The translations under genes and the position numbers were made by a program. Shown here piece after piece: positions 1 through 59,538 of a stretch of 59,538 nt of DNA. Origin of the DNA: a virus. Numbering within the stretch: position 1 is the first letter of the stretch; every line of letters begins with the position of its first letter. The notes under the pieces were generated by a model. That model ran no database searches, was not told where the DNA came from, and saw only the letters and a program-made list of their open reading frames with translations. The stretch covers positions 1 through 59,538 of the IMG/VR virus record IMGVR_UViG_3300028888_000014, one strand, 5' to 3'.

Positions 1-127
1 ATAAAATCACTGCGCCAAAATCGCGCCAAAGTCTAAACGTCCTTTTGTTGATCGAAAGAAAATGAAAGGATAAAAAAAATGTCGCGTCCGTTTATCGACT
101 TCAAACCCGCACAATATGTTGAGACTA
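1..127. repeat. Left copy of the exact 127-bp terminal overlap
   Basis: Identical by direct comparison to 59412-59538; includes the first 49 nt of the integrase ORF. Confidence 0.95.
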
Positions 128-1200
128 AGACTGATAACTATGTCTCCTATTATGCAAAGAACCCTATGACCGACCGCTTGGAGCGCAAGCGTGTCCGTGT
201 CAATCACATTCACTCAAAGTCCGAACGTCGCAAGTTCGGCCGCCTTCTGGCCTGCGAGATCAACAGCCGTCTCTACAACGGGTGGAACCCATTCGTTGAC
301 GAGCTCAAAGGCCGTGGCTGCAGAACCATCGCCGCCGCTCTGGTCGAGTTCCTGAAGGAAAAGGAGAGATCCTTGAGGCCTGATTCCATGAGGTCCTACC
401 GTTCCTTGTGTGGTATCTTCCGTCTGTGGTGCGATTCGCAGGCACTTTCTGACAAGTTCTGCTTCTCCTTCGACAAGCCCCATGCGTCACGTTTCATGCG
501 TGACACGGATTCCGGCGGTCGCTTGTCCCCTAAAACCTACAACAACTATCTTCGCTTCTTCAGCACCCTTTTCCTTTGGATGGCTAACAAGGGATATGTT
601 TCCGGAAATCCTTTCGACGGTATTGAGCGGAAACGGGTTGACACGAAGATCAGGACAATCATTCCTCCTGCCGACCGCAAACGCATCGTCAATTATTATA
701 TGGATATCGGCCTCCCCGGTTTCGTCACTGTGATGGACCTGTGTTACCGCCTGCTCATCCGACCCAAGGAAATCCTCATGCTCCGCATCCGTGACCTTGA
801 CTTTGACAACGGCCTAATCGTCATCCCGCCTTCGGTCGCCAAGAACCACCATGGCCGCGTGGTGGCCGTACCTGAAGACCTGATGGCGAAGTTCCAGTCT
901 TTGAGGAATAGCAATTCCGATTATCTGATTTTCTCTGAGCATTACGAACCAGGCACAAAATTGCTCACTACACGTGACACGGGGCGTACATGGTCGCAGA
1001 TGCGCGAGGAGCTCGGGCTGCCGAAGTCCTATCAGTTCTACTCTCTCAAAGACACTGGCATCACGGAGATGCTGGATGCCGGTGTTCCGGCCAAGCTGGT
1101 CAAGGAACTTGCGGACCACCATTCGCTTGAAATGACAGAAAAGTATATGCACAAGTCCAATGCCAAAAAGATTCTCTCTTACAACCACTTGCGGCTTTAA
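79..1200 (+). CDS. int: Tyrosine recombinase / phage integrase
   Basis: 373 aa. C-terminal catalytic region LLIRPKEILMLRIRDLD ... ADHHSLEMTEKYMH has the conserved Arg, the H-x-x-R-like segment and the Tyr nucleophile pattern. An N-terminal SAM-like region is present. Confidence 0.9.
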   Translation: MSRPFIDFKPAQYVETKTDNYVSYYAKNPMTDRLERKRVRVNHIHSKSERRKFGRLLACEINSRLYNGWNPFVDELKGRGCRTIAAALVEFLKEKERSLRPDSMRSYRSLCGIFRLWCDSQALSDKFCFSFDKPHASRFMRDTDSGGRLSPKTYNNYLRFFSTLFLWMANKGYVSGNPFDGIERKRVDTKIRTIIPPADRKRIVNYYMDIGLPGFVTVMDLCYRLLIRPKEILMLRIRDLDFDNGLIVIPPSVAKNHHGRVVAVPEDLMAKFQSLRNSNSDYLIFSEHYEPGTKLLTTRDTGRTWSQMREELGLPKSYQFYSLKDTGITEMLDAGVPAKLVKELADHHSLEMTEKYMHKSNAKKILSYNHLRL

Positions 1201-3560
1201 TACACTTTCACCGCCTCGACCTGGCACAGCACCGTGTCATCGCGGTCGTTCTCGATCTGGATGGTGATTCTCTTGGGCACGCTTTTCACGTTGCGCACGA
1301 TCAGGAAGCGGGTTTGCCGCTGCGGGGCGAGCTCTGACGGGCGCAGGAGGTCCTCCACCTGCTGCAGCATGTTCGCGGGGAGCCTGAACTTGTAGGTCAC
1401 CGTCTTGTGGCCGAGCAGCTCCAGTACCGGCCTGACGTACTTTTCGCCGAGGCTGTTCGCGCCCTTGGCGGTGAGGGAGAACCCGTCAGCCCACACGGGC
1501 AGCATCACCTCGCTCTTGAGGTAGGTCAGCGGCTCCTCGCTGGTAGGCTGCCATTCGCGCCGGCGGAAGCCCCGGTACTGGGTGAGGATGATGTCGGATG
1601 GTTTCTCGGAGGCGTTGTAGAGGTCGCTGCAGATCGTGAAGTTGGCCACGGCGAGCTGCGGCGCGTCGCCGGTGGCGGTGTCGATGCCGGGCCGGCGGCG
1701 GCTCAGGCCGAAGATCCGCTGGTGCGGGATCTTTACGGCGGGCTCGCGCCTTTCCTCCTTTCCCTCGCCGACCTCCAGCCGGTCTGGGTTGCCGCTGTGC
1801 TCCTCCCAGCTCTCTGTCCAGTTGTCCGCAGCGCTTTCCTGCACGGCGGCCCGGTAGAGGGTGTTGGTCTTGCGGCGCAGCACCAGGTGCTCATGGCAGG
1901 CGTAGGCGTCGGGGAGTCTCATGTCCACGTCGGGCAGGCGCAGGTCCTCGCTGTATCCCTCGTCGGTGAGCGGGGTGAGGCGGAAGGTGCGCATGGTCTC
2001 CTCCCCCTCGGCCACCTCGGTCTCGCGGGTCAGCTCATAGGCGGTCAGGTCAAGGCTGTGCGCGTGGCGCAGCATGGCGTAGGGCACCAGCTCGGCCAGG
2101 CCGGTCTTCGCGCTCACGAACCAGCACAGCCCCATGGTTTCGAGCAGTGTCTTCAGGAACGATGCGTTGGAGACGTCGGGCAGCAGCTCTGGGATGCGGA
2201 AGGCGCGGCGGAAGATGTTGAAGCCGGTCAGCACCGTGTCGCGGCCGACCTGGTGCAGCACGACCTCCCATTTCAGGTTCACCGCCTGATAGATGTAACG
2301 TGTCCCCCACGGCTTTTTGCAGAACATGACGAGACGTATGCCGCTTGCCGACAGCACGTCGTTGATGTAGAGTTTTACGCTTTTCGTCCTGTTGTCGCAT
2401 TTCCACATCGCCAGGGTGTTGGTCTCGTCCAGCGTGATCAGATCCGTGTTTTCAGAATATATGGCCATTCGGAATCCGAAAGAATTGATTTCCGCTTTCT
2501 GCCGGCTGCTGGCGTTTGTGCTCCAGTGGTTCAGTACATCCTGTCTGTCTTTGGCCGTGTGCAACGGCGTGAGGGCGACTTCCCACCAGCCGGTCTGCAG
2601 CAGTTGCAGGTCGCCGTCTGCGGTGACATGGATGCCTGTCTCGGAATCCTCCGAATCCAGCATGTAGTGGACGTCTCCGTCCTGGCCATGGAGAACGTTG
2701 TAGGTCTCCGTCCTGAAGGTGCTGTCCTCGCCCCCGTACTGCGCCATGGTGCCGTCGAGCGACTTCTGCGACTGCAGGTAGGTGTCGTTGAAGTCCTCGC
2801 CAAGGTGGTTCACGAAGGTGTAGCCCGCGTTGCGGCACCAGATTTCCAGGATCCTTGCCAGACGGATCTGCGGGCAGAAGGCCAGCTGGTTGATCTCGGT
2901 GTACTGCGTGGTGACCGGGCTCCCGTCCGCGTCCGTTCCGTCTTCTTTTTCCAGTTCGAACCATCGGTTGGCGGTCTGTGAGAAGGCGCGGCCTGTGCTT
3001 TCGATGAGTTCGCCGGCGGGGTTGTGGAAAAGGCTGTTGACGATTTTCGTTCGGGCGTGGCCTCTCCAAAAGCCCCAGTTTTCGTTGTCGGACCCGTAGC
3101 CCTCGTCGTTGAGGAAAGGGGCGAACTTGATGTCGGGGTCGTCCTTGGCGGCAGCAAGGAACCTCGCCCAAGCCGCCGTGTGGGTCTCCCGCGTCTGGGA
3201 GATGATGATTTGAGGGTCCGCGTCCTCGGTGAGGCTGCGGTCGGCGAAGCCGTCCGGATAGGGGTTGAGCACGAGTGCGGCGGTGACGGTCTCGGGGGTG
3301 TTTTTCTGCACCACGAGGGTTCCGTTCCAGGCGAGGCCGCCGGAGGCCGTCACTGTGCAGGGCAGGCGGCGGGAGCCTTCGCATTGCGGGATGTGGGCGA
3401 AGCCCAACGCGGCCTCGTTGCCCTGCACGGGCAGGGAGAAGGCGAAGGTGACGTCGCCTTCGATGTCGGGTGCGGCGAACAGCGCGTTGTTGAGCTCCAC
3501 GGTCAGCGCGGTGCCCCGCCGCAGGGAGAGTGTGTGACCGTTGACTTGGATCTTGATCAT
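1197..3560 (-). CDS. Large distal tail / virion-associated protein (787 aa, function unknown)
   Basis: ATG start. It is the last gene of late operon 2, has the same high GC as the core structural genes and follows the fibre array. Confidence 0.55.
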   Translation of the reverse strand: MIKIQVNGHTLSLRRGTALTVELNNALFAAPDIEGDVTFAFSLPVQGNEAALGFAHIPQCEGSRRLPCTVTASGGLAWNGTLVVQKNTPETVTAALVLNPYPDGFADRSLTEDADPQIIISQTRETHTAAWARFLAAAKDDPDIKFAPFLNDEGYGSDNENWGFWRGHARTKIVNSLFHNPAGELIESTGRAFSQTANRWFELEKEDGTDADGSPVTTQYTEINQLAFCPQIRLARILEIWCRNAGYTFVNHLGEDFNDTYLQSQKSLDGTMAQYGGEDSTFRTETYNVLHGQDGDVHYMLDSEDSETGIHVTADGDLQLLQTGWWEVALTPLHTAKDRQDVLNHWSTNASSRQKAEINSFGFRMAIYSENTDLITLDETNTLAMWKCDNRTKSVKLYINDVLSASGIRLVMFCKKPWGTRYIYQAVNLKWEVVLHQVGRDTVLTGFNIFRRAFRIPELLPDVSNASFLKTLLETMGLCWFVSAKTGLAELVPYAMLRHAHSLDLTAYELTRETEVAEGEETMRTFRLTPLTDEGYSEDLRLPDVDMRLPDAYACHEHLVLRRKTNTLYRAAVQESAADNWTESWEEHSGNPDRLEVGEGKEERREPAVKIPHQRIFGLSRRRPGIDTATGDAPQLAVANFTICSDLYNASEKPSDIILTQYRGFRRREWQPTSEEPLTYLKSEVMLPVWADGFSLTAKGANSLGEKYVRPVLELLGHKTVTYKFRLPANMLQQVEDLLRPSELAPQRQTRFLIVRNVKSVPKRITIQIENDRDDTVLCQVEAVKVY

Positions 3561-3563
3561 GGC

Positions 3564-4214
3564 TTATGCGTATAAAAATGTTCCTGTGCCCTGATTGTAA
3601 AATGTATTCTTCGACACATAATCATACATGCACGGTACTCCTTGTGAATCCTGAACAGGAACAAAATAACCGACAAGTTTGTTAATGTCTTTGCGTCTAA
3701 ACTTTACATAATAAATTCTCCAAGACGAACGTGTAATGGCACCGTTTCCTTCAACTCCGGCAAACAGCAAAATTTTATTTGTCAATCCTTGTGCTGTTAT
3801 ATCGGGGATGGTTCCTTTTACTTCACCATTACAAATAATTTGGTTGTAATCATTATTATATATTACAACATTTATTTTTGTTAAATCCGTCAATTGTAGT
3901 CTTATAGGAGTGTTTGATTTTGTAACCGAACAAAGATAATTACTAGCAGAAGCATCATCTCTATCATGAATATGTGATGAAATATAATATCTGTTATTGT
4001 TTGCATTCCAACAACCTCCAACCAATTGTAATTTATAGGTAGGTTGGGACACTTGGCACTCCTTAAACTTTATTTCTGTTTCTAATTTATAAGTATCTAT
4101 CCCCGTGTTAATATATTGTCCTGTGCTACCTGAGGGATTGCCGTTACTTTCAAGATAGTTCAACAGCGTATAACCAGCTGGTATTGTGCCTTGTTGATAG
4201 TGATTTCTTCTCAT
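3564..4214 (-). CDS. Jelly-roll-type receptor-binding-like protein (216 aa), low-GC cassette member 3
   Basis: Starts MRR with an ATGA overlap onto the upstream gene. Motifs LLNYLESNG..STGQYINTGI and C-terminal GVPCMYDYVSKNTFYNQGTGTF recall prophage fibre-tip proteins. The gene is AT-rich. Confidence 0.5.
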   Translation of the reverse strand: MRRNHYQQGTIPAGYTLLNYLESNGNPSGSTGQYINTGIDTYKLETEIKFKECQVSQPTYKLQLVGGCWNANNNRYYISSHIHDRDDASASNYLCSVTKSNTPIRLQLTDLTKINVVIYNNDYNQIICNGEVKGTIPDITAQGLTNKILLFAGVEGNGAITRSSWRIYYVKFRRKDINKLVGYFVPVQDSQGVPCMYDYVSKNTFYNQGTGTFLYA

Positions 4215-4846
4215 ATCGCTGCTATTTGTTCGTCAGTAAGTTCAACGTTATATGTTCTTAAGTTTCTTATGTAACCTTTGAACCTCCCTGTGCTGCTGTT
4301 CTCTATTCTTCCAATGCAAAGATAACGCAATCGTCTGTTAGACGGAATACATATCGTTCCATGGTTTCTATGTTCTCCGTTTATGAAAAGGTCAGAGGTG
4401 TTTTGCGAGAGATTCTGTCGAATTGTAATTCTATAGTGTTTGTTCACTGTAAACGGGACTTCCGCCAAAGACAAGGCTGTATAAGTGCTTGATGCGCTAT
4501 AAATGCTACAATTGAGGTCTTGTCCCCAGTCTGGAGCATAGAAAACATTTATTGCGCCAGCATTCTCGAACAGCATTCTAACGCCTCGATACACCCCCGA
4601 TGCATAAAAGACGGGGAACATATATTCAAAGTCAACAACCGCAAACTCACTGTTAGGAACCTGCAATGATTGTTGAAATCCTGCTACCGAGCCGTTGAAG
4701 AATGCGCCATCGGCATTGAATCCAGCACAGCTCCCGCTCAAGGTTCCCCAGTCCCCAGTCACATCTGTCGCATTTGCCGTTAACGGGAAGAAGTGTGATG
4801 GTTCAGGCACGGACGGCTCTATGGTTTGATTAAATCCTCTTCTCAT
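4211..4846 (-). CDS. LamG / concanavalin-A-like lectin-domain protein (211 aa), cassette member 2
   Basis: C-terminal GYIRNLRTYNVELTDEQIAAI matches the LamG-type signature. Starts MRR, has an ATGA overlap and is AT-rich. Confidence 0.6.
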   Translation of the reverse strand: MRRGFNQTIEPSVPEPSHFFPLTANATDVTGDWGTLSGSCAGFNADGAFFNGSVAGFQQSLQVPNSEFAVVDFEYMFPVFYASGVYRGVRMLFENAGAINVFYAPDWGQDLNCSIYSASSTYTALSLAEVPFTVNKHYRITIRQNLSQNTSDLFINGEHRNHGTICIPSNRRLRYLCIGRIENSSTGRFKGYIRNLRTYNVELTDEQIAAI

Positions 4847-5505
4847 AGTTGTGCTAATTCATTTTCACTAAGTGCTCTATTATAAATACGAATATCTTTC
4901 AAGTAAACCTTATAATTCGTATCATTACTATCCCGTTTTGGGTTAAGCGAAACACGTTGTTTCATTATTGGTGTCCAATTCTGTGGGTCTATTACACTTC
5001 CTAATGATAAATTATTTTCACCAAATACATAATGTACACCAGCATCATCAATATAATAGGCTGAATACTCAGGAGCCATCGTGGCTGACTTAGTAGCAAC
5101 AAAGGCGCGTTTTTTCCGAAGCCCTCTAGTCGTATTGCTCTCATTTCTTATACATGCAACGCTTGGACGCCATGAGGTAGTGTCCGAATACCCACCTATG
5201 ACTACGTAGGGTGGATAGTTATAGTATCCATAGGTTTGTGCTTGACAGTCAACGAATATGGTGTATCTACACTGTTGGATTCCTGCTGCATACAAGTTTA
5301 CTGGGAAGTAAATTTCATTGGTTTTTGACATTTTGCTGAACAAATACATTCCCCTTTCACTATCAAACACAACTCCACCTGAAGGATATACCAATGATTG
5401 TCCGCTCACATGGTCTGTAAGATCCCCCTCGGTCAACGGTGCAAAAAATACAAGATTTTCTTCGAACGGTATTCCGCCGCCTTTTTCAAATGTTTCTCGT
5501 CTCAT
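4843..5505 (-). CDS. LamG / concanavalin-A-like lectin-domain protein (220 aa from ATG 5505), cassette member 1
   Basis: C-terminal YLKDIRIYNRALSENELAQL is the classic LamG_3-type motif. The ATG at 5505 gives an MRR start like its two neighbours. The track start at 5718 is GTG and overlaps the upstream gene by 50 nt. Confidence 0.6.
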   Translation of the reverse strand: MRRETFEKGGGIPFEENLVFFAPLTEGDLTDHVSGQSLVYPSGGVVFDSERGMYLFSKMSKTNEIYFPVNLYAAGIQQCRYTIFVDCQAQTYGYYNYPPYVVIGGYSDTTSWRPSVACIRNESNTTRGLRKKRAFVATKSATMAPEYSAYYIDDAGVHYVFGENNLSLGSVIDPQNWTPIMKQRVSLNPKRDSNDTNYKVYLKDIRIYNRALSENELAQL

Positions 5506-5668
5506 TGCCAGCCTCCTTTCGCCCAGCTGCTGTCCGCCGTCCATTGCGTTGTGATTGAAGGCGCAGAAACCCGCGAGATTGTCATGTACCTGCACAGCGA
5601 CAATGCCGCGCAGAGCAGCAATGCCGCGATGACCGCCTTTATAAGTTTCGAGTCTATACTTAATGTCC

Positions 5669-6172
5669 TCATAACTCCTCCATTGCTTGGTTATACACTT
5701 CGTCAATCGCTTCAACACTTGATGCCGCCTCTATCCTCGGCTTGTATGTGACGTACACGGTCATTGCCTTCTTGCTCTGCGTGCGGAAGTCGCTGACAAC
5801 ACGCTGTGCTTCGGCCAAGCCGTAATAACAGCTTGCCGTGGGATTCTCAACTTTATCGATAGCCACAGCGAATTCCAATGTCGTGACCGTCACCGATAAG
5901 TAACATACCTCTTTGAGTTCTTTGACTTTCTCTGCTGCGTATTCTTGCACATCGGGAGTCGGCGGCACGTATGGCGGCACAAGCTCGCAGTCCCATACCT
6001 CCATCACGGTCGCGTCTGGGTGTTCGAGATAAAACTCACGCTGTTCAGTTGTCATCTCTTGATAGATGCGATTGAGGATCGTGTTGACGTGCACGGCTGT
6101 GACTTTTATCTCATACGGCTTTCCGAGCCGCATTTTGAAATAGTAATATTGTTCGTTGTCTCTCAATGCCAT
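5669..6172 (-). CDS. Hypothetical protein (167 aa)
   Basis: ATG start, ordinary amino-acid composition, located in the tail module. Confidence 0.55.
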   Translation of the reverse strand: MALRDNEQYYYFKMRLGKPYEIKVTAVHVNTILNRIYQEMTTEQREFYLEHPDATVMEVWDCELVPPYVPPTPDVQEYAAEKVKELKEVCYLSVTVTTLEFAVAIDKVENPTASCYYGLAEAQRVVSDFRTQSKKAMTVYVTYKPRIEAASSVEAIDEVYNQAMEEL

Positions 6173-6174
6173 TT

Positions 6175-6291
6175 TTAATACTTTTTTGATTTAATCCACA
6201 GAACCAGAATCACGATTCCGATAATTACCAAGCCAACGCCCGCAAAGACGGCGTCCCATAACAGTTCTTGCTTTAAAAATTCAATATCCAT
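6175..6291 (-). CDS. Small single-pass membrane protein (38 aa), not in the ORF track
   Basis: My own translation is MDIEFLKQELLWDAVFAGVGLVIIGIVILVLWIKSKKY, a hydrophobic core followed by a KSKK tail. It fills the 6173-6296 gap. Confidence 0.35.
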   Translation of the reverse strand: MDIEFLKQELLWDAVFAGVGLVIIGIVILVLWIKSKKY

Positions 6292-6296
6292 AGTCG

Positions 6297-7391
6297 TTAC
6301 AATGATAAATCGTTACGTGTTGTTATGAAAGCGCCGTCGCTGTTGACTAATATACCTATTTCGCATACGCCGCCGGCGGGGACGGTGATGCCGTCGGATG
6401 GCACATAGACGTTGGACACGGAGGTACCTGATAGCGTCACCGCGCTGATGGTCACGTCAACCTCTGAAGAGCCGCTGTTGCGGATCCAGAGGTAGTTGTC
6501 GGAGAGGTTGTTGCAGGCGATGGACAGTCCGAGGTCGGCGGAGACGGTGAGCATCCGAGTGCATCGTTGCCCGGCTGCGAAGGTGACGGTGGCCGCGCTT
6601 CCGCTGATTGTGGTGTTGGCGGTGTGGGTGAAGTCGTGTTCGGTGAGACCGCCTGTGCCGGAACCTTTAGACACCCATTCCAGTCCGTCGGCTTCGGAGT
6701 TGACGGCCAGCACCTTCCCCGCGTTGCCCGTTTTGGACGGTAATTGCTCGTTGGGGACTTCGATGTTGAGGGTCTTGTCGGCGGAGGCATTGGAGGTGAA
6801 GGTGCCGATGGTTGTGCCGTTGAGCTGGATGGTCAGTGTGGCGTTGTTCACCGTGGGAATCGTCGGCTTGTTGCGCAGGTCGTTGTAGCTGCCCGTCTTG
6901 GCGACCCTGTGCAGGTTCACCGCCCCCGCCAGTGACTCCGAGCTCTGCGCCGTCTGCGCCGTCGAATTGTCGGTGTTTAGCGTGCCGGCAGAAGAGGAAC
7001 CTGTTGGTATAAGTTCTCCTGACATAGACCACCTGTCTTCAAGAGTGGAATGATTGTATTGTCCATAAGCATGAGTAATAAATAAATCACTGGAGAACAG
7101 TTGTGTAGTAACACTTTGAAAAACTACAAGTCCTGATTCTACGTGTATGCATGGTATCACATCCATATCTGAACCTTCATAAGGCTGACATTTCAGAAGC
7201 ACTATCTTTCCTTCACGAAACAAGGTGTAGATGTCGCTTATTGACTTGTCACAACTATATACCCCGTTGGTGTCTTTTGTCAGTTCCACAATCACTATGT
7301 CTGGAATATCCTCCTGCACCGCCTGCAGGGCGGTGTTGATCCAGCCCAACACCCGTTCGATGTTGCCCTTTGTGATCAATTTGTCATTCAT
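6297..7391 (-). CDS. Tail fibre protein (364 aa)
   Basis: Fibre motifs VAKTGSYNDLRNKPTIPT and GNAGKVLAVNSEADGLEWV, the latter shared with the 496-aa fibre. The N-terminal third is AT-rich and the remainder GC-rich. Confidence 0.65.
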   Translation of the reverse strand: MNDKLITKGNIERVLGWINTALQAVQEDIPDIVIVELTKDTNGVYSCDKSISDIYTLFREGKIVLLKCQPYEGSDMDVIPCIHVESGLVVFQSVTTQLFSSDLFITHAYGQYNHSTLEDRWSMSGELIPTGSSSAGTLNTDNSTAQTAQSSESLAGAVNLHRVAKTGSYNDLRNKPTIPTVNNATLTIQLNGTTIGTFTSNASADKTLNIEVPNEQLPSKTGNAGKVLAVNSEADGLEWVSKGSGTGGLTEHDFTHTANTTISGSAATVTFAAGQRCTRMLTVSADLGLSIACNNLSDNYLWIRNSGSSEVDVTISAVTLSGTSVSNVYVPSDGITVPAGGVCEIGILVNSDGAFITTRNDLSL

Positions 7392-7403
7392 GGCGCGTTC
7401 TCC

Positions 7404-8123
7404 TTAGTTGCTGCCGAACATGTCGTCGATCTCGCTGTTGGAGGCGATCACCAGCTTGGCCGTCTTGCCGGTGATGGCGGCCGTGTTGTTGGCGTCGGTG
7501 CCGCCCGTGGCCACCTCGATGGACTCTATGACGTTCACCTGTGCGCCCTCGGCGATGCCCGCCAGCTTGTTCTTCTCCACCGTGGTGTAGTCGTTCGAGG
7601 AGAGCCCCTTGCCAGTCTCCTTGTCCACCTTGTCCGCCAGGGCGGTGGTCATGGCGGCGGTCGTCGCGTAGCCGTAGTCCTCCACGATGGCGCGGATCTG
7701 CGCCTCGGTCTTGAAGCCGCTCACCGCGCTGGCGATGGCCGCGTTCATCTGCTCGGTGGTGCTGTAGCCCGACAGGTCGATGTCGGTGCTGCCGATCTTC
7801 TCCCACTTGTAGGCGTTGCCGTCCTGGATGGTGATGTACTCGTCCTTCACGTTCTGCCCGGCACCGCCCGTGGCGGGCACCAGCCAGATCTTGTGCATGG
7901 TGCTTTCCGCCGCCGTGGGCAGCGCGGCCACGCTCTCGTAGGTGAACTGCTTCACGGCGTTCACGAGCGCCTCGATCTCCGTCTTGGTGTAGGTCTCGGT
8001 CTTCAGGTAGTAGTTGGTCAGGTCGTCCACCGCCTTGGTGACGAACCCCTTGACGGCTATGGCCGCTTCCATCTTGGTCTTGAACTCAGCCATGTTGCTG
8101 AGCGTGATGAGTTTTTCTTTCAT
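7404..8123 (-). CDS. Tail fibre protein (239 aa)
   Basis: KGLSSNDYTTVEKNKLAGI is a common phage fibre repeat. The N-terminus MKEKLIT resembles MNDKLIT of the next fibre. Confidence 0.65.
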   Translation of the reverse strand: MKEKLITLSNMAEFKTKMEAAIAVKGFVTKAVDDLTNYYLKTETYTKTEIEALVNAVKQFTYESVAALPTAAESTMHKIWLVPATGGAGQNVKDEYITIQDGNAYKWEKIGSTDIDLSGYSTTEQMNAAIASAVSGFKTEAQIRAIVEDYGYATTAAMTTALADKVDKETGKGLSSNDYTTVEKNKLAGIAEGAQVNVIESIEVATGGTDANNTAAITGKTAKLVIASNSEIDDMFGSN

Positions 8124-8168
8124 TCTTGTCTTTTTTTTGGTGATAAGTGGTTATTCGTTTTTCGGCCG

Positions 8169-8399
8169 TCACTCGAACAGGCCGTCTATGTCCTCGTCGG
8201 TGGCGGTCTCGAAGTCTGCGTCCCACGATTCGCCGGGGTCGCCCTTGTCGCCCTTGTCGCCTTTCTCGCCCTTGTCGCCCTTGAACCAGCGGCCGAAGGT
8301 GATGACGGCCGACTGTTCCGCATCGGCGGCGCAGGCGGCGTCGATGCGCAGCGAGGGCTGCGAGAGGGTGATGGTCATTGTCAGTTCGCTGATGGTCAT
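8169..8399 (-). CDS. Small collagen-like repeat protein (76 aa)
   Basis: Contains G-X-Y run GDKGEKGDKGDKGDPG, encoded by a 9-bp tandem repeat. Confidence 0.55.
   Translation of the reverse strand: MTISELTMTITLSQPSLRIDAACAADAEQSAVITFGRWFKGDKGEKGDKGDKGDPGESWDADFETATDEDIDGLFE
8238..8282. repeat. 9-bp tandem repeat x5 (gtcgccctt) encoding the collagen-like G-X-Y run
   Basis: Read directly from the sequence; in frame with CDS 8169-8399. Confidence 0.8.
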
Positions 8400-8408
8400 G
8401 TCGTCGGT

Positions 8409-8762
8409 CTATTTGAGGTTTTGGGTTGCGGGTTCGCCCTCCCAGACCACGGGCACGGCGTTCTCGCCGGCGTTGACGTACGAGAGGTCGGGCGCGTAGA
8501 TGACGGCGCGGAGGGTGGTGGCGCCGGCCATGCGGCGGGTCATCTCGTGGGGGAGTTCGACGAGCAGGTGGGTGTCGTCGATGCGCGTGAGGCCGCCTCC
8601 TGAGATGGTGGCCTCGAAGAGGGGCTTGCCGTATGGCGAGTAGAAGCCGATCTTCACGTCCATGCCCTCGGGCAGCGGCTCGGAGATCTTCACCGCCACG
8701 GTGGTGCTGTCGCCCTGCCGCTGGGTGATGGGGTGTGGTCTGTCGGGGTGGTTCGGGTTCAT
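8409..8762 (-). CDS. Hypothetical tail-module protein (117 aa)
   Basis: ATG start, plausible composition, lies between fibre genes. Confidence 0.5.
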   Translation of the reverse strand: MNPNHPDRPHPITQRQGDSTTVAVKISEPLPEGMDVKIGFYSPYGKPLFEATISGGGLTRIDDTHLLVELPHEMTRRMAGATTLRAVIYAPDLSYVNAGENAVPVVWEGEPATQNLK

Positions 8763-8794
8763 ATCGTTGGTTTTGTACGTTTCTGATTTATTGA

Positions 8795-10285
8795 TTACTC
8801 GGTTGTTATGTTTTTTGCGACATCAAGATTGTTTTCCACCTCTAAAAGCACGCGCGAGCTTATTCTAATGAACATTACTTTAGCTGCTTTTCCTGCGGGT
8901 ATTGTAAATTGGTCTGAACCTTGTTTGTAATAAAAAATCGCATTGGTTGTTACTATAGAGACATCAACGTCAGATGAGTTGTCTGAATTGTCATATATTA
9001 TAAATGCGTCGTACTGTGTTATTACAACCGACAAAGAAGTAGAGGTGATTCCATTGGCGATGTGTAGAACTCTAAAAGTTCTGTAACTAAGCACGAACGT
9101 GTCACTGATTGAGGCTTCTTGCACAGCAGAAAAAAAGCGTCCAGTGTACAAATTGCCCGGTCCAAGTATAGTTGTGTTGTCAACTTTCTTAATATTCGTC
9201 CCGGAGACTAAAGATTGTTGTAGAGAAACACTCCCTTTAGTCCATTTGTCGGTGCTTTGGTTGTATGTTATATATGTGGTCTGTTCACCAAGTGTTCTGG
9301 AGAACGTCAATATATTATTTGAGACAAGAACATAGATGTCGTTTTCTGACACACACAGCACACATTTACCATCATTAGATGCTTGCGAAATTTCCGAAGT
9401 GGTCTTGTCCATAGTGCCGGTTGTCGCATCATAGCTGCACACAAAGACCTCTTCCGTTCCTGCGCTCTGCGCCACCCATTCCAGCCCGTTGGCCGTGTTG
9501 TTCACCGCCAGCACCTTGCCGGCATTGTTGGCGACGGGCGGCAATGCGTCTTGCTTGGAGGCGATGTCCGCGCCCCAGCGGTCGATGGCGATGATGATTG
9601 CATATCCACCAAAGCAATGTAGCAACACATTGTCTCCGGCCTTGATGACGCCAGCCGCTTGCAATCCGTAGTTTCTGTAGGCTATGCCGTAAGTTTTTGA
9701 GCCGATGGATACTATGGTCCCTGTAACGCTTGCAGCAACGTCGTTGTAGAACCTGAGAAACAGGAGGTCTCCGTCCTCGAACGTCGTATTGGCCGGCGTG
9801 TTTATCGTCACGACCTTCGTAGTTTCAGACGATGCGGAATAGGTCACCCCTTGGAAGATCTTCCCTGACAGCGACAAATCGCCGCTCCCCAGCAGCGAGT
9901 TCCCGTTCACGGTCTTGATGTTCGTGCCGCTGACCAGTTTTTTTTGCAAAGGGTAATAGCCTTCTCTCCATTGGAAATTGACACCATCTGAACTGTAGTA
10001 TTGTAACCAATGCATTTCATTTGTGCCGTTTCCAGTCTCATCGTGTACGAGAGATGCAAAGACACATGTGCCAGGGTATCCGTTTCCCGCTTCGGAATAT
10101 GCGGTCAAAATGAGACGGATCCCATAGTACTGGCACATCACGGTTTTCCCTTTCATCGCGTCAGACACTATCGGATCCGCTGTCACCACGTTGCCATTAG
10201 CGTCTTTCATCGTTTCTCCCGCGAAGGTATATACCACGATGTCCCGCAGCGTGTCGACATCCCTTATCTGTCCGAGGTCGATCAT
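8795..10285 (-). CDS. Tail fibre / receptor-binding protein (496 aa)
   Basis: Shares NNAGKVLAVNNTANGLEWV with the 364-aa fibre and has repeated LVSGTNIKTVNG / LVSGTNIKKVDN segments. The C-terminal half (8795 to about 9400) is AT-rich. Confidence 0.6.
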   Translation of the reverse strand: MIDLGQIRDVDTLRDIVVYTFAGETMKDANGNVVTADPIVSDAMKGKTVMCQYYGIRLILTAYSEAGNGYPGTCVFASLVHDETGNGTNEMHWLQYYSSDGVNFQWREGYYPLQKKLVSGTNIKTVNGNSLLGSGDLSLSGKIFQGVTYSASSETTKVVTINTPANTTFEDGDLLFLRFYNDVAASVTGTIVSIGSKTYGIAYRNYGLQAAGVIKAGDNVLLHCFGGYAIIIAIDRWGADIASKQDALPPVANNAGKVLAVNNTANGLEWVAQSAGTEEVFVCSYDATTGTMDKTTSEISQASNDGKCVLCVSENDIYVLVSNNILTFSRTLGEQTTYITYNQSTDKWTKGSVSLQQSLVSGTNIKKVDNTTILGPGNLYTGRFFSAVQEASISDTFVLSYRTFRVLHIANGITSTSLSVVITQYDAFIIYDNSDNSSDVDVSIVTTNAIFYYKQGSDQFTIPAGKAAKVMFIRISSRVLLEVENNLDVAKNITTE

Positions 10286-10288
10286 GGC

Positions 10289-11152
10289 TTACTGGTTCCT
10301 CTTGATGAAACAACAGGTCACGGTGTCGCCGCTCTTGGGCACGTAGGCGGAGGAGGTGAGGGTGAACACGCCGTAGCCGCTGGCGTCGATGGCGTAGGTG
10401 TAGTCGTTGGCGGCACCCTCGGCCTGTTTCACGCCGTTGATGTAGAGCGCGGCGTTCGCGCCCTGGGCGGTGTGTACGAAGCCTGGGGTCTTGAACACCT
10501 TGTTCGTGCCGTTGACGCTCCCCGTGCAGGCGGCCTCGAACAGTACCATCGCGCCGTAGTCGATTTGCGCGGGCAACGTGGCACGGATCAGTGTGATGAC
10601 CCCGGTGTCGGGGTTGATGCTCATGCCGCTCACGTACTGCCCGCTCACCGCCTCGCCATTCTGCACTTCGGGGAACTTCACGGTGAGCTTGAGCTTGGCG
10701 GGCGTGTCGTTGGTGGCGGGCACCTTTTCGATGGTCAGCGCGTCGCCGTTGCCGCTGGTCAGGGCGGCGAGGAGCTGGTCCACGAGGTTGGCCTGCGTCA
10801 CCGCGCCGGTGATGTTCACTTGCACGATGGTCCAGTGGTTGGCGTTGGTGATGCTGGCGGCGTCGGTGTTGGCGATGAGGGTGTCCCCTTCCTCAAGGGT
10901 CACGCCCGTGGGGGCGGTGCCGTTGCCGTTATACACATAGACGTAGCCTTTCTTGATGGTGTCGGAGGCCGCCTCCGTCCATGCGCCCCGGTAGAGCATC
11001 GCGCCGGTGACGCCCACGACCTCGCTCCGGATCTTGGCGGCGATGGCCGCTGCTGACGCGGTGAGGGTGTCGCTGTCCCAGTTCACTCCCCCGAGTGCCT
11101 GGATGAACTCGTCGATGCGTATCTGGTCTTTTCTGATGAGGGTTTTTGCCAT
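10289..11152 (-). CDS. Tail-associated structural protein (287 aa)
   Basis: Ala/Gly/Thr-rich, beta-type composition, within the fibre array. Confidence 0.5.
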   Translation of the reverse strand: MAKTLIRKDQIRIDEFIQALGGVNWDSDTLTASAAAIAAKIRSEVVGVTGAMLYRGAWTEAASDTIKKGYVYVYNGNGTAPTGVTLEEGDTLIANTDAASITNANHWTIVQVNITGAVTQANLVDQLLAALTSGNGDALTIEKVPATNDTPAKLKLTVKFPEVQNGEAVSGQYVSGMSINPDTGVITLIRATLPAQIDYGAMVLFEAACTGSVNGTNKVFKTPGFVHTAQGANAALYINGVKQAEGAANDYTYAIDASGYGVFTLTSSAYVPKSGDTVTCCFIKRNQ

Positions 11153-11170
11153 AGTTTCGGGTGTTTTCGG

Positions 11171-11893
11171 TTATGCTTTTCTGAATGCCATGGGAACGGC
11201 CATGAACACGAGCACGTCAGAGGGTGCGGGGATGTGCGTGAGCATGACGATGCCGTAGGAGCCGTCTTCGGCGTAGTCCTTGCCGGCGGTGAGGAGCTGC
11301 CCGTTGAAGTAGAGGACGGAGGTGCCGGTGGTGAAGCCGTCCTCCACGGCGAACTTGACGTTGCTGTCGTTCTGCTCGCCGGTGATGGGCAAGACCTTGA
11401 GCTGTGCCTTGACGGCCTCGCTCAGGACGGTCCGGGTGGCGTTGTTGGTGACTTCGGTGTAGGAGGCGACGTTGCGCAGGGTGGTCTTGCGGATGCCTGA
11501 CGGGGTGACGACGGGCACGAGGGCGTCTCCGGGGAAGGTGTCGGTGGCCTCGATGTTGGAGAGGTCCTTGTCGAGCTTGTTGTCCAGGGCGGCGGTGACG
11601 GCGGCCTGGGCGGCGGCCACGGCTTCTTCGTACTTGCCGTTAGTGTAGTCCTTGGTGGCCCAGGCGGCCTCGTAGGTGTCGTAGTCGGCGGTGTCAATGA
11701 TGCGGATGTCGAGCTGCCGGGTCGTCAGCATTCCGTTGAGTTCCACACCGTTGAGGGTGGGTTTGTCCGCGAGGTCCCTGTAGGAGATTCCCTGCCCGCT
11801 GACCCCTTCGTTGTGTGCGGCCACGAGCGCGTTGATGGTGTCGATGAGCTGCTGCCCGGTGCAGCCGATCTGCAAAAGTTCTATCTGTGCCAT
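11171..11893 (-). CDS. Tail fibre-like protein (240 aa)
   Basis: YRDLADKPTLNGVEL fibre-type motif; located in the fibre array. Confidence 0.55.
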   Translation of the reverse strand: MAQIELLQIGCTGQQLIDTINALVAAHNEGVSGQGISYRDLADKPTLNGVELNGMLTTRQLDIRIIDTADYDTYEAAWATKDYTNGKYEEAVAAAQAAVTAALDNKLDKDLSNIEATDTFPGDALVPVVTPSGIRKTTLRNVASYTEVTNNATRTVLSEAVKAQLKVLPITGEQNDSNVKFAVEDGFTTGTSVLYFNGQLLTAGKDYAEDGSYGIVMLTHIPAPSDVLVFMAVPMAFRKA

Positions 11894-11919
11894 GGTGTCT
11901 TACTGGGTTGGTTAGGGGG

Positions 11920-12327
11920 TTATCTGGTTGTGGGATTGGTGGCCGGGGTGGGATTTCTGCAGAGGGGCTTGCGTTCCTCGTTCATGAGCTTGTCGATGAT
12001 TTCGCCGCGCAGGTAGGAGGCGATCTGCTCCGACTCCTGCTTCACGGCGCCGGCGTGCACCGCGCCCATCACGGCGGAGTTCTTCACGGTGAGCGTCACC
12101 TCGCAGTGCACGCTCTCCATGGCTGCCAGCTTCTGGATGAGTTCCTGCTGGCTGATGACCTGCTGCTGCAGGACGGCGATCTGCGTGTCGGCCTCCCTGA
12201 GCTGTTTGCCCTTGCTGCCGGCCGAGATCCACCCGACGGCCAGCGCGATGACGGCGACGACGACCGGGATCCATTTGAGGTACTTCTTGGCGAATGTCCA
12301 GATTTTTCTTATGAAGGCTATCATCAT
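11920..12327 (-). CDS. N-terminal transmembrane plus coiled-coil protein (135 aa)
   Basis: Hydrophobic WIPVVVAVIALAVGWI is followed by Q/L-rich heptad-like sequence. Same architecture as CDS 35896-36330. Confidence 0.5.
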   Translation of the reverse strand: MMIAFIRKIWTFAKKYLKWIPVVVAVIALAVGWISAGSKGKQLREADTQIAVLQQQVISQQELIQKLAAMESVHCEVTLTVKNSAVMGAVHAGAVKQESEQIASYLRGEIIDKLMNEERKPLCRNPTPATNPTTR

Positions 12328-12365
12328 GTTAATATTTTTGTGTGTTTTTCAACTTGATTGTCATG

Positions 12366-13916
12366 TCACTTGAATTCAGTGTCGGTGGCGACCACCTGCG
12401 CGTCGGCGGCGATTTCGCCGGACGCGGCGATGGTCTGCGGGTTGCGGTTGACCTTCTCGCGCAGGCGGAACTGGAACTCGGCGGCCAGCACGTCCGCACT
12501 CTCGTCGCTGACGGCGAGGCTGCCGGGCAGCATGTCGATGCGCCAGGCATACTCGCCCTCCAGCAGGAGGTTGTCCTGTTTGGCGAAGGCGGTGCGCAGC
12601 AGCTTCAGCCCCTTTGCGTTGCGCGGGTGGCATTTGGCGGTGAAGACGGTCTGCCGGTCGGTGGTGCCGTAGCCGTCAACCCCCGCCATGACGCGCCGTT
12701 CCCCCTCGGTCTGCTCCTCGCGGGAGAGTTCCTCCACGATGAACGTCTCGTAGAGATTCAGCGCGTTGAGCATGAGGAAGGAGTGGAATCCCCACGCGAA
12801 GTCGCGCGTCAGGAACGTCCTGCGGATGCCGCCGATGGCCGCCGACCAGCGCACCACCTCCTCGGGGTGGTCGAGCTGCAGGTCTTCCAGGCCGACCTCC
12901 ACGCGGCTCAGCCCGGGCTGGAACGTGCGGGTGTAGGCGAAACCGTCGTCCACGGAGCCGTCGGCGAAGACCAGCGAGAGGCGGATGTCCTCGGTGACGG
13001 GCTCCGCCGAGTAGTTGTAGAGGTAAAGATACTGCGGCGCGTCGTGCGGGGTGGCGACGGTGTCGTCGTTGTCCTGCCCGAAGATATCGAGTCCGTTCTT
13101 GAGGTGGAGGTGCCGTCCGTCGAGGGCGATCCAGTCGGGGATGTTGTTCTGTGCCGCGTAGGGGTGCAGTTCCCCGTTGACGAGGATGATCCGGCGGCTG
13201 TGCTGCAGGGTGCGCAGCGTGGGGCTGCCGGCGTCCGTGTCGGCATGCATTTCGCCGGCCATGAGGCGCACGGCCATGCTGCTCGCCGGGCAGGGCTGCG
13301 GTTCGAAGGGCTTGTTGCAGCGCGGGATGTCGGGTTTGCCGAAGAGCGGACGCAGCATGTCGGTGGGGATGCGCACTGTGCCGCCGCTGTCTTCCAGGAG
13401 CATGGCGGGGGTCTGCTCCGTGGAGCCGTTCCTGACGATGCTGAACCATGCCTTCACACGGTAGCGCGGCTTCGGGTTGCCGTCGCGGCCGGTGACGTAG
13501 CTCAGGGAGGTGACGAAGAGCGGGGAGCCGGAATGGCGCAGGGTGACCAGGTGGCCTCCCGGCTCGCGGGCCGTGACCTTCACCTGCAGCTGTCCGTTGC
13601 GGACGGCGCAGGAGGCGGTGAAGTCGCGGTTGAGCACGGGGTTGTAGAGGAGCTTGGCTTCCAGGGTGTCGAGCATGGCGGCCACGCCTGTGGGGGCGGC
13701 CATCATGTCGTATAGCCCGTCGCCGGGGTCGTTGGAGAGATGCCATGTGAGCGCCTCCTCGTCGATTTCCATCACGAGGTCCCCGGCGGGCAGGGTGTTC
13801 ACCACGAACGTCCGGGTGTAGGGCCGCCCTTCGGTGAAGTTGGGCGTGGTGCGCACCACGAACTCCGGGCTGTTGCCCGCGAAGTCAATCGGATATGGCT
13901 CCTTCTGTATCTTCAT
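12366..13916 (-). CDS. Post-tape-measure tail-tip/baseplate protein (516 aa, putative)
   Basis: Lies immediately downstream of the tape measure gene, the usual position of distal tail or tip proteins. I recognised no motif. Confidence 0.45.
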   Translation of the reverse strand: MKIQKEPYPIDFAGNSPEFVVRTTPNFTEGRPYTRTFVVNTLPAGDLVMEIDEEALTWHLSNDPGDGLYDMMAAPTGVAAMLDTLEAKLLYNPVLNRDFTASCAVRNGQLQVKVTAREPGGHLVTLRHSGSPLFVTSLSYVTGRDGNPKPRYRVKAWFSIVRNGSTEQTPAMLLEDSGGTVRIPTDMLRPLFGKPDIPRCNKPFEPQPCPASSMAVRLMAGEMHADTDAGSPTLRTLQHSRRIILVNGELHPYAAQNNIPDWIALDGRHLHLKNGLDIFGQDNDDTVATPHDAPQYLYLYNYSAEPVTEDIRLSLVFADGSVDDGFAYTRTFQPGLSRVEVGLEDLQLDHPEEVVRWSAAIGGIRRTFLTRDFAWGFHSFLMLNALNLYETFIVEELSREEQTEGERRVMAGVDGYGTTDRQTVFTAKCHPRNAKGLKLLRTAFAKQDNLLLEGEYAWRIDMLPGSLAVSDESADVLAAEFQFRLREKVNRNPQTIAASGEIAADAQVVATDTEFK

Positions 13917-13935
13917 GCTCTATACACTATATGTA

Positions 13936-16900
13936 TCACAGTCGCGCCAGTTCCCTCACTTCCCGTTCCTGATCGTCGAACTCCAACTGTATCTTCCGGC
14001 TGATGTAGGCGCGGCGGTTGTTGGGGTCGCGCAGGTAGTCGTTCATCTGTCTGAGTTCCTTGAGCAGCTCGCCGTTGTCGTTCTGGTAGTAGTTGTTGGT
14101 GGTTGTCTGGTTTGACGGTGCAAAAGTACCGCTTCCCGCGCGAACGGCTTGGGACACGTTTTTCAGGTCGGGCTGCGGGATGGATATTCCGGCGAGGGCC
14201 TTGCGGTCGCCGCGCTGGTACTCGTCGAGGGCCGCGATGATGTCTGCGGTTTCGCGGTCCCGCAGCAGGCGGTTACTGGCCACCCATTCGTCGCCCTGCT
14301 CGCCCATCACAGCGTACTGCCTGCCGTGGATGTAGCCGCCCTTGTAGTACGGGTTGGGCTGGGAGGCGATGACTGCGAGTTGTGTTGCCTGTATCGCTGC
14401 CGCTATTGCGGATGCCGCGCTTTTGATAATGAGTCCGCCCGGCTCGTTGGCGAAGACGCTGGAGATGGTGAGCGCCAGGTTCACGGCCCCCTGTATGAGG
14501 TTCGCCGTGCGTTCCCGCTCGAAGGCGTCATGCTTCAGCTTCTTCTCCTTCTTCTCCTTCTCTTTCTGCATCCGCTCCATCTGCGCGTCATAGCGCTTCT
14601 GTGAGATGAGCCCGCTGTCGAGTTGCCGTTTCAGGACGGCCGATTTGGAATCATACATTTCCTCGTAGCGTTGCAGCTCCGCGTCCGCTTGGTTCTGCAT
14701 CACGCTGTCGATGGCCGACCACAGCTCGAACGCGTTGTCTGCGAATGTCCTGAGCCGGTCTGTCATCTTCGACAGGTTGTCCTCCCAGTTCTTGTCCCAC
14801 GCAGCCCAGTCTTCTTCTGTGATGCCGAACAGCGTCGCCCATGTGTCTTTGCCGAACGCCGTGTCGTATTTGGTCTGTATGTCGCTCTTCCGGCCTTTCA
14901 GAAACGCCAGTGTCTTCTCTATTTCCTTTAGTCGTTCGTCGTTCTCGCCCCCGTCGTTGTGCTCCTGCAGGTATTGTTGCGCGACCTCAAGTGTCAGGAT
15001 CTGGTCCTCGAGGGTCTTCATCGCCTCGCGGTACTGGCGTGTCACCGAGTCCGACATGGCGGTGACGATTTCGCGGGAGCGCTCGGCGGTCAGGGCCTGC
15101 ATCTCGGCGAGCTTCGCCTTGTCAAGCTCTTTTATCGCCTCGGTCACTTTGTCCAGTTTGCGCTGGTCCTCGTCGTCGAACTTGAGGCCGAGCAGTGTCA
15201 GCAGGTCTTGGGCGTTGCGCGGCTTCTGTTTCATCGCCTCTTCCCATTTCTCCCTTGTCAGTCCTATTTTCCCGAACAGCTCCGCGTTGTCTTCGAATGC
15301 CTGCTCAACCACATCCGTGTCGGACGACCAGTCGAACATGTTCCCTATTGTGAGTGAAGCGTCTTTCCTTTCGTTCAGCTTGTTCCGTTCCTCTTCCGCT
15401 TTCTGTCCCAGCTTGCCGAAGTCGTTTTCCATCTCCTTCATGTCCGTCTCCAGCTGCGTCTGGTATTTGCGCTGCTGCTTGAGGCGGAATTTGTTGAGCT
15501 TTTCTGTCACCGATGAGAGGTTGTCATCGATCTTCTTGAGCCTTTTCGCGCGTTCCTCGTCCTCGATCCGCGCTATCTCGTCCCACTTCTCCTGTTCCAG
15601 GCGTGCGCTTTCCGCTGCGGCTCTCTCTTCAAAGCCCTTGTATGTCTCGTTGAACGATTCCACTTCCTTGATGATGGCGTTGTAGGTGTTGATCACGGTT
15701 TCCTTGGCGGAGGATATGCCGAGGGATTCCGCCGAGGCTTTCTCGTTGAGCTTCGCGGTCTTCTTCATGAGGTCCGCCCAGCGTTCCTCCGGGGTCTTGC
15801 CGGATTCCTTGCCGCTGGTTACCGGGCTTGACGGGTCGTAGTCGTCGGTTTCGGCGTTGTAGCTTCCGCCGCCTCCATCATGTGATGCATTTCGGATCCT
15901 TGCTGTCACCATTGCTGCGGCATTGGTGAACATTTCAGCGACTTCCTCTCCCATTGTTGCGACATCATTCCCGAGAAGTTTTATTCCTTCGTTTTCCAAT
16001 TTTGTCAATGCAGCCTTTTGGGTTTTGTCGTCTGCTTGGTCTATCGTCTTCCCGTCAAATAGTTTGTCTATGATCATGTTGACTATTTCGCCTGTCATCT
16101 CGGATCTTTTTTTGTAAGCAAGGGCTTCTGCGGCCGCAGCTGAAGCGTTTGTCGCGGTTGGGGCGTAATCTTCAGTTCCGAATGCTTGGAAACCTGCCTT
16201 TTTCACGTTGAGCTTCCGGATGTTTTCGCTTGCCTTGATCATCTTGCTGGTTTCCGATTGGAATTCGCTCTCGTATTTTCTGAGTTCTTTGAGGTCTGCC
16301 GCGAGTTTTTCCGCTCCACTTTTCAGATTCACGCCGTATCGAGCCGCTTCTGTCTCTATCTTTTCGTTGAATTCCGAGAACTTCTCCCTGTATCTGTCCA
16401 TGCTTTCAGACAGGCTGACGAGAATGTTCAACTCTCCTTTCATTCCTTTGCCTGCCACGAATGTTTCGCGTGTTCCGAGAAGAGCGTTGATGTCTCTCGT
16501 GTATCCCATGCTGCTTAAAAGGGTTTTTATTTCCTCGTTTCCGCTGCCTGCTCTTAGCGCTTCGGCTATTTTTGATGCGTTTCGCGCGGCTTCGGCGCGG
16601 TCTTTTTCGTCAGGGTTTTTCACCCATTTGAGTAATATTTTTTCAAATCCGTTTTGGATTTCCGTAAGGTTCTGACCGAAGTGTTTCCCTTCGCCCATGT
16701 ATTCGTCGGTGAGTTTGTCTTTCGCTTTCTGGAACCCTTTTGCCGCTGCTTCGTCTTCTATCGCCTTGATCACCGCTCTGTGCGCCGCTTCGATGTTCCA
16801 AAGCTGGCCTTCTTCGTTGGTCAGGTTTGCAAGGTATTTTCCGTATTTCTCGTTGAGCGTCTTCATTATTTCCGCTCTCTGTTCCTCGGTGGTGTTAACA

Positions 16901-19236
16901 TTCTCCAATGCGTTGAAGAGTCTTTCCGCCCTGTCTTTCTCTTTCTCCATTTCCACTGCGGTTTCCTTGTGTATTCTTTCGAGTTCTCTGCTCTCTCTCA
17001 CAATCTTGATTATCAGCATTAGGACTTCAGCCGCGATTGTGGCGATGAGCATCCAGTGGTTTTTCAGCAGGGAGGTCAGAGTTGCTTTTTCTTTTAGACC
17101 GCCAATTTCATTTTCGAGACCGCTCATTTTCTTTTTGAGAATCTCTTCCCTTTGCATAAGGTTGACAATCTGATTTCTCACACCGGCCTCTATCTCTTTG
17201 GTTCGCAGGAGGTCTTTTTCCTGGACAGCGATGATTTCATTTATTTGAGCGATTTTTTCTTCTTTGGTCAGCGTGGTGCTGGCAAGTATGTTTTTCTGCG
17301 CTTCGAGACTTTTTTGCAGGGCTTTTTCTTTGGTGAGCTGTGCATTAGCCAGCAGTTGGCGTTGCTCTTCTGTCGCTATGGCGTTTTCAATTCTTGCTTT
17401 GTTCTGGAGCTCCCAGTTCATCTCCGCTTCGCTTGCTTTGCCCTGCATCTTCAACCCGAGGATTCTGTTCTCCGATTCCTGCAGGCTTTTCTTCAGCGTG
17501 TTTGTCCTTGCTGCGGACGCTGAGATTTCCTCTTCCAATGCAAGGGATGTGCGTTTGGAAATTTCTATCTGTTTGTTGAGAGCATATTCGGCCTTCAGTC
17601 TTGCATCGCTCCCTCTTGCTACCGCTTCTCTTTGCGCCTCAAGATCTTTGAGATTTTCTTGCATGGCAGCTTCCCTTTTCTTGGACCGTTCGACTTGCTC
17701 TTGCAGTTCGACACGTCGTCTTTCGACCATGGCGATTTCATCTTCTTTCTCCCTATATTGCTCTTGCGCCATCTTTATCTGGTTCTGTGCCACCTTCATC
17801 CCTTTGTACTCCTGCACAATTCCGATTTCATTAAAGCTGTTCTTCAGATTGTCCCAGTTCTTGCGCACTTTGTTGATGGCGAGCATTCCGGCTGCGCCGA
17901 TGGCCATCCATGCGTTCTCGGCGTGGTCCGTCACTCTGGACAGCCACTTGATGACCTTCCCGCCGAACATCGTGTATTTCACGATGTAGGGGTAGAGCTT
18001 CTCGCCGAGTTCCACGCGGGCATCGAACACGGTCTTCTTCGCCTTCTCCATTTGCGCCTGCAGGGTCTCGTTCATCACGGAGTACTCCTCGTTCATGGAG
18101 GTTCCTTCCTTTATGGCCTTGCTGGCGGTCTCCTGGGCGACCCTCACTTTGTCGATGTTGGTGGACAGGGCGAGGATCACCTGTGACGCTCTTGTTGCGT
18201 CAGCACCCAGGTCTTTGAATATGGGGACAATGGCCTGCACGTCGCCGATGTCGTGCAGCTTCTGCAGCACGGCGAGGAACGCCTGGTTGAAGTCCTTGGC
18301 CATGAGGTCCGACAGTTCTTTCTCGCCCATGCCGATCATCTCGGCGAAGCTGCCGGTCTTCTTTATCATCTGCTGCATGATCTTGGTGACGGCGGTGGCG
18401 GACATCTCAGGTGCCTTGCTGTTCTGCGACAGCACGCTGCCGAGACCGGCCATCTGGTCGAGGCTCATGCCGGCGATGGATGCGTAGGAGGCGATGCGCC
18501 CGAGGAACTTGGCGATCTGGCTCTCGTTGGCCGTGCTGGTCTTGCCCAGCTCGTTGATGACGGAGCCGGTGCGGATCAGCGTCTCCTCAAGTCCCGCGTT
18601 CCGGATTTCGCTGGTGGTGTCCTTGAAGACCTGCGCCAGCTTGGTGACCTCGATGATGGCGTCGGTGCCGCCGAGCACGTCTCCCAAGGCCACGTTGATG
18701 ACGTCCGCCGCTTTCACGAACTCCAGCACATCCTCCTTGCCGTTCACGCCCAGCTTGCCGGCGGCGTAGGCCAGCTCGTTGAGTTCCTCCCTCGATGTAC
18801 GGGTGTCTATCTTGGTGAACTCCCTGTTAAGGTCGGCCACCTCCTGCCGCGACAGCATGGTGGTCTTGCGCACCCTTCCCATGGCGTCGTCCAGTCCTGC
18901 CATGTCGGAGGCCAGGTCGCGCATCTTCTGCAGACCTCTACCGAGGAACTGTACGGTTTGCACGATGCCGGACAACACGGAGCCTATCATGCTGATCTGG
19001 TTAAGACGTTCCTTGTTCTTTTCCGTTGAACTTTTTATAAGTCTTTCCTCACGTTCCAAAGCGTCTTGCATCCTGGATATTTCCGCCGCCTTGGCGTAGT
19101 ATTCTTGTGTGCCTTTAGCCATCGCTTTCCACGCTGCCTTCTCTTTCTCCAATCTATTTGTCAGTTCGTCGATTGACTTTTTGGCATCCTTGTTGTTGAC
19201 GTATATGTTTACCGATCTTACTGCTCCTTTTGCCAT
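13936..19236 (-). CDS. Tail tape measure protein (1766 aa)
   Basis: Very long, Glu/Lys/Ala-rich with extensive coiled-coil-like sequence and hydrophobic central segments. It sits between candidate chaperone genes and tail-tip genes. Confidence 0.85.
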   Translation of the reverse strand: MAKGAVRSVNIYVNNKDAKKSIDELTNRLEKEKAAWKAMAKGTQEYYAKAAEISRMQDALEREERLIKSSTEKNKERLNQISMIGSVLSGIVQTVQFLGRGLQKMRDLASDMAGLDDAMGRVRKTTMLSRQEVADLNREFTKIDTRTSREELNELAYAAGKLGVNGKEDVLEFVKAADVINVALGDVLGGTDAIIEVTKLAQVFKDTTSEIRNAGLEETLIRTGSVINELGKTSTANESQIAKFLGRIASYASIAGMSLDQMAGLGSVLSQNSKAPEMSATAVTKIMQQMIKKTGSFAEMIGMGEKELSDLMAKDFNQAFLAVLQKLHDIGDVQAIVPIFKDLGADATRASQVILALSTNIDKVRVAQETASKAIKEGTSMNEEYSVMNETLQAQMEKAKKTVFDARVELGEKLYPYIVKYTMFGGKVIKWLSRVTDHAENAWMAIGAAGMLAINKVRKNWDNLKNSFNEIGIVQEYKGMKVAQNQIKMAQEQYREKEDEIAMVERRRVELQEQVERSKKREAAMQENLKDLEAQREAVARGSDARLKAEYALNKQIEISKRTSLALEEEISASAARTNTLKKSLQESENRILGLKMQGKASEAEMNWELQNKARIENAIATEEQRQLLANAQLTKEKALQKSLEAQKNILASTTLTKEEKIAQINEIIAVQEKDLLRTKEIEAGVRNQIVNLMQREEILKKKMSGLENEIGGLKEKATLTSLLKNHWMLIATIAAEVLMLIIKIVRESRELERIHKETAVEMEKEKDRAERLFNALENVNTTEEQRAEIMKTLNEKYGKYLANLTNEEGQLWNIEAAHRAVIKAIEDEAAAKGFQKAKDKLTDEYMGEGKHFGQNLTEIQNGFEKILLKWVKNPDEKDRAEAARNASKIAEALRAGSGNEEIKTLLSSMGYTRDINALLGTRETFVAGKGMKGELNILVSLSESMDRYREKFSEFNEKIETEAARYGVNLKSGAEKLAADLKELRKYESEFQSETSKMIKASENIRKLNVKKAGFQAFGTEDYAPTATNASAAAAEALAYKKRSEMTGEIVNMIIDKLFDGKTIDQADDKTQKAALTKLENEGIKLLGNDVATMGEEVAEMFTNAAAMVTARIRNASHDGGGGSYNAETDDYDPSSPVTSGKESGKTPEERWADLMKKTAKLNEKASAESLGISSAKETVINTYNAIIKEVESFNETYKGFEERAAAESARLEQEKWDEIARIEDEERAKRLKKIDDNLSSVTEKLNKFRLKQQRKYQTQLETDMKEMENDFGKLGQKAEEERNKLNERKDASLTIGNMFDWSSDTDVVEQAFEDNAELFGKIGLTREKWEEAMKQKPRNAQDLLTLLGLKFDDEDQRKLDKVTEAIKELDKAKLAEMQALTAERSREIVTAMSDSVTRQYREAMKTLEDQILTLEVAQQYLQEHNDGGENDERLKEIEKTLAFLKGRKSDIQTKYDTAFGKDTWATLFGITEEDWAAWDKNWEDNLSKMTDRLRTFADNAFELWSAIDSVMQNQADAELQRYEEMYDSKSAVLKRQLDSGLISQKRYDAQMERMQKEKEKKEKKLKHDAFERERTANLIQGAVNLALTISSVFANEPGGLIIKSAASAIAAAIQATQLAVIASQPNPYYKGGYIHGRQYAVMGEQGDEWVASNRLLRDRETADIIAALDEYQRGDRKALAGISIPQPDLKNVSQAVRAGSGTFAPSNQTTTNNYYQNDNGELLKELRQMNDYLRDPNNRRAYISRKIQLEFDDQEREVRELARL

Positions 19237-19244
19237 TGTCCTGT

Positions 19245-19763
19245 CTATTTAAGGTTGATAAGTTTCACTCCGAATGTGTTGACCAATACTTTGTCGCCGA
19301 CGTATTGTGCGGCGGTGTCGGCGAGTTCGTCGGCGTTCTTCTCCATGGTGTAGGATATCCAGTCCGACTCGGTGCGTTTCTTGCGGTACGCGCGCTTCAT
19401 CTTCTTCGGGTCGCGGGGCTGGCCGTTGCCCACGCCCCATTCGCGGAAGATGCCGTGGATGGGCGGCTTGAACTCGGTGCCGTAGTACTCCTTCTGCTCA
19501 TGGCGCAGCTTGAAGACGTATGCTCCGCCGCCTTTCTCCGAAAGTTTGTATTCCGTCTGTCCGGCTTTCTTCCCTCTTTTGTATGTATGAGGGTCCTTTG
19601 GCTCTCCTGGAGACCCTTTGCCTTTCGGGAACTTCTTGGCCTTGTTGCGCTGGATGGCCAGCACCTTGAGAGACCACTTCTTCGTGGTCGCGTTCCATTC
19701 GGCCATGGTCATGGCATGGCCTTGTATCTTCTGGCTTATATGGCCGTACTTGCCGACTTTCAT
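19245..19763 (-). CDS. Hypothetical protein (172 aa) upstream of the tape measure gene (tail-assembly region)
   Basis: The ATG at 19763 forms an ATGA overlap with the stop of the upstream gene. The longer 380-aa track ORF has an Arg/Pro-rich shadow N-terminus. Confidence 0.5.
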   Translation of the reverse strand: MKVGKYGHISQKIQGHAMTMAEWNATTKKWSLKVLAIQRNKAKKFPKGKGSPGEPKDPHTYKRGKKAGQTEYKLSEKGGGAYVFKLRHEQKEYYGTEFKPPIHGIFREWGVGNGQPRDPKKMKRAYRKKRTESDWISYTMEKNADELADTAAQYVGDKVLVNTFGVKLINLK

Positions 19764-20560
19764 CTCTTCCTTCTCCTTTCCGCCTCCCGGCTTTCCTTGA
19801 TCCTGCGGTTTATCCACGCCAGGATGGTGGTGGCCTTGCTCTTCAGGAATTTCTCCTCCTCGTATGCCAGGTTGCCCATCAGGATGTGGTGGGTGTCCGC
19901 CCATCCCGCAGCCTGGCTTGGAGCCTGCGCCCCTTCCTCCTCCATGGTGATCCTCTTGCCGTCCATGTAGGTCTCTTCCATGGACGGGAACAGGTAGCCG
20001 TTCAGCTCCTCCACCGCTTTCTTTCGCACGGCCCTGTAGTTCAGGGCCAGCAGCGCCACCGTCGTATCGTCCAGTCTGTCCGTCCGTTTCGAGTTGCGCG
20101 GAAGGTCCTTTTCGCTGAACGGGCGTTTCTTGCCTGTAAGCGGGTTTGCCGGACGGTACAGCACCGTGACCGTTTCGTGGTACATCTTCTTGAGCATGAA
20201 GGTGTCCGCGAAGATGAACTCTTCCCACGTCATGTCGGAGAGCATGTCGTCGAAGCCGTGCAGGCGGCGCGCGCCTGCGCGGACGACGGGTATCTTGTTG
20301 TCGCGGAACGACGGTGTCTCCTCGAAGACGAAGCGGAGCAGTTCCTCGTTCATCATGCATTTCTGCGCCGGCGGGATTCCCCTCCATACTCGCCTCTTCA
20401 CTCCGAGGATGCGCCTGGCTTCTTCATCGGAGTTCCCGGAAGAACCGGCGGCCCTGTAGAGCATGGCGTGCTTCAGCTGCCTGCCGTTGAGTTCCTCCCA
20501 GCTTTCCGGCACCTGGTACCTGTGCGCCTTCCTGCCTGTTATGATGTTGAGTTCCACCAT
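19760..20560 (-). CDS. Hypothetical protein (266 aa), possible tail assembly chaperone by position
   Basis: Position two genes upstream of the tape measure gene; no motif recognised. Confidence 0.4.
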   Translation of the reverse strand: MVELNIITGRKAHRYQVPESWEELNGRQLKHAMLYRAAGSSGNSDEEARRILGVKRRVWRGIPPAQKCMMNEELLRFVFEETPSFRDNKIPVVRAGARRLHGFDDMLSDMTWEEFIFADTFMLKKMYHETVTVLYRPANPLTGKKRPFSEKDLPRNSKRTDRLDDTTVALLALNYRAVRKKAVEELNGYLFPSMEETYMDGKRITMEEEGAQAPSQAAGWADTHHILMGNLAYEEEKFLKSKATTILAWINRRIKESREAERRRKR

Positions 20561-20562
20561 GG

Positions 20563-21027
20563 TCAGTTTTCCTTCCAGTAGGAGGATATCTCAATCTGGT
20601 AGCGCAGCCCCGCCCACCGTTCGGGCTGGTTTTCCACCTGCTCGCACTGCATCTTGCTGACGGTGACGATGCACCGCTGGCCGCGGTAGATGTCGATGAG
20701 CTTGCGCAGGATGTCGTCGCCGATGGTCTCCGCCACCGCGTAGGCTTTGTCTATCTGGTCCCAGTCGTTGGTGTCCTCGTAGCCGTCAACCACGGCGAAG
20801 GCGGTCTCGCGGCGTTTCCAGACGCCGTTGCCCTCCTCTTCGTAGTCGTTGGCGAAGCCTTCGCCTATCACGGCGGGGAACGCGCAGTCGTTGCGGAGCC
20901 CCGTGTAGAACTCGTTGATCTCGCCTCTGAAGAAGTGCTTCTCGCCCTCCTTCGCGCCTATCATCTCGTTGGTCTCCGCCTCGTTTCTCAGGAAGGCGTA
21001 GAAGTCCTTGATAGTGTCGTTTCTCAT
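20563..21027 (-). CDS. Hypothetical head-tail joining / tail completion candidate (154 aa)
   Basis: Position between portal-proximal genes and the tail assembly genes; ATGA overlap with the upstream gene. Confidence 0.35.
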   Translation of the reverse strand: MRNDTIKDFYAFLRNEAETNEMIGAKEGEKHFFRGEINEFYTGLRNDCAFPAVIGEGFANDYEEEGNGVWKRRETAFAVVDGYEDTNDWDQIDKAYAVAETIGDDILRKLIDIYRGQRCIVTVSKMQCEQVENQPERWAGLRYQIEISSYWKEN

Positions 21028-22016
21028 GCCATTACTATTTTGTGTCCTGTGTTGTCTCTTCTGAGCTCACCGCTGCGGGGGTTGTTGCGCCCGCGCTGGC
21101 GTTCGTATTCAGGGAAGTCCCCGGCGTGCGCGTTGAGCCAGTCCGTAGCCTTGGTCAGATAGCGTTCCGCTAGCTGCGCGTATTTGTTCTTCATGCGCAG
21201 GGCCTCTTCGAGCGGAATCTGCTTGATCTGCCTGCCGTCGTTGTAGGCGAAGAATTCCTCATACACCATGCCGCGCTCCGTGGGGCTGATCTTGAGTTCC
21301 TCCACGCATTCGGCGACGGCAGAATACACCAGGTACTTTTTGATGTCCCCGATGACGGGTTTGTATTTCTCGTTGTCGCGGTCCTCGATGATGGCCTCCG
21401 TCAGCTCCCGGCTGATGCGGTGGTGCAGGTTCAGCTCCTCGGCGGTGGCGCACCAGCGGCTCATGCGGATGAACACCAGCCGCGAGTTGTTGATGTTGAA
21501 GATGCTGTTGAACTCGGCGGTGCTGCGGATGATGTGTCTCCGGCTTTCCTTGTACCATGGGGATTCCCCGTATTCCGGAAGCTCCTCGATGTTCCGCTCG
21601 CAGTGCTCCAGCGCCGCGTCGATGGCCTTGTATCCCGTCTGCCGCAGCGCGTGGATCAGGTTGTCCTCCTGGTAGCGGTACGGCCGTTTGTCCCTTCCCT
21701 GCGGGGAAGTCGCTCCGGAATCGTCCATTTTCACGCTGATGGCGTAGTAGCCGTCCGCGTAGGCGAGGTTGGCCGTCGCGCTCTGCAGCAGCTCCAGGAG
21801 CGTGTCCATCACGGCGTTGCCGGTTCCGCCTTCGTCATAGTAGGTTGCCACGCGCTCGAACAGTCCCGTCCCGATGACGGGCACGATGTAGGTGGTCTCC
21901 GCCTCGGCGAGCGATGGGAGCAGGTTCTTGATGTTGAAGTTGACCGACACGGGGAGGAACTTCTTGAGTTCCTCCGCCTTGGTGTTCTTTTCCTGGCTGA
22001 ATAGTCTCGGGTTCAT
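21024..22016 (-). CDS. Hypothetical structural-module protein (330 aa)
   Basis: Directly downstream of the portal gene (1-nt gap); helical-type composition. Confidence 0.45.
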   Translation of the reverse strand: MNPRLFSQEKNTKAEELKKFLPVSVNFNIKNLLPSLAEAETTYIVPVIGTGLFERVATYYDEGGTGNAVMDTLLELLQSATANLAYADGYYAISVKMDDSGATSPQGRDKRPYRYQEDNLIHALRQTGYKAIDAALEHCERNIEELPEYGESPWYKESRRHIIRSTAEFNSIFNINNSRLVFIRMSRWCATAEELNLHHRISRELTEAIIEDRDNEKYKPVIGDIKKYLVYSAVAECVEELKISPTERGMVYEEFFAYNDGRQIKQIPLEEALRMKNKYAQLAERYLTKATDWLNAHAGDFPEYERQRGRNNPRSGELRRDNTGHKIVMA

Positions 22017-22017
22017 G

Positions 22018-23364
22018 CTATTGGATTTTTTCTTCCGTCGAATGACCTGTGTCCAGTGTGGTGAGCAGCAGGTTGCGGTATTTTATGTCAATGTATTTGT
22101 GTCCGTTGAAACGGAGCATGGTTTCCACGGGGTCGAGCACCAGCTGCCGTTCGCAGTGGTTGAGGATGATCGACACTATGAAGGCCTCGCGGATGTCGGA
22201 GCCGCTGCCGCTGTTGCCGGCGTATGCCCCTCCGGGCATCCCCGCGCCGAAGACGGCGGGGTTGATCATCAGAGAGAAAAGAATCTCGGAGTTGGCGGCC
22301 ACACTGGTCGTCAGCTTCTCGTCCGCGCTGGACTTGTTGTCGAGCTTGTTGACCTCCCATTTGCCGTCGCCGCGCCCCTGCGCATCGTCCATGTAGGGCG
22401 TGAAGAACCCCTTGTTGGCGTTCTCCACCGAGCAGAGGTTCTTTTCCAGGTCGTTGAGCCAGGTTTCGTATTCCCTCTGCCGTTCCTCAGGTGTCATGGA
22501 AGCGTATTTCTCCTCGCTGAACTTGTTGTCGATGTAGGAGTACGGCACATTGACGTGCCACATCAGCGACATCGCGTTCTTGTAGATGGTCTTCAGGAAC
22601 TTCGGGACTTCCTTGTACACGTCTATCCATCCGGATTTCTTCACGGCGTCCCATGCGGGTAGGGCGTAGTAGTCGTTGTTCGAGAAGTAGTTCTTGAGGC
22701 GTGGGAACGCCACCGCCCCCTTGCCTTTCAGTTTGCCGGTGTCCTTTCGCCACATCAGATCCTCCAGCGGCATCTTCTCGTCGAGCATGGGGATGACCCA
22801 TGCGGTGTCGTCCGGGTCTCCGTGTTCGAAGTCGTTGTATACAAGGAGTTTGTCTTTCTTGACGCTGATTCTGCAGTGCCGGGCGTTGACGGTGTCCACG
22901 CGCACTATTTTGTTGCCTCCGTTGTTGAAGACCAGCACGGGGAATGCGTTGCCGAACTTGAAGAGGTCTCGGAGGGCCTCGAACTGGTGGTTTCGGAACC
23001 AGTGGCTGTTGAGCATCTGGATCACGTCAAGGTCGTTGTACGGTTCGTATATCTCCTTGAACTTTTCGTCGATGCCCTTGAGCGTGACGGGCACCACGCC
23101 GCTGCCCGCGCAGGTGCGGCAGCGGTAGTCGATGCCCGTGTTGAGCACGCCGATGGATCCGACCAGCTCGGCACTCCGACCGGGCCAGTTGTTGTCGTAT
23201 CCCCACGGCACGTAATCTGTACCTTTGAAGTTGAACCAATCCTCCGCTTTCTCCGTCGTGGCTTTTTTCTCGCGGCTGCTTCTGTCGTCGTAGGCGGTCA
23301 CCACGGCGGTCTTGCCCACCATGGCCAGCGGTACGAACTTTTTGTTGGTGAGAATCTTTGTCAT
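22018..23364 (-). CDS. Portal protein (448 aa from ATG 23364), putative
   Basis: Size, position at the head of a structural operon, and the Gly-rich segment FGAGMPGGAYAGNSGSGSDIREAF. The track N-terminal extension (23365-23772) is an Arg-rich shadow overlapping another CDS. Confidence 0.55.
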   Translation of the reverse strand: MTKILTNKKFVPLAMVGKTAVVTAYDDRSSREKKATTEKAEDWFNFKGTDYVPWGYDNNWPGRSAELVGSIGVLNTGIDYRCRTCAGSGVVPVTLKGIDEKFKEIYEPYNDLDVIQMLNSHWFRNHQFEALRDLFKFGNAFPVLVFNNGGNKIVRVDTVNARHCRISVKKDKLLVYNDFEHGDPDDTAWVIPMLDEKMPLEDLMWRKDTGKLKGKGAVAFPRLKNYFSNNDYYALPAWDAVKKSGWIDVYKEVPKFLKTIYKNAMSLMWHVNVPYSYIDNKFSEEKYASMTPEERQREYETWLNDLEKNLCSVENANKGFFTPYMDDAQGRGDGKWEVNKLDNKSSADEKLTTSVAANSEILFSLMINPAVFGAGMPGGAYAGNSGSGSDIREAFIVSIILNHCERQLVLDPVETMLRFNGHKYIDIKYRNLLLTTLDTGHSTEEKIQ

Positions 23365-23633
23365 AGTGTCACTCGTTGTTCGTTGAATGTCCGGATGAAG
23401 TCGATGCGCACGGGTATGGGATGCCCGACGGGAAGGCCGTGGATGTCGTGTTCCTGTATCCCCCGCATCCTGTTGGCCTCCATGTCCATCTTCAGCCCGC
23501 AGGTCTGCGCCCGCTGGACGAATCTCACCTCCCCGTTCCTTGTGTAGAAGGATATGGAGAAATAGACCGGCTTTCCGCCAGCCTCCTTGATTTCCATTTC
23601 TTTCAGCGCCATTGCGCGTTTGATTTTCTTCAT
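23361..23633 (-). CDS. Hypothetical small protein (90 aa), first gene of late operon 2
   Basis: ATG lies 17 nt downstream of a TAatTTTG box; ATGA overlap with the portal start. Confidence 0.5.
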   Translation of the reverse strand: MKKIKRAMALKEMEIKEAGGKPVYFSISFYTRNGEVRFVQRAQTCGLKMDMEANRMRGIQEHDIHGLPVGHPIPVRIDFIRTFNEQRVTL

Positions 23634-23649
23634 CTCGTGAAATTTTCGG

Positions 23650-23657
23650 CAAAATTA
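23650..23657 (-). promoter_or_regulatory. Bacteroidota-type -7 promoter box (TAATTTTG)
   Basis: The reverse complement of caaaatta matches TAnnTTTG. It sits between terminator 23685-23716 and the ATG at 23633. Confidence 0.5.
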
Positions 23658-23684
23658 CTTCGGTTCTTCCGTTCGGGTTGGGAC

Positions 23685-23716
23685 AAAAAAAAGGGCATCG
23701 CCTGTGGCGATGCCCT
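23685..23716 (-). terminator. Rho-independent terminator
   Basis: Perfect 11-bp stem agggcatcgcc/ggcgatgccct with a tgt loop, followed on the - strand by an 8-nt T run. Confidence 0.75.
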
Positions 23717-23735
23717 CTGTTCAATTCTGTTTTTT

Positions 23736-24098
23736 TCATCCTCCCATGCCTCCGATAATCGGTGCCATCCACGTCATCGGGTTAGGTGCATGTTTTTTCT
23801 TTATTTCTTGTATAGCCCTGTCCTTGCCGTAGTGGAAAGATGTCGTAAAATCGAATTCTGACTTTTCATTCAGGACATAAATGCAATCCTCTGTTTCAAT
23901 TCCTTTTCCGAGAACGTTTCCGAAATCGTCCGTCACTTCATTTAGTTCGCTGAAAAAATCCACCGAGCAGTATGTTTCCCACCACGCCAAGCTCAAGCGT
24001 CTTTGATCCATGGATGTCTTGACTATATCGTATATCGCGCGCTCAAGTTTTATTCTTTGGTCTATGTCCATCGGACCGTCTATGATTTGTTTTTCCAT
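23736..24098 (-). CDS. Hypothetical protein (120 aa), partner of the RHH protein
   Basis: Lies 12 nt downstream of the RHH gene and shares its promoter and terminator. Confidence 0.5.
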   Translation of the reverse strand: MEKQIIDGPMDIDQRIKLERAIYDIVKTSMDQRRLSLAWWETYCSVDFFSELNEVTDDFGNVLGKGIETEDCIYVLNEKSEFDFTTSFHYGKDRAIQEIKKKHAPNPMTWMAPIIGGMGG

Positions 24099-24110
24099 GA
24101 CACGAGGTTT

Positions 24111-24527
24111 TTAGAAATTAGACCATTCCTCGATATTGTTCCCCGGCTTTTCCCAAAAGCGTTTCGCGCGCTTCATCATCGCGGCCGTCTGCGCGGCGGT
24201 GAGGGTTTCCACCTTCTTCCGCATCGTATCAAGGTCGGCGCCGTGGCGGGTGAGGGTTCCCTCGAACTTCTCGCCGTCCTCTATGGTGGCCATCATCAGG
24301 CTCTTGACGCAGATGTACTGCGGCACGAGCATCCTGCTGTTGACCAAGTCGATCAACGCTGTCCACTCTTCGGGTGAGAATTTCCCCTTCAGCTCATCTT
24401 CCGAATACTTGAGCATCTGCTGATGCTCTTCGATTATTTCAAGGACGGTCTGGTTGATGCCTTGGTCGTTGGAGGAGAGTCTATCGTAAATCTCCTCCGG
24501 GATTCTTAACGTGATGTTCTTGTTCAT
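24111..24527 (-). CDS. Ribbon-helix-helix (CopG/Arc-like) N-terminal domain protein (138 aa)
   Basis: The N-terminus NITLRIPEEIYDRLSS..INQTVLEIIEEH fits a beta-strand / helix / helix RHH pattern. Confidence 0.5.
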   Translation of the reverse strand: MNKNITLRIPEEIYDRLSSNDQGINQTVLEIIEEHQQMLKYSEDELKGKFSPEEWTALIDLVNSRMLVPQYICVKSLMMATIEDGEKFEGTLTRHGADLDTMRKKVETLTAAQTAAMMKRAKRFWEKPGNNIEEWSNF

Positions 24528-24551
24528 AATTTTTGGTTTTTAAATTCGCGG

Positions 24552-24559
24552 CAAAAATA
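24552..24559 (-). promoter_or_regulatory. -7 promoter box (TATTTTTG)
   Basis: The reverse complement of caaaaata matches TAnnTTTG, 24 nt upstream of the ATG at 24527. Confidence 0.5.
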
Positions 24560-24622
24560 CAAAATATTTCAATATACACACACTTTGCAAATATTTTTAT
24601 TTGCAAAGTGTGTGCATTGTTT

Positions 24623-25681
24623 TTAAAGCAAGGCGTCTATCATTTCCGCCTTGTAAAGTCTCGCCGGGGATAGTGGCGTGAGGAAGTCGAATCTGTCTAT
24701 CCATATTTCGGTTTTCGAAGGCATTCCGGGAGTGGGGTATTCGATAATTCTGATGTCAAGTATCCGGTACGGCCCGTGGAGCGCTAAAGAGATATCCATT
24801 GGTTCCCGATAGTAAGCCATATTCCCGATGTGCGCTTCCCATAAGCTGTGGTCGTATCTGCATCCGGCTGTTGTATAGGACAATCTTCTCCCTATTGCCG
24901 GCTCATAAAAATGGAAATACTTCTGTGCCGTGGTTCTTTCGTTGTCGTCAGGTCTTGTTATCTGTCCTTTATTGACGATGTTTATTCCGGTATTGAACGC
25001 CGCAACGAACCGTTCCAACGCGCTCTGTCCACTTTGCTTTTCTCCGTCCACTGGTACCCGTCCACTTTGCTTTTCTCCGTCCACCGGTACCCGTCCACTT
25101 TGCTTTTCCGCATCCACCGGCACCCGTCCACTTTGCTTTCCCGCCGCCACTGTCGTCAGTCCACTTTGCTTTTTTCCGTCCACTTGCACCCGTCCACTTT
25201 CGCTTTTCAATGTCTTTGTTTTTTCCATTTTTTTTGCTTTTTTGTCTGTATTTGTCATTCCTATCACAGCGATGTCGCATTTTTTCCCGAGTGCTTTCAT
25301 TGCCGCCTCTGCTGTCATTCCCGTGTCATATACGTTGTCGATGAGCACGAAATTTCCCCGTATTTCATGTCTGTATTTTTTTCGGAACACTGGTTCTTTT
25401 GGACGCTTTCCCGCCTTTTTCATTTCGCACAGTCCGTCACGCACTTCGCCTCTAAGGCAGTTTTCGACTTTGAATCCTCCTTTTTGCGCTATCCTTATTG
25501 TAAGCATCAATGTATATGCAGCATATCCGAACCTTCCCGGTATCGGTATTAGTGTGCTTCCTTCAGGTATCATTGTCGAGAGTGCTCTTGCCGCTTTTTC
25601 TATGGATTCGACGTCTCCTTCCTTTACTTTGCGGCACATTTTTCTGTATGTTCTGTATTCTCCCATGGTGATGATTTTCAT
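24623..25681 (-). CDS. ComF-like / type I phosphoribosyltransferase-domain protein with internal 11-aa repeats (352 aa)
   Basis: LIPIPGR ... NFVLIDNVYDTGMTAEAA resembles the PRPP-binding loop of the PRTase/ComF family. The middle has (SGRVPVDGEKQ)n and the C-terminal 120 aa are unknown. Confidence 0.55.
   Translation of the reverse strand: MKIITMGEYRTYRKMCRKVKEGDVESIEKAARALSTMIPEGSTLIPIPGRFGYAAYTLMLTIRIAQKGGFKVENCLRGEVRDGLCEMKKAGKRPKEPVFRKKYRHEIRGNFVLIDNVYDTGMTAEAAMKALGKKCDIAVIGMTNTDKKAKKMEKTKTLKSESGRVQVDGKKQSGLTTVAAGKQSGRVPVDAEKQSGRVPVDGEKQSGRVPVDGEKQSGQSALERFVAAFNTGINIVNKGQITRPDDNERTTAQKYFHFYEPAIGRRLSYTTAGCRYDHSLWEAHIGNMAYYREPMDISLALHGPYRILDIRIIEYPTPGMPSKTEIWIDRFDFLTPLSPARLYKAEMIDALL
25028..25205. 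repeat. 33-bp tandem repeat, about 5.4 copies, in frame within the PRTase-like CDS
   Basis: Units begin at 25028, 25061, 25094, 25127, 25160 and 25193 (tccactttgcttttctccgtccacyggtacccg). Confidence 0.85.
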
Positions 25682-25699
25682 GTCTTCTCATACTTTGTT

Positions 25700-26134
25700 T
25701 CAAATCAATCCCTCTTCTGCGAACGAATAGTATTTGTCTTCAGTCACTATTATGTGATCCACCAGGTTTATTGAGAAGATTTCCAATGCGGCTTTAACTT
25801 TCTCTGTTATAAGTTTGTCGTTTTTGCTTGGTTTTGTTGAACCGCTCGGATGGTTGTGTATGAGTATTACCTGTGTAGCCAGTGTATCCAGCGCGGCTTT
25901 GCAAACCAGTCTTGCGTCCACGGGTGTGTCCGCCACCCCTCCCTGCGATATCTTCATCCACCCTATGATCATTCCTGCGTTGTTTATCATTATCATGAAG
26001 CAAGATTCGTATAAGTTTATGTCTTCATGATAGAACTCCATGGCGTAGTTGTATGCGTCCACTGAACTCTTCACATACGCTTCTTTGAAGCATTCCGTTT
26101 TTTTAGCTTTTATTTCGTATTTGTATGATTCCAT
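25700..26134 (-). CDS. RadC-like JAB/MPN domain protein (144 aa)
   Basis: VILIHNHPSGSTKPSKNDKLITEKV contains the HNHPSG JAMM-type signature of the RadC family. Confidence 0.85.
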   Translation of the reverse strand: MESYKYEIKAKKTECFKEAYVKSSVDAYNYAMEFYHEDINLYESCFMIMINNAGMIIGWMKISQGGVADTPVDARLVCKAALDTLATQVILIHNHPSGSTKPSKNDKLITEKVKAALEIFSINLVDHIIVTEDKYYSFAEEGLI

Positions 26135-26218
26135 CTTTTTTTCGCCGGTGTTATCCTCTTGGCTCTTGAGTTCTTTTTGAAAAATGCACTAAATACGTGT
26201 CGTGCGCAACTTTTGTTC

Positions 26219-27100
26219 TTAAATCAGGTAGTTGTCCAGGAATTTGTTCATTGCTATGTTCTGCGGCAGGACGTTTGGTATTTCCATTTTGTCCGCTTTG
26301 TACAGTTCTGTCGCGGTGTTGTATATGTCCCACAGCGTCACTGTTCCCTGTTGTTTCTGTTTTATCAATAGCGCTTCCGTGAATGTGCTGATTTGCGTCT
26401 GGTTGAACGGATATGTGTCCTTCATCCGGATTTCCGGGTTCGAGCTGTCATGTGCCACCCTCATGGCTGTCAGTTCCCCGATTATCTGAAGCACTTGTTC
26501 CGGTCTCATGACTGTTTCTCTCATTCTTCGGATGTATTCCTGTTCCTCTCCGATGATTTTCCCGCTTTCCGCCATCCATCTTTCAACTTCTTCGCTTATT
26601 TGGTTCATGTCCCGTTTGTTCCTTCCGTAGTTCGACACCATTCTGTCTGCCCCGAGGATGCACTGGTTGTGGCAGACTTTCACCATGGTCCCGTAAGCCA
26701 CCTGTATTCCGTCCTGATGGAACGCCACGGCCATGTTGGATGTGAACTCTTCCGTGTCATAGTCGAGTATTCTGATGTTGGCGTACACTCTTCTGAGCAC
26801 ATGTGCTTCCACCGCTTTGTACCCGTATCTTTTTTCCACCTCCGGCAGCAGGACCACTCCCGGTTGCGATTTGTCTCTGTTCTGTGCCGCGAAGATCTCC
26901 TCTATTTTCATCTTCAGCCCGTGTCTTTCCGCGATGTCCCTGCACATCTCTATCACTTGCCAATGGTACATTCCTTTGAGCGGGTGTCCCATGATGTCGT
27001 TTTCCTCGTGTGTCCTCTTGAGTTGTTCAAGAGTCAGTGTCTGCACTTTCGCTTTTTCGAAGTCCAGGAATTCTGTGTTTAAGTTTGTTATTTGTTCCAT
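26219..27100 (-). CDS. DUF932-like protein (293 aa)
   Basis: AFHQDGIQVAYGTMVKVCHNQCILG resembles the NS.DGS...G..R.VC.NG core of DUF932. It is adjacent to a RadC-like gene, as in integrative elements. Confidence 0.55.
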   Translation of the reverse strand: MEQITNLNTEFLDFEKAKVQTLTLEQLKRTHEENDIMGHPLKGMYHWQVIEMCRDIAERHGLKMKIEEIFAAQNRDKSQPGVVLLPEVEKRYGYKAVEAHVLRRVYANIRILDYDTEEFTSNMAVAFHQDGIQVAYGTMVKVCHNQCILGADRMVSNYGRNKRDMNQISEEVERWMAESGKIIGEEQEYIRRMRETVMRPEQVLQIIGELTAMRVAHDSSNPEIRMKDTYPFNQTQISTFTEALLIKQKQQGTVTLWDIYNTATELYKADKMEIPNVLPQNIAMNKFLDNYLI

Positions 27101-27130
27101 TTTTTTTGATTTTAAGTTTTTCTGTTCTTT

Positions 27131-27955
27131 TTATGCACGCATTCTTTCTTCATTCATTCTTTCGTTCTCTTCAATCCGTTTTTTCAGTCCTTCTTTCACG
27201 AACTCGTTGATTTTTTCGGTGAGCCCTGGCATCAGAATTGTGATGTCGCACGTCTCTTTGAAGCTTTTCATTTTCATTATCCCTTTCCATTCCTGAATTT
27301 TCCCTGCTTCCGGATATTTCACCTCTTCTATCATTTCCTCTATCGCTGGGATGTCCGCCCCTGATGTGTATTGCGCAATCCCCAGTATGGTTTCCGCCAC
27401 CGATACTTGGGCTGTCGCGTCTCCGTGGATTTTCTGTTTGCTTTTGAATTCGAACGTCCTTAACCTTTCTGTATCCTCTATCCAGCTTCTGTCTTTGTTC
27501 ATCCTCCAGCTTATTCTTGTCGCGCATTCCACCACGGCGGCTCTTTTTGTCAGCGCTATCACGTAGCACATTTCGTCTATTTCACCTCCTGTCGCATTTT
27601 TCCCGCTGAATTGGTTCCTTATGCTTGCCGTCCATCTCTCCGCTCCGTAGTTTCTTTTGTCCCAGAACTTCCCCGCTGCTATCTGGCATACCTTTTCCAA
27701 TACGCATTCGTCTGTGTCTTCCCTCATTTCTTCCGGTGTTCTCATTCCTCGATAGCTGTTGTTTCCGTACCAATCCTGGATTTTCGGGTCGATTTTCCTC
27801 ATGTTCTCGTTCAGTTCTTTCATTCTGTCGTACATTTCGTCGTACGATTTTATTGTGGTCTCCCTCAGTTCTGCCAGGCGGACTATTTTTTCCGTCTTTT
27901 TGTTTCCGAACACTTTCGGAGCCCATTCTTTGAATTTTTCCATGAATTTTTCCAT
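27131..27955 (-). CDS. Hypothetical protein (274 aa)
   Basis: ATG start, ordinary composition, within the accessory operon. Confidence 0.55.
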   Translation of the reverse strand: MEKFMEKFKEWAPKVFGNKKTEKIVRLAELRETTIKSYDEMYDRMKELNENMRKIDPKIQDWYGNNSYRGMRTPEEMREDTDECVLEKVCQIAAGKFWDKRNYGAERWTASIRNQFSGKNATGGEIDEMCYVIALTKRAAVVECATRISWRMNKDRSWIEDTERLRTFEFKSKQKIHGDATAQVSVAETILGIAQYTSGADIPAIEEMIEEVKYPEAGKIQEWKGIMKMKSFKETCDITILMPGLTEKINEFVKEGLKKRIEENERMNEERMRA

Positions 27956-27973
27956 TTTGTTTCTCCTTTCTTT

Positions 27974-28144
27974 TTATCTTTTGTGAAATCCGACTTTCTT
28001 TTCTTCCTTTTCGAGTGATTTGTAGAATCTTGCCAGTGATTCTTTGAGTTCTTTCCACTCTTCGTGTCTGATCAGCTCTCTTTTCTCGTGTCTCACGGCT
28101 ATCACTGTCGCCGCGTTTATCACGCTGTTTGTCGATGCGTTCAT
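27974..28144 (-). CDS. Hypothetical small protein (56 aa from ATG 28144)
   Basis: The track start at 28171 is TTG and overlaps a hairpin; the first ATG is at 28144. Confidence 0.35.
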   Translation of the reverse strand: MNASTNSVINAATVIAVRHEKRELIRHEEWKELKESLARFYKSLEKEEKKVGFHKR

Positions 28145-28169
28145 ATCCTTTTTTTTAAATCGATAAAAC

Positions 28170-28199
28170 AAAGGGGAAAGGATTTCTCCCTCCCCCTTT
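28170..28199 (-). terminator. Possible intra-operon hairpin/terminator
   Basis: Stem aaagggg/cccc-ttt with an inner gga/tcc pairing, downstream of the stop at 28207. The T run is only moderate. Confidence 0.35.
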
Positions 28200-28206
28200 C
28201 TGTTTG

Positions 28207-28710
28207 CTATCTGAGGATTTCATCTTCGAGGCTCTTGAGTTTGCTTTCAATCTTGGTATCCAGCCACTCGCAGAACTCCTTCAGGATTTCCCTGTTGGAG
28301 ATGTTGAACATGTCCTTGAACTCGGCGTTGTACCCTACCGAGGCAAGTTTCCTCAGCGTCAGCTTGCAGAAGTCCACCTCGAAGTCCTTGGATTTCTCCA
28401 GCTTCGATTTGAGTTCCTTCAGTTCCTCCCTTGTGTTAAGGAGTACCTGTCGTTTCTTCGAGGCTTCTTCCCTTTCCTTGCCCTCTTCGATGATTTTCTT
28501 GATCATCCGTTCGCGTTCCGCCGGGTCTTGCATTAAGTTTGCCGGCTTCGTCGCTGGTACTATCTCCGTGCCCTTTGAGTCTGCCGCGGCTCCTGCGATG
28601 GCCTCTGCAATCTGCTCTTTCGTCTTTGCGAGGTCTTTCGAATCAAGCACCACAGCGGTTGTTTCGATGGTGTTGTTCTGGTTCTTGCTGGTTTCGTTGT
28701 TTTTCTTCAT
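28207..28710 (-). CDS. Hypothetical coiled-coil-rich protein (167 aa), first gene of the leftward accessory operon
   Basis: ATG start, E/K-rich sequence, preceded by a conserved 25-bp leader motif. Confidence 0.55.
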   Translation of the reverse strand: MKKNNETSKNQNNTIETTAVVLDSKDLAKTKEQIAEAIAGAAADSKGTEIVPATKPANLMQDPAERERMIKKIIEEGKEREEASKKRQVLLNTREELKELKSKLEKSKDFEVDFCKLTLRKLASVGYNAEFKDMFNISNREILKEFCEWLDTKIESKLKSLEDEILR

Positions 28711-29122
28711 TTTGATTGTTGCCTGTGTTATCCTCTTGGCTCGTGAGTTTTTTTGTTGGATTTTTTTTGTTTGGCTTTTCAGTTTGCCGCGCCCGAAATC
28801 CTTCGCGGGCGGCTGGCGCGTGCGCCTGCCCGCTGCTGTTGTCGTCCGCCCTGTGGCGGTGCTTTGGTCTTCCCGATACTGGCGGCCTCGCGGTTCCCGC
28901 CCTGCCTCCGTGCCGCACTTCTCGCGGTGGCTTCTTTGTTGCTTCGATGCGGTTTCAGTCTTTCAATGAACGGACCCGAAAAAATTCGGGTTGGGTCGCG
29001 GCGGGGTCCTGGTACACTCTTTTTGTTTTGTCCTTTTCTGCTTCTTTAGTTGTCCGGTGCGTTTCCCGCTTTCGCCGTTGTCGCGGGGTGTCGGTGCTGT
29101 GCCTCAACCCTTTAACAATGCA

Positions 29123-29130
29123 CAAATATA
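29123..29130 (-). promoter_or_regulatory. -7 promoter box (TATATTTG) of the leftward early promoter
   Basis: The reverse complement of caaatata matches TAnnTTTG. Operator O1 lies 11 nt upstream. Confidence 0.5.
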
Positions 29131-29141
29131 CAAAAATTATT

Positions 29142-29161
29142 GATACTGTCAACACACAATC
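29142..29161. promoter_or_regulatory. Operator O1: 20-bp dyad GATacTGTcaacACAcaATC
   Basis: Fits GAT-N2-TGT-N4-ACA-N2-ATC; one of three copies. Confidence 0.65.
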
Positions 29162-29186
29162 AAAAATATTTTTATCTTTTTCAGTC

Positions 29187-29206
29187 GATAATGTCAATAC
29201 ATAATC
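29187..29206. promoter_or_regulatory. Operator O2: 20-bp dyad GATaaTGTcaatACAtaATC
   Basis: Same dyad pattern, 10 nt upstream of the -7 box at 29217 and 45 bp centre-to-centre from O1. Confidence 0.65.
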
Positions 29207-29216
29207 AAAAAAGTCT

Positions 29217-29224
29217 TATCTTTG
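29217..29224 (+). promoter_or_regulatory. -7 promoter box (TATCTTTG) for the RHH gene
   Basis: Matches TAnnTTTG, 19 nt upstream of the ATG at 29244. Confidence 0.55.
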
Positions 29225-29243
29225 CCGCCTCAAACAAACAGCA

Positions 29244-29465
29244 ATGGACGAAAAAAAAGTTTCCGAGAAAAAAGCCTCCCGCGGCGGTCGCCGCGAAAAC
29301 GCGGGGCGCAAAGCCCCCGACGGGAAAAAGGCCGTGAATCTGAACATCCGCACAACTCCCGATTTTCGCGTAAAATTGAAAGATTTGGCGCAAAATGAAA
29401 AAATGAGCGTATCGGATTTCTTGCGGTTTCTCGTCACTGACTACGAGAGGCGGAAAAATTCTTGA
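29244..29465 (+). CDS. Ribbon-helix-helix DNA-binding protein (73 aa), candidate switch regulator
   Basis: Basic N-terminal tail (SRGGRRENAGRK), then VNLNIRTTPDFRVKLKDLAQNEKMSVSDFLRFLV, which fits a strand-helix-helix RHH fold. Operators flank it. Confidence 0.6.
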   Translation: MDEKKVSEKKASRGGRRENAGRKAPDGKKAVNLNIRTTPDFRVKLKDLAQNEKMSVSDFLRFLVTDYERRKNS

Positions 29466-29469
29466 TTGG

Positions 29470-29510
29470 AGCGGGCGCGGCTGTGATGGCTTCGCCCGCT
29501 TTTGTTTTTT
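29470..29510 (+). terminator. Rho-independent terminator after the RHH gene
   Basis: 8-bp stem agcgggcg/cgcccgct followed by tttgtttttt. Confidence 0.65.
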
Positions 29511-29562
29511 CTGCTTTTTCGTGATTGTTAGTTTATGGATTTGCAACTCCTTTAAAGTCAAT

Positions 29563-29592
29563 AAAAAAAGCTCGGCGCGGTTAACGCGCCGA
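29563..29592 (-). terminator. Orphan minus-strand rho-independent terminator
   Basis: Stem tcggcgcg/cgcgccga, with an A run on the + strand, which is a T run on the - strand. No annotated - strand CDS ends here. Confidence 0.55.
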
Positions 29593-29728
29593 TACTTTAT
29601 GTATAAAGTCGCCCGCCTCACGCCCTACCCCGTGAGGCGCGCGCCCGCACCCCCGAACACGCAAATATGAGAGGCTGCACAGCGTCACACAGCAGCCGCC
29701 ACAGTGACTGACACAACGAGCCGCGCCC

Positions 29729-29891
29729 CGATGGCGACCAGCACCACGGCGGCAGGGCTGGACGGATGGCGACCAGCACCACGGCGGCAGGGCTGGACGG
29801 ATGGCGACCAGCACCACGGCGGCAGGGCTGGACGGACGGCGACAAGCACCACGGCGGCACGGCTGGACAGACGGCGACCACCGCCACGGCA
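29729..29891. repeat. 35-bp GC-rich tandem repeat, about 4.6 copies, non-coding
   Basis: Units start at 29729, 29764, 29799, 29834 and 29869 (gatggcgaccagcaccacggcggcagggctggacg). The period is not a multiple of 3. Confidence 0.9.
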
Positions 29892-29954
29892 GATAAATAT
29901 AATTTCCTTATATTCAGTATGTTATAAAAACAATTGTTTGTATAATGCTGATAT

Positions 29955-30091
29955 TCAATTTGTTATAAGCTATAAAAAACCGCGTTCGATTTTTGCAAGA
30001 AAAACCCGATTTTGCGCGACTCGTTGATTATCAGTGAATTATAATTTATTGATAATCAATTTGTTATACTAAAAAATACGGATTTTTGCAG
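29955..30091. repeat. AT-rich region with two imperfect direct repeats of about 40 bp (tcaatttgttata ... gatttttgca)
   Basis: Copies at 29955-29995 and 30056-30091, about 100 bp apart, read directly from the sequence. Confidence 0.7.
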
Positions 30092-30194
30092 ATATGACAC
30101 CCACGGAAACGGCACACGATATTTTTTTTGTTTATTATGTTGTAACTAATTGAAACACAGATAAATAAAAACAATAAAAAGATAAAAATAATTT

Positions 30195-30214
30195 TGATTA
30201 TGTGTTGACAATAT
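30195..30214. promoter_or_regulatory. Operator O3: 20-bp dyad GATtaTGTgttgACAatATC
   Basis: Same dyad pattern as O1 and O2, 11 nt upstream of the -7 box at 30226. Confidence 0.65.
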
Positions 30215-30225
30215 CAAATAAAATA

Positions 30226-30233
30226 CTATCTTT
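30226..30233 (+). promoter_or_regulatory. -7 promoter box (TATCTTTG) of the rightward early operon
   Basis: Matches TAnnTTTG, upstream of CDS 30364-30927. Confidence 0.55.
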
Positions 30234-30363
30234 GTAGTGGGTTGATACAACGACAGCCCGCCCGCGTTCCTTGACATATTGACAGAGCGACACCAATTTT
30301 TTTTCAACATATCAAATTTTCCTTTAAAAGTCTTGGGGGTGTGTGGATAACCCCCGCAATAGT

Positions 30364-30927
30364 ATGACTTACACAGAATCAGTTAACAGAGCACGCAGAA
30401 GTAACACGGACAACCGCCTCGCAAACTTGCAGGCCGTGACCAACGCCGCCCGCCGCGCACACAAAAACGTGAGCGCGAATGAGGCCATCGCCCTTTATTG
30501 CGGCGTAAATTTCCGAAATCTTCGGAGTTATAGACAATGTGTTGACGAAATCGGCCTAACGCCCGAACAGATTCACACGCTCCCCACAATTGACATTTGG
30601 GGGGCAAACAGCCCCGAATGGTGCGAACGGACGGGCGCGGCGCGGTTTTTCCCGAAAGCGGCTTTCGACTGCACGAACTTTCTAAAAGTTGACAACCACG
30701 ACCCTGCCGCCGACATTCCCGCCGAACCGATGGACAACACCGCCACCGCGCCAACGTCCGACCTGCTGAGCAGGTCGCAGGAAGCGGAGGACATCGCCGA
30801 CAGTTTTTTTGACGGCGAAACGCCCGCCACGGCGGAAACGCCCAAGGCGGCAAAGAAGCGCGGCGGGCGCGGCAAGAAATCAGCCGCCCCCGTGGAGGTC
30901 GCCACGGTTGACGACCTGCCGTTTTAA
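30364..30927 (+). CDS. Hypothetical early protein (187 aa from ATG 30364; the track start at 30343 is GTG)
   Basis: First ORF after the promoter at 30226. The C-terminus is basic (KAAKKRGGRGKK); no motif recognised. Confidence 0.5.
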   Translation: MTYTESVNRARRSNTDNRLANLQAVTNAARRAHKNVSANEAIALYCGVNFRNLRSYRQCVDEIGLTPEQIHTLPTIDIWGANSPEWCERTGAARFFPKAAFDCTNFLKVDNHDPAADIPAEPMDNTATAPTSDLLSRSQEAEDIADSFFDGETPATAETPKAAKKRGGRGKKSAAPVEVATVDDLPF

Positions 30928-31069
30928 ACCGTTGCGGTGGTTGGGATTCCCCGACCACCGCAACCAGCCCACCTGCCGGACGGCCCGCCAGGGCCTTGAC
31001 CGGCAGGTACAAACCAAAATCCTTTTCAAAAAAAAAGATCCGCGCAGCGGACCGCAACGATAAATTTAT

Positions 31070-31077
31070 TATCTTTG
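31070..31077 (+). promoter_or_regulatory. -7 promoter box (TATCTTTG)
   Basis: Matches TAnnTTTG, 66 nt upstream of the ATG at 31144. Confidence 0.45.
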
Positions 31078-31103
31078 CAAAACAAAACAAACGAATAATA
31101 ATT

Positions 31104-31162
31104 AAACTGACGGGCCGACAGGATAAAACAGGCGACAGACATTATGACAAACAACAGCGACA
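31104..31162 (+). repeat. Copy A of the duplicated leader plus start region (aaactgacgGgccgacaggataaa...cattATGacaaacaacagcgaca)
   Basis: About 57-59 bp, near-identical to 31436-31492; spans the 5-prime UTR and the first 6 codons (MTNNSD). Confidence 0.85.
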
Positions 31163-31419
31163 GCAAAAAAAATCTGAAAACTTTCAGCGAAAAAGCGAGA
31201 GAGTTTTACAACAAACTCAACCAGTTTGTTTCCGAGAACGGCGACACCAGTTATTGCGATCTCCTATTCTCGAATCATGACGGGAAAGGTGATGCTGCAG
31301 CCGCAGCGGAACTGATGCAGTTGAAATACGAAATCAATGGAATAGCCAAGGGCTGCGAGATGTTGATCAAAAACGTTGATTTAGCCTTGGAAGTTTACGA
31401 CGAAAGCGAAGCATTATAA
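31144..31419 (+). CDS. Hypothetical small protein (91 aa), starts MTNNSD
   Basis: ATG start, ordinary composition. Confidence 0.55.
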   Translation: MTNNSDSKKNLKTFSEKAREFYNKLNQFVSENGDTSYCDLLFSNHDGKGDAAAAAELMQLKYEINGIAKGCEMLIKNVDLALEVYDESEAL

Positions 31420-31435
31420 GACATCAATCACATAA

Positions 31436-31492
31436 AAACTGACGAGCCGACAGGATAAACTGGCAAGAACATTATGACAAACAACAGCGACA
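31436..31492 (+). repeat. Copy B of the duplicated leader plus start region
   Basis: Near-identical to 31104-31162. Confidence 0.85.
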
Positions 31493-31890
31493 ACAGAATC
31501 GTGGTGGCATTCCACATCGGCCGCGGAGGCCAATTCTACAACCCTGGTCACAAGACCTACAAGGGCGAAATCAATTTCACGCAGCTGTGCAATTCACAGA
31601 ATCAGTACCTAAATGTAGTAAACCGCGACAGCAACGGGCGGTTCTGCCGTCCGTACCTCTCCGATGACGGTGGAAGCGTGGTCGTCACTCCGGAGGACTA
31701 CGGCAAGGAAGTCGGCACCATCGACTATGACGGAACCTACGACATGTGGGTTTGCAAGTACATAGAAGACTGCGACAATGAAGAACTAATGATGATCTAT
31801 CAAGCTGGGGAAACCAGGACAGAAGCATTCGATTTCGCGAAGAACAAACTTAGCGAAGATGGGATGAGCAACGATGCGCAAATAAGTTAA
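31474..31890 (+). CDS. Hypothetical protein (138 aa), starts MTNNSD
   Basis: ATG start, ordinary composition. Confidence 0.55.
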   Translation: MTNNSDNRIVVAFHIGRGGQFYNPGHKTYKGEINFTQLCNSQNQYLNVVNRDSNGRFCRPYLSDDGGSVVVTPEDYGKEVGTIDYDGTYDMWVCKYIEDCDNEELMMIYQAGETRTEAFDFAKNKLSEDGMSNDAQIS

Positions 31891-31936
31891 AGCAAATAAC
31901 ATCCAAAAAAATATATTACACTTAAAAATCAAGATT

Positions 31937-32233
31937 ATGAAAAAAATTTATGTCATTATCACGGACAAAAAAGAATTTGAAATTTATCTAAAAAGAGATA
32001 ACGCGAACAAAAATCGCGACGAGAAAAGAAACGCAGGAATAAAATGCGACGTGTATATAGTATCAGTTTATGAGGACGAAATATATGTCCCAATGAAACG
32101 TAATAATAGATGGATTATCTATAATAGGCCGAAACATGAAGTAATGTTCGACGGATTTGGTTATGAATTCTGCAATAAACTTAGCAAGGTACTCAACGAT
32201 ATATCTCACCATCGTATCGATGTCGACGAGTAG
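31937..32233 (+). CDS. Hypothetical protein (98 aa), AT-rich
   Basis: ATG start, K/N/Y-rich low-GC gene. Confidence 0.5.
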   Translation: MKKIYVIITDKKEFEIYLKRDNANKNRDEKRNAGIKCDVYIVSVYEDEIYVPMKRNNRWIIYNRPKHEVMFDGFGYEFCNKLSKVLNDISHHRIDVDE

Positions 32234-32240
32234 AAATAAA

Positions 32241-32636
32241 ATGAAACGCTATAAAATCACCATCATTTTCAAGGACGGCACGCGGTCGGAGAACCGCGTG
32301 ACCGCCCGGAACCAGAAGGATGCCGTCGCGCGGCTGATGAACAACGACCAGTTCCGCGCCTTCAGCGACGGCAAGGCGGTGGACAGCATCGGCGTGAAGC
32401 CCATCCCCATCGAGCCCGTGGACGATACCAGGTTCACCGTCCGCACCATCCGCAACAAGAGCGGATGGTACATCGTCGAAGACTCCGTGACCGGAATCCG
32501 GGTAGAGTGGAAGAGGGGGATGTACAACGAGACCAACCGGCCTTTGCTGACCGAAGATCTGACGGCCCTTGAAAAAGCTACCGCACTCCGTGAGATCGGC
32601 GAGTACCTCTACAGCAACTTCCGGGAACTCCTTTGA
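32241..32636 (+). CDS. Hypothetical protein (131 aa from ATG 32241)
   Basis: The upstream part of the track ORF overlaps the previous gene. MKRYKITIIFKDG is a plausible start. Confidence 0.5.
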   Translation: MKRYKITIIFKDGTRSENRVTARNQKDAVARLMNNDQFRAFSDGKAVDSIGVKPIPIEPVDDTRFTVRTIRNKSGWYIVEDSVTGIRVEWKRGMYNETNRPLLTEDLTALEKATALREIGEYLYSNFRELL

Positions 32637-32661
32637 GTTTGGAAGGAAATTTGATATGTGG

Positions 32662-32695
32662 AAGGGCGTGCCGAACGGCGCGCCCTTTTGGTTTT
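32662..32695. terminator. Terminator hairpin between convergent operons
   Basis: Stem aagggcg/cgccctt followed by ttttggtttt, lying between the stop at 32636 (+) and the terL stop at 32695 (-). Confidence 0.55.
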
Positions 32696-34425
32696 CAGCC
32701 CATGCTCGTGCGGATGAACGGCCGCACCTTCCTGCCCACGGTGTCGCCGTATTTGGTCCAAGCCAGCTTATCAATTGCGTCGGAGAAGTGCGTGGCCTCC
32801 TCGGGCAGCACGCCCGAGGTGGGCTTCTCCGAGCGCTTGTCCTTCTTGAAGACGTTGCCTCCATAGACCATCCGGGCGTTGTTCATTGAGATGAGCGTGT
32901 AGCGGCAGCGGTTGCCGTTGATCCGGAACCGTACGGGGCACGACGGCCTCTCGGAGAGGATCTCCTGCCACAGCAGGTGCTTGTCGCTCATCGGCGGCTC
33001 GCCGCGCCGGTGCACCCTGGCGACCACGTTCCAGCCGTTGCGGCGGAAGATGTCCATGGCCTGCTCGTTGTAGGAGCGGGAGTTGACGACGTTGGGGTTT
33101 CTGTGGTCGCCGTAGCGGTCGCGGTAGTAGTACAGCGTCCTGTTGCGGTGGCCGGCGTAGTAGCGGCAGAACCGGTTGCAGATGTCGTCGATGACGGTGT
33201 CCGAGCCGTCCGGCTTGGCGAAGAACTCGTTGATCTGGTAGAGGTAGTCGCCCCGGAAGCCGGCCTCCGGCTCGTAGCCTGGTGTGGCCGCGACGAACGG
33301 AAGCTCCAGCCTGTAGGTCTGGCAGACCACGAACAGCGAGATCTGCGAGCCCCAGTCGGGGGCGATTTCCAGCGGCCGGTCGGGGTCGTAGTCGCGGTCG
33401 AACCTGGCGCTCTCGATCTTGCCAGTAAACCCGAGTTCGGCGTGGGAGGTGAGCCCCGCCTCCTCCATGGCCTTGACGTCGTAGCCGGTGTAATAGACGT
33501 GCCGCTGCTCGTCCAGGTTGTAGAAGCAGTCCTCGACCCTCTCCACGTAGAGGTTGAGGATTTCGATGAGGAACTCGAGGTTGGTGAGCGCGTCGCGCTG
33601 GTCCTTGATGTACTTGAGCCCGATGTTGGCCAGGTTGTCGAAGGCGTTGGCCACGTAGAACAGGGTGCCGTCGTCGGAGAGGCGCGGCGGCATCAGTTTC
33701 CGGACATTCTCGATGTCGTTCCAGCACTCGGCGAACTCTTTCGCGTCGCCGGTGTCCAGCAGCTGCTGCTGCAGGTGGACGATGCGGTTCCAGACCTGCA
33801 TGATCTCGATGCCGAACCTCTCGCGGTAGTATTCCGCGAACTTGAAGATCCAGCGGCCCTCCCGCGTGTAGGGCATGGAGGTGGTGAGGTCGAAGCCGTG
33901 GTGCAGGTGGCAGGCGTGGTGTGCGCCCTTGCCGAAGTGCTCCAGGTTGCCGCGGTTGGTCGGGAAAGCCACTTTGAGCAGCTTCTGCTCGCTGAGCAGG
34001 AGCACCTCGTCGGCCATGATCTTGTCCACGTTGACGCCGCGCATGTTGTCGCTTTCCGTCTGCGAGAACATGGCCATCTTGCAGCCGTTGGCCACGGAGA
34101 TGCAGTTCTCGTACTTTTCGATTTTGCCGTAGCTGTCCTCCCACCTTTCAGGCGGGCGGCGGTTGACCACGTAGTTGCCGTCCTTGACGTAGCCGAACTT
34201 GTCCAGGGCCGACAGCATGGTCTGGAAGGTGCCGGTGTAGCCCACGCCGAAGGTCTTGACCGGCATCCCGATCATGCATCTGGGCATGAGGCGTATGGCC
34301 TCGTCCAGGCGTTGGCCGAGGATCCACGACTTTCCGGTGGCGCGGCCGCACACCAGCACGAGGCTGCGGGGCGCCAGCACCTTGCACATCAGCTGTATCC
34401 TGTTGACCGGGATGTTGATTTCCAT
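32695..34425 (-). CDS. terL: Terminase large subunit
   Basis: 576 aa. Walker A-like VCGRATGKS, Walker B-like VDKIMADEV, and a C-terminal region of nuclease-domain size. Confidence 0.85.
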   Translation of the reverse strand: MEINIPVNRIQLMCKVLAPRSLVLVCGRATGKSWILGQRLDEAIRLMPRCMIGMPVKTFGVGYTGTFQTMLSALDKFGYVKDGNYVVNRRPPERWEDSYGKIEKYENCISVANGCKMAMFSQTESDNMRGVNVDKIMADEVLLLSEQKLLKVAFPTNRGNLEHFGKGAHHACHLHHGFDLTTSMPYTREGRWIFKFAEYYRERFGIEIMQVWNRIVHLQQQLLDTGDAKEFAECWNDIENVRKLMPPRLSDDGTLFYVANAFDNLANIGLKYIKDQRDALTNLEFLIEILNLYVERVEDCFYNLDEQRHVYYTGYDVKAMEEAGLTSHAELGFTGKIESARFDRDYDPDRPLEIAPDWGSQISLFVVCQTYRLELPFVAATPGYEPEAGFRGDYLYQINEFFAKPDGSDTVIDDICNRFCRYYAGHRNRTLYYYRDRYGDHRNPNVVNSRSYNEQAMDIFRRNGWNVVARVHRRGEPPMSDKHLLWQEILSERPSCPVRFRINGNRCRYTLISMNNARMVYGGNVFKKDKRSEKPTSGVLPEEATHFSDAIDKLAWTKYGDTVGRKVRPFIRTSMG

Positions 34426-34428
34426 GGG

Positions 34429-35007
34429 CTACGAGTTGAGGATTTCCGCCGCCTGCGCCTCGGTCAGGCTGTTGGGCATCGATCCCAGCAGCCGCTCGCG
34501 GTCGGCGGGTTTGAGGTGGAGGATGTCCGCCTCGGAATAGACGATCCGGCGGTTGTCGGTGTTGAAGACGATGTTGATCTGGTTGCGCTCCACCAGGTGC
34601 GGGTCTATCTCCACCGGCGGCTGCGCCTTGAGCCAGGCCCCGAGCGTCTGCAGGTTCCGCGCCTTGACGGCCTCCGACGCCCCGGGGTTGCTGATCTCCT
34701 TGAGCAGGGTGTCCACGAACCAGCCTTCCAGGAAGTCGCGGTCCACCTTTTCGGAGACGTTCCACAGCCTGGTTGCGGACTGGATGTCCACGCGGGCCTG
34801 CGCCAGCGAGATCTCCGGGTAGCGGGACTGCAGCATCTTGGCGGCCACGTAGGGGCGCGGGTACTTGCGCAGGATGGCGTGCGCCGTGCGCCAGCGCTCC
34901 AGGACGGCCTTCTGGTCGTCCCTGAGCTCCACGTCCGTCGTGCCGCTGTAGTAGAGCGCGATGGCGTTGTAGTTTTCCTCGTTCGCTTGTGCAAGTGATT
35001 TCTTCAT
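34429..35007 (-). CDS. Possible terminase small subunit (192 aa)
   Basis: Position only, 3 nt upstream of terL. Confidence 0.35.
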   Translation of the reverse strand: MKKSLAQANEENYNAIALYYSGTTDVELRDDQKAVLERWRTAHAILRKYPRPYVAAKMLQSRYPEISLAQARVDIQSATRLWNVSEKVDRDFLEGWFVDTLLKEISNPGASEAVKARNLQTLGAWLKAQPPVEIDPHLVERNQINIVFNTDNRRIVYSEADILHLKPADRERLLGSMPNSLTEAQAAEILNS

Positions 35008-35010
35008 TCC

Positions 35011-35298
35011 CTATTCCTCCCAGATGTCGGTGTTCTCGTACTCGCTCTGCCGGAAGAACTCCAGCATCTTCTCGATTGCGGGGGTGGATGAGTTGAGGGC
35101 GGAGGCCATGAGCGTCCTCCTGAGATCGACCTTGCCCTGGATCCTTCCTGCCGTGTACGCGGAATAGAGTTCGCCGCGTTTTTCCGTGAACTGCGCGAAA
35201 ACCTCTTTCTCGGGCAGTTCCATCAGCTGCGCGACCGCCGAGATGGGGAAGCCGAGCTTTCCGAGTTCGAACACGCTGTCATGTTGTTCATTCGTCAT
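35011..35298 (-). CDS. Small HTH-like protein (95 aa from ATG 35298)
   Basis: GFPISAVAQLMELPEKEV resembles a helix-turn-helix. The track N-terminus is a shadow frame, and AAAGGAG lies upstream of the ATG. Confidence 0.4.
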   Translation of the reverse strand: MTNEQHDSVFELGKLGFPISAVAQLMELPEKEVFAQFTEKRGELYSAYTAGRIQGKVDLRRTLMASALNSSTPAIEKMLEFFRQSEYENTDIWEE

Positions 35299-35908
35299 CG
35301 AGGTCTCCTTTCTCGCAGTCCGACAGCTTGAGCCGGTCGCCCTTGTCGAACTCCGCGTCAATGATAGTTTTGTCGCGGTCATAGACCGCATCGATACACT
35401 GGATGATGCCTCTTTCAGGCTGTGGGTTGCTCGTGAAGTTGACGCTGCCGCTCACGCTAATCTTCCAGTTGGCGTTGCCTATAAGCGCGATTTTGGCGTG
35501 GACGGGCGCTATCACCGTCTTGAAGTTGTGCCTGAGCAGCGCCAGCGGCTCGGGGGCCGCCCTGCGCACGCGCGGGTCTATCCACATCCGGAAGCTCGTC
35601 AGCAGGCCGTCCTTGCGCCGGTTGAGCATCGTCTGCACGCTGGCGGCGTTGAGCGACCAGGTGGTGGCCGTGACGTCCGCCGGGCCGGTGATGCGCAGCA
35701 GGTGGTTGATGATATCAGTCATGCAGTAGCGTCCAAACGTCCAGAAGTTGTAGATGCCGCCGTGTTCGACCTGCCCGACGTGCTTCGACAGGATGTCCCA
35801 CGGTTCCCCGACAAAGTCTATGTGCTGGGGGAACAGCGGGTCGTAGGGGTAGTCGGAGAGTTTCTGCGGCTTGCGCTTCGGCGCGACGGTCTCTTTCAGT
35901 TCGAACAT
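35288..35908 (-). CDS. PLD-family (HKD-motif) protein, putative nuclease (206 aa)
   Basis: VHAKIALIGNANWKISVSGSVNFTSN fits H-x-K ... G-S-x-N of the phospholipase D / Nuc superfamily; the usual Asp is replaced by Gly. Confidence 0.5.
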   Translation of the reverse strand: MFELKETVAPKRKPQKLSDYPYDPLFPQHIDFVGEPWDILSKHVGQVEHGGIYNFWTFGRYCMTDIINHLLRITGPADVTATTWSLNAASVQTMLNRRKDGLLTSFRMWIDPRVRRAAPEPLALLRHNFKTVIAPVHAKIALIGNANWKISVSGSVNFTSNPQPERGIIQCIDAVYDRDKTIIDAEFDKGDRLKLSDCEKGDLDDE

Positions 35909-36330
35909 GGCGCCTCCTTTCTCAGCGGCACGGGCTTTTTCTTCTTCCCGGCGTACTGCAGGGTTTCGAGTTTGTACTTCAGCTGCTCGTTCTCGCTGAG
36001 GAGCTTCTGCTGGTTCTCGCGGAGCGTCTTGTTCTCGCTTTCAAGCTCGCGGATGCGGCCGTCCTGTCTGGCGGCGTTCCGCTTCTGCGTCTCCAGTTCG
36101 ATTTTCAGGCTGTTCATTTCCTGCCGCAGCGACAGGATTTCCCGCATGCACTCGTCGTTTTTCTTGGAGAGCTCGTCCACGATGCTCTCCTTGGCCCGCA
36201 CGTCGTCGTACTTGCGTTTGTTTTTCTCCTTTATCCAGGCGATGAGCGAAGCGATATTCGTGCAGATGAGCAGGATCACGCCGGTCAGCGTCGTTATGTT
36301 TTCGCCCTCGAAGATGTTCATGATGTTCAT
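35896..36330 (-). CDS. N-terminal transmembrane plus coiled-coil protein (144 aa), spanin-like candidate
   Basis: Hydrophobic LTGVILLICTNIASLIAWI is followed by long heptad-like E/K/L/N sequence. It lies two genes downstream of the endolysin. Confidence 0.45.
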   Translation of the reverse strand: MNIMNIFEGENITTLTGVILLICTNIASLIAWIKEKNKRKYDDVRAKESIVDELSKKNDECMREILSLRQEMNSLKIELETQKRNAARQDGRIRELESENKTLRENQQKLLSENEQLKYKLETLQYAGKKKKPVPLRKEAPCSN

Positions 36331-37190
36331 GCGCCCCTCCTTTCAAGTTCCTTGTTGATTCTCTCCAGCTCGCCGATGTATTCGTCGAGCCGTTTCTGTG
36401 TCTTGGCCCTTTCGGGTCCCGGCGGCATGGGGTTTTTCTCCGCCTGCGCCGTCTTGGTGCCGTATTCGAGGCGGTTGCGGCACTTGGTGATGTACTTGCG
36501 CACGTTTTCCTTGCGTTTCACCAGCCACGCGCTGTCCTTGGCCTTCAGGTCTTCCTTCTCCCCGTCTCCGGGTTCGTTTCTGTTGTAGTAGGCTTCGAGC
36601 ATGTCCTTCAGCGCCTGGCTCGGCTTGCCCGTGTCGCAGTAGAGCTCTTTCTCGTCCCACAGCGACTCTTTCAGGTCTGTGGCCGTGCGTAGCGCTTCCA
36701 GCATTTCCGCGCGTGCCTTGTTGTTCTTCGCGTTGTTCACCTCTCCCGTCTCGAAGAGGGCGTTGTGTAGCTTCGACGCTTCCACAGCCAGTTCCGCCAC
36801 CGCCTCTTTAGCCTGCAGCAGAAGATGGTCGTCAGCGGGAACACGCGGGCGAGCTTTTTCCTTCTTTCCTTGCGCCGCATGTCCCGCAGCATTTCCGCGC
36901 GGAGCGTTTCCGGCGACGTTGCGCTTCTCTTGTCCTGTTTCTCTTGTGACATATCTGTTGATGAGTTCTTTGTTGCTGCATCTCTGTGTGAAGAGTGCCT
37001 CCTTCGGTATTCCGAGCAGTGCCTTGAGCTCGTAGGCCGTCATGTTCGCGCTCATGCGCTGGGCGTTTCTGGCCAGCCGCCTGTTCGGGTGGATGTCCGC
37101 CAGGAGCCTTCTGCCTTCCTGGAGGTCCATGTCCGATTCCAGCCACCGGACGATTCTTTCCTTGTCCTTTCCGTTCATGTTCATGGTCAT
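36327..37190 (-). CDS. Hypothetical protein (287 aa from ATG 37190)
   Basis: ATGA overlap with the endolysin stop; the track N-terminal extension is an Arg/Pro shadow. Confidence 0.5.
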   Translation of the reverse strand: MTMNMNGKDKERIVRWLESDMDLQEGRRLLADIHPNRRLARNAQRMSANMTAYELKALLGIPKEALFTQRCSNKELINRYVTRETGQEKRNVAGNAPRGNAAGHAAQGKKEKARPRVPADDHLLLQAKEAVAELAVEASKLHNALFETGEVNNAKNNKARAEMLEALRTATDLKESLWDEKELYCDTGKPSQALKDMLEAYYNRNEPGDGEKEDLKAKDSAWLVKRKENVRKYITKCRNRLEYGTKTAQAEKNPMPPGPERAKTQKRLDEYIGELERINKELERRGA

Positions 37191-37837
37191 AGCATTTTGA
37201 GCATGTCGCACAGTTCCGGCTGCGGGTGGCAGTCGGACTTGTCCTTGCGGTACGAGGCGTGTGTCCAGATGCCGGGCGTTCCCTGCAGGGCGTTGCGGGA
37301 CACCCCCCACATGTCGATGTTGTATTTCTTCGGGATCCCCAGCGTGGCGCACAGCTCGCGCAGCAGGTCCCTGAGCGCGTTGATCTGCGCCGCGGTGTAT
37401 TTCTCGTAGAGGGTGTGCCCTCTCCATTTGTTATCTTTGCAGTATTCCGTCGCGTCCGCCACGGGCCGTGCCTTCCCGGCCATTCCCGTGGGGTAGAGCC
37501 TCCCGTCCTGCGCTTTCTGCAGGTGTCCCCAGCTGTCGATTTCGATGCCGACGCTGGCCTTGTCCAGGTTGCGGTACGTGCAGCCCATGGAGGCGAAGTC
37601 CTTGTTGCTGAGCCCGAGGTGCCATGCCCAGTGTTTGAGGTCGAAGAGCTGGTATATCTGGCCGTTGCGGTCCACGATGAAGTGTACGGCCACCCGTTCC
37701 GGGGTTTTCCGCCACCATGTCGTGTCGCCGTCGATGCCCGGGCCGCTGGCGGTGTGGTGGAGCACGATCTGCGTCTTGGCGGTCTCCTCCTTGACGTACT
37801 GCGTCTCCGGGAACTGCACTCTTATGATGTTTGCCAT
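37187..37837 (-). CDS. N-acetylmuramoyl-L-alanine amidase endolysin (Amidase_2/PGRP type)
   Basis: IVLHHTASG ... VHFIVDRNGQIYQL ... AWHLG ... VGIEIDSWG is the pattern of T7-lysozyme-like amidases. Confidence 0.8.
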   Translation of the reverse strand: MANIIRVQFPETQYVKEETAKTQIVLHHTASGPGIDGDTTWWRKTPERVAVHFIVDRNGQIYQLFDLKHWAWHLGLSNKDFASMGCTYRNLDKASVGIEIDSWGHLQKAQDGRLYPTGMAGKARPVADATEYCKDNKWRGHTLYEKYTAAQINALRDLLRELCATLGIPKKYNIDMWGVSRNALQGTPGIWTHASYRKDKSDCHPQPELCDMLKML

Positions 37838-37934
37838 AGCTTTGTTTTCCTTTTTGAAAAGGGCGGGCTGGCGCCCGCCCTTCCGCTAACATAAATCACA
37901 AATTAACAAAACGTCCCTTTCGGGTGAGAGAGTC

Positions 37935-38792
37935 CTATGCGGTGGTGAAGGAATACGTTCCCGAATAGCGTTCCTGGCCGTCCACGACCATGAAGGCGTA
38001 GTAGAGGTAGTCCTTGCCCGATGCGAGTCCGGTGACGGCCTTGGTCCACGGGACCCCGGAGGTGAAGTTGGTGGCGGATACGGTCTCCCAGGCGGAGGTG
38101 CCTTCCTCCTTGTAGCGGAAGCCGACCTTGGAGATCGCCTCGTCGTTCTCGGTGAAGGTCGCCCCGAGGGTGGCTCCTGTGGCCAGCACGTTGCTCTCGC
38201 CGACCGCGCTGATGGCGGCAGGCGTCATGTCGCCGCTGACGCTGCAGAGGATGTCGACCTGTGAGTCGGTGAGCTCGATCACGCGGTCGGAGGGTGTGTT
38301 GTAGATGAAGGTCATGTCCGCGCCGTTGGCGTCGGTGGTGGCCTTGCCGCTGGTGGCGGTGAACTCGGAGAGCACCGCGCCTCTGTAGCGGTCGCCCATC
38401 ACGTGCCATTCGCCCTGGTTGGTGAGGCAGATGATGAAGAGCTGCGCGTTCTGCACGGCGCGGATGAACCCGTTGATGCTCTTGCGGAACCCCGGGTTGT
38501 AGATGTTCAGGTTCGCCTGCTGCGAGCGGGAGCCCTCCTCGCCCTGTCCGGTGCACTGGTACTCGCCCGCGTCGTTCTTGCTGTAGAGCTTGAACATCCG
38601 CTTGCCGGGCTTCATGACGGGCACGCCGACGAGCATCACGTTCTCTTCCATGGAGGCCGGGTTATCGATTTCCTGCGGCCACACGGCCACGTCGTCGATC
38701 AGGCCGATGAGCACGGTCTTGACGCCGCTCATCACGGTTTCGCACCCCTGTCCGCTGCGGAGGTCGTCCAATTTATATTTGCATTCAGCCAT
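37935..38792 (-). CDS. Virion protein with a C-terminal FN3/Ig-like domain (285 aa); tail tube or capsid decoration
   Basis: Immediately downstream of the capsid gene. The C-terminal 90 aa (ATGATLGATF ... GLASGKDYLYYAFMVV ... YSFTT) fit an FN3-like pattern. Confidence 0.45.
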   Translation of the reverse strand: MAECKYKLDDLRSGQGCETVMSGVKTVLIGLIDDVAVWPQEIDNPASMEENVMLVGVPVMKPGKRMFKLYSKNDAGEYQCTGQGEEGSRSQQANLNIYNPGFRKSINGFIRAVQNAQLFIICLTNQGEWHVMGDRYRGAVLSEFTATSGKATTDANGADMTFIYNTPSDRVIELTDSQVDILCSVSGDMTPAAISAVGESNVLATGATLGATFTENDEAISKVGFRYKEEGTSAWETVSATNFTSGVPWTKAVTGLASGKDYLYYAFMVVDGQERYSGTYSFTTA

Positions 38793-38875
38793 AATTTTTG
38801 GATTTGGTGTTTTAAGTTTCTGTTAAGGTGAAAATGGGGAGACGTGCCGTGGCGCGGCTCCCCGTGCACGAATGG

Positions 38876-40186
38876 TTAGGATGCGAGGGTGGTGAGGCTT
38901 GCCATCTGTCCGCGCAGGGTGTTCCCGCCCGCGGTCAGCTGGATTTGGAAGTAGTACTTCGTCTCGGCGGTCAGTCCGGTGACTTCCGCGCTGTAGGATC
39001 CGTTCTCGCCGGCCACGGCTTCCGCCTCCCCGTCGAGGGCGGTGGCGTCGGTGCCGTAGGCGAACTTGACGGTGGAGTCTTCGGGGGCGTTGGCCACGGT
39101 GCCGTTGAGCGTTGCGCCGGCGGCGGTCACGTCGCTGGCCTCTCCGGTCTCCACGGCCGGGGTCACCACAATGGTCTCGGGCGTGTCGTCGCCGCCCTCG
39201 TCCGGGGTGGTCGTCTCCTTGTCAACGGTCGGCTCGGTGGCCCACACCATCTGGTTGCAGGCGAACCCGAGGCCCTCCCACCAGTCGAGCAGCAGCTTGA
39301 CCTGGCGGTCGAAGACCTGTACCTGGATGTTGCTGACGGGCTGGTAGCGTTTGGTGAGCCACAGCAGGTTGCGCTGCACGGAAGCCCACAGGTGCTTGGT
39401 GCCGGCCATGGCCGGGCTGCCGAAGATCGTGTGGTTCGTGAAGTCGATGCGGTAGCCGATCTCCTCGTCGCCCTTGATCTGGTAGTAGCCCTTCTCGCGC
39501 TTGTTGCGCAGGTACTCCAGCGCCATCTCCGGCGCCATGAACAGCGTCAGCTTCTCGCTGAAGTAGCGGGAAGGGATTCTGGCGTTGAAGGCCTCCACCT
39601 GGTCGAAGACGGTAGCGGCGGAAAGCTCGCCGATTCCCTCTATGACGTTGATCGGGTACTGGGCGACGGCGCCGTCCACGAGCAGCTTGTGAATGCCGTC
39701 GAGGCAGTTCTCGGGCTTGCGCTCCGTCGCGCCAGGGTCATAGACGCCGTTATAGACCATCTTCAGTTCTCTGTCCTCCTCGATCTGTTTCTTGAGGTAC
39801 TCCTCCATGATGAACCGGACGATGGGCCAGTCTTTGATGGAGCAGTTGTTCGCGGCCAGGAAGCCGAGCCAGCTCTCCTCGATCTCGTTCGGCACGATTG
39901 GGACATCGGTCTTCACCTGCCGCATCGGGATCGAGTTCGGGATGAACTCCATGCCCCCCATCGGGGTGAATTCGGGGGTGAAGGGTTGCACCACGCTGGA
40001 GGTCTTGAAGTTGGCGGCCTTGTAGATTGTGTTCTCCGTCGGGATTCTGTGGGCGTTCCTCTCAAGGGTCACGGCGGGGGTCATGAGCGCTCTGACGAGA
40101 CGCTGGCGGTTCTGCCCCGCGTTCTCGTAGTATCTTCCGTATTCCTCAACGATTTTTTGTGTGGTAAGTACGTTCTGTAAAGACAT
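38876..40186 (-). CDS. Major capsid protein (436 aa) with a C-terminal FN3/Ig-like display domain
   Basis: Position directly after the protease-scaffold gene, appropriate size, and a C-terminus (AAGATLNGTV ... TGLTAETKYYFQIQL ... ASLTT) that is FN3-like. Confidence 0.6.
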   Translation of the reverse strand: MSLQNVLTTQKIVEEYGRYYENAGQNRQRLVRALMTPAVTLERNAHRIPTENTIYKAANFKTSSVVQPFTPEFTPMGGMEFIPNSIPMRQVKTDVPIVPNEIEESWLGFLAANNCSIKDWPIVRFIMEEYLKKQIEEDRELKMVYNGVYDPGATERKPENCLDGIHKLLVDGAVAQYPINVIEGIGELSAATVFDQVEAFNARIPSRYFSEKLTLFMAPEMALEYLRNKREKGYYQIKGDEEIGYRIDFTNHTIFGSPAMAGTKHLWASVQRNLLWLTKRYQPVSNIQVQVFDRQVKLLLDWWEGLGFACNQMVWATEPTVDKETTTPDEGGDDTPETIVVTPAVETGEASDVTAAGATLNGTVANAPEDSTVKFAYGTDATALDGEAEAVAGENGSYSAEVTGLTAETKYYFQIQLTAGGNTLRGQMASLTTLAS

Positions 40187-40213
40187 ATCGGTTTGTTTTG
40201 GTTGGTGATACTT

Positions 40214-41398
40214 TTAGAGACCCATCGACTCGCTGATCTGCTTGTAGTAGGGGTCGTTGTCAACGTACGCGGCGAAGGTGTCCTCGGGGTTCTCCTCGGG
40301 GTCCTTCCCGTTGGTCTGGGTGGCGGCTGCCGGCATGGCTTCGTATTTCTCCTTGAAGTCGTCGCGCTCGGCGGTGAGGGTTTCGATGGCGGTTTTGTCC
40401 TGTTCCGCCTTTTCCTGTGCGGCTTTGAGTTCGTCGGTCTTCTTCTGCAGCTCGGCTCTCACGCTCTCGAGGTCCGCCTTGGCCTGCTTGCCGGCCTTCA
40501 GCTCCTCTTCCAGCTTGCCGAGCTCGTCGGGGCTGAGGGTGAGCCCCTTGGTCTCGTCGAACTCCTTCTCTGCGCCGTAGGCCAGTGCGGCGGCCAGCAG
40601 CGCGAATGTGGTGATGATTTTTTTCATCTCGGTGTGGGTTTGATTAGTGATAGGTGGATTATTTTCGGAACCATTGTCGTCATGGTTGTCCGTTTTCGTG
40701 TTGACTGTCGCCCCGAGTGTCATCCGGGCGTGGTTGAGGAACGAGGCCATCAGCCCTGAGCTCATGCCCTTCGCGGATGCCTCTTCCGGATCCGCCCACA
40801 TCTCGGTGGCGAACCCGTAGTTCACGGCCTCCTCGGCGGTGATCCACTTGCCGTTTCCGTTTGCGGCCTCCATCAGGTCGTCGAGTTCGGAGTTCTTGCC
40901 CTTGAACACCCTGCGGTAGATCTTCATCATCTGCCCGTTGACCTTCTGCTGGAAGTCAAGGTATTCCTTCAGCTCGTTCTCGTTGCCGACGCATCTTCCC
41001 CAGCACTTGTGGATAAGGTAGAGGCTGGTCGGGGAGATCTTGCGCACGCTTCCCGCGCAGGCTATGACCGTGGCCGCGGAGGCGCACAGTCCCGTCACGA
41101 TGGTCGTGACCCTGCATTTTGCCGCTTTCTCGGCGAGCGCGTCGTAGATCTGCAGTGCCGCGTCCACGTCCCCGCCGAGGGAGCTGATCAGCACTTCCAC
41201 TTCGGTCGCATCGCCGACGGCGTCCAGTGCCTCGCGGATCTGCTTGCCGGTATTCACCGGTTCCCAGGTGTCCCAGTCCCAGCCGCCGATGTCGCCGTCT
41301 ATGTTGATGCGCACCACGCCGTTCTCTGGCTCGGCCACGCTCATCGTGAGTTTGCCGGCCTGGACTGTGGCCATGATGCGTCTTTTATTGATATCCAT
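40214..41398 (-). CDS. ClpP/S14-like prohead protease fused to a coiled-coil scaffold-like C-terminal domain (394 aa)
   Basis: LISSLGGDVDAALQIYDAL ... TGLCASAATVIACAG matches the ClpP-family active-site region. The C-terminal 137 aa are coiled-coil and begin at an in-frame ATG (40627). Confidence 0.8.
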   Translation of the reverse strand: MDINKRRIMATVQAGKLTMSVAEPENGVVRINIDGDIGGWDWDTWEPVNTGKQIREALDAVGDATEVEVLISSLGGDVDAALQIYDALAEKAAKCRVTTIVTGLCASAATVIACAGSVRKISPTSLYLIHKCWGRCVGNENELKEYLDFQQKVNGQMMKIYRRVFKGKNSELDDLMEAANGNGKWITAEEAVNYGFATEMWADPEEASAKGMSSGLMASFLNHARMTLGATVNTKTDNHDDNGSENNPPITNQTHTEMKKIITTFALLAAALAYGAEKEFDETKGLTLSPDELGKLEEELKAGKQAKADLESVRAELQKKTDELKAAQEKAEQDKTAIETLTAERDDFKEKYEAMPAAATQTNGKDPEENPEDTFAAYVDNDPYYKQISESMGL

Positions 41399-41430
41399 TG
41401 CAGTCTTTTTTGGTGATGATTTTAAGGCTG

Positions 41431-41438
41431 CAAAAATA
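41431..41438 (-). promoter_or_regulatory. -7 promoter box (TATTTTTG) upstream of the protease gene
   Basis: The reverse complement of caaaaata, 32 nt upstream of the ATG at 41398. Confidence 0.4.
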
Positions 41439-41527
41439 AAACGTGCCTCCGGATAGAGTTGGGAACTCCGTCGGAGGCACTGTCAACCAAATAATTATGA
41501 GTATGGATTACATCAATGGTTCAAGTG

Positions 41528-41962
41528 TCATTCTGCCAGTTCGAGGAAGCCGAACTCGCTTTCGTTCTCAAGGTTGATCTCCGCGCCGTACTGTCCGGAG
41601 GGTTCCTCCGGCTCCGTGCGCCTGACGGTCATCCGCAGCGGCTCGCCGAAGCCGCACATCCTCCGCCTGCCGTGGTTGTCGGTCCATGTGGCGACATATC
41701 TGCCCTTGGCCAGAGTGTCGGCGTTGCCGGGCCATCCCGCCATGCGGGCTGTGATCTTGTTCTTGTGGGTTTTTTCCCCGGTGCTTTCCGCGGCCATCCG
41801 CGTGCCGTCGATTTTGCCCCATGCGCATCCTGGCTTCAGCGTGACGCCGACGGTGTCGGCGGCGGTGACCTGCATGGAGGCCACCTCTTTCACGTTCACT
41901 ACGCGCAGTTCGGCGATGCCGGGCATGCCGCCGCATTCCTCTTGCGGTCTTATGTCTTCCAT
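41528..41962 (-). CDS. Hypothetical protein (144 aa from ATG 41962)
   Basis: The C-terminal part of a 330-aa track ORF whose N-terminus is an Arg/Gly/Pro shadow over the upstream gene. Confidence 0.45.
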   Translation of the reverse strand: MEDIRPQEECGGMPGIAELRVVNVKEVASMQVTAADTVGVTLKPGCAWGKIDGTRMAAESTGEKTHKNKITARMAGWPGNADTLAKGRYVATWTDNHGRRRMCGFGEPLRMTVRRTEPEEPSGQYGAEINLENESEFGFLELAE

Positions 41963-42570
41963 ATAGTCGGTATTTTTGGTTCCGTGTCGAATATGTCGAG
42001 CTGCCCGCGCGTGTCGCTCGCCTTCAGCTTCAGCCTGCGCGGCGGCGGCAGGGCGGTCTCGTCCCCGGTGAAGTCGCTCAGCGCGGCGCGGTCCAGGGCG
42101 CGGTACTCCTCTTCCAGCTTCAGGTACTCCCTGCGGTAGCGCTTGCGCAGTGTCTCGAACCGCACGTCCTCCTCCGCCAGGTTGTAGAACACCATGATGT
42201 TGCCTATGGACCTGGAGAGGCTCATCGCGTACCTGGCCCGCATGATGGCGGCGTTGCGGAGTATCTCGTCGCAGATGATGTCGCGCAGCAGGCGGCTCAT
42301 CCTGATCTCCTGGGTCATGTTCACCTCCCAGCCGTAGTGGTAGAAGTCGTACTCGGTGATGCCGATCTTCACGGGCACGAAGCCCGCGTACTTCTCCGGC
42401 GGCAGGCTCACGCGCTCCGCCCTGGCGCTCTGGCACAGGGCCATGCTCACCAGCGTGTACCAGCGCGACTCCTGCAGGCGGTAGATGCCGCGGACCTTCC
42501 GGAACCGCGCGTCCATCCATTTGACCACCAACGGGTCAACCTTCATGTCGACATTGTACTGGCACATCAT
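41950..42570 (-). CDS. Hypothetical protein (206 aa from ATG 42570), first gene of late operon 1
   Basis: The track start at 42609 is TTG and overlaps the -7 box. The ATG-ATG at 42570 lies 21 nt downstream of the box. Confidence 0.5.
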   Translation of the reverse strand: MMCQYNVDMKVDPLVVKWMDARFRKVRGIYRLQESRWYTLVSMALCQSARAERVSLPPEKYAGFVPVKIGITEYDFYHYGWEVNMTQEIRMSRLLRDIICDEILRNAAIMRARYAMSLSRSIGNIMVFYNLAEEDVRFETLRKRYRREYLKLEEEYRALDRAALSDFTGDETALPPPRRLKLKASDTRGQLDIFDTEPKIPTIWKT

Positions 42571-42591
42571 TTCCCTTGCTGTTTTCGGCTG

Positions 42592-42599
42592 CAAAGATA
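42592..42599 (-). promoter_or_regulatory. -7 promoter box (TATCTTTG) of late operon 1
   Basis: The reverse complement of caaagata matches TAnnTTTG and precedes the first late ATG. Confidence 0.55.
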
Positions 42600-43146
42600 A
42601 TATTTTCAACGGAATGCACCGTTTACTTGAAGCAGTACTTCAAGTTAAAAGTTTTCCACACCTGTTTATATACGCCGAAGCGTGACAATCCCTCCCGAAT
42701 TGTTAAGACGCCCGGCGGGGAACGGTCGCGGATTTCTCCGTCATGGCTGAAAGTTGGGAAAAAAAGTGTATTTGTGTAATAGTGTGTTTTTTGGATGCAA
42801 AGTATTGGTTTTCAGCGGTTACAATTTGGCCTACACATTTGGAAAACAAGAATACACATTTGAAATTCCCGAAACTGGCTTTGCCAGGCTTGCAAAGCCC
42901 GGATTTTCCGCAAATGTGTAATGGATGTGTGGCCGATGTGTAATCCTTTATCTGTAATCTTTTCTCTCTCTTTCTAACTGTAAGTAAATTAAACGAATAG
43001 TTAATGAAATAAGACGTCCGCCCCCCTGCAATTACAAAATTACAGATTTTTTCCTTAAAATTTGATTGAGGGGAAAGGGGAGTGGCGTTTGTTAACGCCC
43101 CTCCTCCCTTCCTGGAGGGAGCGTTAACTGTCTGTTTTAAAAGGAC

Positions 43147-43170
43147 AAAGCCGCCCTCAGGGGCGGCTTT
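43147..43170 (-). terminator. Rho-independent terminator hairpin 1 (end of the replication operon)
   Basis: 10-bp stem aaagccgccc/gggcggcttt with a tcag loop. Confidence 0.65.
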
Positions 43171-43185
43171 GATCTCCCATAAATG

Positions 43186-43213
43186 AAAAACGCCCTTCCG
43201 AAGGGGCGTTTTT
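43186..43213. terminator. Bidirectional rho-independent terminator hairpin 2
   Basis: Stem aaaaacgccc/gggcgttttt with A and T runs on both sides. Confidence 0.7.
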
Positions 43214-43273
43214 CATTGGCTGGCGCGCGACTTTGACGCGCACCGCCTCTCCTACGCTTTCCCGGACTCGATG

Positions 43274-44161
43274 TCATCCGTCCGTGGTTGTCTCCTGCGT
43301 GTTGTCGTGCGGACCGCGGACCTGTGCGCGATTCTCGTTGGGTTGTTGATGCTTCCCGAAGACGAGCCAGTCCTCGAGTTTCGACCCGACAACGTTATGT
43401 ATCTCTATGGCGCGTGATTTGTTGATTTCATGCACCTTTGCGATCAGTTTGTCTATCTCTTCCACCTTACTTGCCGGTATGATGTCTTCCGGGTGTTTGT
43501 GGAAGTCCTCAAGCGACGGGGCGTTCAGGTACTCGCCCGCGCAGGAGTTCTCCAGCATTTCGCGATACTCTATCCACAGTTTCAACGCGCGGGGGTCCAT
43601 CCGGCTGTTGTCCAGCCAGTAAGCTATGTCGAAGACACTCCCCTCCTCCATCAGGTGTATTGCCGGATTCCTGTCGGTCGGGAACCCGGGTCGCGTGCTG
43701 ACGGCAAACGACACCGTTGCCCTGCTGTAGTCCTCCATCTGGCATGTTATTGCACTGTCGGCTAATAAGTTGTTGAATGTATTGACCAGCTCGTCGAATT
43801 CGTTGTGCAGTCCGAATGTCGCTGTTTTGGATTCGCGGTGGGTCTTCTTCTCTGTCTCTTCCCGCATTGCTGTCACGAATTCTTCTCTGATTGTCGCGAA
43901 GACCTCCCGCGACTCCTTTATGTAATTTCTTATCGCGGCGTTCCCGGCGTTTATCACGAGTTTCGCGGTCTCCGCCAATGCGTCTCCCGCGTGTGTCATG
44001 ATTCTTTCCAGTTTGTCGGATTCCGTGCATGTGTATGCCGCAAACATTTTGACTGTTGGCAGTCTGTGCAGCGGCATGTCGTGGAACATCATCTCCTGTT
44101 TCACTATTCTGTCCAGATCTCCTGAGTCGGGCAATTCCACGCCCTTTGTTTTGTATGTCAT
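43274..44161 (-). CDS. Hypothetical protein (295 aa)
   Basis: ATG start, ordinary composition; last gene of the replication operon. Confidence 0.55.
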   Translation of the reverse strand: MTYKTKGVELPDSGDLDRIVKQEMMFHDMPLHRLPTVKMFAAYTCTESDKLERIMTHAGDALAETAKLVINAGNAAIRNYIKESREVFATIREEFVTAMREETEKKTHRESKTATFGLHNEFDELVNTFNNLLADSAITCQMEDYSRATVSFAVSTRPGFPTDRNPAIHLMEEGSVFDIAYWLDNSRMDPRALKLWIEYREMLENSCAGEYLNAPSLEDFHKHPEDIIPASKVEEIDKLIAKVHEINKSRAIEIHNVVGSKLEDWLVFGKHQQPNENRAQVRGPHDNTQETTTDG

Positions 44162-44248
44162 TTTATTTGATTTTGTTTTATTACTTTCCTTGTTGTTTAA
44201 TCCAACGCGCTGTTTTGCAGCGCGTTGGCTATTTGACTGTCATTTGCC

Positions 44249-44521
44249 TCACGCGTGCGTGCGATTCTCGGATGGTTGATTTTCTTTCCTCAACCCCTCT
44301 ATGCAGCATTCCAGCCAATCCACGGTGTCGCACACTGCCTTGATGGTCCTATCGTGTAGCGGGTACCACTGGATGTGCGTGGCCATGGTCATGTTGCAGA
44401 CGGCCAGCTTGAGTTCGTTGAGCAGCGACCCGGATATGTTGTACGTGATGTCGCCGTCCGTGCCGGGCGCGAAGGCTTCGAGGATTTCCGCCTGTGCGGG
44501 TGTTATCGTCCTGTCGTTCAT
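44249..44521 (-). CDS. Hypothetical protein (90 aa from ATG 44521)
   Basis: ATGA overlap with the upstream stop and GGAGGAAGGAGG upstream. The track N-terminus is a shadow. Confidence 0.45.
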   Translation of the reverse strand: MNDRTITPAQAEILEAFAPGTDGDITYNISGSLLNELKLAVCNMTMATHIQWYPLHDRTIKAVCDTVDWLECCIEGLRKENQPSENRTHA

Positions 44522-45768
44522 AGCAGCCCTCCTTCCTCCGTTATTTCCAGCCCGTTTTTCCTGCATCTCAGGTAGAACTGCAGGCAGTCCACGGCGAAGT
44601 TCGCGTCCCTGTTCCAGTCCTCCTGCGTGTATCTGTCGTCCATCAGTATCCTTCCGAATTGTGTGGACGGCTTGTAGAGAGGGTCGAACCAGTCGCTGAA
44701 TCCGCAGGTCAGCCACACGCCGTCATGCGCGGAAGCGATATGTTCCGGAGGCATGACCGCCGTGACCGCTATCTTCGGTGCATCGTGGTAGTCCAGCGTC
44801 GTTTGCGGACACATCTTCCGCTCAACGGTGATTCCATCCTTGACATATTCGCGGAGGTGGTGGGTAGCGTTCGCAGGGATCAGGTCGTCGAAGATCACCA
44901 TCCCCGTGTCCCTGCTCACGCCATCGAACAGGAACCTCCTGTTGTGCATTCCCGGATACCTCCCGTATATCGGGAACGTGTTGCGGAATAGCGACACCCA
45001 CCGTGCAACGAAGGTTTTCCCGGTTGGCATATTCGAGTCCGGCTGGGCGTTGTGGAACCAGACCCCGGCTTTGAACTCGTCCTTGTAGGAGTGCAGCAGG
45101 TAGCCGATGGCGAAGAGTTTTGCGGCGAGGCTCTTCGATTCGCTTTCCGTCAGTTCCGCAGTCGCGTCCCTGTTGCTGCGGGGCTCCATTGATGCCATGG
45201 CCAGGAGCCGGAACACGGGGCTGCTGTCGCCGTGCGGGTCCATGACGCGCAGCACATCCTGCGCTGTGAACAAATAGGGCATGCGCGTGAACGCGCACGG
45301 GAACACCTTCACTGTCCTGTCCGGCAGTTCCTGGGTCCGTTCCACGCCGTCGGCGGTGACCCTGAAGTAGCCGTTGCGGAAGGCCAGCGTCTGCGCGTCC
45401 GGCTCAGGCTGCGACGGCACGTGTTTCTCCTTCAGCTCGTTGTCCGACTCCACCTCCACCGTGCCTGTCCATTGCGGGTCTATGTGTTCGCGGTAGAGGC
45501 GTTTCAGCGTGTCGCGGAACCCAAGGCCGTTCATCCTCATCTCCAGTCCCACGGGCGACATGGTGTGCGCTGCCATGCCGTAGTCTATGATGTGCCACAC
45601 CCCGTCTATCTGTATGAGGTGGCACGACGGGGTTCTCTGCCCCTTGTAGGCCCTGAAGAACGCCCCGACGCGGTCGCATCCAACGGCCTCGGGGATGTGG
45701 CCGGTTATGATTTTCATGCCGTTGTCCGTGGCCTTGTAGATGGCCGTGAGCATTTCGGTGTCTTTCAT
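44518..45768 (-). CDS. Primase-helicase paralog lacking TOPRIM (416 aa), degenerate P-loop
   Basis: The N-terminal 100 aa and the C-terminal NTPase region align by eye with the 951-aa protein (KLFAIGYLLHSYK ... MPTGKTF ... VIFDDL ... NFAVDCLQFYL). Confidence 0.6.
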   Translation of the reverse strand: MKDTEMLTAIYKATDNGMKIITGHIPEAVGCDRVGAFFRAYKGQRTPSCHLIQIDGVWHIIDYGMAAHTMSPVGLEMRMNGLGFRDTLKRLYREHIDPQWTGTVEVESDNELKEKHVPSQPEPDAQTLAFRNGYFRVTADGVERTQELPDRTVKVFPCAFTRMPYLFTAQDVLRVMDPHGDSSPVFRLLAMASMEPRSNRDATAELTESESKSLAAKLFAIGYLLHSYKDEFKAGVWFHNAQPDSNMPTGKTFVARWVSLFRNTFPIYGRYPGMHNRRFLFDGVSRDTGMVIFDDLIPANATHHLREYVKDGITVERKMCPQTTLDYHDAPKIAVTAVMPPEHIASAHDGVWLTCGFSDWFDPLYKPSTQFGRILMDDRYTQEDWNRDANFAVDCLQFYLRCRKNGLEITEEGGLL

Positions 45769-46103
45769 CTCGCCCCTCCTTCCTCCACGTCCGCCGCGAA
45801 GCGGATGTCCTCGCTGAGCACCTGCAGGCGGGCCACCTGCCCGAGCACGCGCATGTTCAGGATGAACCCTTCCGGGAAGAAGTTCCCCGCCGTGGCCACC
45901 GCCACTATGAGGTTGTTCCAGCAGAGCGCCCAGTGCTGGGCGTCGACTTTGTCGAAGCGGTACCGGTTGTTGAACCGGTCGCCGACCACCAGGAACGGCT
46001 CCCCGCGCTGCACGCGCTCCATGGGTTTTGTCTTCTTCACCAGCCGCATGATCCCCGCGGCCGGCGCGTTGTTCGTCTCTTTGTTTTTTTTGAGGTTGAA
46101 CAT
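45765..46103 (-). CDS. Hypothetical protein (112 aa from ATG 46103)
   Basis: The track start at 46259 is GTG. The first plausible ATG gives MFNLKKNKE. ATGA overlap with the downstream gene. Confidence 0.4.
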   Translation of the reverse strand: MFNLKKNKETNNAPAAGIMRLVKKTKPMERVQRGEPFLVVGDRFNNRYRFDKVDAQHWALCWNNLIVAVATAGNFFPEGFILNMRVLGQVARLQVLSEDIRFAADVEEGGAR

Positions 46104-46284
46104 AATTTTGTGTTTTTTTTGTGGCATAAATGCAGAAAGCCCGCTGCAGGAGTGTTCAACCTCCAAGCGCGTGCTTGATTGTTGGCTTTGTTTCCTCGGC
46201 CTGCTCCATACGGGCTTTCTGTTATACCGTGACAAATAAATTTTCTGTTTTATCTGCACACTTTATTATTGAAGGTTGAACGCT

Positions 46285-46292
46285 GCAAAAAT
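46285..46292 (-). promoter_or_regulatory. -7 promoter box (TATTTTTG), internal to the replication operon
   Basis: The reverse complement of caaaaata, in the 46104-46379 intergenic gap. Confidence 0.35.
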
Positions 46293-46379
46293 ACACTTTT
46301 TCTTTTCCGGTGTTATTCCCCTGGGGAATATTTTTTTTCAACAGGGCGGTGTTCACGGCTGCGGGTGTCCCGGCGGCCC

Positions 46380-49235
46380 TCAGATGCTGTTGTCTATGTC
46401 GTCGTTGATGGGCGTTCCGTGTGTCTTGATGTAGATGAACTCCTTGGTGTCGCCGTACATGGTCCTGATCAGCCTGCCCTTGTACCATCCCTTGCATTCC
46501 TCGGGGTTGAGCGCCTCGATGTGCTCGGCGTTGGCGCAGAAGGCCCTCAGGCGCTTGGTGAACCCCTTCATGGTCATCTTGCCCTTGGGGTCGTAGTCCT
46601 CCTTGACGGCGGACTTCGTCAGCAGCCTGTCGAGATGTATCTGGTTGCCGGGGGCGAAGTAGGCCTCGGCCCACTCCTTGAAGTCCTCGCCCATGGTCTG
46701 GTTGCGCATCCTGCGGTCCACGTTCTCCATGGGGGGCTGCAGCATGATGTTGCGCTTCGAGCACTGGAGGTAGAACTGCAGGCAGTCGGCCGCGAAGTTG
46801 AAGTCTTCGTTCCACCACTCCTCCTTGTATGCGGCGTTGTACAGTTCGTAGCCGAAGTCGTCTGCTATGCGCACGGTTTCCTCGTAGTCGTTTTCGGCGG
46901 TTGCCTGGTGGTACCAGTCGCTGAACACGCAGTTCAGCAGTCGGCGCGCCGTGGATCCGTCGCCCGCCGGCGGCGGGAAGTTGGAGGTGAACACGATCTT
47001 GGGCGAGAGCGCGAAGGGTATCTCCTTGGAGCGCGCGTTCTTGTAGTTGACCACCATGTTGTCGGTGATCATGCTGTAGAAGTAGTTGAAGTTGAAGTAT
47101 TTCACAGCGTCGTCGATGAGCAGCAGGTCGGTGCGTTCGGTCACGCGGTCCATGAAGAAGTTGTTCTCGGTGAGTTTCTTGTCCCGGCCGTTTACGGTCT
47201 CGGTGTTCTTGAAGTTCTTCAGGAACCGTATCATGAAGGTCTTTCCGGAGCCGCCGCCGCTCTCGTCCTCCTCGGTGATCTTGTTCTCCATCACCCAGAG
47301 CCCCCACGCCTTGGCCAGGCTCTTGTAGGAGTGCATCATGTAGCCCACGGCGAACAGCTTGTTGACCAGGTGTCGCTGCTGCTCCATCTGCTCCTCCTCC
47401 GTCAGGCGCGGGCCTGCTATGTCCCAGTGGTGCTCCTTGCGGTATGCCTCCTCTTTGGCCGGCTCCCTGGAGGCCCTGTCTTCGAGCTCCTCTCGCCAGT
47501 AGATGCGGCTGGCGTTGATCAGGAACCGGAAGTAGTGGCTGCGGATGTGGTTGGTCTTGATGGAGAACGAGCCGGGGTTGGTCTCCCAGTCGGCTGTGAA
47601 TGCGGGCTCTATGCGCTTGAAGTCGTGCGGGCACACGGTCTTCTCCATGGCGTACACCCCGTTCTGCGGTCCCGTGCTCTCCTCTATGGAGTCCGCCTTC
47701 ACTTTCACCACCCTGTTGCGGAAGAAGATGGTCTGGCTGTTTTCGTCGAAGCTGGTGAAGTCAGGGTTCACGCTCTCGATTTTTTCGAACACGCCGTTCC
47801 CGATGCGCGTGGAGTTGAGTATGAGGTTCTGGATTCCCACGTTGAGTTTGCGTTTTTCCGCCCACTCGATGATGAAGTCCTGGATGTTGCGCGTGCTGAT
47901 CAGTTTCACCTTGAAGCCGTCGATGTGCACGTAGGTGACCACGTCGTTGTCGGGGTCCACTATCTTTCCGAATCCGTGCACCTTGAGGAAGTAGAGCAGG
48001 TACAGGGTGTTGATTTCGTAGCGGATCTTCTTGCCGTCGTTCACTTTCTCCCAGAAGCGGCACGGCTTGGCCACCTCCAGCATCTCCTTGAACTTGCGTA
48101 TGGTCTTCTCCTTCTCTCTCTTGAACCGCTCTTTCCTGGTCTCCTCGCTCTCCCCCGGCCTCGATGTGCTGATCTGCGTGTCCACCCAGTCGCGCATGTC
48201 CTTGCGGGGCTTGCCTCGGTTGTCCATGTATCCGGTCAGCTCCCGGGGGAGCTCTATGGTGCGGATGTCGATGTATTTCTTTGCCAGTTCGGCGGCCGCC
48301 TTCGCGCCCGTGTTGTCCATGTCGGGCAGATTGTAGAGGATGTCCACGCGTTTCATGATCTCGGCGTAGGCGGCGGGGTCCAGGTCGGCGGTCTCGCTGT
48401 TGAGCCACAGCGGCAGGTAGCCGAGGCCTGCGGTGTTGAGCGCGTCGCGTTCGCCTGAGCAGAGTACGGCTTCCGGCAGTTTCTTGGACTTCTTCTTCCT
48501 TGTCTCGCCGGCATCCCCGGCGGCTTCGTCCAGCTCCTGGTCGTCGCCCTGCTGCTTCAGCCATTTTTCGTGCGCCTTCTTCAGCTCGTCGAGGCCGTTG
48601 ATGTAGTCCGCCGCTTTCTTCCCCAGGTAGCGGAACCGGTACGCTTTGTCAGCTGCCAGGGGCTGGTATATTTTTTTGAACTCTCCGCAGTCGTGCATGA
48701 ATATAGGGTAGTCGTCGTTGGCGGTCACCGTCACGGTCTTCCTGTCCTTGGTGAATCGGTACCATTCCAGGGCGAAGTAGCTGTATTTGTCGCACACCTC
48801 CTGTGTCACGAGGGGGCCGAGCAGTTCCAGCTCGTCCTCTGTCATTTTCTCCTTCACCTTCACCTCGTACCATCCCTCCTTCTGCTCCGGCGTGGCGTCG
48901 GTCTTCTCCACCTTCGCCCTGTTGACGGCGGCGTTGATGGTCGGGCTCACCCCGTAGCGCTGTGCGAGGGTCAGGAGCGCCTCGCGGAACTCCTTCCCCT
49001 CCTCTTTCATGCACACGTTCACGGGCTGCAGCGCCTTGCCCGTGTCGCCGAAGTCCGTCACTCGCCACACTCCGTGGATCATCACCACGCTGGCTGATGC
49101 TGTCCTCTCCGGGCGTATCTTGAATGTCTTCCTGAGGTTCCCGTCCGGCCCTTTTGCCTGCGGGTAGTAGTACAGGATGATGTCCAGACCGTTGTCCGTG
49201 GCGTCGTATATCTTCTTTAGCAGGTCTTCTTTCAT
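46380..49235 (-). CDS. DNA primase-helicase (N-terminal primase-like domain, TOPRIM, SF3/P4-type P-loop NTPase; 951 aa)
   Basis: TOPRIM signature CSGERDAL ... LPDMDNTG, Walker A GGGSGKT and Walker B LLLIDDA. Confidence 0.8.
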   Translation of the reverse strand: MKEDLLKKIYDATDNGLDIILYYYPQAKGPDGNLRKTFKIRPERTASASVVMIHGVWRVTDFGDTGKALQPVNVCMKEEGKEFREALLTLAQRYGVSPTINAAVNRAKVEKTDATPEQKEGWYEVKVKEKMTEDELELLGPLVTQEVCDKYSYFALEWYRFTKDRKTVTVTANDDYPIFMHDCGEFKKIYQPLAADKAYRFRYLGKKAADYINGLDELKKAHEKWLKQQGDDQELDEAAGDAGETRKKKSKKLPEAVLCSGERDALNTAGLGYLPLWLNSETADLDPAAYAEIMKRVDILYNLPDMDNTGAKAAAELAKKYIDIRTIELPRELTGYMDNRGKPRKDMRDWVDTQISTSRPGESEETRKERFKREKEKTIRKFKEMLEVAKPCRFWEKVNDGKKIRYEINTLYLLYFLKVHGFGKIVDPDNDVVTYVHIDGFKVKLISTRNIQDFIIEWAEKRKLNVGIQNLILNSTRIGNGVFEKIESVNPDFTSFDENSQTIFFRNRVVKVKADSIEESTGPQNGVYAMEKTVCPHDFKRIEPAFTADWETNPGSFSIKTNHIRSHYFRFLINASRIYWREELEDRASREPAKEEAYRKEHHWDIAGPRLTEEEQMEQQRHLVNKLFAVGYMMHSYKSLAKAWGLWVMENKITEEDESGGGSGKTFMIRFLKNFKNTETVNGRDKKLTENNFFMDRVTERTDLLLIDDAVKYFNFNYFYSMITDNMVVNYKNARSKEIPFALSPKIVFTSNFPPPAGDGSTARRLLNCVFSDWYHQATAENDYEETVRIADDFGYELYNAAYKEEWWNEDFNFAADCLQFYLQCSKRNIMLQPPMENVDRRMRNQTMGEDFKEWAEAYFAPGNQIHLDRLLTKSAVKEDYDPKGKMTMKGFTKRLRAFCANAEHIEALNPEECKGWYKGRLIRTMYGDTKEFIYIKTHGTPINDDIDNSI

Positions 49236-49250
49236 GGCATCTCGCGTGCT

Positions 49251-49784
49251 TTAGTATTCGAACCCCATGTTTTTCGGCGGCAGCCAGCCGGTCATCTGCG
49301 CCTGGTAAGGCTCTGCAGGGGCCGACGGCACCTGCGGTTCCTGGTTTACTGGTGCCGTCGCCTGCGCGGGGGGTGCGGGGGGATAGCCCGACGGCGGGGT
49401 CTGCGGCTGCGGGTACTGCGGTGCCGCCGGCTGACCGGGCATGTACTGCGGTGCCGCCGGCTGACCGGGCATGTACTGCGGCTGCATGCTCTGCCTGGTG
49501 ATCAACGCCAGTCCGTAGCATCTCAGTTCTGTGTCGTATCTTTTCCGGCCGTTTTTGTCAATATAGTTACTGCTCTCGGCATTAAACTTCACCTCCACGG
49601 TGGCTCCCTTTGGCACCGCCTTCACTTGCTCCACCGAGCGGCCGAAAGCGCAGAAAGCCACTCTGCGCGAGCGCTCGCCCTCGTTGGTGATGATCTCGAA
49701 ATAGGTTTTCTGCCAGCTGTTGCCGGCCATTGACACCCCGGTCTGCACGGGGTCCATTCCTTGGAATATGCCTTCGATTTTCAT
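49251..49784 (-). CDS. DUF3127-type OB-fold SSB-like protein with a P/Q-rich tail (177 aa)
   Basis: The N-terminus MKIEGIF..PVQTGVSMAGNSWQKTYFEIIT ... VAFCAFG resembles the Bacteroidota DUF3127 family. The tail has QYMPGQPAAP x2. Confidence 0.5.
   Translation of the reverse strand: MKIEGIFQGMDPVQTGVSMAGNSWQKTYFEIITNEGERSRRVAFCAFGRSVEQVKAVPKGATVEVKFNAESSNYIDKNGRKRYDTELRCYGLALITRQSMQPQYMPGQPAAPQYMPGQPAAPQYPQPQTPPSGYPPAPPAQATAPVNQEPQVPSAPAEPYQAQMTGWLPPKNMGFEY
49423..49495. repeat. 30-bp tandem repeat, about 2.4 copies, in frame in the SSB-like tail
   Basis: gtactgcggtgccgccggctgaccgggcat repeated, starting at 49423, 49453 and 49483. Confidence 0.8.
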
Positions 49785-49866
49785 GTCTTTCTTATTTTTT
49801 TAATTGTTTGACTTTTAATAATTTGACACACTGGCCACACTTGTGGCCGCAAACAGGGTCGCGAAG

Positions 49867-50085
49867 TTAGGTTTTCTCCGGATTCGGGATGTCCTGCACG
49901 GTGTAGTACCCGTCCTTGCCGTCCCCCCTGAACTCGGGGCTGCAGGCGGCTCTGCGGCAGTCCTCGATGGTCTCGCGAAGGATGCAGTGCCGGCACGTTT
50001 TGATGGGGCTCCAGTCCTTCGGCGACTCCTTGAACACGGTCGTGCCCCATGTTTCCGATACATACACGTCCTGGTCCCCTTTCAT
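49867..50085 (-). CDS. Hypothetical Cys-containing small protein (72 aa)
   Basis: ATG start; ATGA overlap with the upstream gene. Confidence 0.45.
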   Translation of the reverse strand: MKGDQDVYVSETWGTTVFKESPKDWSPIKTCRHCILRETIEDCRRAACSPEFRGDGKDGYYTVQDIPNPEKT

Positions 50086-50795
50086 CTTCCGCCCCCTTTC
50101 TCCAGCTGCCTCAGCACTTCCGCGCGCCTGATGTTCTGCGACATCCTGAGGCTGGCCATGATGTCCTCCCTCTCGTCGTCGCTCAGTTTCTGTTCTTCGG
50201 TCGAATCCAGAAGCAGGTCGTTGCGGTGCAGGTAGGCGTAGAAGAACCTGTCCATGTTCTTCCTGAAGTCATCTTTGTACATCATGTATTTTGCCATCCC
50301 TTCCGCAAACACGCTCTTTTTCGTGAATACTATCACATTGAATTTTTCGCCATCCCTTAGCAGGAATTTCCAGTCGCGTTCCGCATCCCGCTGCATTTTT
50401 TCCGGCCAGTCCGGTAAGTACGCCAGCCTTATGTGCCTGCCTCCTGTCAGTGCCATTGTCTGGACAAACAGTTTGTAGTGCATTCTGTCCGGCACCTCCA
50501 GGCAGAACGGTTCGTCTTCTTCCATCCCGAGGTCTTCCTCGCTGATGCCGTGCCGGCGCATGATGTCCTCGATCAGGGCGGCGGCGTTCGTCCGCTCGCC
50601 CTCCTCTCCGTTTTCGCGCATCTTCTTCAGCTTGTTCAGCCGCTCGATGATTCTCTCTTTGTTCGTCATTGCTCGTTGTTTTAGCATGATTTTCTCTTCG
50701 TCGGGACGTAGTTGTCGCAGCAATGGTGCATTTGCTTCACCTGGAGTATCGGTTTGCTGCAGCGTAATTTGTTCGGGTTCTCGCACGTCTTGCAT
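50082..50795 (-). CDS. Hypothetical protein (237 aa; start uncertain, alternative ATG at 50687)
   Basis: The segment ERIIERLNKLKKMRENGEEGERTNAAALIEDIMRRHGI resembles a DUF2786-like helical N-terminus. Confidence 0.45.
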   Translation of the reverse strand: MQDVREPEQITLQQTDTPGEANAPLLRQLRPDEEKIMLKQRAMTNKERIIERLNKLKKMRENGEEGERTNAAALIEDIMRRHGISEEDLGMEEDEPFCLEVPDRMHYKLFVQTMALTGGRHIRLAYLPDWPEKMQRDAERDWKFLLRDGEKFNVIVFTKKSVFAEGMAKYMMYKDDFRKNMDRFFYAYLHRNDLLLDSTEEQKLSDDEREDIMASLRMSQNIRRAEVLRQLEKGGGR

Positions 50796-50953
50796 CTTCT
50801 TCCGCGCAGCTGCCAGAAGCTCGGGTGCTTTGCTTTTATAATTCCGAACAGTCGGTCGAGGAATGTTCCTATCCCTCTTTTTCTCTTGTTCTTTCTGTCG
50901 TTCCTTGTTCTGATTCTAAGTTTCATACTATATCTTTTTTGGGTTTGACAATA

Positions 50954-51820
50954 TTACATGAAATAGAACTTGATCCACAGTTCCGAGAAGCTCTTCGCGG
51001 CGTGTTTCGCGAGCTCGCTTGTTTTGAAGCAGAGGCGGGATCCGACATTCACGGGCGTGAACGTGGGAGCGTATTTCAAGTCCGCATGAGCTACACTGTA
51101 AGTCGCGCCGTAGTACGCACTACCGCCGGACAGGACGCACCGCACAGCTTCGGGGATTTCCATCACGATTTCATCTTCATCTTTGCATTGTTCCGCGTCC
51201 TCCAGTGTTTTGTACGAGTATATGAGGATGACGTAGTATTTTTCGTCATCGTTGTACTCCGGGTGCCATCCTTCGTTTATGGCTTCCGTCACCATGCGCA
51301 GTTGCATGAAGGTGGCCAGGTAGTCGTCGCGCTGTCCTGGTTCTGTTGTCTCCATGTAGTGTCGGTACTGCGCCACCAGCGGGTGGTCGGGTCCGAGTTC
51401 TGCCAGCACGTCGTTCATGTTGCGGATGCGCTCGGTGACGGGTCGGCCGTCTTTCTCCCGTTTCTCCGGCCAGTCGATTGTACTCTCTGTTGTGCTTTGC
51501 CGTTGTATTCCCTCTCCGGTTTCCTTCTCTCGCTTTTCTTCCCGCGTTTTGTCCACTCTGTCGAGAAAGTCTTCTGCATATCTCACCGACATTTCCGCGA
51601 TTTGCTTAGAGTCTGGAATGATTTCTCTCCTCATCAATTCCTTGAACACGTACTCTGCCAGCTCATCCCGCTTCTGTTCTTTTGTTTTCGCAGGCTGCCA
51701 GCCAAAATGTCCGCATTCCGGACATTCGAATCTTATTTCTTTCGACGGTTTCATTTCCGTCCCGCAGTTTTTGCACTTCATTTTTTTTTCGATCCTTTCT
51801 TTTTTGTTATTCCACTTCAT
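50954..51820 (-). CDS. Zinc-ribbon protein (288 aa from ATG 51820)
   Basis: N-terminal CKNCG ... CPECG motif. The track start at 51826 is TTG. Confidence 0.5.
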   Translation of the reverse strand: MKWNNKKERIEKKMKCKNCGTEMKPSKEIRFECPECGHFGWQPAKTKEQKRDELAEYVFKELMRREIIPDSKQIAEMSVRYAEDFLDRVDKTREEKREKETGEGIQRQSTTESTIDWPEKREKDGRPVTERIRNMNDVLAELGPDHPLVAQYRHYMETTEPGQRDDYLATFMQLRMVTEAINEGWHPEYNDDEKYYVILIYSYKTLEDAEQCKDEDEIVMEIPEAVRCVLSGGSAYYGATYSVAHADLKYAPTFTPVNVGSRLCFKTSELAKHAAKSFSELWIKFYFM

Positions 51821-52634
51821 CTTCAAGCACCAGTCCTCCCTTCAGGACATGATCGATGGTTGCGATGTTCATTTTCATCATCTGATCGAACGAGGGTCTC
51901 ACCCAGTTTCTCACCAGTTCTTGTCTTTTTATTACATTGTCTTCAACCGTTTTCACGTGCCTCATCATCCAGCCGCATCGCTCACAGGGGATGATGTAAG
52001 GTGTGACTCCTTTGTCTTTATATCGGGTGAAAATGCTTGTTTGGCATTTGTCGCAGTGATAGATGTCTATACCCTTGCCCCGGCCGTCATAGATCCGGGA
52101 GTTTTCTATTTCCGATACAATCTTTTCGTATTCTTTTTTCAGTTCCTCTTTTCCCATCCGGGAGATGTCTTTTGGTTCTTTCATGTTTTTTTCTTTTTGG
52201 GTTTTTTCTACTTTTGATTCGGTATCTTCTTTCACAATCAGCAATCTTCGATTTTTTCTCAGCTTCTCAATCCAGGCAAGACTCCTCTTTTTCCTTGGAT
52301 TGTGAGGGTTTGCCGTGGCAAATATAACCCTCACGTGTTTCCTCATCATTTTGTTTGTTTTTTTGAGCTTCCGGTATTCCTTCCGGCTCTTGCAGCCGTT
52401 CAGCGCCCAAACCAGCCTCGTTCTCGTTCTCTTTCCCATCCTGACTGTGAGTGTCGCCGTGTATGTTTTGGGTTCTACTTGCTCATCGTCCTTTTCACCT
52501 GCCGGCCATTCTAATGCTCCGGCTTTTGCGTTTATCTTGTAGGTCTTTCCCTCCCGGTCGGTGATGAAGACGGCGGTCGTGTTCGGTATTTTTTCTTCCT
52601 CTTCCATATTGATTGATCTTTCGTTTTCCGTCAT
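51807..52634 (-). CDS. Zinc-binding hypothetical protein (275 aa)
   Basis: C-terminal CDKC ... CERC four-Cys motif. Confidence 0.5.
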   Translation of the reverse strand: MTENERSINMEEEEKIPNTTAVFITDREGKTYKINAKAGALEWPAGEKDDEQVEPKTYTATLTVRMGKRTRTRLVWALNGCKSRKEYRKLKKTNKMMRKHVRVIFATANPHNPRKKRSLAWIEKLRKNRRLLIVKEDTESKVEKTQKEKNMKEPKDISRMGKEELKKEYEKIVSEIENSRIYDGRGKGIDIYHCDKCQTSIFTRYKDKGVTPYIIPCERCGWMMRHVKTVEDNVIKRQELVRNWVRPSFDQMMKMNIATIDHVLKGGLVLEDEVE

Positions 52635-53260
52635 TAAGCTCTGCTCTCTTCCGTGTGCGTGAATGTCTCCAGCACTGCGCTGCAGAGCCTGTCGAACAGG
52701 GTGGAGAAGGCTTTCGATGCATCGTCCATTTCAGGGAGCCTGCCTTCGTTAAGCAGCCAGCAGCCGATTCTCTCGTCAATCCATCCCAGTCTCTCGTGCA
52801 CGGGGTCGTACTTGTGTACTTTGCCGGTCAGCCACTCGTGGATGCGGGCCGCGCTGTCGGTGAGCCCTCCGGCCACGGCGATGTGTTCCGCCCGTTGGAT
52901 GTGCTGGTATCCCACCTTCTGCAGCAGCGCGTTCCTTATCTCCTTGTGGAGCGCATGTCTCTGCTGGTCGCATTTATCTACGGCGACCAGCATTTTCTCT
53001 TCGTACAGCTCCGCCCGGTCGTGCGGCCACACCCGCCTTATCTCCCGGACGCGCCTGTCGATGAAGTCGAGGATTTCGGCCAGGTTCAGCATCGCCAGCC
53101 CCGAGGACTGCACCTCCTTGAGGTTGCGCAGGAACCTGATCTCGTCGCGCAGGAAGCGCACGGCGGCGTCTTCGAGGATGACCAGCAGGTCGCGCTGGTT
53201 GTTGTCCAGGTTCTTTTTCCCGCTTACCGATGTTATGGGGATCGTCACGTGCCTTTTCAT
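52634..53260 (-). CDS. Hypothetical protein (208 aa)
   Basis: ATG preceded by GGAAGGAGG; higher GC than its neighbours. Confidence 0.5.
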   Translation of the reverse strand: MKRHVTIPITSVSGKKNLDNNQRDLLVILEDAAVRFLRDEIRFLRNLKEVQSSGLAMLNLAEILDFIDRRVREIRRVWPHDRAELYEEKMLVAVDKCDQQRHALHKEIRNALLQKVGYQHIQRAEHIAVAGGLTDSAARIHEWLTGKVHKYDPVHERLGWIDERIGCWLLNEGRLPEMDDASKAFSTLFDRLCSAVLETFTHTEESRA

Positions 53261-53553
53261 TCCCCGCCTCCTTCCGTTTCTTTGTATTGTCCGTTGATCA
53301 ATCCTACAGCCAATGTGCTTATTGCATAAAATGCTTCTTTGAAAAATTCCCTCTCAGGTAGGCAGTCGTCCACGATTTTCGCGACATACAGACATCCTGC
53401 CGTCAGTGCGTCCGGTATTTTTGTTTTATCCGGAGTGGCCTGTATCAATATATTTGCTATGTCGCGTTGAAGCTTTGTCACTTCTGGTCCTCTTACTACG
53501 CTCTTGAATTTTATTTCCATTTCAACTGAACTATTGTTATTGTCTTTGCTCAT
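53257..53553 (-). CDS. Hypothetical protein (98 aa)
   Basis: ATG start; ATGA overlap with the downstream gene. Confidence 0.45.
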   Translation of the reverse strand: MSKDNNNSSVEMEIKFKSVVRGPEVTKLQRDIANILIQATPDKTKIPDALTAGCLYVAKIVDDCLPEREFFKEAFYAISTLAVGLINGQYKETEGGGE

Positions 53554-53562
53554 GATAATGAT

Positions 53563-54174
53563 TTATTTGATTAAGGTGAATTCGTATGCTATTCTGTAAG
53601 GATTCTTCTCCCATGTTCCTTTGCCGAATATATCTTCTACAATCCGGAGGAAAGGGTCCAACGCCGAATTATATCTGTAGTCTATTCCGGGTATGCTGTA
53701 AATGTATCTTTCTACGACATTCGGATAATCGTCAAAACATTTTTCGAATCTGAGGACTCCTTCCTTTAAGATATCCAATTCGCTAATTTGCCGCAGCCGT
53801 TCGCATTTTACATTCTCGATCCTGATTCGGTGCGGCATCAGATCTGCGCGGACGAACATCTTGTTATACCATCCGGCCGTTTTGCACCACCTGTCGATAA
53901 GGTCAGGGTTGTCTATGTAGTTCCAGTCGTCTCTTTCGTATAACGTTTCATATCTTTCTGCCACCGCCACTACTTCCCCGACCTTGAATTTTGGCTTTAT
54001 GATCACCGTTTCGTAGCTGCCGCCGATCCGGAACTCGAAATCGCCTTTCCCGATGGTTCCGACGAGTTCCGTTTCAGGTCCGAGTTCGGGGAGTATGTCG
54101 CTGGTCATGGTCTTCCATCCTTGAATCACGGCGAACGTTAACTGGAATTTGTCGTTGAACATTCTTTTTTTCAT
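53563..54174 (-). CDS. Hypothetical protein (203 aa)
   Basis: ATG preceded by GGAAGGAGG; no motif recognised with confidence. Confidence 0.5.
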   Translation of the reverse strand: MKKRMFNDKFQLTFAVIQGWKTMTSDILPELGPETELVGTIGKGDFEFRIGGSYETVIIKPKFKVGEVVAVAERYETLYERDDWNYIDNPDLIDRWCKTAGWYNKMFVRADLMPHRIRIENVKCERLRQISELDILKEGVLRFEKCFDDYPNVVERYIYSIPGIDYRYNSALDPFLRIVEDIFGKGTWEKNPYRIAYEFTLIK

Positions 54175-54210
54175 TCCTTGCCTCCTTCCGTTTCTTTGTA
54201 TTGTTCTTTG

Positions 54211-54408
54211 TCAATTTGATTTTTGTTTATTCTCTTCTTTGATATGATCACAGAGAAACCAATGCACTCTTTCCAAGTTTTCGATGATTTCGAGTTGTTT
54301 TTTTCTTGTAAGTTCCTCCCATATCTTTTTTCTCTTTCCTTTTAGTATGATCCATCCGACGAGATTTCTTTCGCGCCATATCGTTATTTTGCACATTCCT
54401 TCCTCCAT
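54211..54408 (-). CDS. Hypothetical small protein (65 aa)
   Basis: ATG with GAGGAGG upstream; overlaps the upstream gene by 25 nt. Confidence 0.35.
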   Translation of the reverse strand: MEEGMCKITIWRERNLVGWIILKGKRKKIWEELTRKKQLEIIENLERVHWFLCDHIKEENKQKSN

Positions 54409-54791
54409 TCCTCCTCTTCAAGCAGTTCCACCCTTGCGTGGCAGGACCACTTCAGGTTCTCCATGGGTGCGTCCTTCCCGGCTCCGATGCACTCTTCGAG
54501 CGTGGCGCTGATCACGCCGCCCACCAATGTCATGTTTGCTTCGTTCTTGTACACGTTCATAAAGCCGTACACGGGGGCCATATATAAATTATATTTTGGA
54601 TACCACGCGTCATCGAACGGATCGATACATACGCCTTCATTATTCGCAATCCAGTGATTCTTTATTCCGTGTCGTACGATTTCGTACAGAATATTTCCGT
54701 TGTAGTCGAAGTCCAGGATCTTCACCGGGGTGCCGTCGCGCAGGCACACGGCCGCCCCGTTTTTCGCTTTCTCGATGTCGAACTGTTTCAT
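54384..54791 (-). CDS. Hypothetical protein (135 aa)
   Basis: ATG preceded by GGAAGGAGGGGCGAG; ordinary composition. Confidence 0.5.
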   Translation of the reverse strand: MKQFDIEKAKNGAAVCLRDGTPVKILDFDYNGNILYEIVRHGIKNHWIANNEGVCIDPFDDAWYPKYNLYMAPVYGFMNVYKNEANMTLVGGVISATLEECIGAGKDAPMENLKWSCHARVELLEEEEWRKECAK

Positions 54792-55150
54792 CTCGCCCCT
54801 CCTTCCGCAATAGTCTTTTCCAAGATTTTTCTCAGATCGGCCAACCCTGATTCGTTCAGGACTTCTGGAATGGATTGGCTTGCGAGTATGTGAGCCAGCA
54901 CACTGGAAGCTAAGATATCACGAATATTTTCATCTATTCTCATATACAATGCTATGTTCTTGGAGATGTCTATACCGTTCCCTCGGATATGTATTAAACT
55001 TCCCTTTGTTCCTTTGCATAAAACGATGCCCGTGTTCTTTCCTCCCTTTGTAAACATTCCGCAAATCATTCTGATAGCTTTAATTTTTTCTTTCATATTG
55101 TTTGGTTTCATTTGATGATTGTTTTTCTTCGATTTCTTTTCTCCTGTCAT
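54788..55150 (-). CDS. Hypothetical protein (120 aa)
   Basis: ATG preceded by AAAGGAGG; ATGA overlaps on both sides. Confidence 0.45.
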   Translation of the reverse strand: MTGEKKSKKNNHQMKPNNMKEKIKAIRMICGMFTKGGKNTGIVLCKGTKGSLIHIRGNGIDISKNIALYMRIDENIRDILASSVLAHILASQSIPEVLNESGLADLRKILEKTIAEGGAR

Positions 55151-55278
55151 TTGCGGCCTCCTTTCGCTATTTTTTTCAGGTACTTCTGCACCTCGTGGAT
55201 GCCCACCCGGTCGAGGTCGAGTTGTGGTTGCTTTTTCCCCGCCGTGTTCACGGTTTCGTCTTTGCTCTCTTTTTCCAT
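55147..55278 (-). CDS. Possible small ORF (43 aa), not in the track
   Basis: My own translation is MEKESKDETVNTAGKKQPQLDLDRVGIHEVQKYLKKIAKGGRK. It fills the 55151-55301 gap and has an ATGA overlap with the next gene. Confidence 0.3.
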   Translation of the reverse strand: MEKESKDETVNTAGKKQPQLDLDRVGIHEVQKYLKKIAKGGRK

Positions 55279-55301
55279 TTGTTTGTTTTTTTATTTGATG
55301 T

Positions 55302-56867
55302 TCAGTTCACTTCGGCCAGTGCCTCGCACAGCCGGCGGCTCATGTTCACCTCCACGGCGTTGCCGATGTACTTTTTCTGCTCAGACTGCGTGCCTATCAG
55401 CACGTAGTCCTTCGGGAACCCCATGATGGCTTTCAGCTCGTTCACCTTCAGCATCCGCATCTTCACCTCCGTGATTCCGTGCGCGGCCATGAACTCCTTT
55501 ATCTTCACCGTCATGGGGCTGTCGCCTTCGAACACGGCGATTCCCGTGTCGCCTTTGACGGTCGTCACCAGGTAGGGCGGAACTTTGTCCATGCGGGCGA
55601 CGAGTGTGAAGCATGGGGCCTCCACCGATCCGCCCGCGCTCCTGTACTGCGGGTTTAAGATAAAGCACTCTACGAGTTTCTGTTTCGGCACGCTGAGCAC
55701 TGCAGGACACGGGGCGTTCACGTCGCTCACCTGGCCTCCGCCGGAGTACTCGTTGGCCAGGAACGTGACCTTGGCTAAATGGTCTTTTGCCAGTATCGCC
55801 GGTGCCGGTTTGTCGCATCCGCATGCTTGGCCGTGTTTGTAGTAGGTGATGAGCGCGTGGTGGTCGCGGGCGGTTATCGTCCCCGACGGGCCTTGGGCGC
55901 TGATGTTCTTGCTGCTGTCGTGTCCGCTGTAGTTCTTGCAGAGGAACACGCATTTCACCAGGCCGAAGCGGTTCTCGGTGGTCACTACCCCGCACGGGCT
56001 TTCGATCGACTTCACCGTTTCTTCCGGCTTCACCTGGTTGTATCTTATTGTATAATTGTCTATGCCGTTTCCTGCGAACTTCACCAGTCCGGCATAGATG
56101 CGCTTTAGTGTGTTCTCCACCAGCGGCCGTTTCCGTGTGAAGATGTTCTCTCCTTCGTCCCCGATGTCGAGGACATCGATCACGGCCTTCCACGGGCGAA
56201 GCGTGTCGTGGAATAGGTTGTCCGATTTTTCGGGTTGCTTGCTGTAGGTGGCTTCCGGGTAGTTGTGCTTGAGGCCGAGCTTTGCGAATGTTCCGAAAAA
56301 TCTCTTCCGGCTGGTGTATGCGCCGTGGTCGGCGGCGTTGATGATGCGCCATGAAAAGGAGTAGCCGAAGGAGCACATCTTGTCGACCCATTTCAGGTAG
56401 TCGCAGCCCCGGAGCCTGCTCACCGGGCGACCGTACTCGTCTAACCGTCCCCATGCCATGAACTCCTCCACGTTTTCAATCTGGATATAGTCTGGATCCA
56501 GAACATCCACGTACCTGAAGAGGTGCTCGGCGAGGGTGCGGCTGTCCGGGTCGCGCGGCTTGCCGCCTTTGGCGCGGCTGAAGTTCGTGCATTCGAGGCT
56601 GGCCCACAGCACCAGCTTGGCTCCGGGATGGCGCTTCATAGCTTTCTTTGCCAAGTCTCTCAGCGGGCGTATGTCGAGGGTTCTGATGTCCTCGGTGAAG
56701 TGTTTCACCCCCGGATGGTTGGCCGCGTGGGATGCGATGGCGTTGGCGTCGTGGTTCACGCAGGCAATCGTCTTGGCCACCTTCTTCCCGCCGAGCCGCG
56801 CGGATTCTACACCCGTGGTGGTGCCTCCCGCGCCGCAGAAAAGGTCTATGTAGAGCAGCTTTATCAT
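55302..56867 (-). CDS. DNA (cytosine-5)-methyltransferase (521 aa), orphan
   Basis: Motif I DLFCGAGGTTTG, motif IV-like SLECTNFS, motif VI IQIENVEEF, motif VIII-like TSRKRFFG and motif X IGNAVEV. No adjacent endonuclease. Confidence 0.85.
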   Translation of the reverse strand: MIKLLYIDLFCGAGGTTTGVESARLGGKKVAKTIACVNHDANAIASHAANHPGVKHFTEDIRTLDIRPLRDLAKKAMKRHPGAKLVLWASLECTNFSRAKGGKPRDPDSRTLAEHLFRYVDVLDPDYIQIENVEEFMAWGRLDEYGRPVSRLRGCDYLKWVDKMCSFGYSFSWRIINAADHGAYTSRKRFFGTFAKLGLKHNYPEATYSKQPEKSDNLFHDTLRPWKAVIDVLDIGDEGENIFTRKRPLVENTLKRIYAGLVKFAGNGIDNYTIRYNQVKPEETVKSIESPCGVVTTENRFGLVKCVFLCKNYSGHDSSKNISAQGPSGTITARDHHALITYYKHGQACGCDKPAPAILAKDHLAKVTFLANEYSGGGQVSDVNAPCPAVLSVPKQKLVECFILNPQYRSAGGSVEAPCFTLVARMDKVPPYLVTTVKGDTGIAVFEGDSPMTVKIKEFMAAHGITEVKMRMLKVNELKAIMGFPKDYVLIGTQSEQKKYIGNAVEVNMSRRLCEALAEVN

Positions 56868-57067
56868 CTTTCGCCGTTTTTATGTTTCTTCCTTGATATG
56901 AAAACCGCTATCACGGTTATGATAAACAGCCATGACAGTGCTCCCATCAGAATCGAGCCGACTATTCTCTCTCCTAAGTCGTCTGAGCTGTGCTTTGTGC
57001 TTACAAACGTCAGCGTCATGGCCAGTACAAAGCCGATCATCCATGTTATAACTATTGTTTCTCTCAT
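56864..57067 (-). CDS. Small two-TM membrane protein (67 aa)
   Basis: Two hydrophobic segments (IVITWMIGFVLAMTLTFV and ILMGALSWLFIITVIAVFI) and a basic C-terminus; ATGA overlap with the methyltransferase start. Confidence 0.5.
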   Translation of the reverse strand: MRETIVITWMIGFVLAMTLTFVSTKHSSDDLGERIVGSILMGALSWLFIITVIAVFISRKKHKNGER

Positions 57068-57087
57068 TTTTGTGATTTTTATTCGCC

Positions 57088-57185
57088 GTCGCCGGACCGG
57101 GAATCGAACCCGTTATGAAGTTTTCTTGTTATTTTATGGCAATACAACTGAACTTGTCACTCCATCCGCTCCGCAACTGTCCGGC
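57088..57185 (-). tRNA. Atypical tRNA-like element (98 nt)
   Basis: On the - strand: perfect 7-bp acceptor stem CGCCGGA/TCCGGCG, T-arm CGGG-TTCGATT-CCCG, discriminator A. The D region is non-canonical and the anticodon arm is extended (AAGTT/AACTT plus TTGT/ACAA). Confidence 0.4.
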
Positions 57186-57235
57186 GTTTCCAGGTGCGCT
57201 GTGATTGCAACCCACACCTGGACCATTAAATAAAA

Positions 57236-57270
57236 GAACTCAGGCTGTTTATACTCGCACCTCCTTGAGT
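57236..57270 (-). terminator. Possible terminator hairpin downstream of CDS 57291-57512
   Basis: Imperfect stem aactcagg/ccttgagtt, followed on the - strand by cttttattt. Confidence 0.35.
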
Positions 57271-57290
57271 TAGGATTTCCGGAACCCTGA

Positions 57291-57512
57291 TTATTTCGTC
57301 ACGTTGAATGTCACGCTGCCGTACTTCGGTTTGTCATACATGTAGTTGGTGCCTTCCGTCAGGAATTCCACTTCCATGTAGGTGTCCGTGTCGTCTTCAT
57401 CCTGATCCGTGATGGTTAACTGCGTGATTGTTATCTGCACGATATTTTCTGTTTCGAGCGGGCACCGCTCGAAGAGTTTGTCGATCGCCCTTTTCGCGTG
57501 AGTCTTTTTCAT
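57291..57512 (-). CDS. Hypothetical small acidic protein (73 aa from ATG 57512)
   Basis: ATG preceded by ACAGGAGG; the track N-terminus MGAAHRQRDRRRK is probably not translated. Confidence 0.45.
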   Translation of the reverse strand: MKKTHAKRAIDKLFERCPLETENIVQITITQLTITDQDEDDTDTYMEVEFLTEGTNYMYDKPKYGSVTFNVTK

Positions 57513-57889
57513 CTTTCGCCTCCTGTCTCGTTGTCGATGGGCGGCTCCCACAAATCCTCCTTCTTCTTTTCCGCTCTCGGTTTTTCTTTTGTCATATATT
57601 TCACTTTTTTAAATTTCTTAAAGAAAGTACTCCGGAGGGTTGGTTACCTCTTGGCCAAACTTTTCTTTCCTCCTTGCTCCAGATTAGGGCGCGAGGCCGC
57701 AAGGTGTTCCGAAAACTCCCATCGTTGCCCCGATGGCGGCGGAGTACTTCAGCGGGATCCTGACGCTTCCGTATGGTTGCCGGCGGCTTGGTGCCGTTGA
57801 AAAACGACGTTGATCGTTATGGATCTTTCGCGCCGCCGGGCTTTCATGCAGGGGTACCTCGCAGGGTTTTGGTCGGCCTACTGATTTGA

Positions 57890-58162
57890 TTATGGCTTTG
57901 GGGATCCTTCTGGGTATGTCTTTCCATCCTTCACTTTTTTGATATACTCTTTTATTTCCTCCTCGCAATCCGTCTTGTGTCTCCTTTCGATTGCGGATAA
58001 TTTCTCGTAATGAAGAAGAATCATCTTGTTCCTTTCCTTTATATCGTTGCTTGACGCGTTGTAGTAACCGCGCACCACCTGCTTGATGGTGCTTTTGTCA
58101 ACCTTTGACCTCATGCAGGCTTTGACTGCTTCAGCCATGTCGTCTGTGATTCTGTTTCTCAT
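57890..58162 (-). CDS. Hypothetical protein (90 aa)
   Basis: ATG start; second gene of the early leftward (replication) operon. Confidence 0.45.
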   Translation of the reverse strand: MRNRITDDMAEAVKACMRSKVDKSTIKQVVRGYYNASSNDIKERNKMILLHYEKLSAIERRHKTDCEEEIKEYIKKVKDGKTYPEGSPKP

Positions 58163-58166
58163 ATTG

Positions 58167-58370
58167 CTACATGTTTTGTTCCGTTGTCACTTGTTTCGCA
58201 CGCAGTACGTACGCGGCTTGTATGGCGGATCTGACACCGCCTTCTTTCAAGTTGTGCTTTTCCCCGATATGTTTGTATGCATCCATCTTTGGCCACCCTT
58301 CTGCGATGAGTTTCTCGTACTCCACGAGAATTTTTTCGTTTCTCTTTTGTTTTTTCGTTATGGGTTTCAT
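58167..58370 (-). CDS. Small basic protein (67 aa), Cro-like by position
   Basis: Divergent from the CI-like repressor across a 109-bp AT-rich intergenic region. Confidence 0.4.
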   Translation of the reverse strand: MKPITKKQKRNEKILVEYEKLIAEGWPKMDAYKHIGEKHNLKEGGVRSAIQAAYVLRAKQVTTEQNM

Positions 58371-58385
58371 ACCGTTTCTTTTTTA

Positions 58386-58393
58386 TATATTTG
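58386..58393 (+). promoter_or_regulatory. -7 promoter box (TATATTTG) for the repressor operon
   Basis: Matches TAnnTTTG in the divergent intergenic region. Confidence 0.4.
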
Positions 58394-58421
58394 CTGTTGT
58401 AATATTGTTGAAATAATGCGG

Positions 58422-58429
58422 CAAAAATA
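58422..58429 (-). promoter_or_regulatory. -7 promoter box (TATTTTTG) for the early leftward operon
   Basis: The reverse complement of caaaaata. The two boxes are arranged so that the divergent transcripts would overlap at their 5-prime ends. Confidence 0.4.
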
Positions 58430-58479
58430 TAAATAAAATGAATACGATGTACTCATCTTGAATATAAAAATTAATATTT

Positions 58480-58869
58480 ATGGATAAACGTCAGATACTC
58501 AATGAAATAAAATGTTCTTTAGGATTCAAATCGGATGCTGATTTTGCCCGTTTTTTAGGCATTTCGCCTCAGACTTTATCATCTTGGCATAGCAGAAATA
58601 TGTATAACATTGACATCCTGTATGCAAAATGCGTAGATATTAATCCAGAATTTCTGATATCCGGTCGCGGTGATATATTGCGAAAATCTTCTATCAAAAA
58701 TCAAAATTCTGTTGTCAGCCCTGCTCATGTTGGCGACAAATTGACTGATGATTTAGTTTCATCCGTTTCCAAAGGACTTGATGATGATATTACTCGTGGT
58801 CTGATTGCATCTATCCAGTCGCTAACCCATGCTATTGAAAAGCTCACCGACAAATTGTGCGATTTGTAA
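58480..58869 (+). CDS. CI-like HTH repressor (129 aa)
   Basis: LGFKSDADFARFLGISPQTLSSWHSRN ... NPEFLISGRGDI matches the phage CI-repressor HTH pattern, including the W/F-L-x-x-G-x-G tail. Confidence 0.7.
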   Translation: MDKRQILNEIKCSLGFKSDADFARFLGISPQTLSSWHSRNMYNIDILYAKCVDINPEFLISGRGDILRKSSIKNQNSVVSPAHVGDKLTDDLVSSVSKGLDDDITRGLIASIQSLTHAIEKLTDKLCDL

Positions 58870-58898
58870 TGAACTTTTAATCACCAAATTATTGTATT

Positions 58899-59201
58899 AT
58901 GAAAGACATTAAGGAAATTTTCAACGATTATCTCGCCAGTCAGGAAGTTGGCACACCTTTATGGTATTCTGTCCTGGAATACGCTCAGATTCTTGCTGAA
59001 TTCGCAGACAGGGATTTCGACAAGTTCTGTAAGATGTATGACCGTTACGTGATGGCTCACGGTGAACGATATTCTGACGGTGCGTTGTTTGTCTTCGACC
59101 TCACAGATGACTACACCTTGTATCTCTCGACTGTAGGCTATAAGGTTGAAGGGCTCAAAATCAAATTCAGACCCATTGAATCTGTCACTGAAACGTTTTA
59201 A
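58899..59201 (+). CDS. Hypothetical protein (100 aa) co-oriented with the repressor
   Basis: ATG start; low-GC lysogeny module. Confidence 0.45.
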   Translation: MKDIKEIFNDYLASQEVGTPLWYSVLEYAQILAEFADRDFDKFCKMYDRYVMAHGERYSDGALFVFDLTDDYTLYLSTVGYKVEGLKIKFRPIESVTETF

Positions 59202-59262
59202 TTCGTAGCGTGTAACGTTTTGTCTTTTATGTAGTTGCACGCTTATTTTTACCTCTTTGGCC

Positions 59263-59283
59263 TGGCCAAATTTGCGCCAAAAA
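59263..59283 (+). repeat. Pair of GGCCAAA / GCGCCAAA direct repeats upstream of int
   Basis: tggccaaa at 59263 and tgcgccaaaaa at 59273. A related pair lies at 59422 and 59433 (equivalent to 11 and 22). Confidence 0.6.
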
Positions 59284-59370
59284 CAACTCGTTTTTTGACA
59301 AATGTATAATTGATTATCAGGCGTTTAGCTTTGTGTTGTGAGAGTTGGAATGTCTCGCTCTCTCCGCAAC

Positions 59371-59413
59371 AACCCCGCAACGCGCTGTTTTACAAAACGT
59401 TGCGGGGTTTTAT
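59371..59413 (+). terminator. Rho-independent terminator between the repressor operon and int
   Basis: 12-bp stem aaccccgcaacg/cgttgcggggtt followed by tttta. Confidence 0.6.
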
Positions 59414-59538
59414 AAAATCACTGCGCCAAAATCGCGCCAAAGTCTAAACGTCCTTTTGTTGATCGAAAGAAAATGAAAGGATAAAAAAAATGTCGCGTCC
59501 GTTTATCGACTTCAAACCCGCACAATATGTTGAGACTA
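59412..59538. repeat. Right copy of the exact 127-bp terminal overlap (includes a duplicated int start at 59490)
   Basis: Identical to 1-127. A length of 127 is typical of an assembler k-mer overlap on a circular contig. Confidence 0.95.

Follow-up and report, generated by a model that had tools for sequence, protein, structure and literature searches.

A variable-number GC-rich tandem array between putative divergent promoters in the control module of a Bacteroidales phage island

The window, by which we mean the whole 59.5-kb stretch of viral DNA analysed here, comes from a temperate phage of Bacteroidales and carries, in a low-GC accessory island, a control module of about 1.2 kb (29122-30235) whose non-coding core is a repeat region. 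In this core a GC-rich tandem array is flanked on the left by a predicted sRNA gene of about 90 nt and on the right by an AT-rich block. From sequence comparison we propose, with a probability of roughly one in three, that the array may serve as a variable-number set of binding sites, or as a spacer, in the gap between divergent promoters. It would work at the level of DNA, neither as RNA nor as protein: the repeats would be candidate sites for a conserved factor reading their shared core, and the array would double as a spacer. With every unit gained or lost, occupancy would change, and so would the rotational and linear distance from the bent AT-rich block with the rightward promoters to the sRNA promoter, the outcome being a heritable tuning of the switch, formed by the sRNA and a ribbon-helix-helix (RHH) protein, that governs the island. 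The regulation of Bacteroidales phages is almost uncharted, and this locus is a compact, self-contained and testable switch. If the array does tune it, the phage would possess a minisatellite-based heritable rheostat over an accessory island, probably one of establishment or anti-defence genes.

The control module and its RHH gene

The module holds one protein-coding gene, three operator-bearing promoters, the sRNA, the array and the AT-rich block. Its features, together with the first gene of the rightward operon, are as follows.

29122-29235, no strand: left promoter/operator arm (inverted repeats I1/I2 with 30176-30235; positionally conserved boxes; operator table)
29168 to 29161, minus strand: leftward -7 box TATTTTTG
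29130 to 29123, minus strand: leftward -7 box TATATTTG, with TTG at a 19-nt spacer
29140-29163: left operator palindrome, 24 bp
around 29185-29208: degenerate second operator
29217-29224, plus strand: RHH promoter box TATCTTTG
29244-29465, plus strand: RHH gene, 73 aa, probable repressor of the module promoters
29468-29513, plus strand: RHH gene terminator, a GC stem followed by TTTTGTTTTTT (stem and T-run conserved in the alignment; convergent with the sRNA terminator)
29563-29656, minus strand: predicted sRNA of about 90 nt with a putative 5' end (covariation, constant length, RNAalifold, folds, terminator scan)
29647-29634, minus strand: 5' GC hairpin of the sRNA
29630-29608, minus strand: invariant 23-nt stretch of the sRNA, GGGUAGGGCGUGAGGCGGGCGAC
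29609-29605 / 29598-29594, minus strand: 5-bp hairpin of the sRNA
29592-29585 / 29579-29572, minus strand: terminator hairpin of the sRNA, with U-run at 29569-29563
29660-29670, minus strand: candidate sRNA promoter, invariant 11-mer TCATATTTGCG containing CATATTTG, of presumed activity
29730-29890, no strand: GC-rich tandem array, 35 bp x 4.6 (Tandem Repeats Finder, units, composition, homologous arrays in relatives)
29891-30190, no strand: AT-rich architectural block (composition, dyad symmetry, repeated 21-mers, IHF-consensus sites)
30176-30235, plus strand: right promoter/operator arm, driving the 194-aa gene and its operon
30189-30196, plus strand: right -7 box TAATTTTG
30227-30234, plus strand: right -7 box TATCTTTG, with TTG at a 19-nt spacer
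30194-30217: right operator palindrome
30343-30927, plus strand: 194-aa protein, first gene of the rightward operon (placed by context; no array binding implied)

Inverted copies of the outward-facing promoter pair form both borders of the module, which is embedded as a whole among late genes. Across the relatives compared, the module is passed on as a block, whereas the cargo operons flanking it are exchanged on either side. Of the exact TAnnTTTG boxes, those at the five known promoters are the only ones conserved in all clades.

The operator is a 24-bp TTGAT-N14-ATCAA palindrome, and across clades three types of RHH beta-strand pair with three operator cores. Since the RHH protein is the only one of the module and its DNA-reading strand thus covaries with the operator core, it is the likely repressor, and the pattern suggests that it represses both the leftward and the rightward operon as well as its own gene. 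The protein has a long, basic N-terminal arm and matches the Pfam NikA-like family at E=5.5e-5, which is below the curated cut-off; NCBIfam adds weak matches to MobA and ORF56, and BLAST of the protein against plasmids returned nothing. Searches of the island found no toxin or defence domain (PADLOC, Pfam, PHROGs, NCBIfam) and no partition NTPase of the ParA or ParM kind (Pfam, PHROGs, NCBIfam), and BLAST of the region against deposited phages and plasmids gave no match, hence no replicon with a common region.

A predicted leftward sRNA and its terminator

The preliminary description had placed a minus-strand terminator to the left of the array and called it an orphan. The terminator is real as a sequence feature, with an 8-bp stem (29592-29572) followed by seven T, and no annotated gene ends at it; its owner appears instead to be the newly predicted minus-strand sRNA, a gene that probably exists. 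Across clades the 8-bp stem is invariant, with a variable loop, one compensatory pair and a U-run of 3-7 nt. Each of the nine clade variants of the sRNA region is exactly 115 nt long, and over these variants 97.5% of the cells in the three sRNA hairpins are paired, against 31-48% in slid controls. Four pairs show compensatory change on both sides, which 2 of 500 shuffles reach, and the covariation score of 0.160 is equalled by none of 500, support that is moderate given a set of only nine related sequences. One G-C/G-U pair works on the minus strand only, and single-sequence folds of the region have z-scores from -1.65 to -5.6.

A promoter-like box, CATATTTG, lies at 29669-29662, about 95 nt upstream of the terminator and on the terminator side of the array, and is invariant in all clades. 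It agrees with five of the six specified positions of the Bacteroides -7 box consensus TAnnTTTG (PMC4747536), with C for T at position 1 and the -33 element absent. Because this box lies downstream of the array and no conserved promoter lies upstream of it, the sRNA is probably free of repeats, which would stand outside it. The minus-strand ncRNA of about 330 nt containing the repeats that had been suggested earlier thus survives in part: covariation argues for a conserved RNA, but in a form of about 90 nt that probably excludes the repeats.

The predicted sRNA would form a new family. The Rfam/Infernal search that had been proposed for the region returned no family for the window or six relatives (Rfam 15: none at the gathering threshold or at E<=1, with chance miRNA hits only). 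No annotated gene lies opposite the sRNA, and a target search with its invariant 23-mer brought out no conspicuous duplex; a match of the 23-mer to the array's own strand occurs in the window clade only. The GC hairpin of the preliminary description (arms 29610-29622 / 29631-29643, 92% complementary) is present in the window but is not a conserved structure, as its left arm is invariant and the partner arm shifts register between clades. Both this hairpin and the terminator fall within the predicted sRNA.

The immI region of P22 combines the RHH repressors Mnt and Arc with the sar RNA. The present module resembles it in having a small, probable RHH repressor on palindromic operators at close promoters and a short predicted RNA, convergent with the repressor gene, with its own terminator, and in being set among late genes. 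It differs in that no antirepressor homologue was recognised and that the sRNA is antisense to no annotated gene, with no target found, whereas immI in turn is not known to contain a tandem array or an AT-rich block.

The array and its variation across relatives

In the window the array spans 29730-29890 with a period of 35, 4.6 copies, 94% matches and a score of 273, the highest among single-unit periods of the window (Tandem Repeats Finder). This bears out the 35-bp unit in about 4.6 copies read from the sequence earlier, and the array is not an assembly artefact, because independent assemblies of the close relatives L003, L004, L027 and L030 share it. The core, GATGGCGAC...CCACGG...GGACG, has its motifs nowhere else in the window, and the plus strand contains 4% T. 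The units are contiguous, head to tail, and lack the unique spacers of the CRISPR type, so that a CRISPR array can be set aside. In IMG/VR, multi-copy matches to the core motifs of the unit are limited to this phage lineage; a 22-mer match in L022 is a chance one inside an unrelated GC-rich coding region.

A GC-rich array occurs at the equivalent position in every member of the Bacteroidales phage lineage examined, a count that took in all loci with intact sequence there. Across clades the period is 34/35, 43, 44, 47, 50 or 52 bp, the copy number 2-5.6 and the identity within an array 90-100%. The units of different clades are homologous and differ mostly by indels; they share a core, GATGG(G)AGC...CAGCA-CCACGG, of which GATGG(G)AGC...CCACGG is kept in all unit types. 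Even where the 600-bp flanks of two phages are 99-100% identical, copy number can differ, as counted from short-read assemblies in which copies may be collapsed; this is the repeat-number variation that the preliminary description had suggested looking for. Copy number and unit length both evolve faster than everything surrounding them.

None of the periods is divisible by 3, which upholds the earlier view that the ORFs overlapping the array are not credible. Such ORFs cross it on both strands, and each unit's GATGG contains an ATG, which would suit a repetitive peptide or a frame-shifting contingency ORF. The frames, however, stay open because one strand is almost free of T and the other almost free of A, so that no stop codons arise; copy number decides where the downstream frames end, the peptides predicted for different clades are unrelated, and the start context is not conserved. 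We give a coding role almost no credence. Elsewhere in the window a 33-bp array (25027-25208) does lie in frame inside an ORF, in contrast to the 35-bp array.

Might the array instead have no sequence-specific function, being tolerated as a slippage-prone minisatellite in a spacer that is not transcribed, where the site regenerates repeats and only total length is weakly constrained? Rapid turnover of units and unstable copy number would fit, as would the several other tandem arrays that Tandem Repeats Finder reports in the same genome, the (CACACC)14 microsatellite that adjoins the array in L037 and points to a slippage-prone site, and the failure to find a partner protein, promoter or structure. 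We nevertheless think this quite improbable, for at least two copies are present in every lineage sampled, although neighbouring proteins fall to 46-60% identity; the GATGG(G)AGC...CCACGG core persists in all unit types; the boundaries are sharp and fixed in position relative to conserved flanks; and the strong depletion of a single base, with T at 2-8% on one strand, is held in all clades.

The same depletion, which leaves one base almost missing from each strand, also suits a transcribed array. The tandem-repeat RNA might make up the 5' portion of an extended sRNA precursor. Alternatively it might be a decoy, in the style of a type III antitoxin or the PhiTE pseudo-ToxI, that titrates a host protein, either an RNase or an RNA-binding defence factor; an arms race would then explain the turnover of units. 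Unit lengths of 34-52 nt, 2-5.6 near-identical copies, fast divergence and unstable copy number match the ToxI class, as comparison with ToxI (36 nt x 5.5), ToxI-Bt (34 x 2.9), antiQ (35 x 2.8) and the PhiTE pseudo-ToxI (1.5 rising to 4.5-5.5 copies) illustrates (PMC5086642, PMC3475682). The type III arrays (ToxI, CptI, TenpI, antiQ) and the pseudo-ToxI also share an intergenic phage site, changes in copy number and a terminator downstream, and here the periods are constrained by neither codons nor helix and the leftward terminator is conserved. A leftward box with one mismatch stands at the array edge in four of nine loci; it is absent in the window's closest relative.

Against a repeat RNA, neither strand has a conserved promoter upstream of the array, and no exact -7 box adjoins it in any clade. 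The terminator lies about 135 nt beyond the array on the minus strand and is explained by a separate, shorter predicted RNA that is preceded by an invariant promoter-like box. Minus-strand sequence downstream of that terminator is antisense to the RHH gene, and the island, devoid of recognised toxin or defence domains, contains no ToxN, CptN, TenpN or Abi domain. The units bear no sequence or structural likeness to the known antitoxins, being GC-rich where those are A/U-rich; Rfam gave no match, relatives included; no helix is conserved within the unit or across a unit junction; the fold of the whole region reaches a z-score of only about -2 on both strands; and type III systems have barely been reported in this phylum. 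A repeat RNA is accordingly quite unlikely. Slightly less likely still is a more specific version: a toxin-less repeat RNA that would owe its transcription to a promoter either non-canonical or specific to the phage, and that might double as the sRNA precursor. It would act as a fast-evolving decoy for some RNA-targeting defence of Bacteroidales, with the single A (or U) of each unit as a processing site. Type III antitoxins and pseudo-ToxI would then have a GC-rich counterpart in a phylum from which systems of this kind are essentially undescribed, and an RNA decoy would make a new class of anti-defence RNA.

Each unit had also been thought able to form a CCAGC...GCTGG hairpin. That helix is only 5 bp long and is confined to the main unit of the window; variant units of the closest relatives alter one arm without compensation, and it is missing in other clades. 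Several other candidate roles were rejected. A restriction or methylation target was discounted, since GATGG, GGATG and the remaining core words show neither avoidance nor excess elsewhere, as was a general regulator motif, the motifs being confined to the array. Minus-strand G-tracts, considered with a G-quadruplex or an R-loop in mind, are conserved in the sRNA region, yet the G/C skew of the array is reversed in the window clade, so that an R-loop model is not consistent across clades. For a packaging site, no terminase gene was recognised nearby, and contigs end there only through repeat-induced assembly breaks. A search for a second copy of the flanking blocks, as in the P4 ori/crr pair, found none.

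The AT-rich block and the spacing of the promoters

The AT-rich stretch noted earlier beside the array is real: no other 300 bp of the window has a GC content as low as 29896-30196 (0.253), and the region is also the minimum at 100 and 200 bp. The block is dyad-symmetric about a centre near 30042. It contains four copies of a 21-mer (29907, 29948, 30049 and 30125), two copies of a 44-mer, two of GATTTTTGCA, and an invariant CGATTTTGCGCGACT at 30007-30021 that continues to ...TGTTGA in relatives. The two direct repeats of about 40 bp first reported there are genuine, a gapped alignment giving 31 of 44 identical columns and a score equalled in none of 2000 shuffles; they belong to these larger repeat families. 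Two IHF-consensus sites occur in the block of the window, and each clade has 1-4 of them against about 0.05 expected. The block is presumably bendable or bent DNA.

Direct repeats abutting such a block had been taken as a possible replication origin, in which the units would be iteron-like initiator sites and the AT-rich block the unwinding element, and with transcription diverging, leftward into the sRNA and rightward into the operon, to supply negative supercoiling for melting. The dyad symmetry, the enrichment of IHF-consensus sites in every clade and the divergence of the promoters on either side of the block all fit, and the arrangement of tandem repeats beside a meltable block, with IHF-type sites and flanking promoters, is that of iteron origins such as RK2 oriV, pSC101 and R6K and of the phage lambda and SaPI origins (PMC4980987). 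The 194-aa protein has an invariant, SSB-tip-like C-terminus (TxDDLPF), a tail that could conceivably recruit host replisome partners. As a recognisable DNA binder or initiator, however, this protein was rejected: its N-terminal domain is predicted by AlphaFold with moderate confidence, has no Foldseek match under E=1 and shows no recognisable DNA-binding fold.

Other evidence makes an origin unlikely. Neither the module nor its immediate surroundings contain a Rep-like gene (Pfam, PHROGs, NCBIfam, PADLOC), and the replication genes of the window, for a DUF5906 primase-helicase (46380-49235) and an SSB (49251-49784), are 16-19 kb away. DnaA boxes are absent in seven of eight clades even with one mismatch allowed, and no plasmid or phage replicon was found with this region. 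Units of 34-52 bp exceed the usual iteron of 17-22 bp, and they are unphased and differ between otherwise near-identical phages: the 43-bp and 47-bp arrays have nearly identical units and occur with identical RHH proteins, yet differ by about half a helical turn, a shift between iterons that is reported to abolish cooperativity (PMC4980987). Cumulative GC skew, which had been named as a check, has its minimum near 31 kb, at the same place as the gene-strand switch that confounds it, and is uninformative on an origin. Should the region prove to be one, it would be the first mapped in this phage group.

Helical phase bears equally on the binding-site or spacer proposal that we favour. Periods of 35, 43, 44, 47, 50 and 52 bp correspond to phases of 120, 34, 69, 171, 274 and 343 degrees, which speak against cooperative phased binding (PMC4980987). 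The spacer between the sRNA box and the AT-rich block has no canonical promoter reading into it, and the same feature of the periods that weighs against cooperative binding would allow each unit gained or lost to change the phasing of what lies on either side.

In Neisseria, the nadA promoter has a repeat tract between an IHF/repressor site and the core promoter. The present locus is similar to such contingency loci in that a variable-number tract lies between an IHF-rich region and a core promoter, and in that the unit does not span a whole number of helical turns, which means that each unit alters phasing; it differs in its units of 34-52 bp, instead of 1-7 bp, with a conserved sequence core inside them, and here an effect on expression is proposed only.

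No protein that would read the core was recognised among the candidates close by, which weighs against the binding-site part of the proposal. The operator sequence is unlike the array units, and no DNA-binding fold is recognisable in the 194-aa neighbour. The RHH protein was rejected as an array binder: it covaries with the operator palindrome, arrays of 35, 43, 47 and 52 bp all occur with operator type 1, and a bacterial genome (a MAG) carries the RHH cassette without an array. RHH-bound repeat arrays are familiar from plasmids, as with omega of pSM19035, ParR on parC and ParG on parH. Here too an RHH gene, encoding a protein with a long basic N-terminal arm, adjoins a direct-repeat array; in contrast to the plasmid systems, a partition NTPase is missing, it is the 24-bp operator and not the array with which the RHH beta-strand covaries, and the cassette can occur arrayless. 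The binding-site and spacer proposal is further weakened by the strand asymmetry of 2-8% T, which a double-stranded site does not need and which resembles the composition of a nearby transcribed leader, and by the sRNA promoter box, with its C at position 1 and no -33 element.

In practical terms, short-read assemblies break at the array, and the type of its unit might be used as a fine-scale strain marker for these rumen and gut phages.

The array and its setting

Nearly all genes of the window, a temperate tailed phage or prophage, are on the minus strand. The array locus lies within an island of lower GC content (~24–32.6 kb; GC 0.43–0.50 vs 0.55–0.64 elsewhere), which is located between the head and tail modules and carries the sole block of plus-strand genes in the window.

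Features of the window (coordinates, strand where relevant, identity)
79–1200: integrase
13936–19236: tape-measure protein
24000–32650: lower-GC island
29097–29558: cassette of the ribbon-helix-helix (RHH) gene
29122–30235: control module
29140–29163, 30194–30217 and, degenerate, ~29185–29208: operator palindromes
29244–29465 (+): 73-aa predicted RHH protein
29563–29656 (−): predicted ~90-nt small RNA (sRNA)
29730–29890: 35-bp tandem array
29891–30190: AT-rich block
30343–30927 (+): 194-aa protein, first gene of the rightward operon
40214–41398: head maturation protease
46380–49235: DUF5906 primase-helicase, adjoining the SSB gene
49251–49784 (−): SSB
55302–56867: DNA methyltransferase

The array is present as first described (4.6 copies, 94% matches, TRF score 273). 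Relatives were retrieved via homologues of the 73-aa and 194-aa proteins together with invariant non-coding words; they come from rumen and gut metagenomes and IMG/VR. One Bacteroidales MAG was also found, which identifies the host order as Bacteroidales. Gene order in the relatives is conserved: (PcfJ, PcfK,) RadC, a DUF932 protein and three small genes on the minus strand, the 73-aa gene (+), a non-coding gap of 0.8–1.1 kb, the 194-aa gene with its operon (+) and a 564–576-aa gene (−). Every locus with intact sequence has a GC-rich tandem array at the same offset, with varying period and unit.

Periods and copy numbers of the arrays
35 bp: 4.5, 4.6, 5.6 copies
43 bp: 2.6, 4.0 copies
44 bp: at least 2.1 copies
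47 bp: 2.9, 3.9 copies
50 bp: 2.0, 4.0 copies
52 bp: 2.4 copies
34–35 bp: 5.6 copies (distinct unit, locus L037, preceded by (CACACC)14)

The units are homologous, consisting of GATGG(G)AGC, a variable GACACC-type insert, CAGCA-CCACGG and a tail. The repeat-number variation that the preliminary description proposed to look for in related phages extends to the period as well, and copy number differs even among phages with 99–100% identical 600-bp flanks; both 2-copy arrays are MEGAHIT assemblies and may be collapsed repeats, yet a difference persists in two further pairs assembled in that pipeline. The array is thus a lineage-wide, position-conserved, hypervariable element. The overlapping open reading frames are spurious, as had been suspected: no clade has a period divisible by 3, and plus-strand T makes up only 2–8% of all arrays, a strong strand asymmetry which by itself suffices to open frames on both strands.

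Several further repeats and biased stretches were observed. The (CACACC)14 microsatellite of L037 (69–152) directly adjoins its array, which suggests that the site is generally slippage-prone. The island contains a second large tandem array (25027–25208, 33 bp x 5.5, with a 99-bp period also scored) that lies in frame within the ORF 24623–25681 (−) and hence encodes 11-aa protein repeats; the version of this gene in a relative encodes 338–344 aa. The SSB gene holds a perfect in-frame 30-bp x 2.3 repeat (49413–49481). The ~410-nt leader of the leftward operon (28711–29118, minus-strand sense) is strongly U-poor, with plus-strand A at 0.025–0.05 in 120-nt windows, and is the sole other non-coding stretch of the window with array-like depletion of a single base; within coding regions, A likewise falls to 5% or less in 120-nt windows at 40281–40520 and 51421–51560.

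The control module and its predicted small RNA

Inverted repeats, one of 60 nt with 82% complementarity and one of 32 nt with 84%, flank the control module; they are copies of a promoter pair with the geometry TTG-N19-TAnnTTTG, the Bacteroides promoter consensus (PMC4747536). Two promoters point leftward, one serves the 73-aa gene and two point rightward, and each contains a 24-bp palindrome, TTGAT-N14-ATCAA. Judged from its sequence, the 73-aa protein is an RHH protein, with weak profile matches to NikA-like, MobA and ORF56 families. Its N-terminal arm and helices are conserved, and the beta-strand, the DNA-reading part of the RHH fold, is the most variable segment. Three beta-strand types pair one-to-one with three operator cores, and operator type 1 is found with arrays of 35, 43, 47 and 52 bp; the protein is therefore best read as a repressor of the module promoters, and we rejected it as a binder of the array. 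Nor does it need the array, as the RHH cassette recurs at 98–99% identity in non-phage contexts (L026, 9857–10315 of MAG CAMVBK010000019.1, and the contigs L028 and L029), where homology stops 14 nt short of the minus-strand terminator. In the MAG a host repeat resembling a promoter, which recurs six times within 12 kb, is perfectly duplicated over 35 bp around the cassette; the host may have captured the repressor cassette from a phage and could have gained immunity by it.

The minus-strand terminator (a stem plus T7) is real, and conservation across the ~230 bp from the RHH stop codon to the array exceeds that of the RHH protein. The stretch that runs from TCATATTTGCG to the T-run measures exactly 115 nt in all nine distinct versions, on which we tested a three-hairpin model: 97.5% of cells are paired (31–48% in slid controls), both sides change in four pairs (reached by 2/500 shuffles) and the covariation score is 0.160 (0/500 shuffles). 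One pair alternates between G-C (five sequences) and G-U (four), which fits a minus-strand RNA only, and single-sequence folds have z-scores of −1.65 to −5.6. Upstream of the terminator, at a distance of ~95 nt, an invariant 11-mer holds CATATTTG, which agrees with the −7 box at 5/6 positions. We infer a leftward sRNA of ~90 nt, from ~29655 to ~29565, predicted to comprise a 5' GC hairpin, the invariant 23-nt stretch GGGUAGGGCGUGAGGCGGGCGAC, a 5-bp hairpin and the terminator, and converging on the RHH gene. The orphan terminator is thus predicted to end a conserved minus-strand RNA, as proposed, but probably a short one and not one of ~330 nt containing the repeats. The GC hairpin exists in the window as a pairing of the invariant stretch with a variable partner, while other clades pair in other registers. 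The predicted sRNA matches no Rfam family and is a new family; a search for its targets within the window gave none that was convincing.

Readings of the array

No other 300 bp of the window are as AT-rich as 29896–30196 (GC 0.253), whose two ~40-bp repeats agree in 31 of 44 alignment columns, a match equalled by 0/2000 shuffles. The block matches its own reverse complement around a dyad centre near 30042, has invariant words including CGATTTTGCGCGACT (extending as ...TGTTGA in relatives) and carries, in each clade, 1–4 IHF-consensus sites where ~0.05 would be expected; with one mismatch allowed, 7 of 8 clades lack DnaA boxes. Repeats beside an AT-rich block with IHF sites are the classical layout of a replication origin (PMC4980987), the function first proposed here. 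However, the array units are long and unphased, there is no adjacent Rep-like gene, the recognisable replication genes (DUF5906 primase-helicase and SSB) are 16–19 kb off and the region is shared with no known replicon.

Conservation of exact −7 boxes is confined to the five known promoter positions, and no clade has one adjoining the array on either strand; a one-mismatch leftward box touches the array edge in 4/9 loci and is absent in the closest relative of the window. On each strand the fold of the 333-nt region is only ~2 sd more stable than those of shuffles, and no helix is conserved inside the units or across their junctions. Together these results place the array in a spacer from which two promoter sets diverge: the sRNA box lies to the left of the array, and the operon promoters lie ~300–355 bp to the right. 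The array plus strand is similar to the U-poor sense strand of the leftward-operon leader, but this similarity conflicts with the terminator orientation. In unit size, copy number and instability the array closely matches type III antitoxin or pseudo-ToxI RNAs (PMC5086642, PMC3475682), but its composition differs, and neither the promoter nor the toxin expected of such systems (PMC12283969) was found. A neutral minisatellite would fit the instability, but the array is universally present, its units retain a core and the base depletion is maintained.

We favour a role at the DNA level, at about one chance in three. The array may provide variable-number sites, or a spacer, joining the bent AT-rich block and rightward promoters to the sRNA promoter, such that changes in copy number would tune an RHH/sRNA switch. 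An RNA decoy would be more novel and seems to us improbable. The module, combining RHH protein, operators, sRNA, minisatellite and bent AT-rich block, is a new variation on phage control regions already known, and on present evidence nothing in the locus is categorically new; it is nonetheless unusually well defined for experiments.

Inheritance of the module and neighbouring genes

The RHH proteins of L010 and L011 are 100% identical to those of L009 and L012, with nearly the same array unit, whereas their 194-aa protein is 87% identical to the L005 clade and only 56% to L009; L036 has the mirror pattern on the left side. This mosaicism indicates that the RHH gene, terminators, conserved block, array, AT-rich block and operators are inherited as one module, at whose left and right edges cargo operons are exchanged between lineages.

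The island encodes RadC and DUF932 proteins, joined by PcfJ and PcfK in relatives, a set commoner in conjugative elements than in phage structural regions. A 208-aa protein (52634–53260, −) faintly matches ECF-type sigma factors (Pfam Sigma70_ECF, E=0.0095, below cut-off); if this is real, phage-specific promoters could exist that consensus scans miss. The 194-aa family (the window protein and relatives P0012–P0021) has a conserved N-terminal domain (AlphaFold pLDDT 72–83, without a PDB fold match), a variable disordered linker and an invariant C-terminal T-x-DDLPF, the same architecture as the C-terminal tip of SSB, which docks replisome and repair proteins. In one relative (L035, 972–1435) the rightward operon contains a DUF2683 and ParE/YoeB toxin pair.
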